From contig URSG01000004.1 in assembly GCA_900550565.1 (NCBI GenBank), positions 1 to 52,438 on the forward strand: a DNA stretch of 52,438 bases, written 5' to 3'. This document shows positions 1 to 52,438 of the stretch, piece by piece (within the stretch, counting starts at the first letter, position 1; every line of letters begins with the position of its first letter). The notes beneath the pieces were generated by a model, which was not told the origin of the DNA, did no database searches, and saw only the letters and a list, made by a program, of their open reading frames with translations. The position numbers and the translations under genes are program-made. The stretch comes from an uncultured Rickettsiales bacterium (GTDB taxonomy: Bacteria > Pseudomonadota > Alphaproteobacteria > Rs-D84).

Positions 1-1
1 G

Positions 2-241
2 TGCCTGGGAATTACCAAACCGTCATATATGCCGCGCAGCCGTATTGCCAAACTGTTGGCCCCGAACCAAAGTGGCCAAATGCCGGATTGGGACGGTCTG
101 TGGGTGACATTTCAATCAAATGAATATACCGACGCCGGACAGCGGTCACTGATGTCGGTGCCACGAAATACAACATCTAAAACCGTCGGCGCATACCGCA
201 GGTGTATGTTTAGACGCGGTTATTTACTGCGCGCCAGTTGA
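2..241 (+). CDS. 3' end of an unidentified CDS entering from upstream (partial)
   Basis: The frame is open from the window edge to TGA at 239-241 and is followed by a hairpin plus T-run. No family was recognised. ddl would be expected upstream of ftsQ, but its C-terminal motifs are not convincing here. Confidence 0.25.
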   Translation, partial: CLGITKPSYMPRSRIAKLLAPNQSGQMPDWDGLWVTFQSNEYTDAGQRSLMSVPRNTTSKTVGAYRRCMFRRGYLLRAS

Positions 242-256
242 TTTTAAATTTTATTT

Positions 257-283
257 GCCCCCGCTTTTATCGTGGGGCTTTTT
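257..283 (+). terminator. rho-independent terminator
   Basis: GCCCC...GGGGC hairpin (257-278) followed by TTTTT. Confidence 0.55.
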
Positions 284-300
284 GTGATATAATTATCATT

Positions 301-981
301 ATGAAACGAACAATCTGGTTTTGGCTGTATTTTATTATCGCGATTTTATTGGCGATATACTTTTCTGTGCGAATAATAATGACGACGATGGGTCATACGA
401 CGGTATCGCGCGTACACAGTATTTCTATATCTGCCGATGTTCGGGACAAGGATTTATCCGCCCTGGCGACGGCGGCGGCGATTGCGCCTGGGACGGGCGC
501 GTTTTCGGTTGACCTGGACGCACTGAACGCGCGCGTGGGCGCGGTGCCGGGGGTGCGCGCGTCGGCGGTTCATCGTCGCGCAGATGGCAATTTGGTGGTG
601 CGTGTAAAGTTATACCGGGCCGTTGCCCTGTGGACCGATGGCCAGAATTATTTTCCGCTGTCTGCGGACGGGACAATCGTGAACCAGCCTGACGCCGAAC
701 GCAAATCTGGCACAGTGCTGTTTCGTGGGCCACTGCCATCAGACGTTGGCGAAATCACAAACGTTGCGCATAATTTAATTGGAAATCTGGATTATATGGA
801 ATGGATTGAAAATCGTCGCTGGAATTTAATCACAACCGGTGGCACAACGATTTTGTTGCCTGAAAAAAATCCAGACGACGCGATTGCCCAACTGATTGTC
901 TTGGACAAGAATCACAAGATTTTATCACGTGACATTAAAACAATAGATATGCGTGACAGCGCACGAATATTGGTAAAATAA
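301..981 (+). CDS. ftsQ: cell division protein FtsQ-like (N-terminal TM helix plus POTRA-like region)
   Basis: ATG at 301 gives MKRTIWFWLYFIIAILLAIYF, a TM helix. Size and position immediately upstream of ftsA fit FtsQ. The ORF-track start at 238 is probably an N-terminal overextension. Confidence 0.7.
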   Translation: MKRTIWFWLYFIIAILLAIYFSVRIIMTTMGHTTVSRVHSISISADVRDKDLSALATAAAIAPGTGAFSVDLDALNARVGAVPGVRASAVHRRADGNLVVRVKLYRAVALWTDGQNYFPLSADGTIVNQPDAERKSGTVLFRGPLPSDVGEITNVAHNLIGNLDYMEWIENRRWNLITTGGTTILLPEKNPDDAIAQLIVLDKNHKILSRDIKTIDMRDSARILVK

Positions 982-986
982 ACAAA

Positions 987-2759
987 ATGAACCTGTTTGA
1001 TTCGGTTTTTCTGTGTCTGGATATTGGCTCAACCGGGGTGCGCGGTATGGCCCATCGTGTTTGTGGTGCAAAAATTGTAAAATCTGCGATTTCAACATCA
1101 GATTGTTTTGATACCGTATTCGCATTGCGTTCTGTTATTGACGACCTGGAACGTCAAATCGGAACCAGTTTTGATACCGCATACGTCACGGGGAATTTTG
1201 GCGCGTCTGTATTTGAAATGACCGCAAAAAGCACTGCCTGGGGTGGCGAACATAAAATTACCGCCGCCGATATCCAGGACCAAATTGCCCAGATAACACC
1301 CCCTGACGGATATTTTCCGATGCATATCGTGCCACTGCGATATGACACGCCGTCGGCACGCAATATGGCGACACCTGTGGGATACACAGACCGGCAACTG
1401 ATATCGGCATTTGGTGCAATATTTTATGCACGCGCCCGTATGGATACCGTTTTGGCGTTTTTGCGACGCGCACACATCACCGCCAGCGCATTTTATGACC
1501 CACAATTTTTACTGAACGCAACCCTGCGCCAGAAAAAACAAAATGTTATGTTTATTGACCTGGGCGGCGAATTTTCATCGGCATCAATTTGGACCGACCG
1601 TGGCCCTGTGTGGCACAGAAAAATTCCAATGGGTGGTACAAAAATAACAAACACAATTTCTGAAAAACTGCACATCTGTTTTGACGACGCCGAACGCGTT
1701 AAACGCGCCGTGGCCAGTTTTGTTCCAAAAGAAATGGACCGTTTTACCCCGGCCGATACCGCATACGAATTTTCACGTGGCGATATAAATGATATATTTA
1801 TGCCTGCGATGGTTGACATTGCCGCAGAAATGACGGCGGCGGCGCACGATGCGATTATAAAGTATCGTCCAACAAAAATTATACTGACGGGTGGTGGCGC
1901 ACTGGCCGAAGGTGCAACTGAATTTATTGAAAACACGTTTTCAATTCCAACCGAATACATTTCTGGCGACGCGATTGTTCGCGCTGGTTGCGCCAACATC
2001 TGGAACGCCGAGGCCGCGCACCGTGGCGCATACCTGGCCCGTCGCGACAGAATTCAACGAAATCTGGCATTTTTTGGAAAATTATTCAAGCGCACAAAAA
2101 AATCCCGCAATCGTTTTATTCCGATTATGCCCAGCACACTGTGTTTCAATATGCGACGCGCATCAACGTATTCAATGTTTCGCGCAGGTGGCATTTCAAT
2201 GATACACGTTGATATTATGGACGGATTTTACGTTGAACGTGTGGCCGGCGGAATTTCAGAATTAAAGATGATACGCGCACACACCGACGCACACCTGCAC
2301 GTCCACCTGATGACCGAGAGTCCGTCCGTCTGGGCCGCCGACAGTATTGCCGCCGGTGCCGACACAGTGATATTATCAACAAACACATCTGGACTGCGCG
2401 CGGCAATCGCCGCAACGCACGCCGCCGGTCGTCGCGTGGGCGTTGCATTAAACCCTGAATCATCGCCTGCGATATTAAAGCCGATTTTGCGCGACCTGGA
2501 CGAGGTTATGGTTATGACCGTGCGTCCCGGGGCCGCCGGACAAAAATTTCAAACAGACTGTTTGAAAAAAATTTCCGTACTTGATGCGACGCGCAAAAAA
2601 TACGGACTGAAATTTACAATTTCTGTTGACGGTGGCATAGACGATAAAACTGCACAAATGTGCTGGGACGCCGGCGCAGATTTATTGGTCAGTGGTTCAT
2701 ACCTGGCACGCAGCCCGGATTTCCCACTGGCGGTGCAAAGTTTATTAAAGCAATCATAA
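987..2759 (+). CDS. FtsA-like actin-family division protein (aa 1-380) continuing in frame into ribulose-phosphate 3-epimerase (aa 381-590)
   Basis: The N-terminal part has CLDIGSTGVRG, DLGGEFSS and ILTGGGA ATPase motifs and an amphipathic helix, NLAFFGKLFKRTKK. There is no stop codon before IMPSTL...HVDIMDG...HVHLM...RPGAAGQKF...VDGG..., which aligns with Rpe. An internal ATG lies at 2127. Confidence 0.8.
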   Translation: MNLFDSVFLCLDIGSTGVRGMAHRVCGAKIVKSAISTSDCFDTVFALRSVIDDLERQIGTSFDTAYVTGNFGASVFEMTAKSTAWGGEHKITAADIQDQIAQITPPDGYFPMHIVPLRYDTPSARNMATPVGYTDRQLISAFGAIFYARARMDTVLAFLRRAHITASAFYDPQFLLNATLRQKKQNVMFIDLGGEFSSASIWTDRGPVWHRKIPMGGTKITNTISEKLHICFDDAERVKRAVASFVPKEMDRFTPADTAYEFSRGDINDIFMPAMVDIAAEMTAAAHDAIIKYRPTKIILTGGGALAEGATEFIENTFSIPTEYISGDAIVRAGCANIWNAEAAHRGAYLARRDRIQRNLAFFGKLFKRTKKSRNRFIPIMPSTLCFNMRRASTYSMFRAGGISMIHVDIMDGFYVERVAGGISELKMIRAHTDAHLHVHLMTESPSVWAADSIAAGADTVILSTNTSGLRAAIAATHAAGRRVGVALNPESSPAILKPILRDLDEVMVMTVRPGAAGQKFQTDCLKKISVLDATRKKYGLKFTISVDGGIDDKTAQMCWDAGADLLVSGSYLARSPDFPLAVQSLLKQS

Positions 2760-2764
2760 AAAAA

Positions 2765-2786
2765 CGGGGCATACGCCCCGTTTTTT
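2765..2786 (+). terminator. rho-independent terminator after the ftsA-rpe ORF
   Basis: CGGGGC-ATAC-GCCCCG hairpin followed by TTTTTT. Confidence 0.75.
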
Positions 2787-2949
2787 GAACACTGCGTTTC
2801 ATGAATTCTGACGAATCCACTGTTTAGGGATGTGGTTCGGGACCTTTATATGAATATACAAACGTCCGCGCAAGTGTTCACGCGTGAATGTTTCCATCCA
2901 CATTTTAATTGTTACACGTCACACGCACAATTTCCACAGGTGACATTTC

Positions 2950-3348
2950 CTATTTCACAACCAGTCTGCGCCCCGAACCGTGTTCTGTCAGATAAATATG
3001 AATTGTATCATTTGGCAAAACATCTGTGGCAATATCGGGCCACTCTATCAACGTAATATCGTTTGCGATTGCATACGGCAACCCGATTTCCGTCAATTCT
3101 GATGCGTCATTTATACGATACAGGTCAAAGTGCGATATGCCATCATAATTTTGCACAATGGTAAACGTCGGACTGGGGACAACAGTATCATCACCACGCA
3201 ATGTTTGAATTATTGTGCGTGCAATCTCGCTCTTGCCCATACCCAGGTCGCCGTGCAACGCCACGCACACCGGCGCACGCAAGGTTTTCGCAAATTCCAG
3301 CGCCCAGGCACGGGTTTGTTCAACACTGTCCAGTAAATATTCCTTCAT
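2950..3348 (-). CDS. tsaE: tRNA t6A37 biosynthesis ATPase TsaE (YjeE)
   Basis: The P-loop GDLGMGKSEIAR and the ~130 aa size are typical of TsaE. Confidence 0.85.
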   Translation of the reverse strand: MKEYLLDSVEQTRAWALEFAKTLRAPVCVALHGDLGMGKSEIARTIIQTLRGDDTVVPSPTFTIVQNYDGISHFDLYRINDASELTEIGLPYAIANDITLIEWPDIATDVLPNDTIHIYLTEHGSGRRLVVK

Positions 3349-3353
3349 CTATC

Positions 3354-5348
3354 TTACTCCACCAATAACAAGTCATCTTCCAGTTTATGAATTTCGTCAC
3401 GCAATGCGGCCGCATCTTCAAATTCCAGGTTTTCTGCCGCCGTGCGCATTTTCTTGGTCAAATCTTTTATCTGTTTGCGTATGCTGTCAGCGTCCATAAC
3501 CCCACCAGATTTATCATACACAAAACGACGGGTCTTGTCTGTTTTTTCTGTTTTTTCGCCAACCTGGGCAAATATAGCCTTGGACACAGTTGTCGGCGTA
3601 ATTCCGTGTGCGGCGTTGTATGCCATCTGTTTTTCGCGACGACGCGCCGTTTCGGTCAATGCCGCGTTCATAGAATCTGTTATTTTATCCGCATACAGAA
3701 TCACGCGTCCATTTGCATTACGCGCCGCGCGCCCGATTGTCTGAATCAGCGACCGCGTTGAACGCAAGAATCCCTCTTTATCCGCGTCCATAATTGCAAC
3801 CAGTTCACATTCTGGCACGTCCAGCCCTTCGCGCAACAGATTGATTCCAACCAGCACATCATATTTTCCCAAACGCAAATCACGCAACAATTCAATACGT
3901 TCCAGCGTTTCAATATCACTGTGCAGATATTTTGCGCGCACGCCATTTTCGTTCAGGTAATCAGTCAACTGTTCCGCCATTTTCTTGGTCAACGTTGTCA
4001 CTAATACGCGCCCAGTGGTGTGTTTAATTTGTTCCAATAAATCATCAACCTGGTTCGCCGTTGGGCGCACATCACAGACCGGGTCCAACAATCCTGTGGG
4101 ACGAATAACCTGTTCGGCCACAATGCCACCTGATTGATTTAATTCCCATTCAGCCGGCGTCGCAGACACAAATATCGTCTGGGGGCGCAGTGCGTCCCAC
4201 TCGTCAAACGTCAGTGGTCGGTTATCAATACACGCCGGCAAACGAAATCCATACTGCGACAATGTTTCTTTGCGTGCGCGGTCACCACGTGACATCGCCG
4301 AAATCTGTGGCACGGTCACGTGACTTTCATCAATAAACAGCACCGCATCACGCGGCAGGTATTCAAACAGTGTCGGCGGTGGCATACCCGGCGCACGTCC
4401 AGATAAATAACGCGAATAGTTTTCAATTCCGCGACACGTCCCGGTTGATTCCATCATTTCAACATCAAAATTCACACGTTCGCGCAAACGTTGCTCTTCC
4501 AGATACTTCATATTTTCGTGAAAGTATTTCAGGCGTTCTTCTAAATCTGTTTTAATTTGACCGATTGCCTGTAAAACACTGGGCATCGGTGTTGCATAGT
4601 GCGTATTTGGATAAACTGCAATTCTGTCCAGTTTATGTAATTTTGCACCCGTCAGTGTATCAAATTCCCAGATTTCTTCTATTTCATCGCCCCAAAACGA
4701 AAGTTTCCACGCACGGTCTTGGGAATGCGACGGAAATACGTCCAGTGTATCGCCACGCACACGAAAATTACCACGTTCAAATGCCACGTCATTGCGTTTA
4801 TACTGAATATCCACCAATGCGTGCATAACATCGCCCTGGCCGATTTTATCCCCTGCGCGCAAGACCAGTTTCATACCGGCATACTGTTCTGGCGACCCCA
4901 TACCATAAATTGACGACACAGACGATACAACGATAACATCGCGTTCTTCCAGCATAGCACGCGTCGCACTGTGCCGCATACGGTCCAGTTGTTCATTTAT
5001 AGACGCATCTTTGTCAATGTATGTGTCGGTGGTTGGCATATATGCCTCGGGCTGGTAATAATCATAATACGACACAAAGTATTCAACGTGATTGTGCGGA
5101 AAAAACGATTTCATTTCCGTATATAATTGCGCCGCCAGGATTTTATTCGGTGCCATAATCAATGCCGGCCGCGATAATTCTGCGATAACGTTTGCCATCG
5201 TGAACGTTTTACCAGAACCCGTCACCCCCAGCAACACCTGGGAACGCCGTCCATCACGAACACCGGCCACCAATTCAGATATGGCCGCCGGCTGGTCCCC
5301 CATGGGGGCATAATTGCTTTCCAGTGAAAATATACTTTTTTTGTTCAC
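3354..5348 (-). CDS. uvrB: excinuclease ABC subunit B
   Basis: [12 protein letters not shown] Walker A, helicase motifs and the C-terminal UVR domain ([12 protein letters not shown]). Length 664 aa. Confidence 0.97.
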
Positions 5349-5394
5349 ACTATTATTCTAATCCATTATAATCAAATTACAAGGGCAGAGAGAG

Positions 5395-7869
5395 ATGGCA
5401 TTAAAACCCAGATATAAACGCAGAATTTTATGGACGGCTGTATTTATCACAACGGTCGGGGCATTGGCGTTGGTCATTGTTCCGCCGATGATAACGATAA
5501 ACAGTCTGCGCCCCAAAATTGCCCAGGCGATATATCAACAAACTGGTATCAACGCCCAGATTGACGGCAATGTTCGGTTCAGTTTGCTGGGGCGCGCAAC
5601 GATTGTTGCACATAATGTCAGTGTGCCAATGGGCCATATTGACGCGGTTATGTTTTCTGTGCCAATCACTGATATATTCAATCTGGACAATGCGTCATTA
5701 CAGGGCCGAATTGGGATTCACGGCGCAAAACTGCACATAGACTCGTTGGTGGCACCTGATTTTAACAACGCCGTTGATATATATGATTCCGTCGTGACAT
5801 TTCATAACAAGGATTATGATATTATCCGTGCGCGATTGGCCAATGGCGGTCTGACAGGGACTGTCCGGACAAATGATCACAAATACGATTTTGAATTTCT
5901 GGACGACGAATTCATAATAAAAAATCGCACTAATAATCTGGAAATCACGGGTATGTTATTTTCAGACGGAACGGCGCGCGGCCACCTGGACATTGATACC
6001 CTGGACGTAAATAAATGGTTTGAATTTTCATACCCACGTATTGATGTGCCTGTGAAACTGAGTATGAATTTCGCCTGGGACGGCGAATACGGTTTTGAAT
6101 TTACGGATATAAAATCAGACCATTTTTCTGGCGATATAAAAATCCTGCCTGATGGCGCACGCGAAATCAATTTGACGGCCAATGACCTGGATTACGATTT
6201 TACATTTTTAACCAATCCATCAAATATATTTTATCGCACGACATTTAATTTAGACCTATACGGGAAATTAAAACTGGCCGGACACGAATTTCAACATCTG
6301 AAAATAAATGCGATTGGCGATAAAAAATTGGTTCAAATATCAAATATTATTGCCGACGATATGGCAATCACTGGTGGCACGATTGACGCAGATGGCGCAC
6401 ACAACGTTCTGGTGACAATGCCAGTGGACGGAATCCAAACAATGTGCCTGTTTTCTGGCACGCCACAAAATTGGAAATGCAGTAAATTTTCATACGGCGA
6501 TATATCTGGCACAATTACCGTGGACCAGAAAAATTTTACTGCATCAATCGTTGGGGCTGGCGAAATGCCAGATGCCCAGAAATTGATTCGCGCGACGCGT
6601 CGTCTGGGAAAAAACGGGAAACTGGATTTTCAATTCAGTAATATTGCCGGCACATTTACCATAACGCCCAAGGGCGTGACAAAATCATATTCATTTGCAC
6701 GCAATCAAACATTACGTTGGGCGGCACCTGATTTTAAATACTTGCCTGATTTTATGCTGGACGCGCCCGGCGATATGAAATGGTCTGATGGGGCGATGGC
6801 GTTTATTCCACGTGGCGCGAAATGGAAAATATCTATGACAGATAAAACATTTCTGCTTTCTGGCGATAATTTCAAAGACATCTTACCGAACATTGATTTG
6901 CAATCATTGAACAACGCGCCATACACGGTATCCGGCACATACAGCGGTCGCAGCATATCAAATATGCAGATAACCGTTGGCAACCAAACATTTCATGGCA
7001 GTGTCAGCGGACGCAACATAACATTACGCACCGTATTACTGAACGCCGATGCGTTTGCAAACCAGGGTTATATTGATAACTATGATGAACTGGAATTTTT
7101 AACCGCCGCGCCAATAACGTTGCCATTTGAATTACCGGTTGATATTTCTTTGACCGCAGACACACTGATTTACAACGGCAATGAATACAAGAATTTTATA
7201 TACGCCCTGAAATCAAACACCCAGACGTTTTCTATCACAGACGCGTCGCGTGGAAATCTGTTGGCGACATTACGCAAAGACGCATCAAAATATGACATTG
7301 ATATTCAATTAAATAAATTCGTCACAAATGGTTATTTGTTATCACGTCAAATGCCGTTAAACGTTCGCGATACAATGATTACGGCTGATATTTCTTTACA
7401 GACCAACGGCCACATCGCACACGATATATGGTATAACCTGGCCGGCGATATGGATTTATCGTTCAGTGGCGGATATATTGTTGGATTGGGCGTTGATAAT
7501 TTCTATGCGTCCGCAAATAAAATAAATACATTTAATGCAGAATATGCCCTGGCAGATGCCCTGACCGATGGGGAAAGCGTTATTAAAAAAATGCGCATTG
7601 TTGGTAAATATAACAATGGCAATTTTATAACCGCACAACCGTTTACACTGCAAATGCGCCACGTTGACGCATACGGCGAATTTGATTTAGATGACGGCCG
7701 TATGACCGTTATGTTAAATATGACAATGCGCGGAACGGCACCAACACCTGCGCCTGTTCGTCTGACCATATCCCCAGACGGGACGCGAAATTATTCACTG
7801 ACTGAAATTATGACAAATTTTGATTCCAGTTTTATGCGCCAGTTTATAAAAACGCACGATAAATTTTAA
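5395..7869 (+). CDS. AsmA-family outer-membrane biogenesis protein
   Basis: N-terminal TM anchor followed by the AsmA-like pattern (KIAQAIYQQTGINAQIDGNVRFSLLGRATIVAHNVSV). Large, repetitive, beta-rich 824 aa protein. Confidence 0.6.
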   Translation: MALKPRYKRRILWTAVFITTVGALALVIVPPMITINSLRPKIAQAIYQQTGINAQIDGNVRFSLLGRATIVAHNVSVPMGHIDAVMFSVPITDIFNLDNASLQGRIGIHGAKLHIDSLVAPDFNNAVDIYDSVVTFHNKDYDIIRARLANGGLTGTVRTNDHKYDFEFLDDEFIIKNRTNNLEITGMLFSDGTARGHLDIDTLDVNKWFEFSYPRIDVPVKLSMNFAWDGEYGFEFTDIKSDHFSGDIKILPDGAREINLTANDLDYDFTFLTNPSNIFYRTTFNLDLYGKLKLAGHEFQHLKINAIGDKKLVQISNIIADDMAITGGTIDADGAHNVLVTMPVDGIQTMCLFSGTPQNWKCSKFSYGDISGTITVDQKNFTASIVGAGEMPDAQKLIRATRRLGKNGKLDFQFSNIAGTFTITPKGVTKSYSFARNQTLRWAAPDFKYLPDFMLDAPGDMKWSDGAMAFIPRGAKWKISMTDKTFLLSGDNFKDILPNIDLQSLNNAPYTVSGTYSGRSISNMQITVGNQTFHGSVSGRNITLRTVLLNADAFANQGYIDNYDELEFLTAAPITLPFELPVDISLTADTLIYNGNEYKNFIYALKSNTQTFSITDASRGNLLATLRKDASKYDIDIQLNKFVTNGYLLSRQMPLNVRDTMITADISLQTNGHIAHDIWYNLAGDMDLSFSGGYIVGLGVDNFYASANKINTFNAEYALADALTDGESVIKKMRIVGKYNNGNFITAQPFTLQMRHVDAYGEFDLDDGRMTVMLNMTMRGTAPTPAPVRLTISPDGTRNYSLTEIMTNFDSSFMRQFIKTHDKF

Positions 7870-8237
7870 CGATGATATTTCTGGCCCAGCACACGACGCA
7901 CGTATTCGCTTGAAACCGATTGACCGTTTTTGTCGGCCCAGTATTGATACTGTCCAATCCGAACACAGTGAAAACCATCAGCCATAAATTTTATACGACG
8001 CGTTGCGCATAATAACATTTTGTTGCGACCAATTAAATCTGCGCGCCGTCCAAACAGCGCACGACGAATACGGGGGATAATCCCGTTTCCATCTGATGAA
8101 TTGCGTGGCGCATACAGCACCCCACCCCGCTTTACCAATCCAGTCATATCATATTGACGATGTCGCGCACGCAAGACACGTGCCTGGTATTCTGTCAGAT
8201 TTAATGTTGTTATCAGTTTATCAATATCCGCCTGCAT
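7866..8237 (-). CDS. hypothetical protein
   Basis: 123-aa ORF with backbone-like composition. No recognisable motifs. Confidence 0.35.
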   Translation of the reverse strand: MQADIDKLITTLNLTEYQARVLRARHRQYDMTGLVKRGGVLYAPRNSSDGNGIIPRIRRALFGRRADLIGRNKMLLCATRRIKFMADGFHCVRIGQYQYWADKNGQSVSSEYVRRVLGQKYHR

Positions 8238-8303
8238 TTTTTCACCACCACAAAAAAATTATATTCACAACACTGGGCGATTTTAATAGGTTTGATTTCA
8301 TAT

Positions 8304-8329
8304 AAAAAACAGTCCGCAAATGCGGACTG
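8304..8329 (-). terminator. rho-independent terminator downstream of aspS
   Basis: On the minus strand, CAGTCCGCA-TTT-GCGGACTG followed by TTTTTT. Confidence 0.75.
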
Positions 8330-8350
8330 AACAAATATGTATTTTTATAT

Positions 8351-10120
8351 TTAGTTTTTCTTGCGAACCTGGATATGGTCTTCGCGCAGTTGTTGTTCTG
8401 TGACCGGCGACGGCGACCCCATCATTAAATCCTGGCCACGTTGATTGGTTGGGAACAACACAACCTCGCGCAAATTCGGTTCACGACGCATAATCTGAAC
8501 CAATCGGTCAATACCGAACGCACATCCGCCGTGCGGTGGCGCGCCGTATTGAAATGCAGTGTACATTCCGCCAAACTTTGCCTTGACGGTTTCTTCGTCG
8601 TATCCCGTAATGTCAAAACATTTAACCATAATTTCTGGGTTAAAGTTTCGCAGACCACCACTGCAAATTTCGGCACCATTTAATACCATATCAAACTGGG
8701 CCGCCTTGATTGACAATGGGTCACGCGTGTTCAATTCGTCCAATGTTGCCATCGGGAACGAGAACGGATTATGTGTAAACGCAATTCCTGTCGGTGATTC
8801 TGGGTCTGCTTCAAAGAACGGGAATTCTTCTATCCAGCACAGACGGAAATCGTTCGGGTCAATCAGTCCTAAATCATCACCCAATTTATTGCGCAGTTTC
8901 CCAGCAGCCTTGGCAGCGGTGTCAGCCGCGTCACAGACAAAGAACAATGATGCGTTATCGCCTGCGATTTCATGCAGTTTTGCGATACGGTCTGCGTCCA
9001 GTTTTTTGGCAACAGGACCTTTGGCCTCGCCTGCAAAGACGATATAACCCAGTCCGCCCAATCCCAATTCTTTGACGGCATAATCACCCAGTTTATCAAA
9101 CCAACTGCGTGGTTTATCTGCGGAATTCGGTGCCGGAATCGCGCGAACAACCGCGCCGTCTTCAATCGCATTTGCAAAGATTCCAAAATCAGACCCACGG
9201 AAAATTTCCGTCACATCAGATATGATAATCGGATTGCGCAAATCTGGTTTATCCGAACCATATTTCAACATCGCTTCGTCAAATGGGATATGCGGAATAT
9301 CCGGGCATACATTTGCACCTGGGACGAATTCGCGAATAATCGCCGGAATCAATTCATTGCCCACCGCCTGAATATCCGGCAGGTCAACAAACGACATTTC
9401 CATATCCAACTGGTAAAATTCCAGCAAACGGTCTGCGCGCAAATCTTCGTCGCGGAAACACGGGGCAATTTGAAAATAGCGGTCAAATCCAGAAATCTGA
9501 ATCAACTGTTTAAACTGTTGCGGTGCCTGGGGCAATGCATAGAACATACCGTGATGATTACGTGACGGCACGATAAAGTCACGCGCGCCCTCTGGGCTGG
9601 ACACGGTCAAAATTGGTGTCTGGAATTCAGAAAATCCCATTTCCCACATTTTGTCGCGCATAAATTTAATCATACGATTGCGGAACAAAATATTCTGGTG
9701 CAATGATTCACGACGCAAATCAATATAACGATATTTTAAACGCAAATCTTCGGACACAGTATCATCGTCGCCAAACACCTGGAACGGCAAAATATTTGCA
9801 CTGGTCAACACGTCCCATTTTGTGGCCCGAATTTCAATCGCGCCGGTTGGAATTTTATCATTGACCGCAGACGCGTCACGCGCAACAACCGTGCCAGTAA
9901 TTTGAATCACAGATTCTGGACGCACACGTTCCAGTGCCTCGTCCCCACCGTCAAACACGCATTGTGTAATTCCATAATTATCGCGCAGGTCAATAAACAG
10001 CAATGACCCGTGGTCACGCTTGCGATGAACCCAGCCCGACAGCACAACAGTTTGCCCGACATTGGACGAATTTAATTCGCCACACGTATGCGTTCTGTAT
10101 TTAGATTTTAATGATACCAT
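8351..10120 (-). CDS. aspS: aspartate--tRNA ligase
   Basis: Class II aaRS motifs (FRDEDLRADR, GGCAFGIDRL) and the N-terminal OB fold. The start is placed at MVSLKSKYRTHTCGEL (ATG 10120), not the ORF-track start at 10264. Confidence 0.95.
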   Translation of the reverse strand: MVSLKSKYRTHTCGELNSSNVGQTVVLSGWVHRKRDHGSLLFIDLRDNYGITQCVFDGGDEALERVRPESVIQITGTVVARDASAVNDKIPTGAIEIRATKWDVLTSANILPFQVFGDDDTVSEDLRLKYRYIDLRRESLHQNILFRNRMIKFMRDKMWEMGFSEFQTPILTVSSPEGARDFIVPSRNHHGMFYALPQAPQQFKQLIQISGFDRYFQIAPCFRDEDLRADRLLEFYQLDMEMSFVDLPDIQAVGNELIPAIIREFVPGANVCPDIPHIPFDEAMLKYGSDKPDLRNPIIISDVTEIFRGSDFGIFANAIEDGAVVRAIPAPNSADKPRSWFDKLGDYAVKELGLGGLGYIVFAGEAKGPVAKKLDADRIAKLHEIAGDNASLFFVCDAADTAAKAAGKLRNKLGDDLGLIDPNDFRLCWIEEFPFFEADPESPTGIAFTHNPFSFPMATLDELNTRDPLSIKAAQFDMVLNGAEICSGGLRNFNPEIMVKCFDITGYDEETVKAKFGGMYTAFQYGAPPHGGCAFGIDRLVQIMRREPNLREVVLFPTNQRGQDLMMGSPSPVTEQQLREDHIQVRKKN

Positions 10121-10615
10121 TTTGGTCCCTTTTTGTTTTATTCCCCAGGTGCCAAAATAATGATTGATTGAATTCGGCACCCAAATGATTTTCACAGGGG
10201 CGCGGAATCCGCGCGGTGCCACCCTGAATTTATAACTTGCTACATGCACACCCCCCCATTCCATGGTTGTCAGTCATATCAACACGGGTCAGGTATGTAT
10301 TTCACACAATATTATAATCAAAAAATACCACCCTGCAACAATAAAAATTCCCAATAATTGGGGATTTTTATTCATTCATTTTGCTTTCCGGCAATATGTT
10401 TCCAAATATATTTGGTTCAACGGCACGCCACTTTAATTTGCTTTCTAAATCCTTGTACTTATATTTAGTTATATTGCAAAAAGCAGGTAAAATAAACAAT
10501 ACGTATTACGAATCTTAACCATATTTTTTGAATCAATAACCCACAAAGAATATAACAGATTGTATTGAAGTTGATTTCAAAAAACACATAGGATAGAATT
10601 ATATCCATAATAAGA

Positions 10616-12148
10616 GTGTATTACAGCATGAAAGATATATCAAATATATTCAACTTATCACCAAATGAATTAGAAAAAAAATCTAAATCAACCAGATCAT
10701 TATGGTCTGATACAGCACCACAAATTGTAGAATTTGCACAAAAACTTTCAAAATTTATTATCAAATCTGACACCCCGTATGTATTGGCTCTGGACGGTGG
10801 TTATGGAACAGGTAAAACCCATTTTTCTAGTAGATTTAGTATATTGTTAGACAAACGTCTAAGAACAATATATTTTAGCGCATGGGAACAAGATTATATG
10901 GTTGACCCATTTGTTGTATTTTCTGAAAAAATTATATGGATTGCTAGAAAGCAAGCGAATGAAACGGAAATTACAGATAAAATCTTAGAATCCTTAGCAA
11001 AAGCAACAAAAATTAGAGCCGAATTTGGCATTTGGGGATTATTCAAGGTTGAGGCAGAACTCTCCGGTGAAGACCTCATAAAAAAATTATTTCCCGAAAA
11101 ACAACGTTCTGACCTATTTATTGAATTGAAAGTTTTGCTATCTAATTTTATACAAAATTTACCAAATAAAAAACTAGTTATGATTGTTGATGAATTAGAT
11201 AGATGTCGTCCCGACTACGCTGTAAAAATACTAGAAACAATTAAACATTTTTTTGATATTCCTGGGCTTATTTTTATTCTTCCTATAAATTCCAAAAAAT
11301 TAAACACTTATGTGAAAGGTTTTTATAATATTCCAAACGATACTTTCGCCGACGGGGAGGATTATTTACAAAAATTTATAAATGAAACTATTGACGTACC
11401 ACAACTGAACTACAACAAAATTTGTGAAGACAGAATAAAACTTGCTGATTTTGGTCACCATATATCAAATATAGAAGGAAATTTTAATAGTATACAAGAA
11501 TTGAAAAAATGGATCGCCGAATACGCAAAACAAGCACATCTTTCATATAGGGAAACCATCGAGATAATAAAACGTGCTAAATATTTTTGTAAAAATTATT
11601 CAGAAGAAATAAGATGCAGATTACTGGCCTACCAATTATGCAATAAATTATACAAACAAAAGAATAAAAATTCTTCTAATCCAGCTACTAGGGCTTCAAC
11701 ATTAAAATTCGAAAAAAATTATATGTATAAAGAGGGCTATGAAGAATCTCAAAAAGAAATACTGCTAAAAGCAGATTTATTTAATGCTCATACACGATTA
11801 GAATTTCCAGGCCACGCAACCACTTCAAACGTACAAAATATTTGTCATAACATCTCTTCGCTACAACAAAACGCATATTCTTATAAGATAATGTTTTCTA
11901 CTATTGAAAAAATTAAAAACGAATTAAATAAAATAGACATAGAACATTATGTTCCTTACCAATCTTATTGGAGCACCGTAACGAAAGCTCAACTCCGTGA
12001 AAAGGTTCAATGTATACAAAATTATTTGAATCAAGCTAAGCAAAACTTATCAAATTTCCAACAAATAACAGGTTCGGATGATTCTGACGATGAAAGATTA
12101 TCTAGATATGAGGAAAAAATAAAAAATCCAACATCACTATTCAAATAA
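10616..12148 (+). CDS. KAP-family P-loop NTPase
   Basis: Walker A LDGGYGTGKTHF, Walker B LVMIVDELDRCRPDYAVKILETIKHFF (the KAP DELDRC signature) and a long helical C-terminal tail. The start is GTG 10616 or ATG 10628. Confidence 0.8.
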   Translation: MYYSMKDISNIFNLSPNELEKKSKSTRSLWSDTAPQIVEFAQKLSKFIIKSDTPYVLALDGGYGTGKTHFSSRFSILLDKRLRTIYFSAWEQDYMVDPFVVFSEKIIWIARKQANETEITDKILESLAKATKIRAEFGIWGLFKVEAELSGEDLIKKLFPEKQRSDLFIELKVLLSNFIQNLPNKKLVMIVDELDRCRPDYAVKILETIKHFFDIPGLIFILPINSKKLNTYVKGFYNIPNDTFADGEDYLQKFINETIDVPQLNYNKICEDRIKLADFGHHISNIEGNFNSIQELKKWIAEYAKQAHLSYRETIEIIKRAKYFCKNYSEEIRCRLLAYQLCNKLYKQKNKNSSNPATRASTLKFEKNYMYKEGYEESQKEILLKADLFNAHTRLEFPGHATTSNVQNICHNISSLQQNAYSYKIMFSTIEKIKNELNKIDIEHYVPYQSYWSTVTKAQLREKVQCIQNYLNQAKQNLSNFQQITGSDDSDDERLSRYEEKIKNPTSLFK

Positions 12149-12158
12149 CTTTTTAAGT

Positions 12159-12187
12159 TTGCAATAACGCTTTTCATATACTAAAAT
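12159..12187 (+). promoter_or_regulatory. sigma70-type promoter of leader RNA copy A1
   Basis: -35 TTGCAA (12159-12164), 17-bp spacer, -10 TAAAAT (12182-12187). The predicted start is G at 12195. Confidence 0.65.
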
Positions 12188-12194
12188 CTGTACC

Positions 12195-12415
12195 GAATCC
12201 ATGGGGACGTGGGTTCGGGGTCGTTCAAAACCCATAATTGCACGGTGTGAAAACATCGTTATCCGTTTTTGACAGCATAATGGTGTTTTTACACTGTTTT
12301 GCCTGGCCTTTTGGTCGGGTGTCTGTGGCTATATAACAGGTTCGCCGAAATCCACAGGGTCATTGCAATTATGATTTTGAAAATACCCGACCGTCATTCC
12401 CTTGGCGGTCTTTTT
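12195..12415 (+). ncRNA. structured leader / riboswitch-like RNA, copy A1 (class unknown)
   Basis: 221 nt, 100% identical to 15081-15301. It has a 14-bp helix (12242-12255 / 12284-12297), a G.U-rich hairpin (12301-12320), an alternative 8-bp pairing (12313-12320 / 12385-12392), and a terminator (12389-12410) plus T-run. The G.U pairs only work on the plus strand. Confidence 0.7.
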
Positions 12416-12435
12416 TTGCATCAACGGTGGTAAAA

Positions 12436-12894
12436 ATGAAAAAAATAATATTTGTTCTTCCAACAATACTTTTGTGTTCGTGCGCAATTCATTACCCGTA
12501 TACAGGTACAAAAACCATAACAGGCGAAGGCGGCTTTATAGAAAAGTATATTCCCGTTGAACATATTGGCCGTTCTATTTTTGAAAAAGAAATAGATTCT
12601 AAATACGATGGCATTTCATTTTACCGCTCGGGTCTGCCCATGGGGGCAAAATGCACATTAAAGGGATATATAGCAGAATCAAACCTTACGGACGTTGCAA
12701 AATCTGCACTTAAACAAGGGGCAAATGTAGCAACAAAATCAACTATTAAATTATCAAAGAGTTTTGATGATAACAGCGGCCAACTTGATGGAACTTGGGC
12801 CGCTGGGGATTGGTATTATTTATATGATCGGCGGTGGTATAACTGGTATTGGATCAAATTTGCCAAAGGATATAACATTTTTGAATGCAAATAA
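12436..12894 (+). CDS. small exported protein / putative lipoprotein
   Basis: MKKIIFVLPTILLCSCA is a signal peptide with a Cys-containing lipobox-like end. The ATG lies 21 nt after the A1 terminator. Trp/Tyr-rich C-terminus. Confidence 0.5.
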   Translation: MKKIIFVLPTILLCSCAIHYPYTGTKTITGEGGFIEKYIPVEHIGRSIFEKEIDSKYDGISFYRSGLPMGAKCTLKGYIAESNLTDVAKSALKQGANVATKSTIKLSKSFDDNSGQLDGTWAAGDWYYLYDRRWYNWYWIKFAKGYNIFECK

Positions 12895-12910
12895 TAAAAA
12901 GGAACTATCG

Positions 12911-13507
12911 ATGTCAAAATTTAATGAAATTTTTAGTTCTATCCAAATAATTTTGATAATCGTCAAAGCACTTGGTGGATTTCCAGATACAAATTGGCTT
13001 GCGGTGTTTTTTCCAGCATACATTATGATTGGTGTAGAATATTTCAAAATGCTCAATAACAAACCAACAGTTACAAAATCTACAGACCCAAATAGTCAAA
13101 AAATAAATCTTCCTATAAAAAATAACAATGGTGATTTATTTTACCTTTTAATTAATCCTATTTTGGAAGAGCACAACTTATTACAAGATTATTCCATAGT
13201 TTTCTTTAATGAGGTATTTGGGAAACCAGAATTATTTGAATATATCGGGAATATTGACGTTGTGAGTAAATTTGCAACAGATGCCGAATATATCAAATAC
13301 CTATGTGGTGAACGAAAAGAATTTTTCAATGAACTAGTTGCCAGCAAGGGCGCGACATTGAATACTATGATAGGCGTTCTCCTGGATACTCAAGCCAAAG
13401 CAATCGGACTAGTCGCAATTTGGGACACATCTAAAACAATGATGACAACAGACGGAAATTTACGCATAGAATTCACCCAGCTGCCTGTTGGTGTTATATA
13501 TGATTAA
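12911..13507 (+). CDS. hypothetical membrane protein (two N-terminal TM helices plus a soluble domain)
   Basis: ATG 12911 is preceded by AAAAGGAA. The ORF-track start at 12764 overlaps the previous gene and is probably too far upstream. Confidence 0.45.
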   Translation: MSKFNEIFSSIQIILIIVKALGGFPDTNWLAVFFPAYIMIGVEYFKMLNNKPTVTKSTDPNSQKINLPIKNNNGDLFYLLINPILEEHNLLQDYSIVFFNEVFGKPELFEYIGNIDVVSKFATDAEYIKYLCGERKEFFNELVASKGATLNTMIGVLLDTQAKAIGLVAIWDTSKTMMTTDGNLRIEFTQLPVGVIYD

Positions 13508-13743
13508 GACTACTTTAATAGATTAAAAAAACGATCACTAACAAACGCAAAGTAGATGGTGCATTTCTGGTGCCCATACTTAATAAAAGTTTGGACAACT
13601 GGAACGGATTCTATAATGAAATAATCAAAACAAAGAAAGCGGCATTGCCGATATTTTACGCATTGCGAATGGAAGGTCTATGCCCGCCAAGAAAACCAAA
13701 TAAGCAATCACCAGAAAAGAATAAGAATTATGGATATTAATAA

Positions 13744-14589
13744 CTATGATTTTACAATCAACCTCAGCGCAACTTCTTGATCAGAAATCCAAGCCTCTTG
13801 GTGGTTATGATAAACAGATAATCTTGCATCTAACTCATTCATTCTTGCTGTAAATTCCATTTTTTGCATCGGACTAGTTGGAGCAACGCTTATTTTTTCG
13901 TATTCTTTTGAACACCAATTTTGAAAATCTTTTGAGTCTTGTATTTTACGACGAATCAAAAAATCATTTGTCATAGACGATGCATATTTATAAGCATCCA
14001 AAACTGTATGTTGGCCATCTCCGTCAACATCATATGGATTTTTTATCCATTTGAAAAAGTAATACAAAAATACATTCGCGGCCCAATTGCATTCCGACTC
14101 TATGCTTTGATAGCTTAAAGAAGGGTAGAAATTGCTAGCTCCTACAACACAAATCTTAGATTGGCGAGGCATATTAAATATACCTGAATAACATTGACCT
14201 AATAACAACAGGCCATCTGTCACCCCAGGTATTTGTTGCATCGTATCCAACAACTCCGATGGTTTAATTCCTTCCATTCCATCTATACTACCATGAGAAG
14301 AAACAACGCAACCCAAAAAAGCAATATCTTTAAATGTTTTTAATTTTGGTATTAATTGGTCTATATTGTATAGTTGCCCTGAAGATAATCCATTGGCTTC
14401 TAGGAATGTACTTGCACTAGGCAAACCGGTAAAATAATAAATATTATCTTCGCGATCATTTTGACGCTCTTTTATTATTCTTGCCGCATTGATAATATCA
14501 AACATAAACCTCGGTGTATCATCCCTGCCACAAACAAATACCCATTTTGTATCTTGATTTGGGTTGACACGCGACAAAATATGGACCAT
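13744..14589 (-). CDS. caspase-like (clan CD) cysteine peptidase-like protein
   Basis: Each putative catalytic residue follows a hydrophobic strand: FLGCVVSSHG (His99-Gly100) and GLLLLGQCYSG (Cys133). The 34-aa His-Cys spacing fits clan CD. Confidence 0.5.
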   Translation of the reverse strand: MVHILSRVNPNQDTKWVFVCGRDDTPRFMFDIINAARIIKERQNDREDNIYYFTGLPSASTFLEANGLSSGQLYNIDQLIPKLKTFKDIAFLGCVVSSHGSIDGMEGIKPSELLDTMQQIPGVTDGLLLLGQCYSGIFNMPRQSKICVVGASNFYPSLSYQSIESECNWAANVFLYYFFKWIKNPYDVDGDGQHTVLDAYKYASSMTNDFLIRRKIQDSKDFQNWCSKEYEKISVAPTSPMQKMEFTARMNELDARLSVYHNHQEAWISDQEVALRLIVKS

Positions 14590-14591
14590 GA

Positions 14592-14873
14592 CTAATCCTT
14601 TTCGAATATCACAGGATCTGTTTCATCATATTTCTTGTCGTCTGGAAGACCTATAATTGCATTCCCATTTTTGTCCAACAAATATTTATTGCCACTTAAA
14701 CGCAATATATACTTAGTTCCCAATGAATCAAAACCATCTTTTTGCGCGAATAATCCCAACTGCCCGGCATTTATCATGTCCTTAATTTGTGGAGTGAGCA
14801 TTGTTAAGTCTGAATTATAATTCAAAATCACTTTTTGCCTCTTTTTTATTTTTTGATGGCGATTATTGCGCAT
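14592..14873 (-). CDS. hypothetical small protein, operonic with the peptidase-like gene
   Basis: Its stop is 2 nt upstream of the ATG of the downstream ORF. No SD is obvious, so the start is uncertain. Confidence 0.4.
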   Translation of the reverse strand: MRNNRHQKIKKRQKVILNYNSDLTMLTPQIKDMINAGQLGLFAQKDGFDSLGTKYILRLSGNKYLLDKNGNAIIGLPDDKKYDETDPVIFEKD

Positions 14874-15045
14874 AACTACTACTTAGTAGCGCTTGTATTA
14901 TATCACAATTTGAAGCCATTTTATAGTCAATTTGAACATTTGCAAGAAATAAAAAATCCCCTGTCGTGAGAAAGGGTATATTTCTTTACTACAATGTTAT
15001 AATATATATTCGTCTTTTTTCAAGCCCAATCATACTTTATTTAAA

Positions 15046-15074
15046 TTGCAATGACTGTCTTAATGTACTAAAAT
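15046..15074 (+). promoter_or_regulatory. sigma70-type promoter of leader RNA copy A2
   Basis: -35 TTGCAA (15046-15051), 17-bp spacer, -10 TAAAAT (15069-15074). The spacer sequence differs from copy A1, but the hexamers and spacing are conserved. Confidence 0.65.
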
Positions 15075-15080
15075 TATATT

Positions 15081-15301
15081 GAATCCATGGGGACGTGGGT
15101 TCGGGGTCGTTCAAAACCCATAATTGCACGGTGTGAAAACATCGTTATCCGTTTTTGACAGCATAATGGTGTTTTTACACTGTTTTGCCTGGCCTTTTGG
15201 TCGGGTGTCTGTGGCTATATAACAGGTTCGCCGAAATCCACAGGGTCATTGCAATTATGATTTTGAAAATACCCGACCGTCATTCCCTTGGCGGTCTTTT
15301 T
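15081..15301 (+). ncRNA. structured leader / riboswitch-like RNA, copy A2 (class unknown)
   Basis: Identical to 12195-12415 over all 221 nt. It ends in the same terminator, 18 nt before the ATG at 15320. Confidence 0.7.
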
Positions 15302-15319
15302 ATATCAAAAGGATAAATT

Positions 15320-15571
15320 ATGATTTACAAATTATACACTGGCGGCCAACCTATATTGGCCTTATTGGAACTGATTGCGGGGATATGCATCCCGGCACTC
15401 ATGTTAGGCGGAGTCATAGAATTGTTCGGACTGGCCGATACGTATGTAGGACAAGATAAAACACTAAGTCTTGTTTTTGGCGCGCTGGGTTTCTTTGCAT
15501 GCATGTTCGTATATCAATACATCGCATATAATTTATTGCCAAAATTACTAAAAACAAAGGACACAAAATGA
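15320..15571 (+). CDS. small integral membrane protein
   Basis: SD AAAGGA upstream of the ATG. The 83-aa product has 2-3 hydrophobic helices. Confidence 0.5.
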   Translation: MIYKLYTGGQPILALLELIAGICIPALMLGGVIELFGLADTYVGQDKTLSLVFGALGFFACMFVYQYIAYNLLPKLLKTKDTK

Positions 15572-15924
15572 AAAAGATAATAATTGCGCTGATTATATGT
15601 ATGACCGCTGTAACTGGTTATGCACGCACTATGAGCGTAGAGCAATTTGATAGAGAACACGCAGCATACCAACAAGAACTTTATAAAACCGCCCGCGAGG
15701 CTGGATATGACCCGACATCTAAAAAATCCATCGCGGAGCAATACAAAGCTAAACGATTGACCGAACAGACCATAAAACATCGTCTACAATTACAACAGGA
15801 ATACGAGCGAGAATACAACCGATATATCTGGTTAGAAAAAAACAAATCAATGCTGCTGTTTGCGCTGGCAGCAATCGGTGTTTTATCCATTTTTGTGGCA
15901 AGCCGTTACAAAAAGCATAAATAG
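15568..15924 (+). CDS. small exported / C-terminally anchored coiled-coil protein
   Basis: ATGA overlap with the previous ORF. It has a signal peptide (MKKIIIALIICMTAVTGYA) and a C-terminal TM helix. Confidence 0.5.
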   Translation: MKKIIIALIICMTAVTGYARTMSVEQFDREHAAYQQELYKTAREAGYDPTSKKSIAEQYKAKRLTEQTIKHRLQLQQEYEREYNRYIWLEKNKSMLLFALAAIGVLSIFVASRYKKHK

Positions 15925-15981
15925 GTCAATATGGCAATATTTTAAGGCTGTCTAACGATTTTCCAAACGAGAATTCTTTAA

Positions 15982-16055
15982 TGGTGCCCTAAGCAAGAAT
16001 CGGACTTGCGACTCGTCCTTACCAAGGACGTGTTTTACCACTAGACTATTAGGGC
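15982..16055 (-). tRNA. tRNA-Thr (anticodon GGU)
   Basis: The reverse complement GCCCTAATAGTCTAGTGGTAAAACACGTCCTTGGTAAGGACG...TTAGGGCACCA folds as a cloverleaf with encoded CCA. Confidence 0.9.
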
Positions 16056-16161
16056 AACTTTACCATTGCCCCGCAATTATACGGTATTGCACCTAAAAAT
16101 CAAGAATAAAAAAACACACATGTCGCAGGTGAAATCCGGCGTCCCTGGTGTCACAATTACC

Positions 16162-16190
16162 AAAAATTAAACCCCGATACAAATCGGGGT
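16162..16190 (-). terminator. rho-independent terminator after tRNA (CAU)
   Basis: On the minus strand, ACCCCGAT-TTGT-ATCGGGGT followed by a T-rich run. Confidence 0.7.
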
Positions 16191-16198
16191 TGAATTTT

Positions 16199-16275
16199 TG
16201 GTAGCGGGAGAGGGACTTGAACCCCCGACACGTGGATTATGATTCCACTGCTCTAACCAGCTGAGCTATCCCGCC
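16199..16275 (-). tRNA. tRNA with CAU anticodon (elongator Met or Ile2/lysidine)
   Basis: The reverse complement GGCGGGATAGCTCAGCTGGTTAGAGCAGTGGAATCATAATCCAC...CCCGCTACCA folds as a cloverleaf. It is not initiator-like, because position 1-72 is a G-C pair. Confidence 0.9.
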
Positions 16276-16416
16276 AATGCGACGCATTATAACAGACTTT
16301 TTCCCGATTGCAAGAAACAAATAACGCCACCAAAGGCAAAGAAATCGTTCCTGTTGAAAAATCGTTATGTTTTTTAATAAATTCATTTGAATAATGGCTG
16401 AAAATAGTGTATCATT

Positions 16417-16980
16417 ATGCGCATGAAAAAAATCGCATTATTTTTATCCACGTTATTATTTGCGACCAACGCTATGGCCGACCAGAACGTGTTTTTTGGC
16501 AAATATGAAAATCAAATTGCATTTCATCTTGGCCAGGGCATAGACAGTGGTTTCTTGGTTCCGCCACCTGCGCGTCCGGTGCCGTTTTATATGTTGCACA
16601 TCCAGTATTCCCAGCCGACGACGTTTTTTCGCCTTCCTGCGCGCCAGTCATTAAATATCGGCCAGACGTTGGGTTTTGGTAAAAAATACGGTTGGAATTG
16701 GGAAAAATACACAATTCCAATGGTATTTATCAGCGAAGACGTTGTGTTATTCAGTGGCAAAAAATGGTATTATGCCAATGGCATTGGCGTTGGCCTGCAG
16801 GCGCAACAGAACGAACGTCTGGGGGCAAAGTTATTATTTCAATGGAAAATGATTGGCGGATATAAATTAAACGACCGCACAAACATTGAATTATTTATGC
16901 AGCATTTTTCTAATGCCAACACCGCCAAGGCCAATTATTCATACGCATTTTACGGTCTGGGCATTACGTATAATTTCTGA
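16417..16980 (+). CDS. PagL-like lipid A 3-O-deacylase / acyloxyacyl hydrolase outer-membrane protein
   Basis: Signal peptide, beta-barrel-like alternation, the HFSNA motif (PagL His/Ser) and a C-terminal F. Confidence 0.6.
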   Translation: MRMKKIALFLSTLLFATNAMADQNVFFGKYENQIAFHLGQGIDSGFLVPPPARPVPFYMLHIQYSQPTTFFRLPARQSLNIGQTLGFGKKYGWNWEKYTIPMVFISEDVVLFSGKKWYYANGIGVGLQAQQNERLGAKLLFQWKMIGGYKLNDRTNIELFMQHFSNANTAKANYSYAFYGLGITYNF

Positions 16981-16990
16981 GAGCGCAGAT

Positions 16991-17022
16991 AAAAAAACCA
17001 CCGGCAAATGCCGGTGTTTTTT
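16991..17022. terminator. bidirectional rho-independent terminator between pagL-like and ung
   Basis: A-run, then CACCGGC-AAAT-GCCGGTG, then T-run. Confidence 0.75.
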
Positions 17023-17683
17023 ACCACTCTATCGGTGTTTTGCCATGCTGAATTAAATACTGGTTCGCGCGCGAAAAATGATGATTGCCAAAAAATCCAC
17101 GATACGCCGACAGTGGTGACGGGTGCGCTGATTTCAAAATCAGATTACGCGCCGGGTCAACAAATTCCGCCTTGCGCTGGGCGGACGCGCCCCACAACAT
17201 ATAAACAATATTATCCCGGTGTGCAACCGCACGAATAACCGCGTCTGTAAATTGTTCCCAACCGTGGCCTGCGTGTGATGCCGCACGATGTGCCGCCACC
17301 GTCAATGTTGAATTTAACAGCAATACCCCCTGGCGCGCCCAGGCGGTTAAATCGCCGTGTGTCGCACTGGGCCGCCCCAGGTCAGATTCAATTTCACGAT
17401 AAATATTTACCAGACTGGGTGGCACAGGTGTCGGTGGCAAAACCGAAAAACACAACCCGTGTGCCTGGCCCGGTTCGTGATATGGGTCTTGGCCGATAAT
17501 CACAACCTTGACATCTGGCAACGGGCATAAATTAAACGCATTAAATATATTTTTTGGTTCGGGGAAAACCTGGTGTCCAGACAGATATTGCGCACGAACA
17601 AAATCCGTCAATTTGATAAAATAATCTTTGTCAAATTCGTCGGCCAATGCCGTTTTCCACGATTCTTGTATTTTTATATTCAT
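17021..17683 (-). CDS. ung: uracil-DNA glycosylase
   Basis: GQDPYH and HPSPLSA motifs. The start is placed at MNIKIQESW (ATG 17683), which overlaps the upstream stop as ATGA. Confidence 0.93.
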   Translation of the reverse strand: MNIKIQESWKTALADEFDKDYFIKLTDFVRAQYLSGHQVFPEPKNIFNAFNLCPLPDVKVVIIGQDPYHEPGQAHGLCFSVLPPTPVPPSLVNIYREIESDLGRPSATHGDLTAWARQGVLLLNSTLTVAAHRAASHAGHGWEQFTDAVIRAVAHRDNIVYMLWGASAQRKAEFVDPARNLILKSAHPSPLSAYRGFFGNHHFSRANQYLIQHGKTPIEW

Positions 17684-18342
17684 AGTTTTATCAATCCTGT
17701 TTGCAAAGATTTCCATAACACCACATCAATATATCCACGTGGCAACCCCGTCACAGCGCACAAATGGTCAAACATTTTATCGCACGCCGCGCGAACATCG
17801 CAATTTAATTTACCATTATCAACCAACGCGCACAACGCTGTGTTTCCGCTGTATCGCACCCCCAGTCGTTGAATCCAGATATCGTATTTTACAACATCTT
17901 CGCCCAGGTTTCGCGCCAAATGATTTGCGGTAATTTTTCCAATATGTGGCAACCCAGATAAAAAATTCAACCGCGAATTTGTATCAGATAATTTATAGTA
18001 TTCTGAACATATTTCATCGCGCATTTCCCAAATTTTACAAATCGCCGCGATTTTATTTTTATTATGAAAAATTGAAAACAGATAATCAAAATCTGCACCA
18101 CGCGCACGCAGTGCAGACATTATTTTTTCGTGAATATTCTTGGCTGTTTTTTGCGAAAAGCCACCGGCCAAGATAACATAGGCGCAATTTTCCGCAAACG
18201 CGTCCGGCGTGCAAACACGCCGCTGTGACAGATTATCGCGTATTTCATCAAACGATTGTGCATCGCTGTCCGCGCCCATCGCGCGCAATTTTTTATCCAA
18301 CCCAAAGAACCATTCAGCCGTAAAAATATTGACGATGCACAT
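17680..18342 (-). CDS. HhH-GPD superfamily DNA glycosylase-like protein
   Basis: The helix-hairpin-helix LPHIGKITANHLARNLG followed by KYDIWIQRL parallels the Nth pattern LPGVGRKTAN...VDTHIFRV. Confidence 0.55.
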   Translation of the reverse strand: MCIVNIFTAEWFFGLDKKLRAMGADSDAQSFDEIRDNLSQRRVCTPDAFAENCAYVILAGGFSQKTAKNIHEKIMSALRARGADFDYLFSIFHNKNKIAAICKIWEMRDEICSEYYKLSDTNSRLNFLSGLPHIGKITANHLARNLGEDVVKYDIWIQRLGVRYSGNTALCALVDNGKLNCDVRAACDKMFDHLCAVTGLPRGYIDVVLWKSLQTGLIKL

Positions 18343-18346
18343 ATTA

Positions 18347-21399
<3,053 letters not shown>

Positions 21400-21401
<2 letters not shown>

Positions 21402-21429
21402 AAAATCGCCCCAACGGGCGATTTTTTTT
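21400..21429. terminator. bidirectional rho-independent terminator
   Basis: A-run, then ATCGCCC-CAAC-GGGCGAT, then TTTTTTT, between convergent genes. Confidence 0.75.
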
Positions 21430-21444
21430 ATAAACACAAACCTA

Positions 21445-22518
21445 TTATGATAATGCGGCGGTGATTTGGTCTTGCATCTGGAACGTCCCCAGAACAACCC
21501 ACGCAATAACCGCAGATACCAACAAAATACCAATACTGTTCATTACATTTGATATTGATTCCATTTTGCGCACAGATTCATCAAGATAATCATTTGCAAC
21601 ACGGGATAAATTTTCATCAAAACCGTTCATATCTGCATAGATTGCCAAATCGCCAATCATTTCAGAATTCGGGAAACCGCGCCCAGTATTTGCCAACGCC
21701 ACGCCTAAATTATCACCATTGGCGATATAGTGCAACGTGTCGTTCAATATCGTCCGCAGATACCGATTTGAACCATCGGCCAACATACGCATTGCATCTG
21801 GGATTGTAATGCCGGCAGCAACCATGGACGACAAACTCATCAGCCAGTCAACAGACAACTGAATTTTATACACATTCCACGGTGGTAATTTATCAAAATA
21901 TTTACGCAGATTTCCCGTCCAATTTGCCAAACTGGCCCAGATAATGCCACCAAGCGCGGCAAAACCAATCACAAACGCATACCAATACTGTCCGGCAAAT
22001 TCAGACAACCATATCAGTGATGACGCCGCAGACTGCCACACCATTGTTGGGCCTGCAACCTCGGCCAATGGTGGCACCAGATATAAACCAACCATAATGA
22101 TAATCAAAAACGTCAGTGCCAACAAAAACAACGGATATGCAACCGCAGATATCATCGCGCGCTTTATCCGTTGTGTTCCATCAACAACACGCGTAACATT
22201 TTCCAGCGCAACAACCAAATTAGATAAATTCCCAGACGTCACCAACAACGATTCTTCCAGTGGAACCCAACCACGGGTTGCGTCTGAAAAACTCATACCG
22301 CGTTCCAGATTTTTCTGAAATTCACGCATCACGATTGCAAACGGCTCGTTTGGATTGCGGCCATTTTTAGATTCCACCATTTCCAATCGCCCCAGCGCGT
22401 CCATCAACGTAAAATCATTACGCAACAGTGACGCCAACTTGCGCGCGGTGGCCATACGTTTTTCAGTATTTAATCTGAAAGCAATTTTGGCATATAATTT
22501 GTCCAGTCTGGTTGTCAT
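21445..22518 (-). CDS. type IV pilus / T2SS platform protein (GspF/PilC family; PilR(R64)/BfpE-like)
   Basis: 357 aa with three TM segments and two T2SS-F-like repeats. It lies directly downstream of the GspE-family ATPase. Confidence 0.8.
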   Translation of the reverse strand: MTTRLDKLYAKIAFRLNTEKRMATARKLASLLRNDFTLMDALGRLEMVESKNGRNPNEPFAIVMREFQKNLERGMSFSDATRGWVPLEESLLVTSGNLSNLVVALENVTRVVDGTQRIKRAMISAVAYPLFLLALTFLIIIMVGLYLVPPLAEVAGPTMVWQSAASSLIWLSEFAGQYWYAFVIGFAALGGIIWASLANWTGNLRKYFDKLPPWNVYKIQLSVDWLMSLSSMVAAGITIPDAMRMLADGSNRYLRTILNDTLHYIANGDNLGVALANTGRGFPNSEMIGDLAIYADMNGFDENLSRVANDYLDESVRKMESISNVMNSIGILLVSAVIAWVVLGTFQMQDQITAALS

Positions 22519-22521
22519 ACC

Positions 22522-24159
22522 TTAATACACCCCCGGTCTGTCCAATAATCCAACCCAGCGTTCCAATTCATCAACGCCGATAATTCCCTGCAACATCAGT
22601 GACATTGCCGCCTCTTTCAATGTGCGGCCGTCCATATCTTCCAGCCAATAACGCAATGCACCGTCGGTATTTCCAGCCAACGCCAGACGTAAAAATTCAC
22701 TGTTTGTAATGATAATTTCGCCGGCCTTGATACGCCCCAGTGTTCCTGTTCCCTTGCATTCCTTGCACCCGGCACCGCGGATATAAACCTGGCGCAGTCC
22801 CAGTTCCCCAAATGCCGTCATCACACGCCCATAGGCCGGATGTTCTGGGTGGTCAATCAACCGTTCACGACAAAACGGGCAAACCTTTTTAAACAGACGC
22901 ATAGAAATCAATCCACGCATCAGTGTTTCTTCTTTTAACTTGAACGCTTCTATCCCCAGGTCTAATAAACGGGTCAACGCAGACATTGCCGAATTCGCGT
23001 GCAACGTTGTCCAAACATTATGACCAGATAACGCACCACGCACCGTCAACTGGGCCGCCGCCAACGTGCGAATTTCCCCAACCATCAATGTATCTGGGTC
23101 ACTGCGCAATGCCGCGGCCAGTGCCTCGGTATATCTGTCTTCGCGTTGTTCTTCGTTTGTGGTATTTACCACAGGCATCTGGTGCGCGCCAAAAATCTTT
23201 TGTTCAACCGGGTTTTCCACCGTAATCATATTTATTTCGTAATTACGTTCTTTTAACATCAGCGACATATTACGCACCAATGTCGTAGATTTACCAGAAC
23301 TGGTTGGCCCCGCAACAATTACCAGTCCGGTTGGAAACGCGCGCAGACGCATCAACAAACGCTGTTCATATTCGCCAAATTCTTGTTCGGTTTTAATACC
23401 TTCGGACGGGTTATCATACAGCAATCGCATAACCACATACCGCGAACCAAACGCGATTGGATTAAACTGCATACGGATACTAAGAATTCCCATCGGCAGA
23501 TATAAATCCTTGGTCCCACGCAGTGGTGTTCGTCCGTCTTTTTGCGCGGCCTGGTATTCGTTCTGGGCATAGTTCGCGTTTGACATATCAGACGACGCAA
23601 ACGCCGCACGAACAAATGATTCGCCCCACCCCGAATTATATTCCAGAACAGGCTGCATACTGCCGTCAATGCGGAAATAGATTGTGGTTTGGTCACCAAC
23701 CTCAATATGAATATCTGACACTTTTTGCGCAGCGGCACGTGCAACAATATCCACAAAATCTTTCTGCATTTGGTTGTCAAAATCGCGACTGACACGTACC
23801 GGCCCACCCAGGCGTGCCTCGTACGATTTATATATCGCCGACACCAAACCTAAATCAGAATAAAACGGTGTTCGCATTGGACGTGCGCGTGCGCGCAACA
23901 AATCCAAGAACGCCATCACACGCCCATCATATCGGTGCGTGCGTGAAATAATAATTTCCCCACCGGAAAAATACGCAATTAAACCCTGGGTATCTTTTGG
24001 CAGTTCCTGGGACCCCCCAGTTGCCGTCAACAAACGATTCCCATTTGAAAACAAATAATCAACAATATCCTTGGTTTCGGCATTTTCCAACCCCGACGGA
24101 ACAGATGGACGTTCAGCCACTGGGATATTGTTCAAAATATCATTTTCCGTATTGTTCAT
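22522..24159 (-). CDS. GspE/PilB-family secretion ATPase (PilQ(R64)/BfpD-like)
   Basis: Walker A GPTSSGKSTT, an Asp box, Walker B LMVGEIR, His box GHNVWTTLHAN and a tetra-Cys cluster (CPFC...CKEC). Confidence 0.92.
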   Translation of the reverse strand: MNNTENDILNNIPVAERPSVPSGLENAETKDIVDYLFSNGNRLLTATGGSQELPKDTQGLIAYFSGGEIIISRTHRYDGRVMAFLDLLRARARPMRTPFYSDLGLVSAIYKSYEARLGGPVRVSRDFDNQMQKDFVDIVARAAAQKVSDIHIEVGDQTTIYFRIDGSMQPVLEYNSGWGESFVRAAFASSDMSNANYAQNEYQAAQKDGRTPLRGTKDLYLPMGILSIRMQFNPIAFGSRYVVMRLLYDNPSEGIKTEQEFGEYEQRLLMRLRAFPTGLVIVAGPTSSGKSTTLVRNMSLMLKERNYEINMITVENPVEQKIFGAHQMPVVNTTNEEQREDRYTEALAAALRSDPDTLMVGEIRTLAAAQLTVRGALSGHNVWTTLHANSAMSALTRLLDLGIEAFKLKEETLMRGLISMRLFKKVCPFCRERLIDHPEHPAYGRVMTAFGELGLRQVYIRGAGCKECKGTGTLGRIKAGEIIITNSEFLRLALAGNTDGALRYWLEDMDGRTLKEAAMSLMLQGIIGVDELERWVGLLDRPGVY

Positions 24160-24177
24160 ATCGCGTTAAATCCATTT

Positions 24178-24852
24178 TTATTTTGCGTTTGTCACGTTTA
24201 ACGCCTGGGTTGCCCCAGATGGTGTGACAAAAACAATTCCTTCGTCCAGTGATATAGATTTTACGGTAAATCCGTCCAGACTGCGGCCAACAGAAATCTT
24301 TTTATTCTGGCCTGTTTTTAAATCTGCGACTGTTGCCTGTAATTGATTGCCGACGCCAAACACGTTGACCAATTTGTATTTTTCAGAAATTTTAACATCT
24401 GAATCATTATCAGACGCAGACGCACCCTTGCTGGCAACGCGTGGGGCAGAACTTTCGTTTTCCAATGCCTGTTTTTCGCGTTCCAGTCTGGCGGTTTCAG
24501 CCTCTAACTTGGCCTTGGCGGCGTCCAGTTCCTGTTGCTGTTGTTCGGCGCGCCCAGACAACGTATCAATTTCCATATGCAACTTGATTTTTTCGGCCGC
24601 CAACCGGTCTAATTCCAAATCCAGTTGTGCGCGTTCTTTTTCCAGTTGCATTAAAATTTTTTCCTGTTCCAAATCAGTAATCTGTTGAAACAGCGAACCG
24701 TCAACCTGGTAATCAGACACGGCACTGGCCGACACCTGTTCCATATCAGTATCCGTAATTTCAATATCTTGGTCTAAAACCTCGGCCTGGGCACTGGCGA
24801 CCGGAAACGCAAACACAGAAAACAACAAAACATACTTCATTTTATTTGACAT
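24178..24852 (-). CDS. exported coiled-coil protein, PilP/BfpU-position pilus biogenesis component
   Basis: Signal peptide (FPVASAQA), an E/Q/L-rich coiled coil and a C-terminal beta-domain resembling PilP/GspC HR domains. Confidence 0.4.
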   Translation of the reverse strand: MSNKMKYVLLFSVFAFPVASAQAEVLDQDIEITDTDMEQVSASAVSDYQVDGSLFQQITDLEQEKILMQLEKERAQLDLELDRLAAEKIKLHMEIDTLSGRAEQQQQELDAAKAKLEAETARLEREKQALENESSAPRVASKGASASDNDSDVKISEKYKLVNVFGVGNQLQATVADLKTGQNKKISVGRSLDGFTVKSISLDEGIVFVTPSGATQALNVTNAK

Positions 24853-26152
24853 AGATTATCACCTCATAGTTCCAGATGCGGCGCGACGCGTCCCATGCGC
24901 AACGTGTCATATATACCCCACCAAAATCGTCAAAGATTTTCATAAACTGCATCGGCGTCATTTTTGATTCTGCCGCAACTTCTATCAAGTTCACCGTTGC
25001 AACATCAACGCCATTGCTTAACGTATCGGTTGCAACATTTGTTTCAACATCTGTTGAAATTCCCTGGAACGCCGTCTGAATCGCGCGCAAGACCGTATCA
25101 ATATCACGTTCATCAACCGACGCAACCGACGCAACCGTTGGCAATGTTGCGCGCACCGTCACAACATCTGCTGATTCTTCGTTAACGTATGCGGCCGGCA
25201 TCAGTTCTGTGGCAACGCTGTAAAAATCCCCCAGTGTTCCAAAACTGCGCTTAAACCGTGCCGACGCGTGGGTTTCGCCACATTCGGCCGACACCTGGTT
25301 CCAGCCAGGAATTGGTTGCATTACAAAGCCGATTGCCTGATAGCATACCTGGGCCCGACGTGTCACATCTGGCAATTCGTCGTATGGCATAACAATCGGG
25401 GCCGGTGCTGTTTTTTTCTCTATATCAAACGCAGCGTCCAGTTCTTTGTTTTTTTCTGCGATTTGGCGTTTATATTCGGCCGCCAATTCTGGGTTTATTT
25501 TTGCAACCTGGGGCGGTGTCATCATTTGGCGAATTGGTTCGCGGAAAAATGATAACAAGAAAAACACAAACACAGCCAACAAAACAACCGACAATAAAAC
25601 GCGTCTGAACCGACTGATTGGGCGCAACGTCGCACGCGCACCACCCGAAATTAAATCTGATAAGTTTCGTTCAATCGCACGTGGCATACCCCACGCAGAC
25701 GGCGCAAACAACGCACCCCAATCAGGAATTTCTGATAAACGAAAATATTCTGCACGCGCCGCATCCTGGGAATCAAACAATTTATCTTGCAGAATTATGC
25801 TATTACGCACCGCAACCAGGTAAAAACCATTTTCTGTATCAAACACCCCCAGAAAAGAATTATATTCGGTCAGCGCGTCCATAACCTCGGCCGCGGCAGA
25901 TGGCATACCAATACGATGTCCTGCACGACGTGCGCCCAATCCAATCAGTGTGCGATATTCTGTGAACAGATTCAATTTTCTGTTCATACCACGCGCCAAT
26001 GCGCGCGCATACGCACGCGGTGCCACGCCGACCATGGCAGGTTGCCAAAACAGACCGACGGCATATTTTTTGCGCTTGATATTTATTACTTTGTCTGGCA
26101 ATTTCTCTCTCTGGTTTAATATCACGACAATTATAACACAAAACGCGCGCAT
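24842..26152 (-). CDS. bitopic membrane protein, PilO(R64)/BfpC-position pilus biogenesis component
   Basis: 436 aa with a cytoplasmic N-domain, a single central TM helix (VLLSVVLLAVFVFFLLSFF) and a periplasmic C-domain. The gene order matches type IVb clusters. The start is uncertain. Confidence 0.35.
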   Translation of the reverse strand: MRAFCVIIVVILNQREKLPDKVINIKRKKYAVGLFWQPAMVGVAPRAYARALARGMNRKLNLFTEYRTLIGLGARRAGHRIGMPSAAAEVMDALTEYNSFLGVFDTENGFYLVAVRNSIILQDKLFDSQDAARAEYFRLSEIPDWGALFAPSAWGMPRAIERNLSDLISGGARATLRPISRFRRVLLSVVLLAVFVFFLLSFFREPIRQMMTPPQVAKINPELAAEYKRQIAEKNKELDAAFDIEKKTAPAPIVMPYDELPDVTRRAQVCYQAIGFVMQPIPGWNQVSAECGETHASARFKRSFGTLGDFYSVATELMPAAYVNEESADVVTVRATLPTVASVASVDERDIDTVLRAIQTAFQGISTDVETNVATDTLSNGVDVATVNLIEVAAESKMTPMQFMKIFDDFGGVYMTRCAWDASRRIWNYEVIIYVK

Positions 26153-26231
26153 AACGCAAACACAGAATTAAAAACGCCGGCCAAAAAATTGGCCGAGCGC
26201 AATTATATTTTTGTATGTTTTTTAATAAATA

Positions 26232-26648
26232 TTACTGGCAATTACCATACATATTTTCACACTGGACAACGACCGCTGTTTCTGTTGTTGTGTTTGTTGC
26301 CTGGTTTGATGTTCGCACAGTGCGTGGATGCGGACAATCATAAACATTTGCCGTTAAAATAAACGCGCGTTCTGGGCCAAAAATAACCCACTCGTTTGGA
26401 CGGGTGCGTTGGCTGGTAATCCAATATGCATTACCACCGCGTGCCTGGTCAACGATGCGGTTTTCCAGGTATCTGCGCGCATCATCAGAATCATAAACAG
26501 ATGCCTCGGTTTCTATTTTATACAGATATGTGCAACCCATTGGTTCGCCGTTGAGTTGTGTTAAAAACTCGCTGCCATTTTCGTTTTTTATCAAATTGTT
26601 GCACGCGGCCAATGCCAGAACAGCAAACACAGAAAAAATTTTTTTCAT
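26232..26648 (-). CDS. lipoprotein (DUF4156-like)
   Basis: Lipobox LALAAC in MKKIFSVFAVLALAACNN. 138 aa. Confidence 0.5.
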   Translation of the reverse strand: MKKIFSVFAVLALAACNNLIKNENGSEFLTQLNGEPMGCTYLYKIETEASVYDSDDARRYLENRIVDQARGGNAYWITSQRTRPNEWVIFGPERAFILTANVYDCPHPRTVRTSNQATNTTTETAVVVQCENMYGNCQ

Positions 26649-26661
26649 ATTATAAATCCCC

Positions 26662-27603
26662 TTATTTACTTTGAACTATATCATAATTTTCTGGGTCACA
26701 GAATAATTTTTTCAGCACCAGGTTATTCAGCGCATGACTGCCCTTGTATGATTCCAGGTCACCAATTACAAATCCACCCGATGTGAACATATCCCCAATG
26801 GCGTCTATAATCTTGTGGCGAACAAATTCATCTGGCCAAATCACAGGATTCAATGTCCCGTCGCCGGCGTCATTTAATGCGATAACATTTTTCTCGCTGG
26901 CACCACGCGCCATACCGTGCGCCTTCAGGTATTCCCATTCAGAATATTTTCCAAACGTGCGTGCGCGTGCAATATTTTTAACGAAATCGTTCACAGATTT
27001 TTTTGTGCCATTAAAACTGTATGAAAATGTTTGGCGACCGATAACCCGTTCTGGATATACCAGTGTTGCAACAATGTTTAATGACGTGCCGTCGTTTGGT
27101 GATAATTTAACAAAACCGTCTGTCTTGCGCCCAGCGATTTTATTCATAACCCACAATTTAAACCGAACAATCGCCGGCAAAGTGCGTAATACTTCGCGTG
27201 CATAAACAGTCACAGGCCGACGCACAACGATTTTTTTCATCTGGGATTTACCGTCTGTATTACCGATAAATTTCGCCAAAAATTCCGACGCACTGCCGTC
27301 CAAGATTGGTGTTTCTGGGCCATCAATATCAATTATTGCACTGTCAATTCCGGCCAAGAACAATGCCGCCATCAAATGTTCTATGGTCTGAACGTGTGCG
27401 CCATCTGTGCGCCCGATTGTGGTATTGCGCATTTTTGTTTCGCCGACATTTTCTGCCAACGCCGGAATCAATTCAGACCCCGGGATATCCGTTCTGTGGA
27501 AAAAAATTCCCGGTTTTCCAGACGGCTTTACAACCATATTTACCGGCAATCCAGAATGAATTCCGACACCAGTAATTTTAATTTTTTTTGCCAGCGTTGA
27601 CAT
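26662..27603 (-). CDS. lpxC: UDP-3-O-acyl-N-acetylglucosamine deacetylase
   Basis: The N-terminus KITGVGIHSGLPV, TIEHLMAAL and the HK..D motif (RHKIIDAIGD). Confidence 0.93.
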   Translation of the reverse strand: MSTLAKKIKITGVGIHSGLPVNMVVKPSGKPGIFFHRTDIPGSELIPALAENVGETKMRNTTIGRTDGAHVQTIEHLMAALFLAGIDSAIIDIDGPETPILDGSASEFLAKFIGNTDGKSQMKKIVVRRPVTVYAREVLRTLPAIVRFKLWVMNKIAGRKTDGFVKLSPNDGTSLNIVATLVYPERVIGRQTFSYSFNGTKKSVNDFVKNIARARTFGKYSEWEYLKAHGMARGASEKNVIALNDAGDGTLNPVIWPDEFVRHKIIDAIGDMFTSGGFVIGDLESYKGSHALNNLVLKKLFCDPENYDIVQSK

Positions 27604-28510
27604 CTTTCAGTTTCTCCTTTAACCAATCAAAAAATCCGTTTTCTATTGTTGTATCCAGGCGCGCATATTTGATTTTATTACGCGCATATTCCGGCAATCT
27701 GACCCAGTCTTTTTCAGTGGTCAACAACACCGCTTTTTTCTTTTCTGCCAACATAAACAGTTTTTCAATATCTTCGTCTGTGTATTGCCAGTGGTCTGGA
27801 AAACTGCGGCGCGCAACAACCGATTTCCCCAGCGCACGAAAGAATTTTTTTGGATACCCAATTCCTGCAAACGCAACTATGCGTTGTGTATCGTCGTATG
27901 GCGACATAGTTGTATTTGTCGCATAAAATACCGGCACATTATCAGGCAATTTAAACTTCTTTTTTGCGCGGTTATTTTTTATAACAACGATTGCGTCGGC
28001 CTTGGTTGCGGCACGACGTGGCTCGCGCAGGGGGCCGGCTGGTAATAAAAATCCGTTTCCATACCCCAACGCTTCGTCAAAAACCAATATAGAAATATCT
28101 TTGTTTATACGCGGATTTTGAAAACCGTCGTCCATAACAATAGGACTGTTTTCATCGGTCTGGCGATTTAACAGTTTTATGGCCGCCATACGATTACCTG
28201 TGTGTACCTGTAATCCGGCGCGCGTCAACATTATCGCTTCGTCCCCGGCGTTTCCAGTATGCGCACTTTTTTTATATCCACGCATAACAATCGGCGCACC
28301 AATCATATTTGCAACTGCGCGTACAATCGGTGTTTTACCAACGCCACCGGCCAATATATTACCAATGCATATCACAGGCCGACGTGATTCATACGACTTG
28401 ATGCCGCGAACAAAATATACCATACGTGACGCACCGTAATATACCCACGACACAGGCACCAACAAACATGCGATTGGCGTTTTATGCATAAACCACCACG
28501 GTGTTTTCAT
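27578..28510 (-). CDS. lpxK: tetraacyldisaccharide 4'-kinase
   Basis: GNILAGGVGKTP P-loop. 310 aa. The 3' end overlaps the lpxC start by 26 nt. Confidence 0.88.
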   Translation of the reverse strand: MKTPWWFMHKTPIACLLVPVSWVYYGASRMVYFVRGIKSYESRRPVICIGNILAGGVGKTPIVRAVANMIGAPIVMRGYKKSAHTGNAGDEAIMLTRAGLQVHTGNRMAAIKLLNRQTDENSPIVMDDGFQNPRINKDISILVFDEALGYGNGFLLPAGPLREPRRAATKADAIVVIKNNRAKKKFKLPDNVPVFYATNTTMSPYDDTQRIVAFAGIGYPKKFFRALGKSVVARRSFPDHWQYTDEDIEKLFMLAEKKKAVLLTTEKDWVRLPEYARNKIKYARLDTTIENGFFDWLKEKLKDVNAGKKN

Positions 28511-28511
28511 T

Positions 28512-29303
28512 TTATTTTCCCTGTTTTTTATTTTTCTGTTCTGCGCGTTGTGCGCGACGCATTTTTTTAAACGAACTGGATTTTAAATCCTGTTCAACCT
28601 GCATCAGGTTAAATTTCTTGTCCAGTTCCCGAACCTGGTCCACCATTATATTTTCCAGGCTATGGCGCAGATTTTCAAAATCATCACGTGAAATCTTGGA
28701 ATCAACGAATATAGGTTCCCCTACTTTACACACAATCCGTGAAAAAGGTAATGCGACCAAATACCTGTCCCAGCGGTCTTGGAACCACGAACGCGACGCA
28801 GAAAAACATACCGGGATAATCGGCGCGCCGGTCATTTTTGCAAAATATAATGCCCCATCTTGGACACGTAATGACGGCCCACCGGGTCCGTCGGGCGAAA
28901 TACACAAACCGTGATCACCCAAACGCAACATACGCACCCCCTGGCGCAGAACAGAAATTCCACCATCAGATGTGCTGCCATAAATTGGTTTTAATCCGAA
29001 CAGACGCTGCAATTTTGCCATCATACGTCCATCACTGTGACGTGACGCAACCGCGTATGCCCGCATACCACCCATACAAATAATCGGCGATAACATCATA
29101 CTGCGCCCGTGCCAGAACACAAAAATCGCCGGCTTTCTGCGGTATTTTTTAAATGTTTTATAGTTTATAATTTTAACCCGTGATGTAAAGTACACAAACC
29201 AAATTGATACTGCCATAAAAATTGCGACAATCCATTGAATAATCGGCAAATGCAGCACTGGTTCCCAGAACCCTTTCCACGCTTTTCTAAATTTTTCGTT
29301 CAT
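28512..29303 (-). CDS. DUF374-domain (lysophospholipid acyltransferase-like) protein
   Basis: N-terminal TM helix and FVFWHGRSMM. The position beside lpxK is typical in alphaproteobacteria. Confidence 0.65.
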   Translation of the reverse strand: MNEKFRKAWKGFWEPVLHLPIIQWIVAIFMAVSIWFVYFTSRVKIINYKTFKKYRRKPAIFVFWHGRSMMLSPIICMGGMRAYAVASRHSDGRMMAKLQRLFGLKPIYGSTSDGGISVLRQGVRMLRLGDHGLCISPDGPGGPSLRVQDGALYFAKMTGAPIIPVCFSASRSWFQDRWDRYLVALPFSRIVCKVGEPIFVDSKISRDDFENLRHSLENIMVDQVRELDKKFNLMQVEQDLKSSSFKKMRRAQRAEQKNKKQGK

Positions 29304-29492
29304 CTTCGGCCTTGTTATTTAATATGGCCAGATTCTAGCAACAAAAAAAACATATTTCAAGACAGCAATAGGAATAAAGCCCAAATACCAGTCCCAGCCC
29401 GATAAATATGGTAAAAACCGCATAAAAATCCGCAAAAATTGAAAAAATTCATTGACAGTAAACAATATTGTTGTATAATCCCAGACGTTTAT

Positions 29493-29569
<77 letters not shown>

Positions 29570-29577
29570 AGATTTAC

Positions 29578-29604
29578 AAAACCGTCCACATGGGCGGTTT
29601 TTTG
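29578..29604 (+). terminator. rho-independent terminator after tRNA-fMet
   Basis: CCGTCC-ACAT-GGGCGG hairpin followed by TTTTTT. Confidence 0.7.
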
Positions 29605-29685
29605 TTAGAATCCTAATATCCATAAAAAGTTCAAAAGTTGAAATTAAAAAAGTGGCGATTTTTCGCCACTTTTTGATTACTATAT

Positions 29686-29961
29686 TTATTTAAACAACTT
29701 TTTATGATTATGCCATATAACTATAAACAGATTTATAAAAAATAACCATATTGCAACATTATTATTCAAGAAAATCATATTAAAATAAGGAAATGATATT
29801 CCCATATTATTTATCAAAAAAGGAACCAAACCTATAACTTCTGTCATACTAAAAAAAGCACTAACAAGAAGTACTGTTTTGTCAGAATTACAAAGTTTAG
29901 CAATAAAAAATGGCAAAAATAAAACAAAAATCACACCAATAATTATAAATGTTAAATCCAT
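29686..29961 (-). CDS. small integral membrane protein
   Basis: The start is placed at MDLTFIIIGVIF (ATG 29961), preceded by AAAGGAG. Three hydrophobic helices and very AT-rich. Confidence 0.4.
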   Translation of the reverse strand: MDLTFIIIGVIFVLFLPFFIAKLCNSDKTVLLVSAFFSMTEVIGLVPFLINNMGISFPYFNMIFLNNNVAIWLFFINLFIVIWHNHKKLFK

Positions 29962-30071
29962 TTCAAAATCTCCTTTATATTCACAACTGATGGTACCATA
30001 CATTGTGATTTTATGCAAATTTTTTAGACCTGAATTTCATTTTAATTGAACTGTATTTTGTTAATAAAAAT

Positions 30072-30101
30072 AAAAAACACACCACAATGGTGTGTTTTTT
30101 T
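30072..30101. terminator. bidirectional rho-independent terminator
   Basis: A-run, then CACACCA-CAA-TGGTGTG, then T-run, directly after the stop of the 30122-30505 ORF. Confidence 0.7.
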
Positions 30102-30121
30102 AGTGATGAAAAAACGTAAAA

Positions 30122-30505
30122 TTATTTACAACCAACAAAAGCCCAAACTTCATCAGATGGTTGTGCAATTTTTACACGAACAGCCGTCTGGTCTGCGTCA
30201 CACATTTCGGCATCAATAAACGCAACCTCTATATAATCATGTTCTGTATCGTTTAAAACCATATTAAATACATTTTCGTCACTATCAAAATTATACCGGA
30301 ACATACCATTAGGTTTATTTTGTTTTATATCAATAACCCACTGAATATCAGACGGACATTGATATATCGTATGATTACTGTCTGTTTCTAATACAGTACA
30401 ACCATCAAAAATACGTGGAATATCATACTTTGCAACGTCTGCTGTTTCTGCCAAGGATACAAGCGGAAACAAAGACGCGATTATAGAAATTGTATATTTT
30501 TTCAT
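30122..30505 (-). CDS. small secreted Cys-containing protein
   Basis: Signal peptide MKKYTISIIASLFPLVSLAET, and SD AGAGGGGA upstream. It lies immediately downstream of leader RNA copy B. Confidence 0.5.
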   Translation of the reverse strand: MKKYTISIIASLFPLVSLAETADVAKYDIPRIFDGCTVLETDSNHTIYQCPSDIQWVIDIKQNKPNGMFRYNFDSDENVFNMVLNDTEHDYIEVAFIDAEMCDADQTAVRVKIAQPSDEVWAFVGCK

Positions 30506-30525
30506 ATTTTTCCCCTCTTTTTATT

Positions 30526-30728
30526 AAAAAATTAAACCACCAACAAGATTGGTGGTCGGGGAGTTGGTGTCAGCAAACAAATGCTCCGTCCCTTTCGGTA
30601 AACGGCTCCCCAACCATAAAAGCCAGGGATGATAACGATGCAAAAAGCACCGAAAACATCAGATTACGATGCTTTTGCACCGTGTTTGCGGGCCACCACA
30701 GCCCCGAAACCCAAATCTCTTTGGATTC
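30526..30728 (-). ncRNA. structured leader / riboswitch-like RNA, diverged copy B (same family as A1/A2)
   Basis: It starts with GAATCCA like A1/A2 and shares TGGGTT(T)CGGGG and CACGGTG-AAA-CATCGT-ATC (19/23 identical). The equivalent helices carry compensatory changes. It has a GAAA tetraloop hairpin, a 10-bp antiterminator pairing (30615-30606 / 30563-30554) and a terminator CCACCAA-TCTTG-TTGGTGG (30555-30537) plus T-run. Confidence 0.6.
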
Positions 30729-30735
30729 ACGTTTT

Positions 30736-30764
30736 ATTATAATATTAAATCAATAAAATTTCAA
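30736..30764 (-). promoter_or_regulatory. sigma70-type promoter of leader RNA copy B
   Basis: On the minus strand: -35 TTGAAA (30764-30759), 17-bp spacer, -10 TATAAT (30741-30736), then 7 nt to G at 30728. Confidence 0.65.
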
Positions 30765-30788
30765 TATTTTGAAAATAAAACTTATTTT

Positions 30789-31406
30789 CTATAAAAAGCA
30801 TTTTTTTAGTGTTTCGCCGGTATCATTTTGGTCAACGCGTTTGTTGCGGATTTCTTCGGCGGCCTTTATTTTTTGTTTTACTAAAATTAAATCTGGGTGC
30901 GCTTGTAATTCTGTGTTTAGTTCATCAACCGCCGCTGATATATCAGACTGTTTTCTGACAAAAATTGGTGTAATAGAATCGGCAGCGTTATAAACAGAAC
31001 GCTGTAATTCCGATTTAAAATCATCAATCACAGATAAATACGCACGAATATGACCGTCTTCGTGTGACAAAATCGCGTTGTATGAACACGATTCCGGCAC
31101 ATGGCGCATATCTATCTGAACCAGAAAATTAGTGTATCCAACCGATGCAGTGACTGATTTTATTGCGATGCAAAAACCATCTTCTATTGATGTAATATCG
31201 GCAACAATATCATAATTATCTGACAGTGTTGCAATCACATTTCCGTGTAATAAATCCATTGGTTCCAGTGGTTGAACAACCTCTTTGGTCCAGGACGGAC
31301 TGTCAATATAAACCGCTGGATTTAATTTATACGGCAAACAATCGTCGGCCCACCCAGGTGTTGCCATCACAGATAAAATTAAAATTGCAACTTTGCGGAA
31401 ATACAT
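30789..31406 (-). CDS. secreted HExxH-motif protein (DUF922-like putative Zn-peptidase)
   Basis: Signal peptide MYFRKVAILILSVMATPGWA and the motif SHEDGHIRAY. An alternative start at 31427 would overlap the end of virB4. Confidence 0.45.
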   Translation of the reverse strand: MYFRKVAILILSVMATPGWADDCLPYKLNPAVYIDSPSWTKEVVQPLEPMDLLHGNVIATLSDNYDIVADITSIEDGFCIAIKSVTASVGYTNFLVQIDMRHVPESCSYNAILSHEDGHIRAYLSVIDDFKSELQRSVYNAADSITPIFVRKQSDISAAVDELNTELQAHPDLILVKQKIKAAEEIRNKRVDQNDTGETLKKCFL

Positions 31407-31410
31407 ATCA

Positions 31411-33825
31411 TTATAAATCCCCGGCACCCTGCTTTTTCAGGTATTCTGATACAAAACTGTTTCCGTATTGTTTATATAATTCTTCGGCCAATAATACAGA
31501 TGAACGTCCCGATTCAAACAAACGCAACATATTCCCCAGGCCACCTAATTCTGTGTTTAAAATCACAGATTCGCCCGTCACCGGACGCGACAATAACAAC
31601 GCGCGTTTCAGATTTGGATATGCCTTGCCCTGGATAAATGCCATTTCCAATGGATTTAAATTCCAATGCGCATAATCTGATGCATCGGCGGCCGGATTAC
31701 GGAAAAACAGCACCGTCTGGGCCTGGCCACGAACAACGTCACCAATCCCCAATTTATCCAAAACATTTGCACGCTGGAACGAAACCATATATGCCTGGCG
31801 GTTTTTACGTCCCTCTTGCAGGCCAACAATGAAATTATCACGGAACATTTTGTTTTCCAACATTGGCGCAGTTTCGTCAATCATAATCAACGACGGATTT
31901 CCACCAGATACCGTGATGTTATTTATTCGGTGCAATATATACGAAATAACCGCGGGCGACAATGTTTCATCTTGCAAAATTTCGGTAAAGTCAAACGTGG
32001 TCAATCGTGATTGCAAATCCAACGTATCAGATGTTTCATTGAAAATATCGCCATACTGCAATGGATCAACCCACTTTTTCAACGCCGGTCGCATATTCCC
32101 AGTTGATGAAAAACAACTTTCCCATAAATTTTTTAACACCCTGTCTTTTTCCGGCAGATAATCAAAATTCACAGATACTGCGCGCGCAATTTCATCGGCA
32201 GAATTAGCGTCTGATTGTCCAGTTATAATTGAAAACCAGCGACGTAAAAACGCGCGATTTGCCGCATTATCCGGCATTTTCAGCGGATTCAAATGCGTCA
32301 AGAACGAATTGTTTACAGCATTTTTTTCCTTGCCCTGCATAGTGATATATTTACCACCAACCGACAGTGTAAATATTTCTGCACCTTTGTTGCGGTCAAA
32401 GAAAAATGCCTTTAATTTCGGGTGACGCAATGATTGCGCAATCAAGAAACTGAACAATGTTGTTTTACCGCCACCGGTTGGCCCAATCGTCAGGGTATGC
32501 GCCACCGCGGCCGGTTTATCGGATACATGAAATTGAAATTGATATGGCGTTCCCTGGGCGGTTGGAAAAACAACCAATGGCCCCGGACCCCAGTCTGAGT
32601 TTGCAACACCACGTGGCTGGGTTGACATAGGAATACTGATTGCGGCCGTACGCGACAACATCTTGAACGTGCGCGGAAATACATCAAATCCTGGGATTTG
32701 TGAAAACCACGAAACACGCGCGGCATACGTTTCACAAATCGGCGATACACCAAAAGATGCCGCGATTTTCTTGAACTCGTCAACATAGTAATTTAATTCT
32801 TCGGGTGTTTTACCAAACAATATAAACAGTGGGTAATAATTCACCAAACTTTGATTACCAGAAATGTTTTCGTCCATCGCACGATTTGCCGCCGAAATCT
32901 GTTCTGTTGTTGATACATCGTTTTCTTCGGCCGACGATTGACGTTGACGCATTGCAACCTCTATATCTGCGGCACCCATAATACGAAATGCGTTCATACA
33001 AATCATTTCTGTCTGAATCGTGGATACAGTATCAAAAAATTCTTCGTCCAGATAATCTGGCGATGCACGAAATGATATCATTGTTGCAAATGATTGTGTG
33101 CCACCACTGACATATCGCACCAACCCATCGCGCATAAATTCAACATCGTCAACCGTTGTTAAATCTGCAATTCGTCCATCACAAACAATCGGCGACGGTT
33201 TTGTTATTGGCGATAAAATCCGACCAAAGAATCGCGCCATATTATCACGATCTGCGTGACGCAATAATTTCGGACGATATGCCGCCAATATAGATTCCAG
33301 ATAATTACCATATTGATTTAATTTATCCCGTGCGCCCGTCCCAGATACAGACAAAACAATATAATAATTATTCAAAAATATGCGCAGTCCCTGGGCCTGC
33401 CATTTATTGTATATTTTTTGCAACACAGGCTGGTCAAAATCATAATTTGTATTTTCATCGGCGGCATCACGCGTCATAAAAAAACGCATTACAACATTTG
33501 GATCGCGAATCTGGTTAAATAATTGCGCACGCAAATCCAAAAATTTTTCACGTGTCAAACTATCTTGCATACTGGTTTGAACACCTGCGACGCGATACAC
33601 ACGCAACAAAGAACCATCTGATAATTCCAGTGAATCATCACTGTAAACAGTCTGAAATGGGATATACCGCGAATAACGTTTATATCCAAACTGGGGAAAA
33701 ATGCGACGCGTCAACGCAGGCATATACATCATCAGTGCAACAAATATTAAAATAACCGCCATAACCATTATCATAGTTGTGACTGGAAATCCGCTGCCTG
33801 CAAAATATTTAAAAACATCTGTCAT
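31411..33825 (-). CDS. virB4: type IV secretion system ATPase VirB4/TrbE family
   Basis: 804 aa. Walker A GPTGGGKTT, Walker B LIMIDETAPML and an N-terminal TM helix. Confidence 0.9.
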   Translation of the reverse strand: MTDVFKYFAGSGFPVTTMIMVMAVILIFVALMMYMPALTRRIFPQFGYKRYSRYIPFQTVYSDDSLELSDGSLLRVYRVAGVQTSMQDSLTREKFLDLRAQLFNQIRDPNVVMRFFMTRDAADENTNYDFDQPVLQKIYNKWQAQGLRIFLNNYYIVLSVSGTGARDKLNQYGNYLESILAAYRPKLLRHADRDNMARFFGRILSPITKPSPIVCDGRIADLTTVDDVEFMRDGLVRYVSGGTQSFATMISFRASPDYLDEEFFDTVSTIQTEMICMNAFRIMGAADIEVAMRQRQSSAEENDVSTTEQISAANRAMDENISGNQSLVNYYPLFILFGKTPEELNYYVDEFKKIAASFGVSPICETYAARVSWFSQIPGFDVFPRTFKMLSRTAAISIPMSTQPRGVANSDWGPGPLVVFPTAQGTPYQFQFHVSDKPAAVAHTLTIGPTGGGKTTLFSFLIAQSLRHPKLKAFFFDRNKGAEIFTLSVGGKYITMQGKEKNAVNNSFLTHLNPLKMPDNAANRAFLRRWFSIITGQSDANSADEIARAVSVNFDYLPEKDRVLKNLWESCFSSTGNMRPALKKWVDPLQYGDIFNETSDTLDLQSRLTTFDFTEILQDETLSPAVISYILHRINNITVSGGNPSLIMIDETAPMLENKMFRDNFIVGLQEGRKNRQAYMVSFQRANVLDKLGIGDVVRGQAQTVLFFRNPAADASDYAHWNLNPLEMAFIQGKAYPNLKRALLLSRPVTGESVILNTELGGLGNMLRLFESGRSSVLLAEELYKQYGNSFVSEYLKKQGAGDL

Positions 33826-33828
33826 TTT

Positions 33829-34125
33829 TTATGCCGCCAGTTTATTTGGTATTTTCTTTTTGAAAAGTTGTATTTGTGCCGCCAATATTTGTCCCAACTG
33901 GGGGTCACGTTTTGAAAACGCGGCCAAAATCGCATGTGTCACACACAGAACTAATAAAAACCACATTGGGCTGACCGGGTCATTACCATTAGTTATTATC
34001 AATGATAAAACAAAAATACCAATAAAAACAATGAACAACACGGCGAAATTTATCACCGCCAATGTATATGGCACGTAAAATATACGTGCAGGATTTGCCA
34101 ATGCTTTCAGTACTTGTTGTTTCAT
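33829..34125 (-). CDS. virB3: VirB3-like type IV secretion protein
   Basis: MKQQVLKALANPARIFYVPYTLAVINF plus two TM helices. It is directly upstream of virB4, with a 3-nt gap. The ORF-track start at 34185 is probably overextended. Confidence 0.6.
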   Translation of the reverse strand: MKQQVLKALANPARIFYVPYTLAVINFAVLFIVFIGIFVLSLIITNGNDPVSPMWFLLVLCVTHAILAAFSKRDPQLGQILAAQIQLFKKKIPNKLAA

Positions 34126-34166
34126 TTGGATTCTTATTCTCTGCTCTCTTGCCTGAATTATAACAA

Positions 34167-34351
34167 TTTCAACAGTTTTCAACAAGTATAAAAAGTAAAT
34201 TACTAAAATTGTTGAAATTGTGGAAAATTACTATTTTTTCAACATGTTTATATCTGTGTCTGCGAATTCAACAGAACACACAAAAATACCGAAAAACCTG
34301 GTTTTTTATGTTGAAAACTTGTTTAAAAAAAGTTTAAAAATATTATCAACA
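34167..34351. promoter_or_regulatory. array of TTTCAACA / TGTTGAAA motifs in the virB3-rpmJ divergent intergenic region
   Basis: Exact copies are at 34167, 34177 and 34237 (forward) and 34210 and 34309 (inverted). 7/8 variants are at 34219 (TGTGGAAA), 34266 (ATTCAACA) and 34344 (TATCAACA). Confidence 0.5.
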
Positions 34352-34451
34352 ATTTAAACAGGGCCTATTACAACAACAAATATATTTATACAGATGATTT
34401 TTAATCAGATTGTTTAAAACCAACAAAAATAACAAGCAATACAATAATTAT

Positions 34452-34479
34452 TTGATTTTTTACAAAAAACGTTTATAAT
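34452..34479 (+). promoter_or_regulatory. putative sigma70 promoter of rpmJ
   Basis: -35 TTGATT (34452-34457), 16-bp spacer, -10 TATAAT (34474-34479). Confidence 0.45.
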
Positions 34480-34503
34480 CACCACGCAATAAAGGATTTA
34501 GAT

Positions 34504-34638
34504 ATGAAATTTTTAAGTTCGTTAAAGGCTTGGAAGAAACGCGGCAATATTAAACAAATTCGCCGTGGTAAACAGGTTATTCTGATTGACCCAACCAATC
34601 CTAAGTTAAAGGCCAAACAGGGCTTCAAGAAAAAATAA
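34504..34638 (+). CDS. rpmJ: 50S ribosomal protein bL36
   Basis: Not in the ORF track because it is under 60 aa. MKFLSSLKAWKKRGNIKQIRRGKQVILIDPTNPKLKAKQGFKKK matches the Zn-free bL36 pattern, and SD AAGGA lies upstream. Confidence 0.85.
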   Translation: MKFLSSLKAWKKRGNIKQIRRGKQVILIDPTNPKLKAKQGFKKK

Positions 34639-34721
34639 GTCCTGGGCGTCGTTTGACGCTATGGTTATTTTATGTCCGACAAGCATACGTTTGCCGGGCG
34701 TTTTTTTGTATATTGATTATA

Positions 34722-35393
34722 TTATAAATCGTTCATAAACGCTTCGCGTAATGTGGTGTCCACTTCGGCCCCAGACAGTCCAGATGAACGTAAATATTCA
34801 ATTTGAAATCCAGTTGGTTGATATATTGACGCACTGTGGTCGGCCGATTTTGGCACAGATGAAATTCGTTGTGCCGGCATAAATTCGATTCGTGCGGTTT
34901 TATCTGCCAATGCTGAAAAAGAAATATCAGAAACAGTATCCTGGGTATTTTTTTCAATAATCGCAGTACCTGATAATTTTGATTTAGTGTTTTTGCCGGC
35001 AACTAATTTTGTCTTTACACATATTGTTGTATTTGATTCCAGATGTTCGGCGATAATATTGTATGTTAAATCGTTATTATTTTCCAATAACGCGCCACCA
35101 CGAATTTCAGAATTTTTCCCGGTGTTTTTGATAAAAATGTCAAAAAAGGCCGGGAAATTATTTTTTACACGCACAGATAAAATCACCGGTTGATTTGATA
35201 CAGACACATCAATATCCAGCCGGCATTTACCGGTAATTTCGCCAACATATATGATATGAATTGGTAATTTGTATTTTTTATCAATTTTCGTATTGGCCAG
35301 TGTTGATAATTCTGGGCAAAACACGCCATCGCGGTAAACAATCGTTTCCGCAGGCACGGTTTTTATATTGAATTCGTTCCACATGTATGACAT
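34722..35393 (-). CDS. short SufB/SufD-family (UPF0051) protein
   Basis: The C-terminal pattern DHSASIYQPTGFQIEYLRSSGLSGAEVDTTLREAF matches the SufD pattern H.A.v....l.YL.SRG....A...l..AF. It is only 223 aa, and no sufBC genes are nearby. Confidence 0.55.
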   Translation of the reverse strand: MSYMWNEFNIKTVPAETIVYRDGVFCPELSTLANTKIDKKYKLPIHIIYVGEITGKCRLDIDVSVSNQPVILSVRVKNNFPAFFDIFIKNTGKNSEIRGGALLENNNDLTYNIIAEHLESNTTICVKTKLVAGKNTKSKLSGTAIIEKNTQDTVSDISFSALADKTARIEFMPAQRISSVPKSADHSASIYQPTGFQIEYLRSSGLSGAEVDTTLREAFMNDL

Positions 35394-35420
35394 ATTAAAC
35401 GCATTATAAAGGATTTAGTT

Positions 35421-36500
35421 ATGGGATTCAATTGTGGAATTGTTGGGTTGCCAAATGTTGGTAAATCAACGTTGTTTAATGCATTGACACAATCTGCGGC
35501 GGCCGACGCGCAAAATTATCCATTTTGCACCATTGAACCGAATACCGGGCGTGTTGTTGTCCCAGACCAGACATTATTAAATCTGGCGGCGGTTGATAAC
35601 AGTGCGAAAATCATACCAACACAACTGGAAATTGTTGATATTGCCGGCCTGGTTCGTGGCGCATCAAATGGCGAAGGACTTGGAAATAAATTCTTGGGCA
35701 ATATTTTATCAACTGATGCGATAATTCACGTTGTTCGTTGCTTTGAAAATGATGATATTGTGCACGTCAACGGCCATATAGATCCACTGGACGATATTGA
35801 TACGATTGAAACAGAATTGATGTTGGCCGATATGGAAAGTATGGATAAACAGATTAAAAACCTGGAAAAAAAGGCGCATGGTCTGGATAAAAATGCAATA
35901 AAATTATTGGCTGATGCAAAGGTTATTCGTGACGGTTTGGCGGCTGGAACACCTGCGCGCAAATCAGGCACAGATGCATCGCCGTTTAATTTATTGACGG
36001 CAAAACCGGTTATTTATGTATGTAATGTTGACGAAGCATCTGCGGCAACTGGTAATAAATATTCTGACGCAGTCCGGGCAAAATATGGCGACAATGCGCC
36101 TGTTTTGGTTATTTCATCAAAAATTGAAATGGAAATTTCACAAATCATAGACCCAGATGAACGTAAAATGTTCTTGGACGACCTGGGGTTGTCGCAATCT
36201 GGTCTGGACCAGGTGATAAAGACAGGATATGAAACATTGGGTCTGCAAACATTTTATACCGTTGGCCCAAAAGAAGCGCACGCCTGGACAATTACGCGTG
36301 GTATGACCGCGCCCCAGGCCGCCGGTAAAATTCATACTGATTTTGAACGTGGTTTTATTCGTGCAGAAATTATTTCGCCGGCTGATTATATTGAATACGG
36401 TGGCGAAGTTGCCGTCAAAGAAGCCGGTAAAATGCGTCTGGTTGGCAAAGAATATATTATGCAAGAAGGTGATATTTGCCACTTTTTATTTAATAACTAA
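35421..36500 (+). CDS. ychF: ribosome-binding ATPase YchF
   Basis: GIVGLPNVGKSTLFNALT, DIAGLV and the C-terminal TGS-like end (GDICHFLFN). Confidence 0.95.
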   Translation: MGFNCGIVGLPNVGKSTLFNALTQSAAADAQNYPFCTIEPNTGRVVVPDQTLLNLAAVDNSAKIIPTQLEIVDIAGLVRGASNGEGLGNKFLGNILSTDAIIHVVRCFENDDIVHVNGHIDPLDDIDTIETELMLADMESMDKQIKNLEKKAHGLDKNAIKLLADAKVIRDGLAAGTPARKSGTDASPFNLLTAKPVIYVCNVDEASAATGNKYSDAVRAKYGDNAPVLVISSKIEMEISQIIDPDERKMFLDDLGLSQSGLDQVIKTGYETLGLQTFYTVGPKEAHAWTITRGMTAPQAAGKIHTDFERGFIRAEIISPADYIEYGGEVAVKEAGKMRLVGKEYIMQEGDICHFLFNN

Positions 36501-36506
36501 AAATAT

Positions 36507-36541
36507 AAAAAAACACCGGTAAATACCGGTGTTTTTTTTTA
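36507..36541. terminator. bidirectional rho-independent terminator between ychF and pheT
   Basis: A-run, then ACACCGGT-AAAT-ACCGGTGT, then T9. Confidence 0.8.
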
Positions 36542-36542
36542 C

Positions 36543-38846
36543 CTATTTATCACGTATTTTTGCATTACATTTTGATTCAACATTTTTAATAACTGCATTT
36601 TGCAATGCCATTAAATCTGAATCAGACATATTATCAGTTGGCAAAATAGTAATTGAAAACGCGATTGATTTATTACCATCTGGCATAGTAAATGCGTCAA
36701 ACACGGTCACATCACTGATACGTTTATCTGTGCCTGATGCCGCCGAAACGATTTTTTCGGCTGGCATAGAACAATCAACGATAAATGCAAAGTCGCGTGT
36801 GATTGGTTGAAATTCTGATATTTTCCCCTCGTGCGGTTTGCGTGCCATCGGCAGATTATCAACATTATCAACAATCGCAATCATTACATTTGTTTTGATT
36901 TTCATCGCACGTGCAATAATTGGGGATAATTCACCAAATTCAGCAATTTTCTTTTTGCCTTGGAAAATCGCGCCATAGCGGAACGGGTGCGCCCAACGTG
37001 GTGCGTTATCGGTTGATACTGTGAATTTTTGGCCGTGCATCAGTGCGATTAAATCCGCCTTGACATCATATATGTCATACGCGCGATTGCGGCCCGACCA
37101 ATGCCGTGGTGCATTTACACCTGTGCGGACAATGCAAATCTGGGTATGTTGCGCGCCGGGGGTATCGCCATCAAACACAGTCCCCAGTTCAAACATCGCC
37201 AGGTTTGGAAAGCCACGTTTTTCATTGTTTGCGACAAATTGTAATATATTTCCCAACAATGAATTTCGCACAGTATCCATATCTGTAATAATTGGATTTG
37301 CAACCATAATATGTGGCGCATCAGATATGATTTTTTCAATCTTGGAATTACCGAAACCAAATGATTTACATTCATATAAACCACGTGCCGCCAATTCAGA
37401 TTTTGTTTTGAAATAGTAATCTGTATGTGCCACTGCGTCAGCCGGGTTATGTTGCGCCACCGTGGCCAATTTATCATAACCATATATACGCAGTAATTCT
37501 GAAACCAGATTTTCAGGCAATACAACATCAACACGCGCCGTGCGTGGTGTGACAATCCATTTATCACCATTTATCGATACATTAAATCCTAATTTTTCAA
37601 ATATATCACGTTGTTCATCGGCCGATATATCAATACCTGTTTTTTTCAAGAATAAACCAGGGGTGTATTCCAGATTATTTTGCACGTCTGGTATTTTTCC
37701 AGCCATACCAACACCGGTAATTTTGCCACCACATACGTCTGTGATTATTTTTGCCGCACGTGCCAACGCAATACATGTGATTGTTGGGTCAATTCCGCGT
37801 TCATAGCGATATGACGCATCGGTTGATGTGCCGATACGCTTTGCGGATTTACGCACAGATACCGGATTAAAATATGCACTTTCCAGAATAATATTTTTTG
37901 TTTTATCAGTTGTCGCCGCACGTGCGCCACCAATAACCCCGGCCAGTGCTAAAATTCCCATATCATCAGAAATAACCATATCATTTTCTGATAATTCGTG
38001 TTCTTTACCAAACAAGTCTGTGAATTTTTCGCCGTTTTGTGCCATACGCACAACAATATCACCGTGAATTTCATCTGCGTCAAAACAATGCATTGGCTGC
38101 GCCATATCATAACAAACATAGTTTGTTGCATCAATCGCAGCATTTTTCGGATTTATACCAATTCCAGACAACCGCGACGCAATGGTTTTATTGCTGGGGA
38201 CAACGTTTATATTATTTATTTCACAAAACTGATACACAGGGCATTTATCTGTTTTAATAACAACATTGCGTGATGTTTTTTTTGCCGGTAATGTTTCGTC
38301 GTTTGGTTTGATGTATTCACCAACCCCAGCCGCCGCCAGGTCACGCGCAATACCGCGCACCGCCAGATAGTCTGGACGATTTGGTGTAATACCTGCGTCA
38401 AAAACAATCGGTGTATCCATCACAGGTGTGCCAATCACAGTATCGTTTGGTAATTCAATAATTCCACTGTTGTCATTATTGATACCCAGTTCTGCGCCAC
38501 TGCACATCATACCATTTGACATAACGCCACGTAATTTACCAGACGAAATTTCGTGACCCTGGATAACACAGCCCGGCAATGCCAGCGCAGAAATCAATCC
38601 AACACGTGCATTTGGCGCGCCACATACAACCTGGCGCAATGTGCCAGTGCCATCATCAACCTGTAATATATGCAGGTGGTCACTGTTTTCCATCGCGTCA
38701 CATTTAATAATTTTTGCCGCGATTGGCGCAACAGGAACGATTAAATCTTCTATTTCCAGTCCAATACGTGTCAGTGTATCTGATATTTCCTGTGGTGTTG
38801 CACTGGTGTTCAAATATTCTTTTAACCAATCAAATGTCCATTTCAT
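36543..38846 (-). CDS. pheT: phenylalanine--tRNA ligase beta subunit
   Basis: 767 aa. N-terminal tRNA-binding OB domain, B3/4 and B5 domains and a C-terminal FDX-ACB domain. Confidence 0.95.
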   Translation of the reverse strand: MKWTFDWLKEYLNTSATPQEISDTLTRIGLEIEDLIVPVAPIAAKIIKCDAMENSDHLHILQVDDGTGTLRQVVCGAPNARVGLISALALPGCVIQGHEISSGKLRGVMSNGMMCSGAELGINNDNSGIIELPNDTVIGTPVMDTPIVFDAGITPNRPDYLAVRGIARDLAAAGVGEYIKPNDETLPAKKTSRNVVIKTDKCPVYQFCEINNINVVPSNKTIASRLSGIGINPKNAAIDATNYVCYDMAQPMHCFDADEIHGDIVVRMAQNGEKFTDLFGKEHELSENDMVISDDMGILALAGVIGGARAATTDKTKNIILESAYFNPVSVRKSAKRIGTSTDASYRYERGIDPTITCIALARAAKIITDVCGGKITGVGMAGKIPDVQNNLEYTPGLFLKKTGIDISADEQRDIFEKLGFNVSINGDKWIVTPRTARVDVVLPENLVSELLRIYGYDKLATVAQHNPADAVAHTDYYFKTKSELAARGLYECKSFGFGNSKIEKIISDAPHIMVANPIITDMDTVRNSLLGNILQFVANNEKRGFPNLAMFELGTVFDGDTPGAQHTQICIVRTGVNAPRHWSGRNRAYDIYDVKADLIALMHGQKFTVSTDNAPRWAHPFRYGAIFQGKKKIAEFGELSPIIARAMKIKTNVMIAIVDNVDNLPMARKPHEGKISEFQPITRDFAFIVDCSMPAEKIVSAASGTDKRISDVTVFDAFTMPDGNKSIAFSITILPTDNMSDSDLMALQNAVIKNVESKCNAKIRDK

Positions 38847-38863
38847 AATTGTGCCCCTTGTGA

Positions 38864-39811
38864 TTAAATATCAGCGTTTTCTAGCCAACGAATATCGCCA
38901 TCATAAAATTGGCGGATATCATTCAGACCGTATTTCAGCATTGCCAATCGGTCCCAACCAAACCCAAACGCAAAACCCTGGTATTCATCTGGGTTTACAC
39001 CGCAATTTCGTAATACATTTGGGTGAACCATACCGGCACCCATAATTTCCAACCACTTTTTCCCCTGCCACAGCATATCAATTTCAATACTGGGTTCTGT
39101 AAATGGGAAATAAGACGGACGAATACGCAATTTTACGTCATCAATTTCAAAGAATTTTTGCAAAAACGCCTTTATATCGCCAATCAGGTCACGCATAGTT
39201 ATATTTTTATCAATATATAAACCTTCTATTTGATGGAACATCGGTGCATGTGTTGCGTCCATTTCCTTGCGATATGTTGCGCCAATACCAAATATTTTAA
39301 TTGGCACGCCCATTTTTTCCATACTGCGAATTTGAATCGCAGATGTCTGGGTTCGTAATACATTTTTGTTTTCCAGGAAAAAAGTATCCTGCATATCGCG
39401 TGCCGGGTGATATTCCGGGGTATTTAATGCGGTAAAGTTGTGCCAGTCATCTTCAATTTCGGGTCCGGTTTGCATTGTATAACCAAATGATTCCAGAATT
39501 TGCGAAACATCGGCCAACGCACGCGTCTGTGGATGCAGTCCACCACGGGATTCAGGCATTGGATTTAATGTCGCGTCCAATTTTTGTGACGCCAGTTTTT
39601 CCATTAAAACCGCCTCTTCTATTTGTGACTGGCGAATTTTGAACGCCGCACGCAGTTCTGAATTTTCAGTATTTAATGCTGCGCGTGCATCATTATCCAG
39701 GTCTTTCATTTGGCGCAGACGCAACGTCATCGTTCCGTTTTTACCAAATGTCGCGGCATATAATGCCTGTAATTCATCAAGTGTTTTAATATTTTTTATC
39801 TGTTCCAGCAT
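38864..39811 (-). CDS. pheS: phenylalanine--tRNA ligase alpha subunit
   Basis: Class II motifs (HPARDMQDTFF, FRKEMDATH, GFAFGFGWDRLAML). Confidence 0.95.
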   Translation of the reverse strand: MLEQIKNIKTLDELQALYAATFGKNGTMTLRLRQMKDLDNDARAALNTENSELRAAFKIRQSQIEEAVLMEKLASQKLDATLNPMPESRGGLHPQTRALADVSQILESFGYTMQTGPEIEDDWHNFTALNTPEYHPARDMQDTFFLENKNVLRTQTSAIQIRSMEKMGVPIKIFGIGATYRKEMDATHAPMFHQIEGLYIDKNITMRDLIGDIKAFLQKFFEIDDVKLRIRPSYFPFTEPSIEIDMLWQGKKWLEIMGAGMVHPNVLRNCGVNPDEYQGFAFGFGWDRLAMLKYGLNDIRQFYDGDIRWLENADI

Positions 39812-39826
39812 ATTTATCTACCTTCT

Positions 39827-39857
39827 AAAAAATAAAAGCCGTATATCTACGGCTTTT
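39827..39857 (-). terminator. hairpin plus T-run between rplT and pheS (terminator or attenuator)
   Basis: On the minus strand, AGCCGTA-GATA-TACGGCT followed by a T-rich run. Confidence 0.6.
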
Positions 39858-39889
39858 ATTATGACAAAACAACTACCTGCCGCCAAGGG

Positions 39890-40258
39890 TTATTTGGATT
39901 CGGCACCAATAAATCGTTTTGCAACTTCTACCAATTTGGCAAAGTTTTCGTCCCCAGCATAAGCCATTTCTGCCAAGACCTTGCGATCCAGGGCAACGCC
40001 AGCCTTTTTCAGGCCGTTCATAAACTGGCTGTATGTCAAGCCATTGCTGCGAACAGCGGCATTGATACGGACAATCCACAGACCGCGGAATTCACGCTTT
40101 TTAACGCGACGGTCACGGTATGCATACTGACCCGCCTTTTCTGTTTTTTCACGGGCGGCACGGTATGTTGTGCTGTGGCGACCCAGGTACCCTTTGGCAC
40201 GGGCCAAGATTTTATTGTGTTTTTGTTTTACGGTTGTTCCGCGTTTTACTCTTGCCAT
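39890..40258 (-). CDS. rplT: 50S ribosomal protein bL20
   Basis: [24 protein letters not shown]... Confidence 0.97.
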
Positions 40259-40274
40259 CTTAATACCCCCTTAC

Positions 40275-40478
40275 TTATTTCAAACCATACGGGGCCAAGA
40301 TTTTCGCCTGACCTGTCATGTTATCGTTCAGATACTGTGGTTTAGAACCTGCGTTGTTTGCACGTGCAGATTTATGACGTAACAGTTTCTTGTGGGCATT
40401 ACGGGCAACACGGATTTTACCAGTTGCAGTCATTGATGCGCGCTTTTTCAAGTACGACTTTGTTTTCAGTTTTGGCAT
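40275..40478 (-). CDS. rpmI: 50S ribosomal protein bL35
   Basis: MPKLKTKSYLKKRASMTATGKIRV... The start is ATG 40478, not the ORF-track start at 40520. Confidence 0.92.
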   Translation of the reverse strand: MPKLKTKSYLKKRASMTATGKIRVARNAHKKLLRHKSARANNAGSKPQYLNDNMTGQAKILAPYGLK

Positions 40479-40617
40479 TTTTTCACCTTTTTTTAGTATC
40501 CTGATGGCAATGCCTGCCATTTCGGATTTGTTTTACTGCCGTCTAATTGTGGCATAATTAAAGGAAAAATCAAGTTTTTATTGAATATCTGATTTTAAGC
40601 GTTTAAACTGGTGACCG

Positions 40618-41439
40618 ATGAATCAAAATAAATTATCTTCGCGGGTGCAAACATTGATTAAATCGGCTGTCGCGGCCGCGGCATTACCGGTAATCTTTAT
40701 TTATATAATGATTGCAAAGCCTGATTACAGAATTATGAACGCAATGGGTCATATCGTTGTGCCTGTGGCGCACGCGGTCGGTGATGCAATTACGTGGCCT
40801 GTGCGTGCCACAGGAAACCTGGTTTCAAATATCCACGAATTGGCAAATCTGCGCACAGAAAACGAAGAATTACGCGTTCGCTTGGACGAAGCGTTGGCAA
40901 ATAAAAACGCCTGTGATGTTGCGATTGCTGAAAATCAAAAACTGTCACGTGAACTGGATATTGTAAATTCGCAACCGTACAAGACGATATTGGCGGATAT
41001 TATGCACGATACATCGGCGTTCCATCACAGCACGTTTTTGTTAAACAGGGGTACGCGTGACGGAATTGAACCTGGAATGGTGGTTGTATCGCCTGATTTA
41101 ACATTGGTTGGAATCGTGATTGATGTGGCGTCGGATTTTACGCGCGTTCGCGCACTGACAGATTCTGATTCAAATATCGCTGTGCGTATCGCCGGGTCCG
41201 AGGTGTATGGTTTTATGACCGGTACCGGTGGCAAATATCCTGTGATGGGATTTTTCAGTGACCCAGAATTTGAACCAACCCCAGGTATCAAGGTAATAAC
41301 CAGTAATATCAGTGGAATATTACCCGCAGGAATCATAGTTGGTGAAATGACACGTGATAATCACGTAAAAATTACACCGGTTAAAAAATTGTCCCGTGTA
41401 ATGGTTATGAAATTTAATACAACGCACGAATATAAATGA
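40618..41439 (+). CDS. mreC: rod shape-determining protein MreC
   Basis: N-terminal TM helix, coiled coil (LRTENEELRVRLDEA) and beta-rich domains. It lies upstream of mreD, PBP2 and rodA. Confidence 0.85.
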   Translation: MNQNKLSSRVQTLIKSAVAAAALPVIFIYIMIAKPDYRIMNAMGHIVVPVAHAVGDAITWPVRATGNLVSNIHELANLRTENEELRVRLDEALANKNACDVAIAENQKLSRELDIVNSQPYKTILADIMHDTSAFHHSTFLLNRGTRDGIEPGMVVVSPDLTLVGIVIDVASDFTRVRALTDSDSNIAVRIAGSEVYGFMTGTGGKYPVMGFFSDPEFEPTPGIKVITSNISGILPAGIIVGEMTRDNHVKITPVKKLSRVMVMKFNTTHEYK

Positions 41440-41894
41440 AAACAAATATTTTGAATTTTCTACGTCGCGTCACACCATTTCTATTGGTAATTGTGTTGTG
41501 GCGTTTGTCTGCGCCGATATGGAATCCGGCGGGCGTGTTGGCGTTAATACCGATATTTTATTGTTCTTTTGTGCGGCCAACACCGTGGTTTCCACTGGTA
41601 TCAATAATATTTTGTTTTTTAATAGATTATAATTCAAACACAACATTATTTTGGATGGCATTGTATTGCTTTACATACGCTGTAAATGGATTCCAGGGTT
41701 ATATTGACCTGGTCCGCGCGGCCGACCGTGCGTTTGTGCCGTTTGTAGTATTTTTTGGACTGGGGACATTGTTGTTGTTCTTTTCGCATCCTGGGTGGGC
41801 AAATCTGGGGCGTGAAATATGGACATTTGTTTGGACGGCGTTGTTATACACGCCAATTACCGCAGTAATACAAAGGGCGCAAAATGATAGATAA
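41436..41894 (+). CDS. mreD: rod shape-determining protein MreD-like membrane protein
   Basis: 152-aa polytopic membrane protein, overlapping mreC (ATGA) and PBP2. Confidence 0.6.
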   Translation: MKTNILNFLRRVTPFLLVIVLWRLSAPIWNPAGVLALIPIFYCSFVRPTPWFPLVSIIFCFLIDYNSNTTLFWMALYCFTYAVNGFQGYIDLVRAADRAFVPFVVFFGLGTLLLFFSHPGWANLGREIWTFVWTALLYTPITAVIQRAQNDR

Positions 41895-43659
41895 AGAAGT
41901 TGCCCGAACATTTGACCGTCGTGCCGCACTGTTTTTAACAACAGGGGCGGTTTTAACATCTGCGTTGGTTTTGCGTATGTTGCAGATGCAGGTTTTTAAT
42001 TATCGCGAATACACCCGTAAAAGTGAAAATAATTCGTTCCGTATCCAAATAAATATGCCAGAACGTGGCAAGATTATGTCTGCGTCTGGCACGCCAATAT
42101 CGCGCGATGCACCGATATATCGTATTTATATTATTCCCGAAGAGGCAACAGACCTGGACGCGTTGATTGAAACGGTGACGACTGAATTAAACCTGCGGCC
42201 AAAGCGCGTAGAAAAAATTCGTGCCAAGATAAAAAAGCAACCACGTTTTCAACCAGTATTGGTCAGTGAAAATACCAACTGGGAAAAATTGGCAAAATTA
42301 CAGGCACGTAATTTGCCGGGGTTGCGCGTGGCCAGTGGATTTGCGCGTGTGTATGAAATGGGGCCGGCCGGCGCCCAGGTGTTCGGCTATGTTGGTGCGC
42401 CAACAAATTCAATTTCAAATGCACCATTTTTTACCAGTGGTATCACGGGGCTGGAAAAACGTTTTGATGAATCATTGGCTGGAACGCCAGGCCAGACAGT
42501 TATGATTACCAACGCGGTTGGTCGTGTCACAGGCGAAGATAAATCACAATTTGTTGTCCCGGTGCCGGGGAAAAATCTGCAAACAACAATAAATGATGCG
42601 GCCCAGCGTAAATTATACGATGCATTGACGACATATCATGCCGGGTGTGGGGTTGCGCTGGAAATTGAAACAGGGAATATTTTGGCAATGGTATCTGCCC
42701 CCAGTTTTGACCCAAATGAATTTTCATCAGATGACGGTGATGAATATATTGCGTCCCTGCGCAGTGATGTGGCAAAACCATTTATGAACAAGGCCATAGA
42801 AGGATTATATCCACCGGGTTCTACGTTTAAAATTGTTGTGGCGTTGGCTGGGCTGGAATCAGGTGCCATCACGGCAACAGAAAAAATATTTTGTCCAGGA
42901 CATTGGGACTATGGTGACAGACGTTATCACTGTTGGGAATCAAAGGGTCACGGTTGGGTTGACTTGGCCGGGGCGTTAAAACATTCGTGCGACATTTATT
43001 TTTATCAAATTGCATTACGTATCGGTATTGATGCAATTCGTAAAATGGCAATAAAACTGGGGTTCACAGAAAAATATATGGACGATGTTTTGTCGCGTGA
43101 AATGTCGGGCGTTATCCCCGACAGATATTGGAAGGAAAAAAGTATCGGCGCGCGTTGGGTTCACGGTGATACAATTATTTCCGGCATCGGCCAGGGATTT
43201 ATCCTGGCAAATTGTCTGCAACTGGGGGTGATGATTTCGCGTGCGGTATCAAATCGCGTTGTGCGACCACGTTTAATTGCCACGGATAAAAATCCAGAAT
43301 TTGATTCTTTGGGGTTGCAACCACAAAATATAAAGTATGTAATGAACGGTCTGGAACAGGTGTTGCGTCCAGGGGGAACTGCCGCCGGCAGCGCGATAAA
43401 TGTTGATGGTGCAAAAATGGGTGGAAAAACCGGAACGTCCCAGGTGCGCAGTATTTCCAAGGCCGAACGTAAAAGCGGTGTTTTGACCAATGAACAATTA
43501 AAGTGGAATATGCGCAATCACGGTCTGTTTGTTGGGTACGCACCATTGAACAACCCAAAATACGCAGTATGCGTTATCACAGAACACAGTGGTGGCAGTG
43601 GCAGTGCCGCCCGCACCGCGGCCGCGGTTATGCGCGAATTATTAAAGGGTAATAAATAA
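41884..43659 (+). CDS. mrdA: penicillin-binding protein 2 (elongasome transpeptidase)
   Basis: STFK, SCD (the SxN-equivalent) and KTGT motifs, with an N-terminal anchor. Confidence 0.92.
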   Translation: MIDKEVARTFDRRAALFLTTGAVLTSALVLRMLQMQVFNYREYTRKSENNSFRIQINMPERGKIMSASGTPISRDAPIYRIYIIPEEATDLDALIETVTTELNLRPKRVEKIRAKIKKQPRFQPVLVSENTNWEKLAKLQARNLPGLRVASGFARVYEMGPAGAQVFGYVGAPTNSISNAPFFTSGITGLEKRFDESLAGTPGQTVMITNAVGRVTGEDKSQFVVPVPGKNLQTTINDAAQRKLYDALTTYHAGCGVALEIETGNILAMVSAPSFDPNEFSSDDGDEYIASLRSDVAKPFMNKAIEGLYPPGSTFKIVVALAGLESGAITATEKIFCPGHWDYGDRRYHCWESKGHGWVDLAGALKHSCDIYFYQIALRIGIDAIRKMAIKLGFTEKYMDDVLSREMSGVIPDRYWKEKSIGARWVHGDTIISGIGQGFILANCLQLGVMISRAVSNRVVRPRLIATDKNPEFDSLGLQPQNIKYVMNGLEQVLRPGGTAAGSAINVDGAKMGGKTGTSQVRSISKAERKSGVLTNEQLKWNMRNHGLFVGYAPLNNPKYAVCVITEHSGGSGSAARTAAAVMRELLKGNK

Positions 43660-43660
43660 T

Positions 43661-44806
43661 ATGGCACGACAGACACGCGTTTCTAATGCAGATATGATGA
43701 CGTTTTCTGAAAAACTGTCGCGGTTTTCGGTTGCGTTGTTTATACCTATGTGTTTGGTGTTGGCGATATCTATTGTTGTGTTGTATTCGGCCGGTGGTGG
43801 CGCGTGGCAACCGTTTGCACTGTCGCAACTGGTAAAAATATTGTTGGGTTTTGTTGTATTTTTCTTTGCGGCGTTTTCTAATATCAAGACCTGGATAAAA
43901 TCTGCGTATATGATTTATGCGATTGCGCTGATAATGATTATATTGGTGACGTTTGTCGGACATACTGGTATGGGCGCACAGCGTTGGTTAAATCTGGGGA
44001 TTATTCATATTCAGCCGTCTGAATTTATAAAGATTGCGCTGGTTTTGGCGTTGGCGCGTTATTTTGCCTGGATGAATTCTATTGAATTGTCACAACTGAA
44101 AAACTATATCGTCCCAGTTTTAATGTTGCTGATACCGTTTGGATTGATTGTTGCCCAGCCTGACCTGGGGACAGCGTTGTCTTTGGGTATGATTACGATG
44201 GGTGTTTTTTATATTGTTGGCGCCCAGAAAAAGTGGTTTATTATCATCGCAATATTGGGATTGATGTCCGCGCCTGTGGTGTGGTATGGCGGTCTGCACG
44301 ATTATCAACGTGACCGTATAATTACGTTTATTGACCCAGACCACGATGCACGTGGCGCAGGCTATCAGATAAACCAGGCAAAAATTGCATTTGGTTCTGG
44401 TGGCATTATGGGCAAGGGTTATTTAAACGGTTCACAGTCACAGCAATCATTTTTGCCAGAAAAACAGACTGATTTTATATTTACAATGTTGGGCGAAGAA
44501 TTGGGATTCTTTGGTGCGTTTATATTACTTGCGATATATACGTGGATAATTTTGGTGCTGTTTTGGTGCGCGAAAATGTGCCGCAACAGATTTGGGCAAC
44601 TTATCTGTTTTGGTTTTATGTTGAACTTTTTCATTTATTATTTTATAAATATTTCTATGGTTTTGGGACTGATGCCGACCGTTGGGGTGCCGTTGCCGTT
44701 GATGTCGTTTGGTGGCAGCAGTTTGTTATCACTGATGTTTGGATTTGGTCTGGCCCAAAATGCACATATTCACAAGGATCAACAATTATCTGCCAGGGGG
44801 AGTTAG
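43661..44806 (+). CDS. rodA: SEDS peptidoglycan polymerase RodA
   Basis: FtsW/RodA/SpoVE family, ~10 TM helices, and the context after PBP2. Confidence 0.92.
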   Translation: MARQTRVSNADMMTFSEKLSRFSVALFIPMCLVLAISIVVLYSAGGGAWQPFALSQLVKILLGFVVFFFAAFSNIKTWIKSAYMIYAIALIMIILVTFVGHTGMGAQRWLNLGIIHIQPSEFIKIALVLALARYFAWMNSIELSQLKNYIVPVLMLLIPFGLIVAQPDLGTALSLGMITMGVFYIVGAQKKWFIIIAILGLMSAPVVWYGGLHDYQRDRIITFIDPDHDARGAGYQINQAKIAFGSGGIMGKGYLNGSQSQQSFLPEKQTDFIFTMLGEELGFFGAFILLAIYTWIILVLFWCAKMCRNRFGQLICFGFMLNFFIYYFINISMVLGLMPTVGVPLPLMSFGGSSLLSLMFGFGLAQNAHIHKDQQLSARGS

Positions 44807-44812
44807 AAGGCT

Positions 44813-47071
44813 ATGAATTTACTGATTGTGGAATCACCATCCAAGGCAAAAACAATAGAAAAATATCTGGGGACAGGTTGGCGTGTAATTGCGTCTGTTG
44901 GACATGTTCGTGACCTGGTGCCTGAAAATGGCAGTGTTGATACCACGCATAATTTTGATATGAAATGGCAAATTATGCCGGGCAAGGAAAAGCAGATTAA
45001 ACTGATAATTGATGAATTAAAAAAAGCAGATGCAGTATATCTGGCATCGGACCCTGACCGCGAAGGCGAGGCGATTGCGTGGCATATTTTGGATATATTA
45101 AAGGCGAAAAAGGTTTTATCTGGTAAAAAGGTATATCGTGTCGCATTCCACGAAATTACAAAAAAGGCCGTGCAAAACGCGATTGAAAATCCACGCGAAA
45201 TTGACCAGAATTTGGTTGATGCGTATATGGTGCGTCGTGCATTAGATTACCTGATTGGATTCGGTATTTCGCCATTGCTGTGGCGGCGCAATCTGGGTAA
45301 ATCGGCCGGTCGTGTGCAATCGGTGGCGGTAAAATTGGTTGTTGACCGCGAACGCGAAATAGAAGCGTTCAAACCCGTTGAATATTGGTCGCTGGCGGCG
45401 ATATGTAATGCCCAAGATTCTGATTTTAATGCGAATTTGATTTCGGTGGCGAATAAAAAAATTGACAAGATGACCATTGAAAACAAATCCCAGATGGATA
45501 ACATTTTGTCGCAAATTGGCACACCTGAAATTCCTGCGACGGTTATTGCGATTGACAAGAAAAAAACATCACGTCGTGCCGCTGCGCCATTTACAACCAG
45601 CACACTGCAACAAGAGGCGGCGCGTAAATTATACTTTGCGTCAAAGCGCACAATGGGCGTCGCCCAGAAACTGTATGAACAGGGTTTAATTACATATATG
45701 CGAACCGACGCAACAAACCTGTCGGCGGACGCGGTAAACGATATTCGTGCATACATAGGTAAAACATACGGTGAAAAATTTGTTCCAAAAACACCAAATG
45801 TTTATGTCACAAAATCTAAAAATGCCCAAGAGGCGCACGAGGCGATTCGCCCCACGCACTTTGATGGCACTGCGCCGAAATTGACCGGGGACGAGGCCAA
45901 GTTATATGACCTGATATGGAAACGCACAATCGCGTGTCAAATGACCAACGCAGAATTTGACAGTGTCGCCCTGGATATAGAAAACAATGCACATACAGCC
46001 GTTTTTCACGCAGTTGGAACAACACGCACATTTGATGGATTTATGCGCGTTTATACCGAATCCCACGATGATGATGTGGACGCCAAAGAATCAAAATTAC
46101 CACCATTGTCTGTTGGCGATGTTGTGACGATACGTGAATTGGCCCCGGAACAACATTTCACACAGCCCCCTGCCCGTTATACCGAAGCGTCATTGGTTAA
46201 AAAACTGGAAGAACTAGGAATCGGCCGTCCATCAACGTATGCGACAATTATGTCCACGATTGTTGACCGTGGCTATGTTGAACAGGATAAACAGCGTCGT
46301 TTTCATCCGACCTCTGGTGGTTGGGTTATCGCGGCGTATTTGGCAAAATACTTTGATGAATTGGTTGATGTAAATTTCACCGCAAAAACCGAAGATACCT
46401 TGGACGATGTATCAAACGGCAAACGTGATAAAATTGCCGCACTGCGCGCATTCTGGACACCAACAGAATCAATGATTGATGGTGCGCGTGGGGTAAAAAC
46501 AACCGAAATTATTGACCAGATAAATGATGTTATGCATAATCATTTGTTCCCAGATGGTAATGATAAATGTCCAAAGTGTGGTGGAAAACTGGGGATAAAA
46601 TTGTCTAAGTTTGGTGCGTTTATTGGGTGTGAAAATTATCCAACGTGTGATTATACGGCGCGCCTGGGCGCGGCACCAGCGACCACCGATGGCGATGACA
46701 CCGCAACGCGGCCGGCACCAACATCGGTTGATTTGGGCGACGGCATATCGTTCCGTGTGGGACGTTTTGGTCCATACGTGACAGACGGTGCAAAAAACGC
46801 ATCTGCAAAACAATATACGGCAGAAACAATCACACTGGACGTGGCGCGCAAATTACTGGCCGGTGGCCCTAAAAAAGCAGACCCGATTGAACTGGGGAAA
46901 AATCCGGCGACGGATAAAATGATTTATTATTATCCAACGGGACGCTATGGTGCGTATATTTCGTCAAACCGCATTAATGTTTCTGTCAAAGAACAACCGG
47001 ATTTGGCCACAGCGATTGAATTGATAAATAACAAGAAACCGTCCACGCGGTTTCGCAAGAAAACAAAGTAA
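44813..47071 (+). CDS. topA: DNA topoisomerase I
   Basis: Toprim domain (LLIVESPSKAKTIEKYLG), the catalytic region ITYMRTD and a C-terminal Zn ribbon (CPKCGG...CENYPTC). Confidence 0.96.
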   Translation: MNLLIVESPSKAKTIEKYLGTGWRVIASVGHVRDLVPENGSVDTTHNFDMKWQIMPGKEKQIKLIIDELKKADAVYLASDPDREGEAIAWHILDILKAKKVLSGKKVYRVAFHEITKKAVQNAIENPREIDQNLVDAYMVRRALDYLIGFGISPLLWRRNLGKSAGRVQSVAVKLVVDREREIEAFKPVEYWSLAAICNAQDSDFNANLISVANKKIDKMTIENKSQMDNILSQIGTPEIPATVIAIDKKKTSRRAAAPFTTSTLQQEAARKLYFASKRTMGVAQKLYEQGLITYMRTDATNLSADAVNDIRAYIGKTYGEKFVPKTPNVYVTKSKNAQEAHEAIRPTHFDGTAPKLTGDEAKLYDLIWKRTIACQMTNAEFDSVALDIENNAHTAVFHAVGTTRTFDGFMRVYTESHDDDVDAKESKLPPLSVGDVVTIRELAPEQHFTQPPARYTEASLVKKLEELGIGRPSTYATIMSTIVDRGYVEQDKQRRFHPTSGGWVIAAYLAKYFDELVDVNFTAKTEDTLDDVSNGKRDKIAALRAFWTPTESMIDGARGVKTTEIIDQINDVMHNHLFPDGNDKCPKCGGKLGIKLSKFGAFIGCENYPTCDYTARLGAAPATTDGDDTATRPAPTSVDLGDGISFRVGRFGPYVTDGAKNASAKQYTAETITLDVARKLLAGGPKKADPIELGKNPATDKMIYYYPTGRYGAYISSNRINVSVKEQPDLATAIELINNKKPSTRFRKKTK

Positions 47072-48687
47072 TGGCAAATTACGATAAAAATTTTACCGAT
47101 GAACTGCGCGCACGTCTGTCAATTGTGGATGTGGTATCACGGCGCGTGCCATTGACGAAAAAGGGTCAAAACTACTGGGGCTGTTGTCCATTTCACAATG
47201 AAAAAACGCCCAGTTTTTCTGTCAACGAAGACAAGGGATTCTATCACTGTTTTGGTTGTGGCGAACACGGCGATATTATTTCGTTCACAATGAAATCTGA
47301 AAACGTCGGCTTTGTTGACGCAATCAAAGAATTGGCAGAAATGGCCGGATTAAAATTGCCAGAATTCAAACCGCGTGACCCGGCGGTTGTTCAACGCGAA
47401 GAATCATATTTTGATATTACTGAACGTGCGGCGGCTGAATACCAGAAACAGTTATTTACGCCCACAGGCGCGGTTGCGTTGGAATACATACGTGGGCGCG
47501 GTTTTACCGACGAAATGATAAAGAAATATCGTCTGGGGTATGCGCCAAAAAATAATTTAATCGCAAATAAATTTGTAAATACCAAGCAAGACGTTCTGAT
47601 TGGCACAGGATTGTGTCGGCGTGGCGATTATGGAATGTATGATTTCTTTCGCGATAAATTGATGTTCCCGATTTTTTCTGCACGTGGCCAGGTTGTTGCG
47701 TTTTCTGGGCGCAGTCTGGACGGGTCTGAACCCAAATATATCAACACCGCAGATACGGAAATATTTCATAAACGCAAAACTATTTTTGGATTTAACTTTG
47801 CCCGGGACAGTATTCATCGCAATAATCGCACCATTATCGTAGAGGGTCAAATTGACGCAATTCAAATGCAGTGTCACGGGTTTCCAGAAACGGTCGCGCC
47901 ATTGGGGACTGCGTTGACCGAAGACCACCTGGCGATATTATGCAAGGCAAACAGAAATATTGTGTTTTGCTTTGACGGCGATACGGCCGGACAAAAGGCG
48001 GCGGCGCGTGCGGCAAACCTGGTATTGCCGTTTATTCGCGATAACTCGGATATTAAATTTGCATTTGTCACAGGTGGCAAAGACCCAGATGAAATATTAA
48101 AAAAATCTGGCAAAGACGCGATGGACACAATAATAAACAACGCGACAGGATTGACGGATTTTATATGGGAAATTGCAAACAAAAATTATATCGTATCAAC
48201 ACCTGGGGGACGCGCCCAGGCGGAAAAATTCTTGAAATCACAAACGGATAAAATCACTGATATTGCGTTGCGCGCAGAATACGAAAAAGAATATAATTCG
48301 CGTAAATTTAACCAGTGGCATAAATGGTCACGCAAACCAAACACGCCAGAAATCGCAGTGCCGGAAATTGACGCAATTACGCGTAATACATTGGTGTTTA
48401 TCACGAACAAATATCCTGATGTTGCCGAACGCTATGCTGAATTTTTGGCAACGTTGAATATATCGCTGGACGGCGATGCGCCGGAATTAAACCTGGACGC
48501 GGTGGCGGCGGAAAAATATATTGTTTCATTAAAATTGCAAAAATATCTGGAACGTCTGCGCAATGAACAAAAAGAATTGACTGCGGCGGCCCTGGGTGGT
48601 GACGCTGGGGCGACTGAAAAATTGGCGACAATAAATTCTGAAATTGCCCGTATAACAGATAAACAAGACCAACTGATTTCAATGTAA
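47071..48687 (+). CDS. dnaG: DNA primase
   Basis: Zn finger CCPFHNEKTPSF...CFGCGEHGD and Toprim EGQIDAI. There is a TAATG overlap with topA. Confidence 0.95.
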   Translation: MANYDKNFTDELRARLSIVDVVSRRVPLTKKGQNYWGCCPFHNEKTPSFSVNEDKGFYHCFGCGEHGDIISFTMKSENVGFVDAIKELAEMAGLKLPEFKPRDPAVVQREESYFDITERAAAEYQKQLFTPTGAVALEYIRGRGFTDEMIKKYRLGYAPKNNLIANKFVNTKQDVLIGTGLCRRGDYGMYDFFRDKLMFPIFSARGQVVAFSGRSLDGSEPKYINTADTEIFHKRKTIFGFNFARDSIHRNNRTIIVEGQIDAIQMQCHGFPETVAPLGTALTEDHLAILCKANRNIVFCFDGDTAGQKAAARAANLVLPFIRDNSDIKFAFVTGGKDPDEILKKSGKDAMDTIINNATGLTDFIWEIANKNYIVSTPGGRAQAEKFLKSQTDKITDIALRAEYEKEYNSRKFNQWHKWSRKPNTPEIAVPEIDAITRNTLVFITNKYPDVAERYAEFLATLNISLDGDAPELNLDAVAAEKYIVSLKLQKYLERLRNEQKELTAAALGGDAGATEKLATINSEIARITDKQDQLISM

Positions 48688-48694
48688 TAAATAT

Positions 48695-49351
48695 TTATAT
48701 CGTTTTGTCGCGGGCGGTGCAAATATGTGCAACCGGACATTCAGCGCACTTTGGGCGCAGTGCGCGACAAATATATCGCCCGTGCAAAACCATCACGTGA
48801 TTGCAAATCGCGTGATATTTTTTTGGAATTTTTTTTAACAGTTCAGATTCAACGCGTTCTGGTGTGTTGGCGTCTGCCCCAACCCAGCCATAACGATGTG
48901 CGTTGCGAAAAACGTGTGTATCAACACCGATGTTCGGTGCGTCCCACAAAACGTTCATAACAACATTTGCAGTTTTTTGCCCAATGCCAGGTAATTTCAT
49001 CAATTCATCGCGGTTATGAAATTTTGCCGGGAATTTATAATTTATATCATCGTTGCCGTCGTATTCCATCAGTTGCGACGCCAGGCCGATGATGCTTTTC
49101 GCCTTGTTATTAAAAAATGAAATTACGCGAATATGTTGTTTTAATGCATCAATCCCCAGTGCAATCATTTTTGCCGGCGTTGGTGCAATCTGAAACAAAG
49201 CCGGCGTCACTTCGTTGACCTTTTTATCAGTTGCCTGGGCCGACAAAATGACAGCCACGGCGAACGTAAATTCGTTTATGAAATATAATTCAGAACGAAT
49301 ACCCATATTCAGCCGTGACGGAACAATTTCAAAATATTGTTTTGGTGTCAT
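48695..49351 (-). CDS. nth: endonuclease III
   Basis: HhH LPGIGQKTANVV, VDTHVFR and the 4Fe-4S cluster pattern C-x6-C-x2-C-x5-C. Confidence 0.93.
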   Translation of the reverse strand: MTPKQYFEIVPSRLNMGIRSELYFINEFTFAVAVILSAQATDKKVNEVTPALFQIAPTPAKMIALGIDALKQHIRVISFFNNKAKSIIGLASQLMEYDGNDDINYKFPAKFHNRDELMKLPGIGQKTANVVMNVLWDAPNIGVDTHVFRNAHRYGWVGADANTPERVESELLKKIPKKYHAICNHVMVLHGRYICRALRPKCAECPVAHICTARDKTI

Positions 49352-52300
49352 TTATGCCTTTTGAATTCCAATGGTGATTGCATAACCTTCTATTTGGGTT
49401 TCGTATTCGCCATCGCCACGTGTCATTTCAACAACCAGCGCGTCCGACATAATGCGCGCACGATGCGCGTCTATGGCTGCGGCCAGCGCGGGGTCTGCGT
49501 TATAGGTCAGTTTGATTCGGTCTGAAACGTCCAGACCGGCGGCCTTGCGCGAATCTTGGATAAATCGCAGGGCGTCGTTCGCCAACCCTTCGGCAACCAG
49601 TTCGGCGTTCATTTCTGTATCCAGAACAACAACCGCGGTGTTATCTGGCAATGCGGCACCGGTAATACCCGGCAACACCGTCAGACGATTTTCAAATTCA
49701 TCGGCGTTCAATGTGTGTGCGCCAACAATCAATTTATCGCCAGAAATTTCGTATGCACCCTGCTTTACCGCTGGGATAATTTCACGCAACGCGCCACCCA
49801 AACGCGCACCGATTTTTGGTGTAATCAGATACACAAAACTGTCTGCGACGCTGGAAATATTCGGCGTGAAATCTATGTGTTTAGCATTTAATTCGTCGGC
49901 AATAATTTCGGCGTATGTGTGCAAATCACTGCCTGCGATTGTGATTTTAGAAATTGGCAAACGATTGCGTAATTTGTATTGTTCACGCAACTGTTTTCCA
50001 ACCGATACAACCGATTGCACACGGCGCATATCGCGGACGATCGCGTCGTCTGTGTCTGTGGCGACCGGGAACGATTGCAAATGCACAGATTCATTGTTCG
50101 TCAGGTTTTTGTAAATATATTCACTGATAAACGGTGCAAACGGTGCCAGACACTTGCACACAGTGGTCAACACATAGTGCAACGTGTTAAACGCGTCCAC
50201 ATCTTCGTCCCAGAAACGTTCACGTGACCGACGGATATACCAGTTGTTCAAAATGTCCAAGAATCGCACGAATTCTTTGATTGCGACATCTGGTTTATAT
50301 TCGTCCAGTGCGTCACCTGTCACGCGAATCAGTTCGTTTAATTCGGCAACGATGTATTTGTCCAATACGTTGCCGTTTGCAACGCTGTCATTTGCGGTGA
50401 TGCCACCTGCGTTTGCATACAATGTAAAGAAATGATACGCATTCCACAATGGTGTCAGGATTGTTTTTGTGGCGTCACTGAATACCTTGCCTGCCATATC
50501 AATAGACACCGGTTCGGCCTTCATAAAACCGGACCCCAGAATAAACAAACGAATTGCGTCCGCCCCAGATTGTTCAATCTGCTGTTCTGGGTTCACAAAA
50601 TTGCCAACGGATTTTGATAATTTCTTTTTATGTTCGTCAACAATCATACCGTTTGCCGATACCGTGCGGAACGCCGGCGCGTCAAACAATGCAGTTGCCA
50701 TCACCATCAGTGAATAAAACCAACCACGGGTTTGATCTTGGCCTTCTATGATATAATCGGCCGGGAAAGTTGCCGCGAATTTATCGGCATTTTCAAACGG
50801 ATAATGCAATGACGCAAACGGCATAGAGCCTGATTCAACCCAGCAATCCAAAACGTCTGGGATACGTTTCCAGCCGTCTTTTTCCAATGCGTCCAATGTC
50901 GGCCGATGCAGGTCGTTTATTTTCACGCCAAAGAATTCTTCTATTTCTGCAATAGAACCAAATATTTTGTATTCGCCGTCGCGTGTCCATATCGGCAGTG
51001 GTGTCCCCCAAAAACGGTTGCGCGAAATTGACCACGGACGTGCGCCTTCTATCCAGGTTAAAAACCGGTCGCCGGCCGATGTCCATTTTGTTTGAGACTT
51101 GGTAATTTCAACCAGGCGATTACGGATTTTCGGCACATCAATATACCACGAGTCTGTTGCGCGATAAATCAGTTTTTCCTTGCTGCGTGGGCCATAGGGA
51201 TATGAATGACGATGTTGTTCTTTTTTTACCAAATGACCATTTTCACGCAGGTGCGCGATAACCTTGGGGTTTGCGTCAAAAATATTTTCACCGGCCCAAT
51301 CGCGAACGTCTGGGGTATAGTTGCCGTAATCATCAACGTTTAATAAAACAGGAAATTTCGGGTCAATGTTTTTTGCCGCCCAAAAGTCATCTTCGCCGTA
51401 TGCAGGTGCGATATGCACAATGCCCGTCCCGTCGCCATCAGAAACATAGTCCGCCGGGATTATTTGATACAATAAATCAGATGTGTTGGCGTAATAGTCA
51501 AACAATGGTTTGTATTTCAATCCAACCAAATCGCGGCCAGACACCACGCCAATCTGGGTTGCGTTTGCAAATTGCTTTTCATACGCGGCCAGGCGTGATT
51601 CTGCGATAACATAAACCGCACCATCGGCGTCCTGCATACGCAGATATTTCATATCTGGATTCACGGCCAACGCACTGTTCGCAGGCAATGTCCACGGCGT
51701 TGTTGTCCACGCCAATGCGCGGTCGCCATTTTCCAGTTCAAACCACACAGTGATTGCGTCGTCTGTCACATCTTGGTATTCGCTGGACGCTTCGGAATTA
51801 GATAATACAGTTCCCAGTTTCCAATCAAATGGATTTACGCGATAATCTTTGTATAACAGACCACGATTATGTAATTCTTTTATCGCCCAGATAACAGATT
51901 CCATATAGTTTTTATCCATTGTGCGATAGCCATAGTTATCGCCACCATCAACCCAACGACCAATGCGTTCAATAAATTTCAGCCATTCGTTGGAATATGT
52001 CATAACGTCGCTGCGGCACATATCACAGAACGCAGCAATTCCGTCTGTTGCGACAATATCTTTGGCCTGGCGATGTTGCTTTTTTTCAACCGATGATTCA
52101 GCCGGCAATCCGTGACAGTCCCAGCCCAATTCGCGCACAACATAACGTCCGCGCATTGTTTGATAACGTGCAACCATATCCTTGACCGCCGACACCCCCA
52201 GATGTCCCCAGTGTGGCAAACCGTTTGCAAACGGTGGCCCGTCATAGAACGAAAACGGGTGTCCCTGTTTTGTTTTGTTCAAGGATTTATGGAACGTATC

Positions 52301-52378
52301 GTCACTGCGCCAAAACGCCAGAATTTCTTGTTCCAGCGTTGGAAAATCTGGTCGCGCATCGGTTTTTGGATATGCCAT
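49352..52378 (-). CDS. ileS: isoleucine--tRNA ligase, long type-2 (eukaryote-like) form
   Basis: PPFANGLPHWGHL (HIGH-type), KLSKS and the CP1 editing domain. Length 1008 aa. Confidence 0.96.
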   Translation of the reverse strand: MAYPKTDARPDFPTLEQEILAFWRSDDTFHKSLNKTKQGHPFSFYDGPPFANGLPHWGHLGVSAVKDMVARYQTMRGRYVVRELGWDCHGLPAESSVEKKQHRQAKDIVATDGIAAFCDMCRSDVMTYSNEWLKFIERIGRWVDGGDNYGYRTMDKNYMESVIWAIKELHNRGLLYKDYRVNPFDWKLGTVLSNSEASSEYQDVTDDAITVWFELENGDRALAWTTTPWTLPANSALAVNPDMKYLRMQDADGAVYVIAESRLAAYEKQFANATQIGVVSGRDLVGLKYKPLFDYYANTSDLLYQIIPADYVSDGDGTGIVHIAPAYGEDDFWAAKNIDPKFPVLLNVDDYGNYTPDVRDWAGENIFDANPKVIAHLRENGHLVKKEQHRHSYPYGPRSKEKLIYRATDSWYIDVPKIRNRLVEITKSQTKWTSAGDRFLTWIEGARPWSISRNRFWGTPLPIWTRDGEYKIFGSIAEIEEFFGVKINDLHRPTLDALEKDGWKRIPDVLDCWVESGSMPFASLHYPFENADKFAATFPADYIIEGQDQTRGWFYSLMVMATALFDAPAFRTVSANGMIVDEHKKKLSKSVGNFVNPEQQIEQSGADAIRLFILGSGFMKAEPVSIDMAGKVFSDATKTILTPLWNAYHFFTLYANAGGITANDSVANGNVLDKYIVAELNELIRVTGDALDEYKPDVAIKEFVRFLDILNNWYIRRSRERFWDEDVDAFNTLHYVLTTVCKCLAPFAPFISEYIYKNLTNNESVHLQSFPVATDTDDAIVRDMRRVQSVVSVGKQLREQYKLRNRLPISKITIAGSDLHTYAEIIADELNAKHIDFTPNISSVADSFVYLITPKIGARLGGALREIIPAVKQGAYEISGDKLIVGAHTLNADEFENRLTVLPGITGAALPDNTAVVVLDTEMNAELVAEGLANDALRFIQDSRKAAGLDVSDRIKLTYNADPALAAAIDAHRARIMSDALVVEMTRGDGEYETQIEGYAITIGIQKA

Positions 52379-52407
52379 TTTTTTCTTACCTTTGTTTTAC
52401 TATTATT

Positions 52408-52431
52408 AAAAAAAGGGGCGACACGCGCCCC
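52408..52431 (-). terminator. rho-independent terminator of an upstream minus-strand gene outside the window
   Basis: On the minus strand, GGGGCG-CGTGT-CGCCCC followed by TTTTTTT. Confidence 0.55.
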
Positions 52432-52438
52432 AGCCACC

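Follow-up and report, generated by a model that had tools for sequence, protein, structure and literature searches.

The two identical units found in the window (the whole stretch of 52,438 nucleotides that was analysed) are, as far as sequence comparison can tell, copies of a leader that is a previously uncatalogued, highly structured RNA family, and this leader is probably an on/off transcription switch for the genes downstream of it. The family, its promoter, its covarying fold, the terminator, a covarying alternative helix and the gene context were all obtained computationally. A covariance model places three leader copies of about 212 nt within these 52 kb, and together with more than 150 members ahead of surface, envelope and defence genes, they suggest RNA-based master control over the pool of variable genes. 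The hosts are uncultured gut and rumen Alphaproteobacteria (Candidatus Enterousia / order Rs-D84) with genomes below 1 Mb, and we know of no work on gene regulation in these bacteria. The coordinates of all features are given in Table 1.

Units, copies and family members

By direct string comparison, positions 12195-12415 and 15081-15301 agree at 221 of 221 bases, as the preliminary description had claimed. Since the two units also have the -10 hexamer region in common, a repeat finder stretched the match to 232 nt (12184-12415 / 15070-15301; 98% identity). The common elements 5' of the units are TTGCAA, (AC)TAAAAT and the 17 bp spacing, with spacer letters that are unlike, and at the 3' end both units close with the hairpin GACCGTC-N8-GGCGGTC and a T-run (T7 in copy 1, T5 in copy 2), past whose fifth T they diverge; both the limited sharing upstream and the renewed divergence downstream had been described correctly. 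The units were also said to be richer in G+C than the surrounding island, and the values are 0.44-0.46 and 0.30-0.36, respectively. The plus strand, previously deduced from G.U pairs, is in agreement with the fold energies (-94.5 kcal/mol, z = -7.6, on the plus strand and -63.2 kcal/mol, z = -3.1, on the minus strand), and conserved G.U pairs of the plus strand (e.g., U4.G in P1 and G.U in P3) favour it, since they would be A.C mismatches on the opposite strand.

Duplication during assembly, which had been named as a possible explanation, is ruled out, because both copies are present in an independent assembly (L003), where they differ at 2 positions, and other strains carry one copy. The picture of two units holds for the two identical copies, but a third, divergent copy on the minus strand (30515-30728) had been missed. 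One weak model match at 144-377 (19.5 bits, CYK 6.2), upstream of an FtsQ-like ORF, was judged to be due to chance. The proposed count of copies among relatives now exceeds 150 distinct members. Scanning genomes returned 105 matches, nearly all of them in Candidatus Enterousia or in MAGs of uncultured gut Alphaproteobacteria, and even a strict pattern found as many as 4 copies in one genome; covariance model R1 yielded 101 full matches in these loci (130-248 bits) and 57 further members on metagenome contigs fetched by an independent 3' pattern.

At gathering threshold, Rfam reports only three tRNAs in the whole window and no family for the unit, and permissive scans of copy 1 and copy 3 returned matches at chance level only. 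Neither 72,556 plasmids nor 50,697 phage records matched the unit by BLAST, a pattern scan of viral contigs gave 0 matches, and features of an IS or MITE, another explanation considered beforehand, were not found for the unit.

In a census of 97 distinct upstream regions, the conserved part consists of the -35/-10 hexamers only, which are sigma-70-like and stand at a fixed distance from the predicted +1, while leader conservation begins exactly at the +1 G. Together with the covarying body and the covarying 3' hairpin with its U-run, this supports the earlier idea of a discrete RNA that reaches from the predicted start to the terminator.

Table 1. Coordinates of the leader copies, their promoters, helices and genes, and of the cassette between copies 1 and 2.
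Feature	Position	Strand	Details
Copy 1 promoter	12159-12187	+	-35 TTGCAA 12159-12164, 17-bp spacer, -10 TAAAAT 12182-12187; consensus scan
Copy 1 predicted +1	G12195	+	7 nt downstream of -10
Copy 1 leader RNA	12195-12417	+	covariance-model match 157.1 bits; fold z = -7.6
Copy 1 P1	12195-12202/12209-12216	+	GNRA loop GGGA
Copy 1 P2a	12224-12229/12376-12381	+	
Copy 1 P2b	12235-12242/12365-12371	+	
Copy 1 P3	12243-12248/12253-12258	+	GAAA loop
Copy 1 P4	12281-12285/12292-12296	+	
Copy 1 P5	12301-12307/12314-12320	+	
Copy 1 P6	12323-12328/12352-12357	+	UUCG loop
Copy 1 alternative antiterminator helix	12313-12322/12383-12392	+	covariation
Copy 1 terminator	12389-12395/12404-12410	+	followed by T7 12411-12417
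Gene of copy 1	12436-12894	+	152-aa predicted lipoprotein-like ORF (MKKIIFVLPTILLCSC...)
ORF after copy 1 gene	12911-13507	+	198 aa
Variable cassette	12416-15080		locus comparison; includes copy 2 promoter
Copy 2 promoter	15046-15074	+	-35 TTGCAA 15046-15051, 17-bp spacer, -10 TAAAAT 15069-15074
Copy 2 predicted +1	G15081	+	
Copy 2 leader RNA	15081-15301	+	covariance-model match 160.3 bits; identical to copy 1
Copy 2 alternative antiterminator helix	15199-15208/15269-15278	+	
Copy 2 terminator	15275-15281/15290-15296	+	followed by T5 15297-15301
First gene of copy 2	15320-15571	+	83-aa two-TM membrane protein
Second gene of copy 2	15568-15924	+	118-aa signal-peptide/TM protein; overlaps 83-aa gene
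Third leader copy, divergent	30515-30764	-	including promoter; covariance-model match 154.6 bits (30728-30515)
Third copy promoter	30764-30736	-	TTGAAA 30764-30759, 17-bp spacer, TATAAT 30741-30736
Third copy leader start	G30728	-	
Third copy terminator	30557-30551/30541-30535	-	followed by U-run
Gene after third copy	30505-30122	-	RBS, ATG 30505; 127-aa secreted-type ORF

Fold of the leader and the proposed switch

In the family fold, 96.1% of cells are paired, against 37-46% when the partners are slid, and double (compensatory) changes occur at 39 of 63 pairs, values reached in 0 of 500 shuffles, where it should be considered that an alignment made with a covariance model tilts toward the modelled structure and that several of the compensatory changes come from single lineages. 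GNRA, UUCG and CUUG loops are swapped among members, the loops of P3 and P4 carry insertions of variable length, and the conserved unit from the +1 to the terminator stem measures 180-227 nt (median 212). In place of P3 and P4, a single 16-bp hairpin was considered, and in the covariation of the first alignment the two models score indistinguishably; it was ruled out because the insertions, seen in members from the independent pattern, fit only local hairpins, and two members (L074, L046) compensate locally within P3/P4. A further helix, Px (GGGCU/AGCCC around the 5' strand of P2a), is a weak candidate. A leader peptide or small ORF was rejected, as neither the ATG at 12201 nor the TTG ORF at 12299-12433 is conserved and the helices vary through compensatory substitutions and through indels of lengths not divisible by three.

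The stem of the predicted terminator covaries (helix 11), and a median of 6 of the 9 bases right after it are T. From the terminator to the downstream RBS there are 15-30 nt, and a Shine-Dalgarno sequence and the start codon of a co-oriented ORF directly follow in 89 of 101 family cases. The alternative helix (columns 147-159 / 244-254) is 95.6% paired, with double changes at 6 of 10 pairs, and overlaps the 3' arm of P5 as well as the terminator's 5' arm. Covariation links column 246 to column 156 (UA in 7 sequences) and not to G29 (9 sequences unpaired); column 130, with which column 156 can also pair, varies in the same lineage. As this helix crosses P2, either a pseudoknot is formed or P2 must open. 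As a second covarying helix that overlaps the terminator and excludes it, the alternative helix indicates an attenuation switch, and the leader has what is expected of an attenuation leader: a 5' UTR position between its own promoter and a gene (in the same 89 of 101 cases), and a terminator and an antiterminator pairing that exclude each other and are both conserved. In a computation that ignored the 5' half of the RNA and tertiary structure, the terminator state came out as more stable in 88 of 98 members.

In the mechanism that we propose, each unit would be the 5' leader of an mRNA whose first base, set by a sigma-70-type promoter, is the G of GAAUCC. Its first ~212 nt would fold into the GNRA-capped 5' hairpin P1 and a junction, shut by the long-range helices P2a and P2b and bearing hairpins P3, P4, P5 and P6, and the intrinsic terminator would come right after this fold, at the distance given above from the ribosome-binding site; as this terminator lies between leader and RBS, the downstream gene would be transcribed solely by read-through. 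In the default, stabler state, the G-rich GGUCGGGGAG would be held in hairpin P5 with CCCUGAC, the terminator GACCGCC/GGCGGUC would form, and an RNA of ~215 nt would be let go. In the alternative state, GGUCGGGGAG would pair with CUCCCCGACC and use up the 5' arm of the terminator, the RNA would adopt a fold similar to sRNA-Xcc1 (an outer helix around P6 and a second hairpin), and polymerase would read on into the gene. We infer conditional termination, the way in which the switch is thrown and an effector that tips the balance, which might be a small molecule, a protein or an RNA. One common signal would govern much of the variable gene pool in these tiny genomes, since the same leader precedes many unrelated accessory genes. 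To a leader acting in cis, with a conserved fold and a terminator/antiterminator switch that governs read-through into the downstream gene, we give a better than even chance.

Sensing of tRNA in the manner of a T-box was suggested by a UGG beside the antiterminator, and was dropped because this UGG lacks conservation and the downstream genes have nothing to do with amino acids; a CsrA-type sponge was dropped because GGA is rare in the loops. The family is large and shows much covariation, which makes it suitable as it stands for structure modelling and for screens with ligands or proteins.

Likeness to sRNA-Xcc1 and to other leaders

The Rfam model of sRNA-Xcc1 (RF02221; 87 nt, gathering threshold 53 bits) aligns full-length to the alternative fold of one family member (L067) with 41.5 bits (E about 2e-6), while other members reach 33.2 and 28.3 bits and a bona fide sRNA-Xcc1 72.6 bits. 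The threshold was passed by 0 of the 18 family loci scanned, and the window copies gave no match to this model at E<=10. Our model R1 recovers only the P6 core in bona fide sRNA-Xcc1 (5.2 bits), so the relationship is distant. In consensus-type members the 3' half spans the whole 87-nt model: the outer helix GUCGGGGAG/CUCCCCGAC resembles GUCGGGAGU/ACUCCCGAC of bona fide Pseudomonas sRNA-Xcc1, a GNRA loop caps the first hairpin, whose internal loop is A-rich (UAUAAAAUA/GAAAG in the leader, AAUACAAGA/GAAUA in sRNA-Xcc1), and the second hairpin is GAAUCAU/AUGAUU. Of this architecture, the outer helix of ~9 bp and the first hairpin are present and covary in the leaders, and the Xcc1-like second hairpin H2, which competes with the covarying P2a/P2b, is 95% pairable and nearly invariant. 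Similarly to the leader, sRNA-Xcc1 is multi-copy in some genomes, and on accessory DNA it directly precedes cargo genes of the same orientation, namely symE in integron cassettes of Xanthomonas, an ORF6N gene in APSE phage and a BRO gene on a Pseudomonas plasmid; one bona fide member sits 38 nt ahead of a gene that runs in the same direction. Relatives of sRNA-Xcc1 have been found in integron cassettes (bioRxiv 10.1101/2025.06.18.660453).

The leader differs in being ~2.5 times longer, with the Xcc1-like part embedded in its 3' half, so that its unit of 180-227 nt is not a stand-alone transcript of ~87 nt as in sRNA-Xcc1. The Xcc1-like pairing is one of two in the leader, the other engaging a 5' domain of ~110 nt that is missing from sRNA-Xcc1; an explicit hairpin-plus-U terminator follows, and the hosts are Rs-D84 Alphaproteobacteria. 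sRNA-Xcc1 is described as a trans-acting sRNA under HrpG/HrpX control; on a Northern blot it was an RNA of ~88 nt, described as trans-acting (PMC2996969). We put forward only tentatively, as possible rather than probable, that this is a new large leader class whose sRNA-Xcc1-type domain is the sensor, with one cellular or host signal switching on much of the accessory pool and sRNA-Xcc1 being, by extension, cis-acting. If true, the pool so switched would comprise surface proteins, envelope-modifying enzymes and anti-phage systems of reduced-genome gut symbionts, and the sRNA-Xcc1 elements that many Proteobacteria carry in integron cassettes, phages and plasmids would be cis switches for cargo and not (only) trans-acting sRNAs. 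The partial likeness offers a testable hypothesis for a widespread and poorly understood element.

Compared by description, the Brt RNAs (Brt1-9) are also lineage-specific, multi-copy, structured alphaproteobacterial RNAs of ~200 nt, each copy directly upstream of a co-oriented gene and with a putative terminator at its end. In Bartonella there are nine Brt copies of 194-203 nt, each with a gene behind it; the RNAs are strongly expressed, the genes downstream are silent, and a riboswitch-like read-through switch, perhaps also a trans-acting RNA, was proposed (PMC5387305). Unlike the leaders, which precede unrelated genes with no HTH regulators in the Pfam census, Brt RNAs all precede helix-turn-helix regulators (trp genes), and they were reported to be confined to Bartonella (PMC5387305).

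The order of promoter, structured leader, terminator and RBS is that of transcriptional riboswitches (e.g., c-di-GMP class I/II), and mutually exclusive terminator and antiterminator pairings are common to riboswitches, attenuators and the leader. Second-messenger riboswitch regulons are rich in surface and secreted proteins, as is the regulon of the leader, which, unlike theirs, also holds restriction-modification and helicase genes. No similarity of the leader to Rfam riboswitch models was found, and its sensor-like Xcc1-type domain differs in lying at the 3' side, overlapping the expression platform.

Genes served, rival readings and cassette exchange

The gene of copy 1 belongs to no Pfam family and was negative in PADLOC, and the module of leader and homologous gene is also present in two other genomes (L045, L112). 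Every related strain and species that was examined has kept the copy 2 leader ahead of the 83-aa gene; no Pfam family was found for the 83-aa and 118-aa proteins, and homologues of the former fall into three clusters only, so that it is of little reach as a search handle. Throughout the family, the genes served include lipoproteins, glycosyltransferases, restriction-modification and other defence genes, and small membrane proteins. A Pfam census of 69 of these genes gave 24 families, mostly with one member each, and most genes without a family, i.e., no functionally coherent regulon. Such genes without a common function are unlike those of classical metabolite riboswitches and give no clue to a ligand.

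We regard it as unlikely that the leader is primarily a stand-alone, abundant trans-acting sRNA of ~215 nt, protected by hairpins at its 5' and 3' ends, that many genes produce and that acts on other mRNAs or sequesters a protein, its upstream position being secondary or the RNA having a dual function. Each copy is a complete promoter-to-terminator unit, the computed stability of the terminator state would probably make the short RNA the main product, and there are precedents in the Northern RNA of sRNA-Xcc1 (PMC2996969) and in the expressed Brt RNAs with silent downstream genes (PMC5387305); however, 89 of 101 copies have an RBS and an ORF of the same direction within a few tens of bases downstream, where a separate promoter cannot fit, and a covarying antiterminator helix over the terminator has no obvious role in trans. 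Such an activity would be compatible with the cis model. Decidedly improbable, in our view, is a processive-antitermination or polymerase-modifying leader (HK022 put, EAR RNA or NusG-paralogue type), by which the RNA or a recruited factor would make polymerase ignore both the terminator right behind the leader and later ones in AT-rich, horizontally acquired operons. RfaH/LoaP/UpxY-type systems serve accessory, horizontally mobile genes, and the leader stands directly after the promoter of accessory, mobile and functionally mixed genes, with a large conserved fold and no coherent metabolic regulon, but its covarying exclusive pairings suggest a structural terminator/antiterminator switch, and Rfam shows no resemblance to the put or EAR families.

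That the units are a mobile repeat or recombination site (MITE, attC-like or att), conserved because it spreads as DNA and with a structure that serves as single-stranded DNA or is incidental, seems very improbable to us, even though the copies edge variable cassettes, strains differ by one unit plus cassette, the two neighbouring copies are identical and integron cassettes hold relatives of sRNA-Xcc1 (bioRxiv 10.1101/2025.06.18.660453). A search of 10000-18000 gave no inverted repeats of >=30 nt, no transposase or integrase gene lies beside the copies in the window, and viral contigs, phage and plasmid records hold no matches. Every copy has a promoter before it, a terminator behind it and a fixed orientation to the next gene, and copies within one genome are strongly diverged, with compensatory changes by which RNA helices, G.U pairs and the GNRA/UUCG loops are maintained for one strand and not the other. 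That leaders recombine is more plausibly an effect of their repetition than their function.

The cassette between copies 1 and 2 contains ORFans of 152 aa and 198 aa on the plus strand and of 281 aa and 93 aa on the minus strand, and with one leader copy it makes up a 2886-bp unit that is absent in two strains (L001, L005). The preliminary description had attributed the identity of the copies to selection or gene conversion acting on an RNA; selection at the RNA level is supported by the covariation, but the perfect identity is better explained by recent leader-by-leader recombination or duplication than by selection alone, because the window's third copy has diverged strongly and some strains lack the cassette. 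Between aspS and tRNA genes lies a hot spot whose variable cassettes are bordered by leader copies, and the repeated leader provides homology for gain and loss of cassettes, with the result that adjacent copies are identical in this window; in a defence island, cassettes can thus be exchanged through a shared regulatory RNA sequence that serves as portable homology.

Two identical units and the family to which they belong

The preliminary description had reported two identical units running from a predicted transcription start to a terminator T-run, and a string comparison of copy 1 (12195–12415) with copy 2 (15081–15301) found the same base at 221/221 positions. The repeat finder returned a single family (232 nt, 98% identity; 12184–12415 and 15070–15301), its match being longer than 221 nt because the -10 region is common to both copies. 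Upstream, only TTGCAA and (AC)TAAAAT are indeed common to copies 1 and 2, with a spacing of 17 bp in each and unrelated spacers, while downstream the two part ways past the fifth T of the T-run, and the G+C content of the units (0.44–0.46) is higher than that of the island (0.30–0.36), as had been described. The folding energy was -94.5 kcal/mol for the plus strand (z = -7.6) and -63.2 kcal/mol for the minus strand (z = -3.1). The original finding is real, and its interpretation is supported.

In the regions upstream of orthologues of the 83-aa gene that follows copy 2 (80–96% protein identity), the unit is kept, with conserved blocks and compensatory changes. A degenerate pattern that combined two conserved blocks, applied to contigs of one genome per species, matched 105 stretches, nearly all from Candidatus Enterousia or MAGs of uncultured gut or rumen Alphaproteobacteria, with a maximum of 4 matches in one genome; the hosts belong to the order Rs-D84, whose genomes are mostly <1 Mb (PMC12306168). 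On these loci, the covariance model R1 (230 positions, 63 pairs) gave 101 matches of 128–248 bits, 99 of them full-length, and several weaker divergent copies; on the window it gave three copies, with 157 and 160 bits for copies 1 and 2 and 154.6 bits for copy 3. A second scan, of metagenome contigs and with a pattern solely from the 3' half of the unit, yielded 57 additional members, which show that the blocks required by the first pattern, though conserved, can vary, and brought the total to 151 distinct sequences.

Divergent or degenerate second copies (32–130 bits) were observed in the same 8-kb chunks as strong ones (see table), so the real copy number per genome is above the pattern-scan count; decay may be under way in some of them. 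In one further contig (L111, 51 bits) the 5' third (P1–P3) is intact and the 3' part unrelated, apparently a truncated or recombined leader. A candidate upstream of an FtsQ-like ORF in the window (R1 19.5 bits, CYK 6.2) was rejected as probably due to chance.

Fold, competing helices and served genes

Among 97 distinct upstream regions, the sole conserved features are the -35 TTGnnn and the -10 TAnAAT at a fixed distance, and the information content leaps to 2 bits right at the G opening GAAUCC, in agreement with the predicted transcription start. In the model-based alignment of 101 members, standard pairs occupy 96.1% of cells and both-sided changes occur in 39 of the 63 pairs; when partners were slid by 1–3 columns, pairing dropped to 37–46%, and none of 500 shuffles matched any observed measure. 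A MAFFT alignment, not fitted to structure, was 92.2% paired, with double changes in 36/64 pairs. The fold comprises a hairpin at the 5' end, closed by a GNRA loop (P1), long-range helices in which single positions show as many as four or five types of pair (P2a and P2b), a hairpin whose loop is GAAA or carries longer insertions (P3), a further helix of the leader body (P4), P5 (CCCUGAC/GUCGGGG), and P6, which has an A-rich internal loop and is capped by GNRA, UUCG or CUUG. A terminator hairpin with a covarying stem comes after the body, and the 9 bases that follow include a median of 6 T.

The 3' arm of P5 is rich in G (GGUCGGGGAG, in the window GGUCGGGUGU) and has a second complement in CUCCCCGACC (window version AUACCCGACC), whose final four bases open the terminator stem. 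This alternative helix is 95.6% paired, with double changes in 6 of 10 pairs. Columns 246 and 156, the latter in the G-rich segment, covary (G-C, n = 88; U-A, n = 7), while no covariation was found between column 246 and G29, the other candidate partner, the two being unpaired in 9 sequences. Column 130, the P5 partner of 156, changes in the same lineage with pairing kept, and locus L048 holds a second such compensatory event (GGUUAGGG with CCCUGACC), a pattern which argues that both mutually exclusive helices are under selection.

In 89 of the 101 members the terminator is followed, at a distance of a few tens of bases at most, by a Shine-Dalgarno sequence and start codon, an arrangement in which the gene should be transcribed only from the leader promoter, through the terminator. 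Signal-peptide-like N-termini are present in 42 of these 89 served genes, 15 of the 42 with lipoboxes. The Pfam families include DNA methylases, GT8/GT6 glycosyltransferases, an acyltransferase, a UvrD/GajB-like helicase, Mrr nucleases, a superinfection-immunity protein, an ankyrin/autotransporter protein and Listeria-Bacteroides repeat proteins, while the majority of served genes have no Pfam family. The regulon accordingly has no metabolic theme and consists of accessory, surface and defence genes.

We rather favour a cis-acting transcription-attenuation leader that would respond to some effector. In a simple energy evaluation, the state with P5 and terminator was stabler than the antiterminator state in 88/98 members (means of -25.7 and -19.9 kcal/mol), which suggests that termination is likely the default; read-through into the gene would then need some effector. 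A unit serving mainly as a trans-acting sRNA seems unlikely, and such a role would be compatible with the cis model, while an antitermination RNA that modifies the polymerase is, in our judgement, quite improbable. Least credible, at very low probability, is a DNA-level repeat or recombination site: the G.U pairs from which the plus strand had been deduced are conserved on this strand, tetraloops are exchanged and the orientation is fixed, which together show that the plus-strand RNA is the selected molecule.

Closest known RNA families

No Rfam family was found at threshold for the window, a unit copy or 18 family loci. In a permissive scan, the full length of the sRNA-Xcc1 model (RF02221) aligned to a consensus-type member with 41.5 bits (E ~2e-6; threshold 53), and three other members gave 28–33 bits at the same place. 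By the Rfam criterion the leader family is outside sRNA-Xcc1; it looks like an elaborated relative, 2.5 times longer, to which a 5' domain and a terminator are added. The outer helix of the sRNA-Xcc1 model corresponds to the antiterminator helix, its first hairpin to P6 and its second to GAAUCAU/AUGAUU; in the leader these two segments lie on either side of the P2b 3' strand, so their hairpin (95% pairable, nearly invariant) is exclusive with P2. A bona fide sRNA-Xcc1 on a Pseudomonas aeruginosa plasmid (72.6 bits, outer helix GUCGGGAGU/ACUCCCGAC) has a co-oriented BRO-family gene 38 nt downstream. It is already known that sRNA-Xcc1 lies upstream of symE in the most widely distributed integron cassette of Xanthomonas (bioRxiv 10.1101/2025.06.18.660453) and, in APSE phages, of an ORF6N gene (bioRxiv 10.1101/2020.03.17.996009), and a Northern blot in Xanthomonas detected it as an ~88-nt RNA (PMC2996969); the literature gives 7 copies in Xylella and 15 in Aeromonas salmonicida. 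In concept, the nearest parallel is the Bartonella Brt family of nine ~200-nt RNAs, every one upstream of a gene and with a putative terminator/riboswitch (PMC5387305).

Variable island and third copy

The window is chromosomal DNA (aspS, uvrB, a gyrB-like gene, UDG, PagL, tRNA genes). A lookup of the 83-aa protein found the same locus in many human-gut assemblies, and contigs encoding it were retrieved for comparison. The repeat is not an assembly artefact, since contig L003 has both copies, with 2 positions different between them. Two contigs (L001, L005) have the KAP-NTPase gene, a single unit and the 83-aa gene without the intervening 2.9 kb, and three (L002, L004, L006) have one unit and a PIN_8/PIN_12 gene replacing the KAP gene; more distant relatives carry DarT/DarG and Mrr, or a 449-aa gene (ORFan), at the same site. 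These differences in gene content place the unit on the border of a hyper-variable defence island beside tRNA-Thr/tRNA-Met. In L001, BLAST showed that the copy 1 promoter is joined, via the one unit present, to what follows copy 2, the arrangement that would be expected as the product of recombination between units, or as the substrate of the reverse insertion. Orthologous leaders differ by 0–2 nt from strain to strain, and copy 3 of the same window is strongly diverged from copies 1 and 2. The perfect identity of the neighbours, together with the cassette-less strains, points to recent duplication, insertion or conversion via the leader itself, and its borders are sharp because the homology of otherwise unrelated cassettes starts and stops with the RNA.

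Within the cassette, a 281-aa ORF shows, by eye, a His...Cys pattern (SSHGS ... GQCYSG) that recalls caspase-like proteases; neither it nor the 93-aa ORF upstream of it had a match in Pfam or PADLOC. In a related species (L008), the 152-aa and 198-aa pair has 82% DNA identity to the window cassette and no leader copy detectable in front, so leader and cargo can be uncoupled. Between two tRNA genes, a perfect 9-bp GC-rich palindrome (AACCCCGAT...ATCGGGGTT) with T-runs on both strands looks like a bidirectional terminator.

Copy 3, quite unlike copies 1 and 2 in sequence, has a promoter (TTGAAA-17-TATAAT) 7 nt ahead of the G of GAAUCC and a terminator of its own, after which come the RBS and ATG of a 127-aa ORF of secreted type. 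Directly upstream on the same strand is a block of type IV secretion genes plus a 212-aa ORF. This block ends at tRNA-Met and suggests a conjugative element, either integrated or remnant.

Coordinates of features in the window and in related loci
Feature	Position	Strand	Remark
Leader copy 3	30515–30728	-	
Type IV secretion genes, 212-aa ORF	30789–34185	-	
VirB3-like	33829–34185	-	
VirB4/TrbE-like	31411–33825	-	
tRNA-Met	29493–29569		
Strain-variable defence-type island	10300–16300		aspS to tRNA-Thr/tRNA-Met; loci L001–L015
aspS	8351–10264	-	
tRNA-Thr/tRNA-Met	15982–16275	-	
KAP-family NTPase	10616–12148		in island; PADLOC candidate system PDC-S20
281-aa and 93-aa ORFs	13744–14873	-	
Palindrome	16170–16191		
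Rejected candidate	144–377	+	
FtsQ-like ORF	238–981		
152-aa/198-aa pair	L008 5944–7232		
Second copy	L016 3036–3242		
Second copy	L041 7417–7655		
Second copy	L067 1532–1734		
Second copy	L074 7293–7477		
Second copy	L077 7859–8000		
Partial leader	L111 1263–1514	-	
tRNA	L032 1047–1132		example of tRNA near leader
Leader	L032 1220–1451		

In many genomes (loci L018, L021, L022, L032, L067, L070, L079, L080, L091, L095 and L102), tRNA genes were also observed within a few kb of leaders, sometimes within ~100 nt, and cassettes with a leader may preferentially gather at tRNA-linked islands.

What the first reader, a model, noticed from the sequence alone, without database searches (positions are those of the whole stretch)
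12301..12415. Three mutually exclusive helices form a sequestrator / antiterminator / terminator switch in the repeated RNA
GGTCGGGT (12313-12320) can pair in two ways. With GCCTGGCC (12301-12308) it forms a local hairpin with a TTTT loop and three G.U pairs. With ACCCGACC (12385-12392) it forms 8 perfect Watson-Crick pairs. ACCCGACC overlaps the 5' arm of the terminator GACCGTCA/TGGCGGTC (12389-12410), which is followed by TTTTT. The downstream ORF starts 21 nt later (18 nt in copy A2). This is the architecture of a transcription-attenuation riboswitch or a protein- or RNA-controlled antiterminator. I cannot name the ligand or partner.
Basis: partly seen in the sequence, partly recalled or inferred. 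Interest (0 to 1): 0.8.

Follow-up and report, generated by a model that had tools for sequence, protein, structure and literature searches.

The report
Conserved leader RNA with terminator switch
The three competing helices are real and are conserved, with compensating mutations, in about 60 related RNAs from gut Alphaproteobacteria, which marks a previously uncatalogued family of about 220-nt leader RNAs that probably decide whether transcription stops or runs on into diverse accessory genes.

Summary
**Observation: confirmed.** All stated sequences and coordinates are correct.

**What the element is.** The finding is the 3' end of a self-contained unit: a sigma-70 promoter, a ~220-nt structured leader, an intrinsic terminator, then a Shine-Dalgarno site and ATG about 18 nt later.
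- The window holds three copies: two identical, one diverged.
- A metagenome scan found 67 more loci.

**Comparative evidence, on an alignment of 60 members.**
- The local hairpin is 95% paired, the antiterminator 97% (it is really 10 bp) and the terminator 94%.
- All three show compensatory changes.
- One chain of covariation runs through all three helices: A-U-A-U becomes G-C-G-C.

- The antiterminator closes a three-way junction that resembles Rfam sRNA-Xcc1. Matches are reciprocal but below Rfam's threshold.
- The terminator state opens that junction by pairing its strands with upstream strands (helices P2, P3, P4 and P6).

**Energetics.** They favour the terminator state by a median of 5 kcal/mol before the terminator's 3' arm exists, and 12 kcal/mol for the full-length RNA. 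The default is therefore OFF, and an unidentified effector must stabilise the junction.

**Not established.** The effector and regulated read-through are both untested. The downstream genes are very diverse.

**Novelty:** a new variant of a known kind.

The parts
12159..12187 (+). Promoter of copy A1: TTGCAA (12159-12164), 17-nt spacer, TAAAAT (12182-12187). The -10 box ends 7 nt before GAAUCC.
   Evidence: Sequence. 63 of 66 family members have TANNNT ending 3-12 nt (57 of them 6-7 nt) before GAAUCC, and 49 have a -35 with at least 4/6 matches.
12194..12217 (+). P1, the 5'-terminal hairpin CGAAUCCAUG-GGGA-CGUGGGUUCG with a GNRA loop.
   Evidence: MFE. The innermost pair covaries (AU 44, UG 6, UA 5, CG 4). 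The other pairs were fixed by my scan pattern, so they are untestable.
12218..12241 (+). 5' strands of P2 (GGGU 12218-12221), P3 (UUCAAAA 12224-12230) and P4 (CAUAAUUGC 12233-12241). In the terminator state they pair with 12365-12388.
   Evidence: RNAalifold. P3 pair 37:292 is CG 19, GC 16, AU 14, UA 9, and P4 has 13-30 double changes per pair. P2 is invariant in the scan set but covaries (AGGA/UCCU) in L063 copy 2.
12242..12297 (+). P5 region. It is one 21-bp hairpin in the window MFE. The family consensus supports a small hairpin P5a (GGUGY-GAAA-RCAUC) plus a second hairpin.
   Evidence: Which of the two forms exists in the window copy is unresolved.
12301..12320 (+). P6, the 'sequestrator' hairpin GCCUGGCC-UUUU-GGUCGGGU (-12.6 kcal/mol).
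   Evidence: 95.2% paired in 60 sequences, with 15 double-change cells and 0/500 shuffles reaching the score. Energy.
12313..12322 (+). 5' arm of the antiterminator (AT) helix, GGUCGGGUGU.
   Evidence: AT helix is 97.2% paired, with 29 double-change cells and 0/500 shuffles; slid controls give 41-60%. Duplex energy is -16.9 kcal/mol.
12323..12357 (+). P7 hairpin (CUGUGG...CCACAG with an inner GG/CC). It is present in both states.
   Evidence: Covariation (12:55 CG 20, UA 10; 29:44 GC 24, CG 11). It aligns to the first hairpin of RF02221.
12358..12376 (+). P8 hairpin, ON state only: GGUCAU (12358-12363) with AUGAUU (12371-12376). Its loop and 3' arm contain the P4 3' strand (12365-12373).
   Evidence: MFE of the isolated 3' domain. 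The stem is conserved (UCA/UGA in 54-57 of 60; R:U pairs) but shows no double changes. It aligns to the second hairpin of RF02221.
12383..12392 (+). 3' arm of the antiterminator, AUACCCGACC. ACCC (12385-12388) pairs alternatively with P2, and GACC (12389-12392) is the start of the terminator.
   Evidence: Column 299 covaries with its AT partner (UA 7) and not with the P2 extension (GA 7).
12389..12417 (+). Intrinsic terminator: GACCGUCA / UGGCGGUC (-12.2 kcal/mol) plus U7.
   Evidence: 94.4% paired, 26 double-change cells. 56 of 60 have at least 5 U in the 9 nt after the stem, and 30 of 60 have a U4+ run starting within 2 nt.
12436..12894 (+). First gene controlled by copy A1: a 152-aa predicted lipoprotein. 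A 198-aa ORF follows at 12911-13507.
   Evidence: the homologue is named Candidatus Enterousia sp.. No Pfam family.
15045..15301 (+). Copy A2: promoter, leader and terminator, identical to A1 from 15079. AT arms are at 15199-15208 and 15269-15278, the terminator at 15275-15296.
   Evidence: R1 hit at 15199-15278, 74.2 bits.
15320..15924 (+). Genes after copy A2: an 83-aa membrane protein (15320-15571) and a 118-aa protein (15568-15924).
   Evidence: The same gene pair follows a diverged copy in L006.
30519..30732 (-). Third, diverged copy on the minus strand. P6 is CCCUGGC/GGUUGGGG, AT is GGUUGGGGAG/CUCCCCGACC, and the terminator is GACCACCAA/UUGGUGGUU. It lies upstream of a 127-aa secreted-protein gene (30122-30505).
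   Evidence: nhmmer E = 1.1e-39, sequence, R1 hit 30554-30615, MFE in the terminator state.

Best explanation
The finding is the expression platform of a cis-acting leader RNA that controls transcription termination in front of accessory genes.

**The unit.** Each unit has its own sigma-70 promoter, and the transcript starts at hairpin P1.

**OFF fold (predicted default).**
- The G-rich strand after P1 and the 5' strands of P3 and P4 pair with the 3' part of the leader, forming P2, P3 and P4.
- The local hairpin P6 holds GGUCGGG.
- The strand CCCGACC is then free at its GACC end, so the terminator forms and transcription stops about 18 nt before the ORF.

**ON fold.**
- GGUCGGGUGU pairs with AUACCCGACC in the 10-bp antiterminator.
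- That helix closes a three-way junction with P7 and P8. P8 is a hairpin that loops out the P4 3' strand. The fold is the one Rfam gives for sRNA-Xcc1.
- P2, P3, P4, P6 and the terminator stem cannot form, so RNA polymerase reads into the gene.

**Why an effector is needed.** The OFF fold is favoured both by nearest-neighbour energy and by the order of synthesis. Read-through should therefore need an effector that either stabilises the junction or captures the 5' strands.

**Shown:** the helices, their mutual exclusivity, their conservation, the promoter, and the coupling to an ORF.

**Inferred:** that termination really is modulated, the direction of the switch (default OFF), and that an effector exists. 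The effector could be a small molecule, a protein or an RNA. My rough split is 35% small molecule or ion, 30% protein or RNA factor, and the rest kinetic or none.
For: - **Three mutually exclusive helices.** All three are kept in 60 distinct homologues on a MAFFT alignment that was not fitted to any structure. AT is 97.2% paired with 29 double-change cells. P6 is 95.2% with 15. The terminator is 94.4% with 26. In each case 0/500 shuffles reach the covariation score, and slid controls give 19-68% paired.
- **Chain covariation.** Columns 165-187-304-332 are A-U-A-U in most sequences. They are G-C-G-C in L016, L061 and L074 (pair types GC:3, CG:3, GC:3).
- **AT pairs that belong to no other helix covary.** Pair 193:298 is AU 25, GU 25, UA 6, CG 2, GC 2, with none unpaired. 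Pair 194:297 is GC 48, UA 8.
- **OFF-state long-range helices P3 and P4 covary heavily**. P2 covaries in L063 copy 2.
- **Own promoter at a fixed distance** in 63 of 66 members.
- **ORF coupling.** An ORF with a Shine-Dalgarno site starts 13-31 nt after the terminator in most members, leaving no room for another promoter.
- **RNA-level selection on the sense strand.** Sense is more stable than antisense in 59 of 60 members. Helices hold 282 G.U pairs against 25 A.C.
- **ON fold matches a known RNA fold in both directions.** RF02221 hits the 3' domain of 4 of 16 members at 37-40 bits. My model R1 of that domain hits a bona fide Xcc1 (72.6 bits to RF02221) at 27.2 bits, E = 1.5e-5, with the next-best hit at 8.7 bits.
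- **The isolated window 3' domain folds into that junction** as its MFE.
Against: - There is no experimental or transcriptomic evidence that termination is conditional.
- Nearest-neighbour energies put the ON fold a median of 5 kcal/mol above the OFF fold before the terminator's 3' arm is made, and 12 kcal/mol above it for the full length. Its equilibrium probability in the window copy is about 0.
- Half of the members lack an uninterrupted U4 run right after the stem.
- The downstream genes have no common function. That is unusual for a metabolite riboswitch.
- P8 has no double changes, and P1 and P2 were fixed by the pattern used to collect the family. Part of the model therefore rests on conservation only.
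- The similarity to sRNA-Xcc1 is below Rfam's gathering score. The window copies themselves give no RF02221 hit.
Confidence: 0.7

Rival explanations
1. The element is primarily a gene for a stable, trans-acting small RNA, which is how sRNA-Xcc1 is annotated. It has its own promoter and terminator, and read-through into the next ORF is incidental. The alternative pairings would reflect masking and unmasking of the Xcc1-like domain, or processing, rather than control of the downstream gene.
For: - It has its own promoter and terminator, and the terminated form is the predicted ground state.
- It is multi-copy: three copies in 52 kb.
- sRNA-Xcc1 was detected as an ~88-nt RNA on Northern blots in Xanthomonas (PMC2996969).
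- Copies A1 and A2 are 100% identical although their flanks differ, as expected if the RNA itself is the product.
Against: - In nearly all members an ORF with a Shine-Dalgarno site starts 13-31 nt after the terminator, with no space for a promoter. Those genes must therefore be transcribed through the terminator.
- The antiterminator overlaps the terminator by 4 nt, and those nucleotides covary with both partners.
- The P3 and P4 sequences differ between copies in one genome. That fits pairing in cis rather than a shared trans target.
- The two roles are not mutually exclusive.
Confidence: 0.15
2. The long-range helix marks a processing or translation-control element of the phage P1 c4 type rather than a termination switch. 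In this model the Xcc1-like junction, followed by NCCA, would be cut out (for example by RNase P). It would then act by antisense pairing through its loop and junction strands. The 'terminator' would be mainly a structural or stability hairpin.
For: - Bona fide Xcc1 elements sit upstream of antirepressor or BRO genes in 5 of 5 cases examined.
- In 4 of those 5 the second hairpin loop is complementary to the gene's Shine-Dalgarno region, and the sequence differs in each. Duplex energy is reached by 0, 8, 13 and 35 of 500 shuffles.
- [A/G]CC[A/C] follows the closing stem in all 5. GCCA or ACCA follows it in 23 of 60 family members.
- In P1, c4, icd and ant form one operon, and C4 antisense RNA is needed to repress ant (PMC8198154).
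Against: - In the window family the partner strands lie upstream and not over the Shine-Dalgarno site. No complementarity to the downstream ribosome-binding site was seen in the window copy.
- The hairpin after the junction is G+C-rich and followed by a U-rich tract in 56 of 60 members.
- No Rfam C4 hit was found.
- RNase P processing is recalled from memory for c4 and was not tested here.
Confidence: 0.1
3. The helices are DNA-level inverted repeats of a small mobile element (MITE-like), or a static pseudoknotted RNA without switching.
For: - Identical copies lie in unrelated flanks.
- The copies sit in variable, low-GC islands next to tRNA genes.
Against: - G.U pairs are frequent and A.C pairs rare, and the antisense strand folds a median of 19 kcal/mol worse.
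- Seven of the ten antiterminator nucleotides are also the P6 3' arm. Both helices covary, so they cannot coexist.
- Covariation spans six or more helices. That is not expected for transposase-binding ends.
Confidence: 0.03

Closest known systems
sRNA-Xcc1 (Rfam RF02221), an ~88-nt RNA of Xanthomonas integron cassettes, also found in plasmids, islands and temperate phages
   Same: - The fold has the same layout: a G-rich/C-rich closing stem (GUCGGGAG...CUCCCGAC against GGUCGGGGAG...CUCCCCGACC), and a first hairpin with AUACAA...GAAA...GAA.
- It also has a second hairpin and a UUUGA-type junction.
- It lies just upstream of an ORF in accessory or mobile DNA and is often multi-copy (PMC12189769; bioRxiv 10.1101/2025.06.18.660453; bioRxiv 10.1101/2020.03.17.996009).
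- The same two segments (second hairpin loop and junction) are complementary to a nearby cis partner.
   Different: - The window family carries an extra ~125-nt 5' domain (P1 to the P6 5' arm). Its strands can unzip the junction.
- It also has an overlapping intrinsic terminator.
- The partner strands are upstream and not over the Shine-Dalgarno site.
- Scores are below Rfam's gathering value (37-40 against 53 bits), and the window copies score nothing.
- The hosts are gut Alphaproteobacteria, and the downstream genes are not antirepressors.
Terminator/antiterminator expression platforms of riboswitches and classical attenuators (anti-antiterminator, antiterminator, terminator)
   Same: - Three successive, mutually exclusive helices end in a terminator directly before the ORF.
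- The competing helix is weakened by G.U pairs where the antiterminator has G-C.
- A multi-helix junction domain lies upstream.
   Different: - No ligand or aptamer class has been identified, and there is no Rfam match.
- The controlled genes share no pathway.
- The ON state is itself a conserved autonomous fold, and both of its closing strands are sequestered in the OFF state. This is a four-strand exchange.
Phage P1/P7 c4 antisense RNA of the immI operon (Rfam RF01695), and Gifsy-1 IsrK
   Same: - A small structured RNA is encoded in the leader of the operon it controls, and its single-stranded segments are complementary to a site in the same transcript.
- Bona fide Xcc1 elements precede antirepressor genes, as c4 does (PMC8198154).
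   Different: - There is no sequence or covariance-model match.
- c4 blocks translation of icd and acts in trans. The window RNA pairs with upstream strands, and the read-out is a terminator.
- The details of c4 structure and its RNase P processing are from my memory and were not tested.

Membership tests
sRNA-Xcc1 (RF02221) | Covariance-model score at or above Rfam's gathering score (53 bits) | tested here: not met
   Window copies give no hit at E <= 10. Four of 16 family loci give 37.5-40.2 bits. A true member scores 72.6 bits.
sRNA-Xcc1 (RF02221) | Three-way junction: a 9-10-bp G/C-rich closing stem, a hairpin with AUACAA/GAAA/GAA, and a second hairpin | tested here: met
   The model alignments map AT, P7 and P8 onto the three helices. 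AT and P7 covary. P8 is conserved but shows no double changes. The window 3' domain has this fold as its MFE.
sRNA-Xcc1 (RF02221) | Reciprocal detection by a model built from the window family | tested here: met
   R1 hits L078 1497-1573 at 27.2 bits, E = 1.5e-5, with filters off. The next-best hit is 8.7 bits. The element was missed with default filters in an 84-kb search.
sRNA-Xcc1 (RF02221) | Transcript begins at the closing stem (5' end mapped in Xanthomonas, PMC2996969) | tested here: not met
   In the window family the promoter sits about 120 nt upstream of the closing stem, directly before P1.
Terminator/antiterminator attenuator (riboswitch-type expression platform) | Intrinsic terminator (G+C-rich hairpin plus U tract) between the promoter and the ORF | tested here: met
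   Window stem -12.2 kcal/mol plus U7. The family is 94.4% paired and the tail is U-rich in 56 of 60.
Terminator/antiterminator attenuator (riboswitch-type expression platform) | Conserved antiterminator that overlaps the terminator's 5' arm | tested here: met
   AT 185-194:297-306 shares columns 303-306 with the terminator. It is 97.2% paired and covaries.
Terminator/antiterminator attenuator (riboswitch-type expression platform) | Conserved anti-antiterminator that competes for the antiterminator's 5' arm | tested here: met
   P6 shares columns 186-192 with AT. It is 95.2% paired and covaries.
Terminator/antiterminator attenuator (riboswitch-type expression platform) | Read-through that changes with a signal (ligand, protein, RNA) | not testable with these tools
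   This needs Term-seq, in vitro transcription or reporters.
Riboswitch (metabolite-sensing) | Aptamer that binds a small molecule, and genes that share a pathway linked to it | tested here: inconclusive
   A complex multi-helix junction exists. However, the downstream genes are heterogeneous (HTH_3, GmrSD_N, OMP_b-brl, Acyl_transf_3, mostly no family). 38 of 54 products have an N-terminal hydrophobic segment. Binding is not testable here.
Leader-peptide (ribosome-mediated) attenuator | Conserved short ORF with a start codon and Shine-Dalgarno site overlapping the first helix | tested here: not met
   An AUG in the P6 loop occurs in some members only and in different frames. The window copy has a UUUU loop and no AUG there.
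T-box leader / P1 c4 RNA (RF01695) | Match to the family's covariance model | tested here: not met
   No such match in permissive Rfam searches of the window element or of 16 family loci.

The most novel reading that the evidence does not exclude
The sRNA-Xcc1 three-way junction may not be a free-standing trans sRNA. It may instead be a widespread cis-regulatory sensor domain of mobile and accessory genes that works by strand exchange with a nearby partner.
- In gut Alphaproteobacteria the partner lies upstream and the read-out is a terminator. This window belongs to that type, a family of at least 60 leaders that together form a regulon of surface, secreted and defence genes.
- In temperate phages and plasmids the partner is the ribosome-binding site of antirepressor genes.

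The junction would bind a still unknown common effector. That would make it either a new riboswitch class or a c4-like, RNase P-processed immunity RNA.
Probability: 0.35. Interest if true: 0.85.

Novelty: new variant of a known kind. Interest (0 to 1): 0.72.

Why it matters
- **A candidate regulon in uncultured bacteria.** The family defines a large, uncatalogued group of structured leader RNAs in uncultured gut, rumen and termite Alphaproteobacteria such as Candidatus Enterousia. One RNA design sits in front of dozens of unrelated accessory genes: lipoproteins, secreted and membrane proteins, Xre-type regulators and a GmrSD nuclease. This is a candidate global switch for surface and island genes in organisms for which no regulation is known.
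- **A rare double-state signal.** Both conformations of the switch are visible in the covariation record. That is uncommon, and it makes the element a good model for conformational RNA switches.
- **A testable function for sRNA-Xcc1.** The link to sRNA-Xcc1 suggests a concrete cis-regulatory role for an Rfam family that has lacked a mechanism since 2011. That family sits before antirepressor genes of Stx and other prophages.

Tried and rejected
- **Rfam at gathering thresholds** over the whole window found only three tRNAs.
- **A permissive Rfam search** of the element and of the third copy gave nothing meaningful.
- **blastn of the element** against phage and plasmid collections gave no match.
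- **Two exact 20-mer scans of viral contigs** found nothing.
- **The genome scan** returned one true relative (L002, 'uncultured Rickettsiales bacterium UMGS860') and two matches I judged to be chance. L003 was read and shows no similarity beyond the 20-mer; L004 was not inspected.
- **Leader-peptide attenuation:** rejected, because there is no conserved ORF or start codon.
- **MITE or DNA-level repeat:** rejected on G.U asymmetry and strand-specific stability.
- **Static pseudoknot:** rejected, because AT and P6 share 7 nucleotides and both covary.
- **AT as a pseudoknot over intact P3/P4:** I held this view at first. It was replaced by the nested Xcc1-like fold.
- **A trans partner** for the P3/P4 5' strands elsewhere in the window: none found.
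- **The stand-alone 3' domain in L036 (1624-1691):** its loop has no obvious complement nearby.
- **Pfam, NCBIfam and PADLOC** on the neighbouring proteins gave no candidate RNA-binding effector. Only the KAP NTPase / PDC-S20 gene upstream was identified.
- **Chen et al. 2011,** the paper that defines sRNA-Xcc1, is not held in the library.
Full report
**1. The observation**

- GCCUGGCC (12301-12308) and GGUCGGGU (12313-12320) form a hairpin with a UUUU loop and three G.U pairs.
- GGUCGGGU is perfectly complementary to ACCCGACC (12385-12392).
- GACCGUCA (12389-12396) and UGGCGGUC (12403-12410) form a terminator stem followed by U7.

Three small corrections apply:
- The long-range helix is 10 bp (12313-12322 with 12383-12392).
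- The U run is 7 nt in copy A1 and 5 nt in A2.
- 18 nt separate the last U from the ATG in both copies (ATG at 12436 and 15320).

The element is repeated at 12184-12415 and 15070-15301. The two copies are identical from the first hairpin to the terminator, while the promoter region and the flanks differ. The RNA folds far better than shuffled controls: -96.2 against -62.7 +/- 4.5 kcal/mol, z = -7.4.

**2. Context**

- The window is bacterial chromosome. It carries aspS, an AsmA-like gene and PagL.
- Copies A1 and A2 lie in a low-GC island (32-37% against about 45%) between aspS and tRNA-Thr/tRNA-Met.
- The island also carries a KAP-NTPase gene that matches the candidate defence family PDC-S20.
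- Relatives of the downstream lipoprotein are named Candidatus Enterousia sp.. This is an alphaproteobacterial genus.
- The one genome hit is a human-gut MAG labelled 'uncultured Rickettsiales bacterium'.
- In relatives the same island holds other cargo: Fic, DarT/Macro or PIN genes.

**3. A large family**

A pattern taken from the 5' hairpin, which is conserved in the most diverged relative then available (L006), found 67 stretches in JGI metagenomes. I had estimated about six chance matches for a pattern of this specificity.
- Nearly all are full-length relatives of 190-260 nt.
- A profile search of the fetched DNA found further copies that do not fit the pattern. These include a third, diverged copy in the window at 30519-30732 on the minus strand.
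- 63 of 66 members have a TANNNT box ending 3-12 nt (57 of them 6-7 nt) before GAAUCC, and 49 have a recognisable -35. The transcript therefore starts at hairpin P1.
- In most members an ORF with a Shine-Dalgarno site (often AAGGGG) starts 13-31 nt after the terminator.

The unit is therefore promoter, leader, terminator, ORF.

**4. The three helices are conserved and covary**

All counts below are on a MAFFT alignment of 60 distinct members. It was not fitted to any structure.

| Helix | Paired cells | Double-change cells |
|---|---|---|
| Antiterminator (AT) | 97.2% | 29 |
| Hairpin P6 | 95.2% | 15 |
| Terminator | 94.4% | 26 |

- In each case none of 500 shuffles reaches the covariation score.
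- Sliding the partner by 1-3 columns drops pairing to 19-68%.
- The AT pairs that belong to no other helix covary on their own. Pair 193:298 is AU 25, GU 25, UA 6, CG 2, GC 2. Pair 194:297 is GC 48, UA 8.
- Columns shared by two helices change in concert with both partners. The chain 165-187-304-332 is A-U-A-U in most sequences and G-C-G-C in L016, L061 and L074.
- When column 192 is U (the window group), its P6 partner becomes G and its AT partner becomes A.

This is the signature expected if both alternatives are under selection.

**5. The switch is global**

RNAalifold shows the terminator-permissive fold:
- P1.
- P2 (GGG:CCC), stacked on P3 and P4. Both are long-range and covary very heavily.
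- These helices enclose P5a/P5b, P6 and P7.
- The terminator follows.

AT cannot coexist with P6, with P2 (shared CCC) or with the terminator (shared GACC).

A permissive Rfam search of 16 family loci gave sub-threshold hits of sRNA-Xcc1 (RF02221) to the 3' domain. In that model the AT helix is the closing stem of a three-way junction, whose two arms are:
- P7.
- A second hairpin, P8 (GRRUCA/UGAUUU). Its loop is the P4 3' strand.

The ON state is therefore a nested fold in which P3 and P4 are open. It is not a pseudoknot. Three further results support this:
- The isolated window 3' domain adopts exactly this fold as its MFE.
- A covariance model of the family's 3' domain in this fold finds a bona fide Xcc1 on a Pseudomonas plasmid at the right place: 27.2 bits, E = 1.5e-5, with the next-best hit at 8.7 bits. 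That element scores 72.6 bits to RF02221.
- P2 covaries in a copy outside the scan pattern (AGGA/UCCU).

P8 is conserved but shows no double changes.

**6. Energetics**

For the window copy:

| Element | Energy (kcal/mol) |
|---|---|
| P6 | -12.6 |
| Terminator | -12.2 |
| AT duplex | -16.9 |
| P2 | -6.3 |

- With the whole leader, the OFF fold is the MFE or close to it in most members.
- Forcing AT costs a median of 5 kcal/mol before the terminator's 3' arm exists and 12 kcal/mol for the full-length RNA.
- The equilibrium probability of AT in the window copy is about 0.
- The order of synthesis also favours P6 and P2-P4.

My reading is a default-OFF attenuator that needs an effector to hold the junction or to capture the 5' strands. 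Given the covariation, I treat them instead as information about the direction of the switch.

**7. What it controls**

The downstream genes are very diverse.
- Most have no Pfam family. The few hits are HTH_3, GmrSD_N, an outer-membrane beta-barrel, an acyltransferase and List-Bact repeats.
- 38 of 54 products begin with a hydrophobic segment.
- There is no common pathway. This argues against a classical metabolite riboswitch but does not exclude one. It would fit a second-messenger-type signal or a protein or RNA factor.

**8. Rivals**

- **Trans-acting sRNA as the primary role.** This is possible and is not exclusive of the attenuator model.
- **A c4-like processing or antisense element.** This is suggested by what I saw in true Xcc1 elements (see section 9).
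- **Leader-peptide attenuation.** Rejected, because there is no conserved ORF.
- **MITE or DNA repeat.** Rejected. The sense strand is more stable in 59 of 60 members, and helices hold 282 G.U against 25 A.C pairs.

**9. Comparison with what is known, and novelty**

- No Rfam 15 family reaches threshold.
- The closest family is sRNA-Xcc1, which is described as an integron-encoded trans-acting sRNA (PMC2996969; PMC3531072).
- The literature held here places Xcc1 upstream of symE in Xanthomonas cassettes (bioRxiv 10.1101/2025.06.18.660453).
- It occurs in seven copies in Xylella (PMC12189769).
- It lies upstream of an ORF6N gene in APSE phages (bioRxiv 10.1101/2020.03.17.996009).
- The window RNA shares the junction fold and the position before accessory ORFs. 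It adds a 125-nt 5' domain and a terminator, which together turn the junction into one state of a switch.

I class it as a new variant of a known kind: an attenuator leader built around an Xcc1-like domain.

**10. Limits**

- P1, the GGGG strand and CCCA were fixed by the scan pattern, so their conservation is inflated.
- The family sample comes from one metagenome collection.
- E-values from my model are rough.
- Nothing here shows conditional termination.

Noticed in passing
window 30519-30732 (-), gene 30122-30505 (-), tRNA-Met 29493-29569 (+): A third, diverged copy of the same leader family (about 65% identical to A1/A2) lies on the minus strand. It has its own TTGATT/TATAAT promoter, and its P6, antiterminator and terminator are intact. 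It sits in front of a 127-aa secreted-protein gene, next to a tRNA-Met gene.
   Followed up: partly
L078 1497-1620; L079, L081, L082 901-1040; L080 901-1260: Bona fide sRNA-Xcc1 elements sit just upstream of antirepressor (Ant/BRO) genes in temperate phages and on a plasmid (5 of 5 examined; 44 phage records match). In 4 of 5 the loop of the second hairpin is complementary to that gene's Shine-Dalgarno region, and the sequence differs in each. In two of them the adjacent junction is complementary as well. This suggests cis or c4-like antisense control of ant translation.
   Followed up: partly
L078-L082 just 3' of the Xcc1 closing stem; window 12393-12396: [A/G]CC[A/C] directly follows the closing stem in all five Xcc1 elements. 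GCCA or ACCA occupies the same place in 23 of 60 members of the window family; the window copy has GUCA. It resembles a tRNA-like NCCA end of the kind RNase P recognises in the P1 c4 precursor. That comparison is from memory and was not tested.
   Followed up: no
window 10300-15980: A low-GC island (32-37%) lies between aspS and tRNA-Thr/tRNA-Met. It carries a KAP-family NTPase that matches the candidate defence family PDC-S20 (10616-12148). In related genomes the same slot carries Fic, DarT-Macro (DarTG) or PIN genes instead, so this is a variable defence hotspot.
   Followed up: partly
window 12184-12415 vs 15070-15301; L001: Copies A1 and A2 are 100% identical over 223 nt, although their promoters are only about 75% alike and their flanks are unrelated. 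In a sister strain (L001) the two copies differ at two positions. In L006 the lipoprotein gene lacks the leader altogether. This suggests recent copying or gene conversion of the leader as a unit.
   Followed up: partly
window 12242-12297 (A3 columns 57-150): The P5 region can form either one long hairpin (21 bp in the window) or two short hairpins (GGUGY-GAAA-RCAUC and GGUG-U4-6-CACC), because the four strands are near-repeats. Termite-gut variants favour the two-hairpin form. This may be a second exchange within the leader.
   Followed up: no
L036 1624-1691; L057 7286-7423; L051 3100-3329 and 4369-4582: L036 holds a stand-alone 3' (Xcc1-like) domain without the 5' domain. L057 holds a truncated copy followed by an inverted partial copy. 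L051 shows tandem leader-ORF cassettes 1.27 kb apart. Contigs Ga0265298_10000005, Ga0265298_10000050 and Ga0209694_1000017 each hold two copies.
   Followed up: no
L009/L010 5001-5525: The public gene call for the lipoprotein homologue (174 aa, P0001) starts inside the leader RNA (4814-5046). The start is over-extended. The real start is the ATG 18-21 nt after the terminator.
   Followed up: no

What the first reader, a model, noticed from the sequence alone, without database searches (positions are those of the whole stretch)
12436..15924. All three RNA copies sit in front of small signal-peptide or membrane proteins
A1 precedes a putative lipoprotein (12436-12894) and a 2-TM protein (12911-13507). 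A2 precedes an 83-aa membrane protein and a 118-aa exported, anchored protein (15320-15924). B precedes a 127-aa secreted Cys-containing protein (30122-30505). The cargo proteins are unrelated in sequence, but all are exported or membrane-bound and encoded in AT-rich DNA. This suggests a regulon of surface or effector-like proteins under one RNA-based signal. It is the best candidate in this window for an undescribed regulatory system.
Basis: inference. Interest (0 to 1): 0.7.

Follow-up and report, generated by a model that had tools for sequence, protein, structure and literature searches.

The report
Portable leader RNA for surface genes
An undescribed, roughly 220-base folded RNA with its own promoter and a built-in stop/go terminator sits directly in front of swappable genes, mostly for secreted and membrane proteins, in tiny-genome gut bacteria (Candidatus Enterousia), so it may be one shared RNA switch for their variable surface repertoire.

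Summary
The window has exactly three copies of one structured RNA: A1 12195-12417(+), A2 15081-15303(+) and B 30728-30526(-). Each has a sigma70-like promoter and an intrinsic terminator. A ribosome-binding site and ATG follow 8-28 nt later, and the ORF encodes a protein with a signal peptide, lipobox or TM segment. No Rfam family matches.

I found 26 further copies in about 8 sequence types, all in Ca. Enterousia or uncultured alphaproteobacterial gut contigs. All share one fold with heavy covariation. Two mutually exclusive pairings compete for the invariant 3' CCCCGACC. One gives the terminator. The other, GGUYGGGG:CCCCGACC, gives an antiterminator.

The best reading is a new cis-acting transcription-attenuation (riboswitch-like) leader with an unknown signal.

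The cargo bias is real but not exclusive. 12 of 14 cargo families are exported or membrane proteins, against 13 of 33 background genes. One cargo is an EcoRI-type methyltransferase plus a GmrSD/HNH nuclease.

The leader is also modular. The same locus carries different cargo in related genomes. A near-identical strain has one RNA copy where the window has two identical copies flanking a 2.9-kb insert.

The 'surface regulon' reading is partly supported. 'Shared leader for accessory (surface and defence) genes' fits better.

The parts
12159..12187 (+). Promoter of RNA A1 (-35 TTGCAA, 17 nt spacer, -10 TAAAAT). The predicted start is G12195.
   Evidence: The -35/-10 boxes sit at the same distance from GAAUCC in most relatives.
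12195..12417 (+). Leader RNA A1 (223 nt). P0 12195-12216 with GNRA loop GGGA. P1a GGG 12217-12219 pairs with CCC 12386-12388. P1b 12224-12230 pairs with 12375-12381. P1c 12233-12241 pairs with 12365-12373. P2 12242-12297. P3 12301-12320. P4 12322-12358.
   Evidence: Fold z = -8.1. CM score 229.9 bits. Covariation.
12313..12322 (+). Segment c (GGUCGGGUGU). It is the 3' strand of P3 in the terminated form and the 5' strand of the antiterminator in the read-through form.
   Evidence: RNAalifold picks c:d. The c:d helix is 98% paired, and 3 of its 10 pairs change on both sides.
12383..12392 (+). Segment d (AUACCCGACC). It is shared by P1a, the antiterminator c:d and the 5' strand of the terminator.
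12389..12417 (+). Intrinsic terminator of A1: stem-loop 12389-12410 and U7 tract 12411-12417.
   Evidence: The stem covaries between types.
12436..12894 (+). Cargo ORF1, a 152-aa putative lipoprotein. The ATG lies 18 nt after the U-tract.
   Evidence: AF2 model has pLDDT 65 and no PDB match.
12911..13507 (+). Cargo ORF2, 198 aa, with N-terminal TM segment(s).
   Evidence: Homologues follow ORF1 in L004 and L039.
12416..15301 (.). 2,886-bp segment absent from the near-identical strain L049. It holds ORF1, ORF2, two minus-strand ORFs (13744-14589 and 14592-14873), a second promoter and RNA copy A2. It is bounded by the identical RNA copies as direct repeats.
15046..15074 (+). Promoter of RNA A2 (TTGCAA, 17 nt spacer, TAAAAT). 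Its sequence differs from the A1 promoter region.
15081..15303 (+). Leader RNA A2, identical to A1 over 221 nt. Terminator 15275-15296 plus a U5 tract.
15320..15571 (+). Cargo ORF3, an 83-aa protein with 2 TM segments. The ATG lies about 18 nt after the U-tract.
   Evidence: An 80-83-aa homologue sits behind the RNA in L039, L049 and L044-46.
15568..15924 (+). Cargo ORF4, 118 aa, with a signal peptide and a C-terminal TM anchor.
30736..30764 (-). Promoter of RNA B (TTGAAA, 17 nt spacer, TATAAT; 11 of 12 matches).
30526..30728 (-). Leader RNA B (about 203 nt) with the same architecture. P0 loop is GAGA. Segment c is 30606-30615 and segment d is 30554-30563. Terminator 30535-30557 plus a U-rich tail.
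   Evidence: Fold z = -6.0. Also.
30122..30505 (-). Cargo ORF5, a 127-aa secreted protein with 4 invariant Cys. The ATG lies 21 nt after the RNA.

Best explanation
The three elements belong to an undescribed, lineage-specific family of cis-acting 5' leader RNAs (about 200-240 nt) that control the gene behind them by conditional transcription termination. This is attenuation of the riboswitch kind. Each unit is a promoter, then a 5'-terminal hairpin P0, then a multi-helix domain closed by a long P1, then an intrinsic terminator, then an SD and ATG. The invariant 3' segment CCCCGACC can take one of two states. In the OFF state it pairs with the 5' GGGG (P1a) and forms the terminator stem, while GGUYGGGG is held in hairpin P3. 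In the ON state it pairs with GGUYGGGGnn as a 7-10-bp antiterminator that consumes the GACC foot of the terminator, so RNA polymerase reads into the cargo gene. Shown here: the RNA fold and its covariation, both competing helices, the promoter and terminator motifs, and the fixed geometry relative to the cargo. Inferred: that the switch operates in vivo and responds to a signal (a small ligand, ion, protein or RNA), which remains unknown. At the DNA level the leader is a portable module. Homologous recombination between copies moves or swaps cargo. The set of genes it controls is therefore strain-variable and made mostly of surface and secreted proteins, with some restriction-modification genes.
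For: (1) Real RNA. Folds have z = -8.1 and -6.0. A1 and B are only 56% identical yet share one architecture. Across 20 sequences, 90.6% of cells are paired against 41-47% when partners are slid. 18 pairs change on both sides, and the covariation score is 0.27 against at most 0.10. P1b and P1c have 8 different, fully complementary sequences in 8 types. (2) Transcription unit. Promoter-like boxes sit at a fixed distance upstream. In 27 of the 29 copies, a terminator stem plus U-tract lies at the 3' end. (3) Cis geometry. In those 27 copies, a co-oriented ORF with an SD starts 8-28 nt after the RNA end, leaving no room for another promoter. The spacer and SD are conserved even when the cargo differs. 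(4) Switch. RNAalifold itself selects GGUYGGGGnn:nnCCCCGACC. That helix is 98% paired, and 3 of its 10 pairs show compensatory changes (UGU/AUA, GAG/CUC, GUG/CAC). It overlaps both P3 and the terminator foot, and P3 also covaries. In type H the P3 5' strand is a literal copy of CCCCGAC. (5) Purifying selection on the RNA. The RNA is 99% identical between the window and L004, where the downstream lipoprotein is 94.7% identical in protein. (6) A natural variant (L032-34) has lost the P1 3' strand, CCCCGACC and the terminator 5' strand. It still keeps the promoter and 5' domain in front of an ORF5 homologue, as expected of a leader locked on. (7) No Rfam family matches, even at E = 10.
Against: There is no expression data. 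Transcription, termination and read-through are all inferred from sequence. In nested-only energy models the antiterminator state is 9-17 kcal/mol above the terminated state in most copies (6.5 kcal/mol in L037). A pseudoknot that keeps P1b and P1c could not be scored, so the switch may need a factor or be kinetic. No ligand or partner can be named. The cargo is functionally mixed, which gives no metabolic clue. Homologous cargo genes work without the leader in some genomes. The terminator loop is complementary to the P0 GNRA loop (permutation p about 0.0025). This suggests the terminated RNA is itself a compact folded product, which also fits a trans-acting sRNA. Type H lacks the long P2, so part of the conserved structure is dispensable.
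Confidence: 0.58

Rival explanations
1. The RNA is an independent trans-acting small RNA gene (regulatory or housekeeping). Its 3' flank happens to be a hot spot where accessory DNA lands. The neighbouring ORFs are passengers, not targets.
For: The RNA has its own promoter and terminator. The terminator hairpin seems integrated into the fold through loop-loop complementarity with P0. The RNA is more conserved than its neighbours. Different cargo occurs at one syntenic locus. Large serine recombinase modules lie downstream of cargo in L001, L009, L015 and L047/48. L025 and L029 diverge exactly at the terminator 3' strand.
Against: Cargo is always co-oriented, and its SD and ATG start 8-28 nt after the RNA end, with no room for a promoter. 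The spacer and SD are conserved across different cargo. The c:d antiterminator covaries, which a plain sRNA terminator does not need. RNA plus ORF5 and RNA plus the 83-aa/118-aa pair are co-inherited across divergent types.
Confidence: 0.2
2. The RNA is a constitutive expression adaptor with no sensing. It supplies a promoter, a 5' hairpin that stabilises the mRNA and a leaky terminator that sets a low, fixed expression level for foreign genes.
For: No ligand is known. The terminated fold is the minimum-energy state in every copy. The module is portable and was recently copied in front of a gene that elsewhere has its own promoter. The terminator-less variant L032-34 is tolerated.
Against: Two mutually exclusive helices (P3 and c:d) are both maintained with compensatory changes across 8 types. 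A 150-nt multi-helix domain with conserved junction nucleotides is also maintained. Neither is needed for a fixed attenuator.
Confidence: 0.15
3. The element acts only at the DNA level, as a repeat, an attachment site or a miniature mobile element. The RNA fold is incidental.
For: Identical copies flank a 2.9-kb insert as direct repeats. Some rearrangement breakpoints lie at the terminator.
Against: Compensatory substitutions, including strand-specific G-U pairs, preserve RNA helices at 56% sequence identity. There are no terminal inverted repeats or target duplications. The TGGCGGT motif is not at other junctions in the window. Nothing is found in the phage, plasmid or viral collections.
Confidence: 0.05
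4. The region encodes a leader peptide or an N-terminal extension of the cargo protein.
For: Public gene callers translate through it. P0002, P0004 and P0014 carry spurious N-terminal extensions that are the RNA read as protein. A 44-aa TTG ORF lies in A1 and A2.
Against: No ORF is conserved between types. Indels are not multiples of three. The substitution pattern is pairwise compensatory.
Confidence: 0.02

Closest known systems
Terminator/antiterminator riboswitches and attenuators, especially c-di-GMP-I (GEMM) riboswitches (comparison from my own knowledge)
   Same: A structured 5' leader with GNRA loops and a multi-helix domain. The intrinsic terminator shares nucleotides with an alternative helix. 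Several copies occur per genome, in front of heterogeneous, often secreted, membrane or hypothetical genes.
   Different: There is no sequence or structure match to any Rfam family. The ligand is unknown. The competing strand lies inside the domain (the P3 3' strand) rather than being the P1 3' strand. The leader carries its own conserved promoter and moves as a unit.
trp-type four-segment attenuators (own knowledge)
   Same: The logic is the same: segments b:c, c:d and d:e are mutually exclusive, and b is a degenerate copy of d.
   Different: There is no leader peptide (no conserved ORF). About 60-70 nt (P4 and the P1b/P1c 3' strands) lie between c and d, and about 80-90 nt (P1b/P1c 5' strands and P2) between a and b. 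A fifth segment (5' GGGG) also competes.
Integron Pc-attI expression platform (own knowledge)
   Same: A fixed promoter-bearing platform behind which promoterless, unrelated accessory genes are exchanged.
   Different: There is no IntI integrase and no attC sites. Exchange appears to occur by homologous recombination between RNA copies. Some loci have large serine recombinases, but no link to the RNA has been shown. The platform is a regulatory RNA, not just a promoter.
Leader elements of horizontally acquired surface operons: ops/JUMPStart with RfaH, and the put and EAR processive antitermination RNAs (own knowledge)
   Same: Conserved 5' leaders shared by otherwise unrelated operons for surface structures.
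   Different: Those elements make polymerase resistant to downstream terminators. Here the leader carries its own terminator and a local antiterminator helix. EAR and put are in Rfam and did not match.

Membership tests
Any described RNA family (Rfam 15) | Covariance-model score at or above the family gathering threshold | tested here: not met
   Only 3 tRNAs pass in the window. Permissive scans of A1/A2, B and type H give nothing above 24 bits, against thresholds of 40-117.
Riboswitch / transcription attenuator (as a class) | Conserved structured domain in a 5' leader, supported by covariation | tested here: met
Riboswitch / transcription attenuator (as a class) | Expression platform: an intrinsic terminator that shares nucleotides with a conserved alternative helix | tested here: met
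   Terminator plus U-tract. The c:d helix overlaps the GACC of the terminator and the P3 3' strand, is 98% paired and covaries. This is in silico only.
Riboswitch / transcription attenuator (as a class) | Direct binding of a ligand or factor that shifts the equilibrium | not testable with these tools
   Needs in-line probing or ITC and transcription assays.
Riboswitch / transcription attenuator (as a class) | Downstream genes form a coherent functional set related to the signal | tested here: inconclusive
   12 of 14 cargo families are exported or membrane proteins, but one is a methyltransferase plus nuclease.
Leader-peptide attenuator | Conserved short ORF with regulatory codons in the leader | tested here: not met
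   No ORF is shared between types.
Integron | IntI tyrosine recombinase next to attI, with cassettes ending in attC | tested here: not met
   Neither Pfam scans of about 19 window ORFs, including all those flanking the RNA copies, nor manual reading of the ORF translations around the copies showed a recombinase. No attC-like repeat lies at cargo 3' ends.
Trans-acting Hfq/ProQ-type sRNA | Discrete terminated transcript with targets elsewhere | not testable with these tools
   Needs RNA-seq or target mapping. The sequence geometry argues for cis action.
Sec or lipoprotein-exported proteins (the five ORFs) | N-terminal positively charged n-region, hydrophobic h-region, cleavage site or lipobox, or TM segments | tested here: met
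   Hydropathy heuristic only. Conserved Cys pairs in ORF1 and ORF5 are consistent with export. SignalP and TMHMM were not available.

The most novel reading that the evidence does not exclude
The RNA is a new riboswitch-like class that reads one global cue (for example a second messenger, a cation or a host-derived molecule). At the same time it is the landing pad of an integron-like system built on an RNA leader. Promoterless accessory genes for surface proteins, secreted enzymes and restriction-modification are captured behind it, by recombination between leader copies and possibly with help from the large serine recombinases seen nearby. They then come under that cue at once. This would give bacteria with genomes under 1 Mb and few regulators a mobile, RNA-controlled surface and defence regulon.
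Probability: 0.2. Interest if true: 0.85.

Novelty: new variant of a known kind. Interest (0 to 1): 0.67.

Why it matters
Ca. Enterousia and its relatives (order Rs-D84) are uncultured gut bacteria with genomes under 1 Mb and no TCA cycle or respiration (PMC12306168). How such organisms regulate anything is largely unknown. This family is a well-supported complex structured RNA (about 200 nt, at least 8 covarying types) outside every described family. It has a readable terminator/antiterminator platform and sits in front of the genes most likely to face the host, neighbouring microbes and phages: autotransporters, an OMP-like protein, a trypsin-like protease, lipoproteins and a restriction-modification pair. 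If it senses a ligand it is a new orphan riboswitch class with a testable mechanism. If not, it is still a natural portable expression module, and it shows how repeated regulatory RNAs can drive gene-cassette exchange. It also has a practical annotation consequence: public gene callers currently translate through the RNA and create false N-terminal extensions.

Tried and rejected
- Rfam scans at gathering and at E = 10 found no family.
- Scans of viral contigs, phage records and plasmid records found no copy.
- Pfam and PADLOC on the five cargo ORFs gave nothing.
- AlphaFold2 on ORF1 gave pLDDT 65, and Foldseek against the PDB gave a best E of 0.5. The ORF5 model had pLDDT 41 and was not searched.
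- PDB sequence search of the 281-aa minus-strand ORF found nothing meaningful. My impression that it has a caspase-like His/Cys pair is unverified.
- I looked for att-like repeats around the islands that carry serine recombinases, and for a TGGCGGT junction motif. No consistent site emerged.
- I asked whether association with tRNA genes is general. It holds only for some loci.
- I asked whether association of type B with the type IV secretion genes is general. It is not conserved outside close strains.
- The leader-peptide idea was rejected because no ORF is conserved.
I used a per-type helix table instead.
- Literature searches found no description of the RNA.


Full report
**What is at the coordinates**

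The window contains a 232-nt direct repeat at 12184-12415 and 15070-15301. The part from GAAUCC to the U-tract is identical in the two copies over 221 of 221 nt. A third copy on the minus strand, 30527-30728, is only 56% identical but aligns end to end. A covariance model built from relatives finds these three and nothing else in the window, with default filters and with filters off. A 19-base core pattern occurs three times where 0.05 is expected.

Each copy has three flanking features:
- A sigma70-like promoter lies just upstream, at a fixed distance. For A1 it is TTGCAA, 17 nt, TAAAAT at 12159-12187. For B it is TTGAAA, 17 nt, TATAAT at 30764-30736.
- A G+C-rich hairpin followed by a U run closes the copy (12389-12410 plus U7, 15275-15296 plus U5, 30557-30535).
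- An SD and ATG follow immediately, at 12436, 15320 and 30505(-).

**The five ORFs**

By a hydropathy heuristic they carry what was claimed:
- ORF1 has a signal peptide with an LCSC lipobox.
- ORF2 has one clear N-terminal hydrophobic segment and a second, weaker one.
- ORF3 has two TM segments.
- ORF4 has a signal peptide plus a C-terminal anchor.
- ORF5 has a signal peptide and four Cys.

They are real genes. ORF1, ORF4 and ORF5 each have 6-8 homologue clusters among 5.8 billion proteins, all lineage-restricted, with invariant Cys in ORF1 and ORF5. ORF2 and ORF3 have homologues in related loci. None has a Pfam or PADLOC hit. Structure prediction gave no usable remote homology. The surrounding DNA is AT-rich (GC 0.25-0.40) while the RNAs are 0.45-0.48.

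**The RNA is a real structured RNA and is undescribed**

A1 and B fold far better than shuffles (z = -8.1 and -6.0) into the same architecture. Rfam 15 gives only three tRNAs in the window. It gives nothing near threshold for the element, even at E = 10.

I collected further copies in three ways:
- Exact-pattern scans of one genome per species and of metagenome contigs. Here 12 of 15 genome hits and 9 of 16 metagenome hits were true copies by the model.
- Look-ups of contigs encoding homologues of ORF1, ORF4 and ORF5.
- Covariance-model searches of all those loci.

Together these gave 26 further copies (29 in all) in about eight sequence types. All named records are Candidatus Enterousia, uncultured Alphaproteobacteria or uncultured Rickettsiales from guts. 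None is in the viral, phage or plasmid collections. Enterousia (order Rs-D84) has genomes under 1 Mb (PMC12306168).

**Architecture**

The elements, in order, are:
- a 5'-terminal hairpin P0 capped by a GNRA loop (GGGA or GAGA);
- a long closing helix in three parts (P1a GGGG:CCCC, P1b and P1c);
- a long hairpin P2;
- hairpins P3 and P4;
- the terminator.

On a MAFFT alignment of 20 distinct sequences, 90.6% of cells are paired, against 41-47% when partners are slid. 18 pairs change on both sides. The covariation score is 0.27, against at most 0.10 for slid controls and 0.155 for shuffles (0 of 500 reach it). The per-type table is clearer. P1b and P1c have eight different sequences in eight types, each perfectly complementary. 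P0, P3, P4 and the terminator stem also covary. The most distant type (H) lacks the long P2 but keeps the rest.

**A switch**

RNAalifold's consensus does not choose P3 plus the full terminator. It chooses a long-range helix between the P3 3' strand (c, GGUYGGGGnn) and the invariant 3' segment (d, nnCCCCGACC).

Counted explicitly, this helix is 98% paired, and three of its ten pairs show compensatory changes (UGU/AUA, GAG/CUC, GUG/CAC). It persists with 7-10 bp in the types found later.

Segment d is also the 3' strand of P1a and the GACC foot of the terminator. Segment c is also the 3' strand of P3. Two states therefore exclude each other:
- OFF: P1a, P3 and the terminator form.
- ON: c:d forms and leaves only about 4 bp of terminator.

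The P3 5' strand is a degenerate copy of d, and a literal copy (CCCCGAC) in type H. This is the classical anti-antiterminator, antiterminator, terminator arrangement.

The terminated fold is the minimum-energy state everywhere. A nested-only ON state is 9-17 kcal/mol higher in most copies and 6.5 kcal/mol higher in L037. The realistic ON state would be a pseudoknot that keeps P1b and P1c, which I could not score. So the switch may need a factor or may be kinetic.

One further feature is that the P0 apical loop is complementary to the terminator loop. The mean duplex energy is -4.5 kcal/mol, against -3.2 for shuffled loops (0 of 500 reach it) and -3.6 for permuted partners (p about 0.0025). This suggests a loop-loop contact across the P0/P1/terminator three-way junction. 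Type G is an exception.

**Cis geometry**

In 27 of the 29 copies a co-oriented ORF with an SD begins 8-28 nt after the end of the RNA as delimited by the model. No promoter fits in that space.

The two exceptions are:
- L025, where the sequence diverges from its 99.8%-identical relative L029 exactly at the terminator 3' strand, and the U-tract and cargo are missing.
- L032-34, where a deletion of about 27 nt removes the P1 3' strand, d and the terminator 5' strand, but the promoter and 5' domain still precede an ORF5 homologue.

The spacer and SD are conserved even between loci with different cargo. The RNA is under stronger constraint than its neighbours. It is 99% identical between the window and L004, where the lipoprotein is 94.7% identical in protein. 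These points favour a cis-acting leader over an unrelated sRNA gene.

**What lies behind the leader elsewhere**

I count 14 independent cargo families:
1. lipoprotein plus TM protein;
2. the 80-83-aa 2-TM protein plus a 118-120-aa anchored protein;
3. the ORF5 family;
4. a 117-aa membrane protein;
5. a 411-aa autotransporter;
6. a 932-aa Pmp-like autotransporter;
7. a 564-aa secreted trypsin-like protease;
8. a Listeria-Bacteroides-repeat protein plus a Cys-rich secreted protein;
9. a 188-aa lipoprotein;
10. a 308-aa Cys-rich secreted protein;
11. a 221-aa OMP-like protein;
12. a homologue of ORF1 followed by three small exported ORFs, which I count with family 1;
13. an EcoRI-family adenine methyltransferase (PF13651, 1e-115) followed by a GmrSD_N/HNH nuclease;
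14. one truncated ORF without a signal peptide.

Twelve of the 14 are exported or membrane proteins. By the same heuristic, 13 of 33 other genes in the window qualify. The binomial p is about 6e-4 at a background of 0.4. The bias is real but not exclusive.

Homologues of ORF1 and ORF5 also exist without the leader, behind ordinary promoters (L039, L041/42, L035/36).

**The leader is modular at the DNA level**

The A locus lies between aspS and tRNA-Thr/tRNA-Met/pagL in several species. It carries different cargo behind the same RNA type:
- lipoprotein (window, L004, L014);
- autotransporter (L001, L015);
- a 117-aa membrane protein (L009).

At another locus, L011/L031 carry the protease while L002 carries the methyltransferase-nuclease pair. 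Their flanks are 94-99% identical, and the swap runs from the SD to about 15 nt past the stop codon.

The comparison with L049 is the most informative. L049 is 95-98% identical to the window over 20 kb and has a single RNA copy. Its upstream flank equals that of A1 and its downstream flank equals that of A2. So window 12416-15301 is a 2,886-bp insertion bounded by two identical RNA copies. It comprises ORF1, ORF2, two minus-strand ORFs, a second promoter region and the RNA. This is the product expected from a single crossover between the chromosomal leader and a circular [promoter-RNA-lipoprotein...] module.

Another strain, L039, has a 98.5%-identical backbone. It has DarT/DarG instead of the KAP NTPase. 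Its lipoprotein pair has no leader. A diverged leader (type E) stands before the 83-aa/118-aa pair.

The 80-83-aa plus 118-120-aa pair is the cargo most consistently linked to the RNA, even in the most distant type. It may be the ancestral cargo.

**Verdict**

The element is best explained as a new family of cis-acting attenuation leaders, riboswitch-like and with an unknown signal. It also serves as a portable expression and recombination module for strain-variable accessory genes.

Shown here: the family, its fold, both competing helices, the promoter/terminator/SD geometry, the cargo spectrum and the modularity. Inferred: that termination is conditional in vivo, and that all copies answer one signal.

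The main rival is a trans-acting sRNA gene next to an insertion hot spot. It is not excluded (about 0.2). The terminator-P0 loop contact and the strong conservation of the RNA both fit it. RNA-end mapping and a four-template in vitro termination experiment would decide between the two.

Noticed in passing
window 12416-15301, compared with L049 9459-9764: A strain 95-98% identical over 20 kb has one RNA copy where the window has two identical copies flanking a 2,886-bp insert. This looks like a Campbell-type insertion through the RNA sequence.
   Followed up: yes
window 10616-12148: The KAP-family P-loop NTPase directly upstream of A1 matches the PADLOC candidate defence family PDC-S20 (2e-54). 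In strain L039 the same position holds DarT/DarG, with an Mrr-like gene further downstream, so the aspS to tRNA-Thr interval behaves as a defence and variable island.
   Followed up: partly
window 30789-34185 (-): RNA B lies just downstream of a VirB4/TrbE-family ATPase (31411-33825, PF03135). Flanking it are a 118-aa membrane ORF in the virB3 position (33829-34185, not tested) and a 212-aa secreted ORF (30789-31427). The linkage is kept only in close strains (L017, L026).
   Followed up: partly
window 13744-14589 (-) and 14592-14873 (-): Two minus-strand ORFs (281 aa and 93 aa) inside the insert have no Pfam, PADLOC or PDB-sequence match. Their function is unknown.
   Followed up: partly
L032 9812-9984 (also L033 and L034): A natural variant of the leader has a deletion of about 27 nt that removes the P1 3' strand, CCCCGACC and the terminator 5' strand. 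It is still in front of an ORF5 homologue and was seen in three samples.
   Followed up: partly
L025 2025-2224, compared with L029 and L028: L025 is 99.8% identical to L029 through the RNA up to the terminator 3' strand and then unrelated. It has no U-tract and no cargo. A convergent 432-aa ORF reads into the RNA, and a downstream flank is inverted relative to L028. A C5 DNA methylase lies upstream.
   Followed up: partly
L009 2505-4032; L001 offsets 2447 onward; L047 9457-10983; L048 2900-4426: A 508-aa large serine recombinase (Resolvase, Recombinase and Zn-ribbon domains), preceded by a conserved gene (weak MerR-family HTH Pfam hit, tested only in L001), lies downstream of the cargo in several loci. 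No attachment site could be tied to the RNA.
   Followed up: partly
proteins P0002, P0004, P0014 (public gene calls): Gene callers have translated through the RNA and attached spurious N-terminal extensions of 50-90 aa to the cargo proteins. For example, MNPKRFGFGAVVARKHGAKA... is the RNA read as protein.
   Followed up: yes
window 12242-12297 (P2) and equivalents: Both strands of the long P2 hairpin are near-repeats. Each can fold on its own (ACGGUGY-GAAA-RCAUCGU and CGGUGC-UUUUU-GCAUCG), which may explain their unusual sequence conservation. The most distant RNA type lacks P2.
   Followed up: partly
window 29570-30066: A very AT-rich stretch (GC 0.25) lies between tRNA-Met and the ORF5 terminator. 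It contains a 110-aa membrane ORF and is replaced by about 200 nt in the close strains L026 and L017.
   Followed up: no
window 16992-17022, 36507-36537, 29120-29150: A 31-nt palindromic, terminator-like sequence (AAAAAACCACCGGCAAATGCCGGTGTTTTTT) recurs three times at gene ends.
   Followed up: no
window 12433-12454 and 15565-15586: The start regions of ORF1 and ORF4 share 22 nt at 91% identity (AAAATGAAAAAAATAATATTTG). This may simply reflect similar MKKII signal peptides.
   Followed up: no

What the first reader, a model, noticed from the sequence alone, without database searches (positions are those of the whole stretch)
30526..30764. A third, diverged family member on the minus strand shows compensatory base changes
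Copy B has the same promoter geometry (TTGAAA, 17 bp, TATAAT, then 7 nt to G) and the same first bases (GAATCCA). It shares the conserved blocks TGGGTT(T)CGGGG and CACGGTG..AAA..CATCGT.ATC. In the long helix, A1 pairs U-A, A-U and G.U are replaced in B by C-G, G-C and A-U at the corresponding positions (A1 12242-12255/12284-12297 versus B 30683-30670/30649-30635). The antiterminator arm keeps the CCCGACC core, while the terminator stem has a completely different sequence but the same position. Covariation with conserved architecture is the classic signature of a functional RNA family.
Basis: seen in the sequence. Interest (0 to 1): 0.85.

Follow-up and report, generated by a model that had tools for sequence, protein, structure and literature searches.

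The report
New structured leader RNA family
The minus-strand element is a real, diverged third copy of a previously uncatalogued ~200-nt structured RNA leader with its own promoter and terminator, found upstream of surface and secreted-protein genes in small-genome gut bacteria (Candidatus Enterousia), where it probably controls whether transcription reads into the gene.

Summary
Window 30530-30728 (-) is a third copy of the element at 12195-12415 (+) and 15081-15301 (+). A covariance model built only from A-type copies finds it at 77.5 bits.

With 20 distinct homologs from Ca. Enterousia and related gut MAGs, the family folds into eight helices. These are P0 (a GNRA hairpin), the P1-P2-P3 stem, a four-way junction carrying P4, P5 and P6, and an intrinsic terminator.
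- 94.9% of pair cells are canonical, against 40-47% in slid controls.
- 28 of 73 pairs show compensatory changes, including 15 of 16 in P2/P3.

No Rfam 15 family matches. There are no phage, plasmid or viral hits, and I found no literature description.

Every intact copy has a sigma-70-like promoter placing +1 at GAAUCC. Each ends in a hairpin plus U-tract, 1-36 nt before an accessory gene: lipoproteins, autotransporters, an OMP-like protein, a secreted protease, small secreted proteins, or an EcoRI-type methylase.

A conserved, covarying alternative helix (GGUYGGGnnn with nnnCCCGACC) overlaps the terminator. Two natural leader-deletion variants also lost the terminator stem.

Best reading: a new transcription-attenuating leader, riboswitch-like or factor-dependent, whose signal is unknown. 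The structure is well supported. The switch mechanism is inferred.

The parts
30736..30764 (-). Promoter of copy B: -35 TTGAAA (30764-30759), 17-nt spacer, -10 TATAAT (30741-30736). The predicted start is G30728.
   Evidence: 11 of 12 consensus matches. Comparable promoter-like hexamers sit at about the same distance upstream of most homologs read by eye; L009's is weak.
30530..30728 (-). Copy B of the leader RNA, from the GAAUCC start to the terminator U-tract (199 nt).
   Evidence: CM hits of 77.5 bits (A-only model) and 162 bits (family model). Folding z-score is -6.0.
30706..30728 (-). P0: 5' hairpin GAAUCCAAA-GAGA-UUUGGGUUUC with a GNRA loop.
   Evidence: Two pairs are compensatory and 99.4% of cells are paired. 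The loop is GGGA or GAGA in all members.
30558..30705 (-). Core domain. P1 is GGG 30705-30703 with CCC 30560-30558. P2 is 30698-30692 with 30571-30565. P3 is 30689-30684 with 30578-30573. Together they close a four-way junction.
   Evidence: In P2/P3, 15 of 16 pairs have changes on both sides.
30635..30683 (-). P4: the long hairpin, ACGGUGCAAAAGCAUCGUAAUC with GUUUUCGGUGCUUUUUGCAUCGU. Its sequence is highly conserved.
30608..30628 (-). P5 hairpin, CCCUGGCU with GGUUGGGG. Its 3' strand is also the 5' strand of the proposed antiterminator (G2, 30615-30606).
30585..30606 (-). P6 hairpin tipped by CC-GAAA-GG. The loop is GNRA: GAAA, GCAA or GUAA among B-type relatives.
30554..30563 (-). C2 segment CUCCCCGACC. 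It is shared by the P1 3' strand, the proposed antiterminator 3' strand and the terminator 5' arm.
30526..30557 (-). Intrinsic terminator: GACCACCA (30557-30550), loop, UGGUGGUU (30542-30535), then UUAAUUUUUU.
30122..30505 (-). Downstream cargo gene of B: a 127-aa protein with a signal peptide and no Pfam family. An SD (GAGGGG) and the ATG follow within about 28 nt of the terminator.
12195..12415 (+). Copy A1 of the leader. Its promoter is about 12159-12187. The downstream gene is a lipoprotein at 12436-12894.
15081..15301 (+). Copy A2 of the leader, 100% identical to A1. Downstream are small membrane and lipoprotein genes at 15320-15924.

Best explanation
B is a genuine, diverged paralog of an uncatalogued structured 5'-leader RNA family of about 195-225 nt. 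So far the family is seen only in Candidatus Enterousia and related Rs-D84 gut Alphaproteobacteria.

Shown from sequence and comparison:
- Each copy sits behind its own sigma-70-like promoter, which places +1 at GAAUCC.
- The RNA folds into P0 (a GNRA-capped hairpin) and a long stem, P1-P2-P3. That stem closes a four-way junction bearing P4 (a long, sequence-conserved hairpin), P5, and P6 (GNRA-tipped).
- It ends in an intrinsic terminator 1-36 nt before the SD and start codon of an accessory gene. These genes mostly encode envelope or secreted proteins.

Inferred: it acts in cis as a transcription attenuator.
- In the thermodynamically favoured closed fold, P5 and P1 are formed and the terminator hairpin is free to form, so the default state is OFF.
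- In the alternative fold, the 3' strand of P5 plus three following bases (GGUYGGGnnn) pairs with nnnCCCGACC. That segment includes the 3' strand of P1 and the first four bases of the terminator stem. The terminator is then blocked and RNA polymerase reads into the gene.

Not identified: what tips the balance. It could be a small ligand or second messenger bound by the junction domain, or a protein bound to the conserved P4 or P0.
For: Family membership and structure:
- The three window copies, and only those, are found by the CMs.
- There are 12 genome, 9 metagenome and 7 ortholog-derived loci.
- 94.9% of cells are paired against 40-47% in slid controls. 28 pairs are compensatory, 15 of 16 of them in P2/P3. 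No shuffle of 500 reached the observed value for four of the five summary measures: percentage of cells paired, pairs and cells with changes on both sides, and covariation score. For the fifth, further pair types, 40 of 500 did.
- RNAalifold recovers the fold, with a covariation term of -11.3.

RNA-level and strand-specific:
- There are many conserved G.U pairs.
- The forward strand scores 271 bits against 20 bits for the reverse.
- There is no conserved ORF, and lengths differ by non-multiples of 3.

Acts in cis:
- In every copy except L025, whose 3' end is rearranged, an ORF follows in the same orientation within 1-36 nt. I saw no second promoter-like match in that short gap in the A-type sequences I read; this was not scanned systematically.
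- Most copies have a recognisable promoter-like match at a fixed distance from the GAAUCC start.
- The hairpin plus U-tract is confirmed.

Purifying selection: between orthologous loci the leader is 94-96% identical while the adjacent CDS is 75-85% identical.

Switch:
- The alternative helix is found by RNAalifold.
- It is 94.3% paired against 36-54% in slid controls, with 3 compensatory pairs.
- It is retained in all 9 distinct sequence combinations, at -13 to -22 kcal/mol against -8 to -14 for P5.
- Before the terminator is transcribed, the alternative fold is only 1-8 kcal/mol above the closed fold.

Natural deletions: orthologs of B's cargo gene that lost part of the leader (L036/37) or nearly all of it (L040) also lost the terminator stem. 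A distant ortholog (L041/42) has no leader at all.
Against: - No transcript data support the start site, the termination or the read-through.
- The closed, terminator-permissive fold is the MFE in every subtype, even before the terminator is complete. Read-through therefore needs an unidentified factor or a kinetic effect.
- The antiterminator helix crosses P2/P3 topologically. It requires at least P2 to be melted, or an awkward pseudoknot.
- Covariation for the antiterminator rests on three positions and about 5-7 lineages.
- The downstream genes are heterogeneous and not metabolic, so they suggest no ligand.
- P4 and the terminator are conserved in sequence rather than covarying. That could equally reflect protein binding or generic terminators. 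A similar terminator follows a tRNA at 29582-29605.
Confidence: 0.62

Rival explanations
1. A family of stand-alone, trans-acting small RNAs of about 200 nt. The terminator simply ends the sRNA. Downstream genes are expressed by leaky read-through, and the RNA's real job lies elsewhere, for example binding a protein or base-pairing with targets.
For: The unit is self-contained: promoter, structured RNA and a strong terminator. The terminator-permissive fold is the MFE. Each subtype is extremely conserved in sequence, 96-100%, loops included. P4 is conserved in sequence.
Against: In every intact copy an ORF follows in the same orientation within 1-36 nt, and I saw no separate promoter in the A-type copies read; L025, rearranged at its 3' end, has none. 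A free-standing sRNA gene would not be expected to keep that arrangement. The alternative helix overlapping the terminator is conserved and covaries. Leader deletions are accompanied by loss of the terminator. Terminated leader transcripts could still have a secondary trans role.
Confidence: 0.15
2. A constitutive 5'-UTR module with no switch. Possible roles are an mRNA-stabilising or processing element, such as an RNase III site in the 21-bp P4, a transcriptional insulator, or a binding platform for a translation or secretion factor.
For: P4 is a long, near-perfect helix. Cargo genes encode exported proteins. Promoter plus leader behaves as a portable module kept in place while cargo is exchanged.
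Against: A strong intrinsic terminator just upstream of the SD is hard to reconcile with a purely stabilising role. The covarying antiterminator pairing would be left unexplained.
Confidence: 0.13
3. A DNA-level dispersed repeat, such as a MITE-, REP- or attC-like recombination site, rather than an RNA element.
For: A1 and A2 are 100% identical while their flanks are unrelated. Synteny between genomes breaks exactly at the leader's 5' or 3' edges, and cargo genes are swapped there. A tyrosine recombinase lies upstream in the C/D-type loci.
Against: The structure is strand-specific, with conserved G.U pairs, and the reverse strand scores more than 10-fold lower in bits. There are no terminal inverted repeats, target duplications or attC core sites. 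The element always lies between a promoter and a gene, in one orientation. The leader-gene association is conserved across species. There are no hits in plasmids, phages or viral contigs. Recombinases are not generally adjacent. Breakpoints at repeat edges are what homologous recombination between dispersed copies would produce, and some may be MAG assembly joins.
Confidence: 0.05

Closest known systems
Transcription-terminating riboswitches, especially multi-copy second-messenger classes such as c-di-GMP-I (GEMM-I, RF01051)
   Same: Both are 5' leaders with a conserved, covarying multi-helix domain that uses GNRA loops, followed by mutually exclusive antiterminator and terminator helices. Both occur in several copies per genome upstream of surface, adhesin or protease genes. 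The gene associations of GEMM-I are from my own knowledge.
   Different: There is no sequence or structure match to any of the 4227 Rfam 15 models, even at E up to 10. This element is larger, at about 170 nt before the terminator, with a four-way junction. Its ligand is unknown and binding is untested. Each subtype is unusually conserved in sequence.
Protein-dependent antitermination leaders (BglG/SacY RAT elements, ANTAR targets, PyrR binding loops)
   Same: An alternative helix overlaps the 5' arm of an intrinsic terminator in a 5' leader. Sequence-conserved hairpins (P0, P4) could be protein-binding sites.
   Different: There is no RAT-like or dual-hexaloop motif next to the terminator, and no Rfam hit to PyrR or similar. 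The element is much larger, and its antiterminator is a long-range pairing. No cognate regulator gene is linked in the loci examined.
Orphan structured leader or ncRNA candidates from comparative-genomics surveys (Weinberg et al. 2017, PMC5737381; Fremin & Bhatt 2021, PMC8040213)
   Same: It is the same kind of evidence: a conserved intergenic motif with covariation, found mostly in uncultured gut organisms.
   Different: It was not found among the Rfam-deposited motifs. It was also not found in the subset of Fremin & Bhatt alignments held here, about 195 of 3161, so prior listing there cannot be excluded.
Dispersed structured repeats of reduced genomes (e.g. Rickettsia palindromic elements, REP/MITEs)
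   Same: Both are near-identical copies dispersed in a small alphaproteobacterial genome and coincide with rearrangement breakpoints.
   Different: This element is strand-specific at the RNA level, never lies inside genes, is always placed between a promoter and a gene, and carries a terminator.

Membership tests
Any Rfam 15 family | A covariance-model score at or above the family's gathering threshold. | tested here: not met
   Only three tRNAs pass in the window. On the B and A1 regions at E up to 10, the best hits are RNAI at 18 bits (gathering score 47) and mir-9256 at 17.6 bits (gathering score 80), which are noise.
Riboswitch (generic class) | A conserved structured aptamer domain supported by covariation. 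| tested here: met
   73-pair fold, 94.9% paired, 28 compensatory pairs. RNAalifold agrees.
Riboswitch (generic class) | An expression platform with mutually exclusive terminator and antiterminator, located in the 5' UTR of the regulated gene. | tested here: inconclusive
   The terminator and its position are clear. The alternative helix is conserved and covaries. However, it conflicts topologically with P2/P3 and is never the MFE.
Riboswitch (generic class) | Direct, selective binding of a small-molecule or ion ligand. | not testable with these tools
   This needs in-line probing, ITC or transcription assays. The gene context (envelope and secreted proteins, an R-M system) does not nominate a metabolite.
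T-box leader | A Stem I specifier loop and a conserved T-box sequence in the antiterminator bulge, upstream of aminoacyl-tRNA-related genes. | tested here: not met
   No Rfam T-box hit. The downstream genes are unrelated to amino-acid metabolism.
ANTAR / RAT protein-dependent antiterminators | Two tandem hexaloop hairpins (ANTAR), or a ~29-nt RAT hairpin overlapping the terminator's 5' arm. | tested here: not met
   By inspection of alignment A8, the segment before the terminator (nnnCCCGACC) is not a local hairpin. Its partner lies about 60-75 nt upstream.
MITE / REP-type DNA repeat | Terminal inverted repeats and target-site duplications, inserted in either orientation. | tested here: not met
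   The ends are GAATCCA... and ...GGCGGTYTTTT, which are not inverted repeats. All 28 occurrences (24 from the pattern scans and the window, plus L032, L033, L035 and L038) have the same orientation relative to the downstream gene. The fold is strand-specific.
Integron attC / gene cassette | R''-L''/L'-R' core sites (RYYYAAC/GTTRRRY), arrays of cassettes next to an intI gene, and the element at the 3' end of each cassette. | tested here: not met
   There are no core sites at the element ends. Copies are single and 3-15 kb apart rather than in arrays. Each has its own promoter. A tyrosine recombinase is adjacent only in C/D-type loci and is co-directional.
This new leader family (as defined here) | A GAAUCC start with a GNRA hairpin, GGGUUCGGG, ACGGUGYRAAARCAUCG, GGUYGGG ... 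CCCGACC, and a terminator. | tested here: met
   B has all of these blocks. It scores 77.5 bits with a model that excluded it.

The most novel reading that the evidence does not exclude
This is a new riboswitch or ribo-regulator class that senses a global signal, for example a second messenger or an ion. It would govern a regulon of variable surface, secreted and defence genes in reduced-genome gut Alphaproteobacteria. The near-identical promoter-plus-leader modules would double as portable homology cassettes, behind which cargo genes are exchanged between strains.
Probability: 0.3. Interest if true: 0.8.

Novelty: new variant of a known kind. Interest (0 to 1): 0.6.

Why it matters
Candidatus Enterousia and its order (Rs-D84) are uncultured gut bacteria with genomes of about 0.75-1 Mb (PMC12306168). 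Nothing found here describes how they regulate genes. A multi-copy structured leader in front of their lipoproteins, autotransporters, secreted proteases and small secreted proteins would be the first regulatory element described for them. It would define the set of genes they switch together, presumably those facing the host or partner organisms.

For RNA biology it is a large orphan motif: a four-way junction, two or three GNRA loops, and a built-in expression platform. It comes with unusually good material for ligand or factor hunting, namely several paralogous subtypes and natural deletion variants.

Cargo genes are replaced exactly behind the leader. This also suggests how small genomes keep a fixed expression module while diversifying their surface repertoire.

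Tried and rejected
- Rfam at gathering and at permissive thresholds: nothing relevant.
- blastn of the A and B leaders against plasmids and phages, and a viral contigs pattern scan: no match.
- Literature: no paper links Rs-D84 or Enterousia with riboswitches. The Fremin & Bhatt supplement gave no match, but only about 195 of its 3161 alignments are held, so this is a weak negative.
- Leader-peptide (ribosome-mediated) attenuation: rejected. No start codon or ORF is conserved across subtypes, and stop codons occur in all frames.
- Protein-coding explanation: rejected for the same reason, even though gene callers extended two orthologs (P0002, P0004) through the leader.
- 'Extended P1' antiterminator (GGUUCGGG pairing with CCCGACC at the expense of P0). 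It is energetically close, 0.3-4 kcal/mol above the MFE. But it consists of invariant bases, needs a 1-2 nt bulge, and acquires an A.C mismatch in subtype E (L038). It is less supported than the P5-strand antiterminator.
- P4 as two short hairpins (ACGGUGY-RAAA-RCAUCGU, twice) rather than one long hairpin: the data cannot tell these apart, because each arm is itself a palindrome.
- A weak CM hit at 29582-29676 is only a tRNA terminator with a similar stem.
- A linked regulator gene: none was recurrent upstream or downstream.
- L003, L008, L012 and seven metagenome loci were chance pattern matches.
- The MAFFT-only alignment put P2/P3 out of register and hid their covariation. A CM-guided alignment was needed.

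Full report
**Observation**

- Reading the minus strand gives TTGAAA-17 nt-TATAAT-7 nt-G. The consensus scan scores it 11/12.
- The RNA starts GAAUCCAAAGAGAUUUGGGUUUCGGGG and ends in a hairpin plus U-tract at 30557-30526.
- The two conserved blocks each occur exactly three times in the window, at 12.2 kb (+), 15.1 kb (+) and 30.7 kb (-). Chance expectation is 0.05 and 0.00.
- A1 and A2 are 100% identical over 221 nt while their flanks are unrelated. Within the window there are therefore only two independent sequences.

**Is it a family?**

No Rfam 15 model matches, even at E up to 10.

A 19-base pattern from the long hairpin was scanned against one genome per species.
- It returned 15 loci. 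Twelve are clear homologs. All come from Candidatus Enterousia or unnamed gut alphaproteobacterial or 'Rickettsiales' MAGs.
- The same pattern found 9 further true copies in metagenomes and none in viral contigs.

A covariance model built only from six A-type sequences recovers B at 77.5 bits and every other subtype at 81-114 bits. It finds exactly three copies in the window. A second, broader model run with filters off finds no further copy.

I then looked up homologs of B's downstream protein and their contigs. This added four more leaders, including two new subtypes (L038, L032).

**Structure**

On the final CM-guided alignment (21 sequences, 20 distinct, about 7 subtypes), the fold has 73 pairs in eight helices.
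- 94.9% of cells are canonical pairs, against 40-47% when partners are slid by 1-3 columns.
- 28 pairs show changes on both sides.
- No shuffle of 500 reached the observed value for four of the five summary measures: percentage paired, pairs and cells with both-sided changes, and covariation score. For further pair types, 40 of 500 did.
- The stacked P2/P3 stem is almost completely rewritten between subtypes yet stays 96% paired, with 15 of 16 pairs compensatory. P5 has 3 of 8 and P6 has 4 of 7.
- RNAalifold on a CM alignment independently predicts the same helices: 64 pairs, 27 compensatory, covariation term -11.3 kcal/mol.
- Single-sequence MFE folds of A1 and B give the same architecture, with z-scores of -7.4 and -6.0.

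The architecture is:
- P0, a hairpin with a GGGA or GAGA (GNRA) loop.
- P1 (GGG with CCC), then P2 and P3.
- A four-way junction carrying P4, P5 and P6. P4 is long, up to 21 bp, and conserved in sequence. P6 is tipped by GAAA, GCAA or GUAA in B-type copies.
- An intrinsic terminator.

Several points show the structure works at the RNA level and is strand-specific.
- Several G.U pairs are conserved.
- The reverse strand scores 20-38 bits against about 270.
- No reading frame is conserved, and lengths differ by non-multiples of three.

**Context**

- Upstream of most copies read by eye there is a recognisable -35/-10 match about 6-7 nt before the conserved G (L009's is weak).
- In every intact copy an ORF follows in the same orientation, with an SD, 1-36 nt after the U-tract. 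L025, which diverges from L029 within the terminator's 3' arm, has none.
- The cargo genes are: lipoproteins; small membrane or secreted proteins without Pfam hits; autotransporters (PF03797); an OMP-like protein (judged from its sequence, not scanned against Pfam); a secreted trypsin-like protease; a Listeria-Bacteroides-repeat protein; and, in two species, an EcoRI-type methylase followed by a GmrSD/HNH nuclease.
- The window itself is ordinary chromosome (ftsQ/A, uvrB, aspS, gyrB, lpxC/K, pheST, mreC-PBP2-rodA, topA, ileS). The leaders sit in small accessory islets. A1 follows a KAP NTPase gene. B follows virB3, virB4 and a 212-aa ORF.
- Enterousia genomes are about 0.75-1.0 Mb (PMC12306168).

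**Selection**

Between orthologous loci the leader is more conserved than the adjacent coding sequence. The figures are 96.4% against 84.9% for A1 vs L014, and 94.3% against 74.5% for B vs L028. By my reading of alignment A3, most differences within a subtype fall in loops, are wobble-compatible, or are compensated; one, T-to-C in upper P4 of L004, creates a mismatch.

**Mechanism (inferred)**

The segment nnnCCCGACC has two roles. It supplies the 3' strand of P1 and the first four bases of the terminator stem. It is also perfectly complementary to the 3' strand of P5 plus the next three bases (GGUYGGGnnn).
- RNAalifold picked this long-range helix from the MAFFT alignment.
- On a register-anchored mini-alignment it is 94.3% paired, against 36-54% slid. 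The three extension pairs covary: UGU/AUA, GAG/CUC, GUG/CAC, GGG/CUC.
- All nine distinct sequence combinations keep it, at -13 to -22 kcal/mol. That is stronger than the local P5 hairpin, at -8 to -14.
- Before the terminator's 3' arm exists, the fold containing this helix is only 1-8 kcal/mol above the closed fold.

This fits the usual three-part logic of anti-antiterminator (P5/P1), antiterminator and terminator.

There are caveats.
- The closed fold is always the MFE.
- The antiterminator crosses P2/P3, so at least P2 must be open.
- The evidence rests on few lineages.

Natural variants support a working terminator. In L036/37 a 25-nt deletion removed the 3' strands of P3, P2 and P1 together with the terminator's 5' arm. 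In L040 almost the whole leader is gone and the terminator stem with it. The most distant ortholog has no leader at all. I saw no case where the regulatory domain was lost but the terminator kept.

**Rivals**

- A stand-alone sRNA is disfavoured by the fixed position and orientation upstream of genes.
- A constitutive stabiliser or processing element does not explain the terminator or the covarying alternative helix.
- A DNA repeat or mobile element is disfavoured by strand-specific G.U-containing helices, the absence of TIR, TSD or attC features, and the absence from plasmid, phage and viral collections.

The repeat nature does have consequences. Homology between genomes breaks exactly at the leader's edges. 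Cargo is replaced between the leader and the next conserved gene. For example, methylase plus nuclease (2.2 kb) in L002 corresponds to a protease (1.7 kb) in L011, both lying between a xerC/D-like gene plus leader and adk. Some single-breakpoint cases could be MAG assembly joins at the repeat.

**Verdict**

- Well supported: a new structured leader RNA family.
- Plausible but unproven: its working as a regulated transcription attenuator.
- Unknown: the signal it responds to.

It belongs to a known kind of system, attenuating or riboswitch-like leaders, but to no known family.

Noticed in passing
window 12195-12415 and 15081-15301: The two A-type leaders are 100% identical over 221 nt, while their promoters and downstream genes are at the identity level of unrelated sequence. 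This suggests gene conversion or very recent duplication confined to the transcribed leader.
   Followed up: partly
L002 1073-3525 vs L011 (leader 3011-3225, minus strand); also L010 vs L019, L005 vs L006: Cargo genes are replaced exactly behind the leader's terminator while both flanks stay syntenic. One species has an EcoRI-type methylase plus a GmrSD/HNH nuclease. Another has a trypsin-like secreted protease at the same place, between a xerC/D-like recombinase gene plus leader and adk.
   Followed up: partly
L036 2312-2481, L037, L040 ~235-265, L041 2224-2315: These are natural leader-loss variants upstream of orthologs of B's cargo gene. One has a 25-nt deletion removing the 3' strands of P3, P2 and P1 and the terminator's 5' arm. 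One has a near-complete deletion joining GAATCCAA to the terminator loop. One ortholog has no leader at all.
   Followed up: yes
L005 vs L010, ~80 nt past the leader: Two 243-aa secreted proteins share the upstream region, the leader and the signal peptide, then diverge completely in the mature part. This looks like a hypervariable surface or secreted protein locus.
   Followed up: no
window 29582-29605: The terminator after the tRNA at 29493-29566 (AACCGTCCACATGGGCGGTTTTTT) resembles the leaders' terminator stems (ACCGYC...GGCGGT). Part of the leader terminator's sequence conservation may therefore be a genome-wide terminator habit.
   Followed up: partly
window 987-2759: A 590-aa ORF combines an FtsA/PilM-like domain (residues ~182-325) with a complete ribulose-phosphate 3-epimerase domain (382-573). 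It is either a gene fusion or two adjacent genes read as one ORF.
   Followed up: no
window 30789-34185 (-) and 21445-26152 (-): VirB3- and VirB4-like type IV secretion genes lie directly upstream of copy B. A type IV pilus / T2SS-like cluster (T2SSF, T2SSE ATPase, PilO) lies at 21-26 kb. B's small secreted cargo protein might be related to the secretion system.
   Followed up: no
window 30490-30756 (+): An 88-aa ORF on the opposite strand overlaps copy B. The corresponding frame carries stop codons in several other subtypes, so it is a chance ORF. Gene callers also extended two orthologs of the cargo gene through the leader (P0002 at 219 aa, P0004 at 204 aa).
   Followed up: yes
window 10616-12148: A KAP-family P-loop NTPase gene lies immediately upstream of leader A1. 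Two tRNA genes (15985-16055 and 16202-16275, minus strand) bound the A2 islet. The leaders sit in small accessory islets within housekeeping DNA.
   Followed up: no
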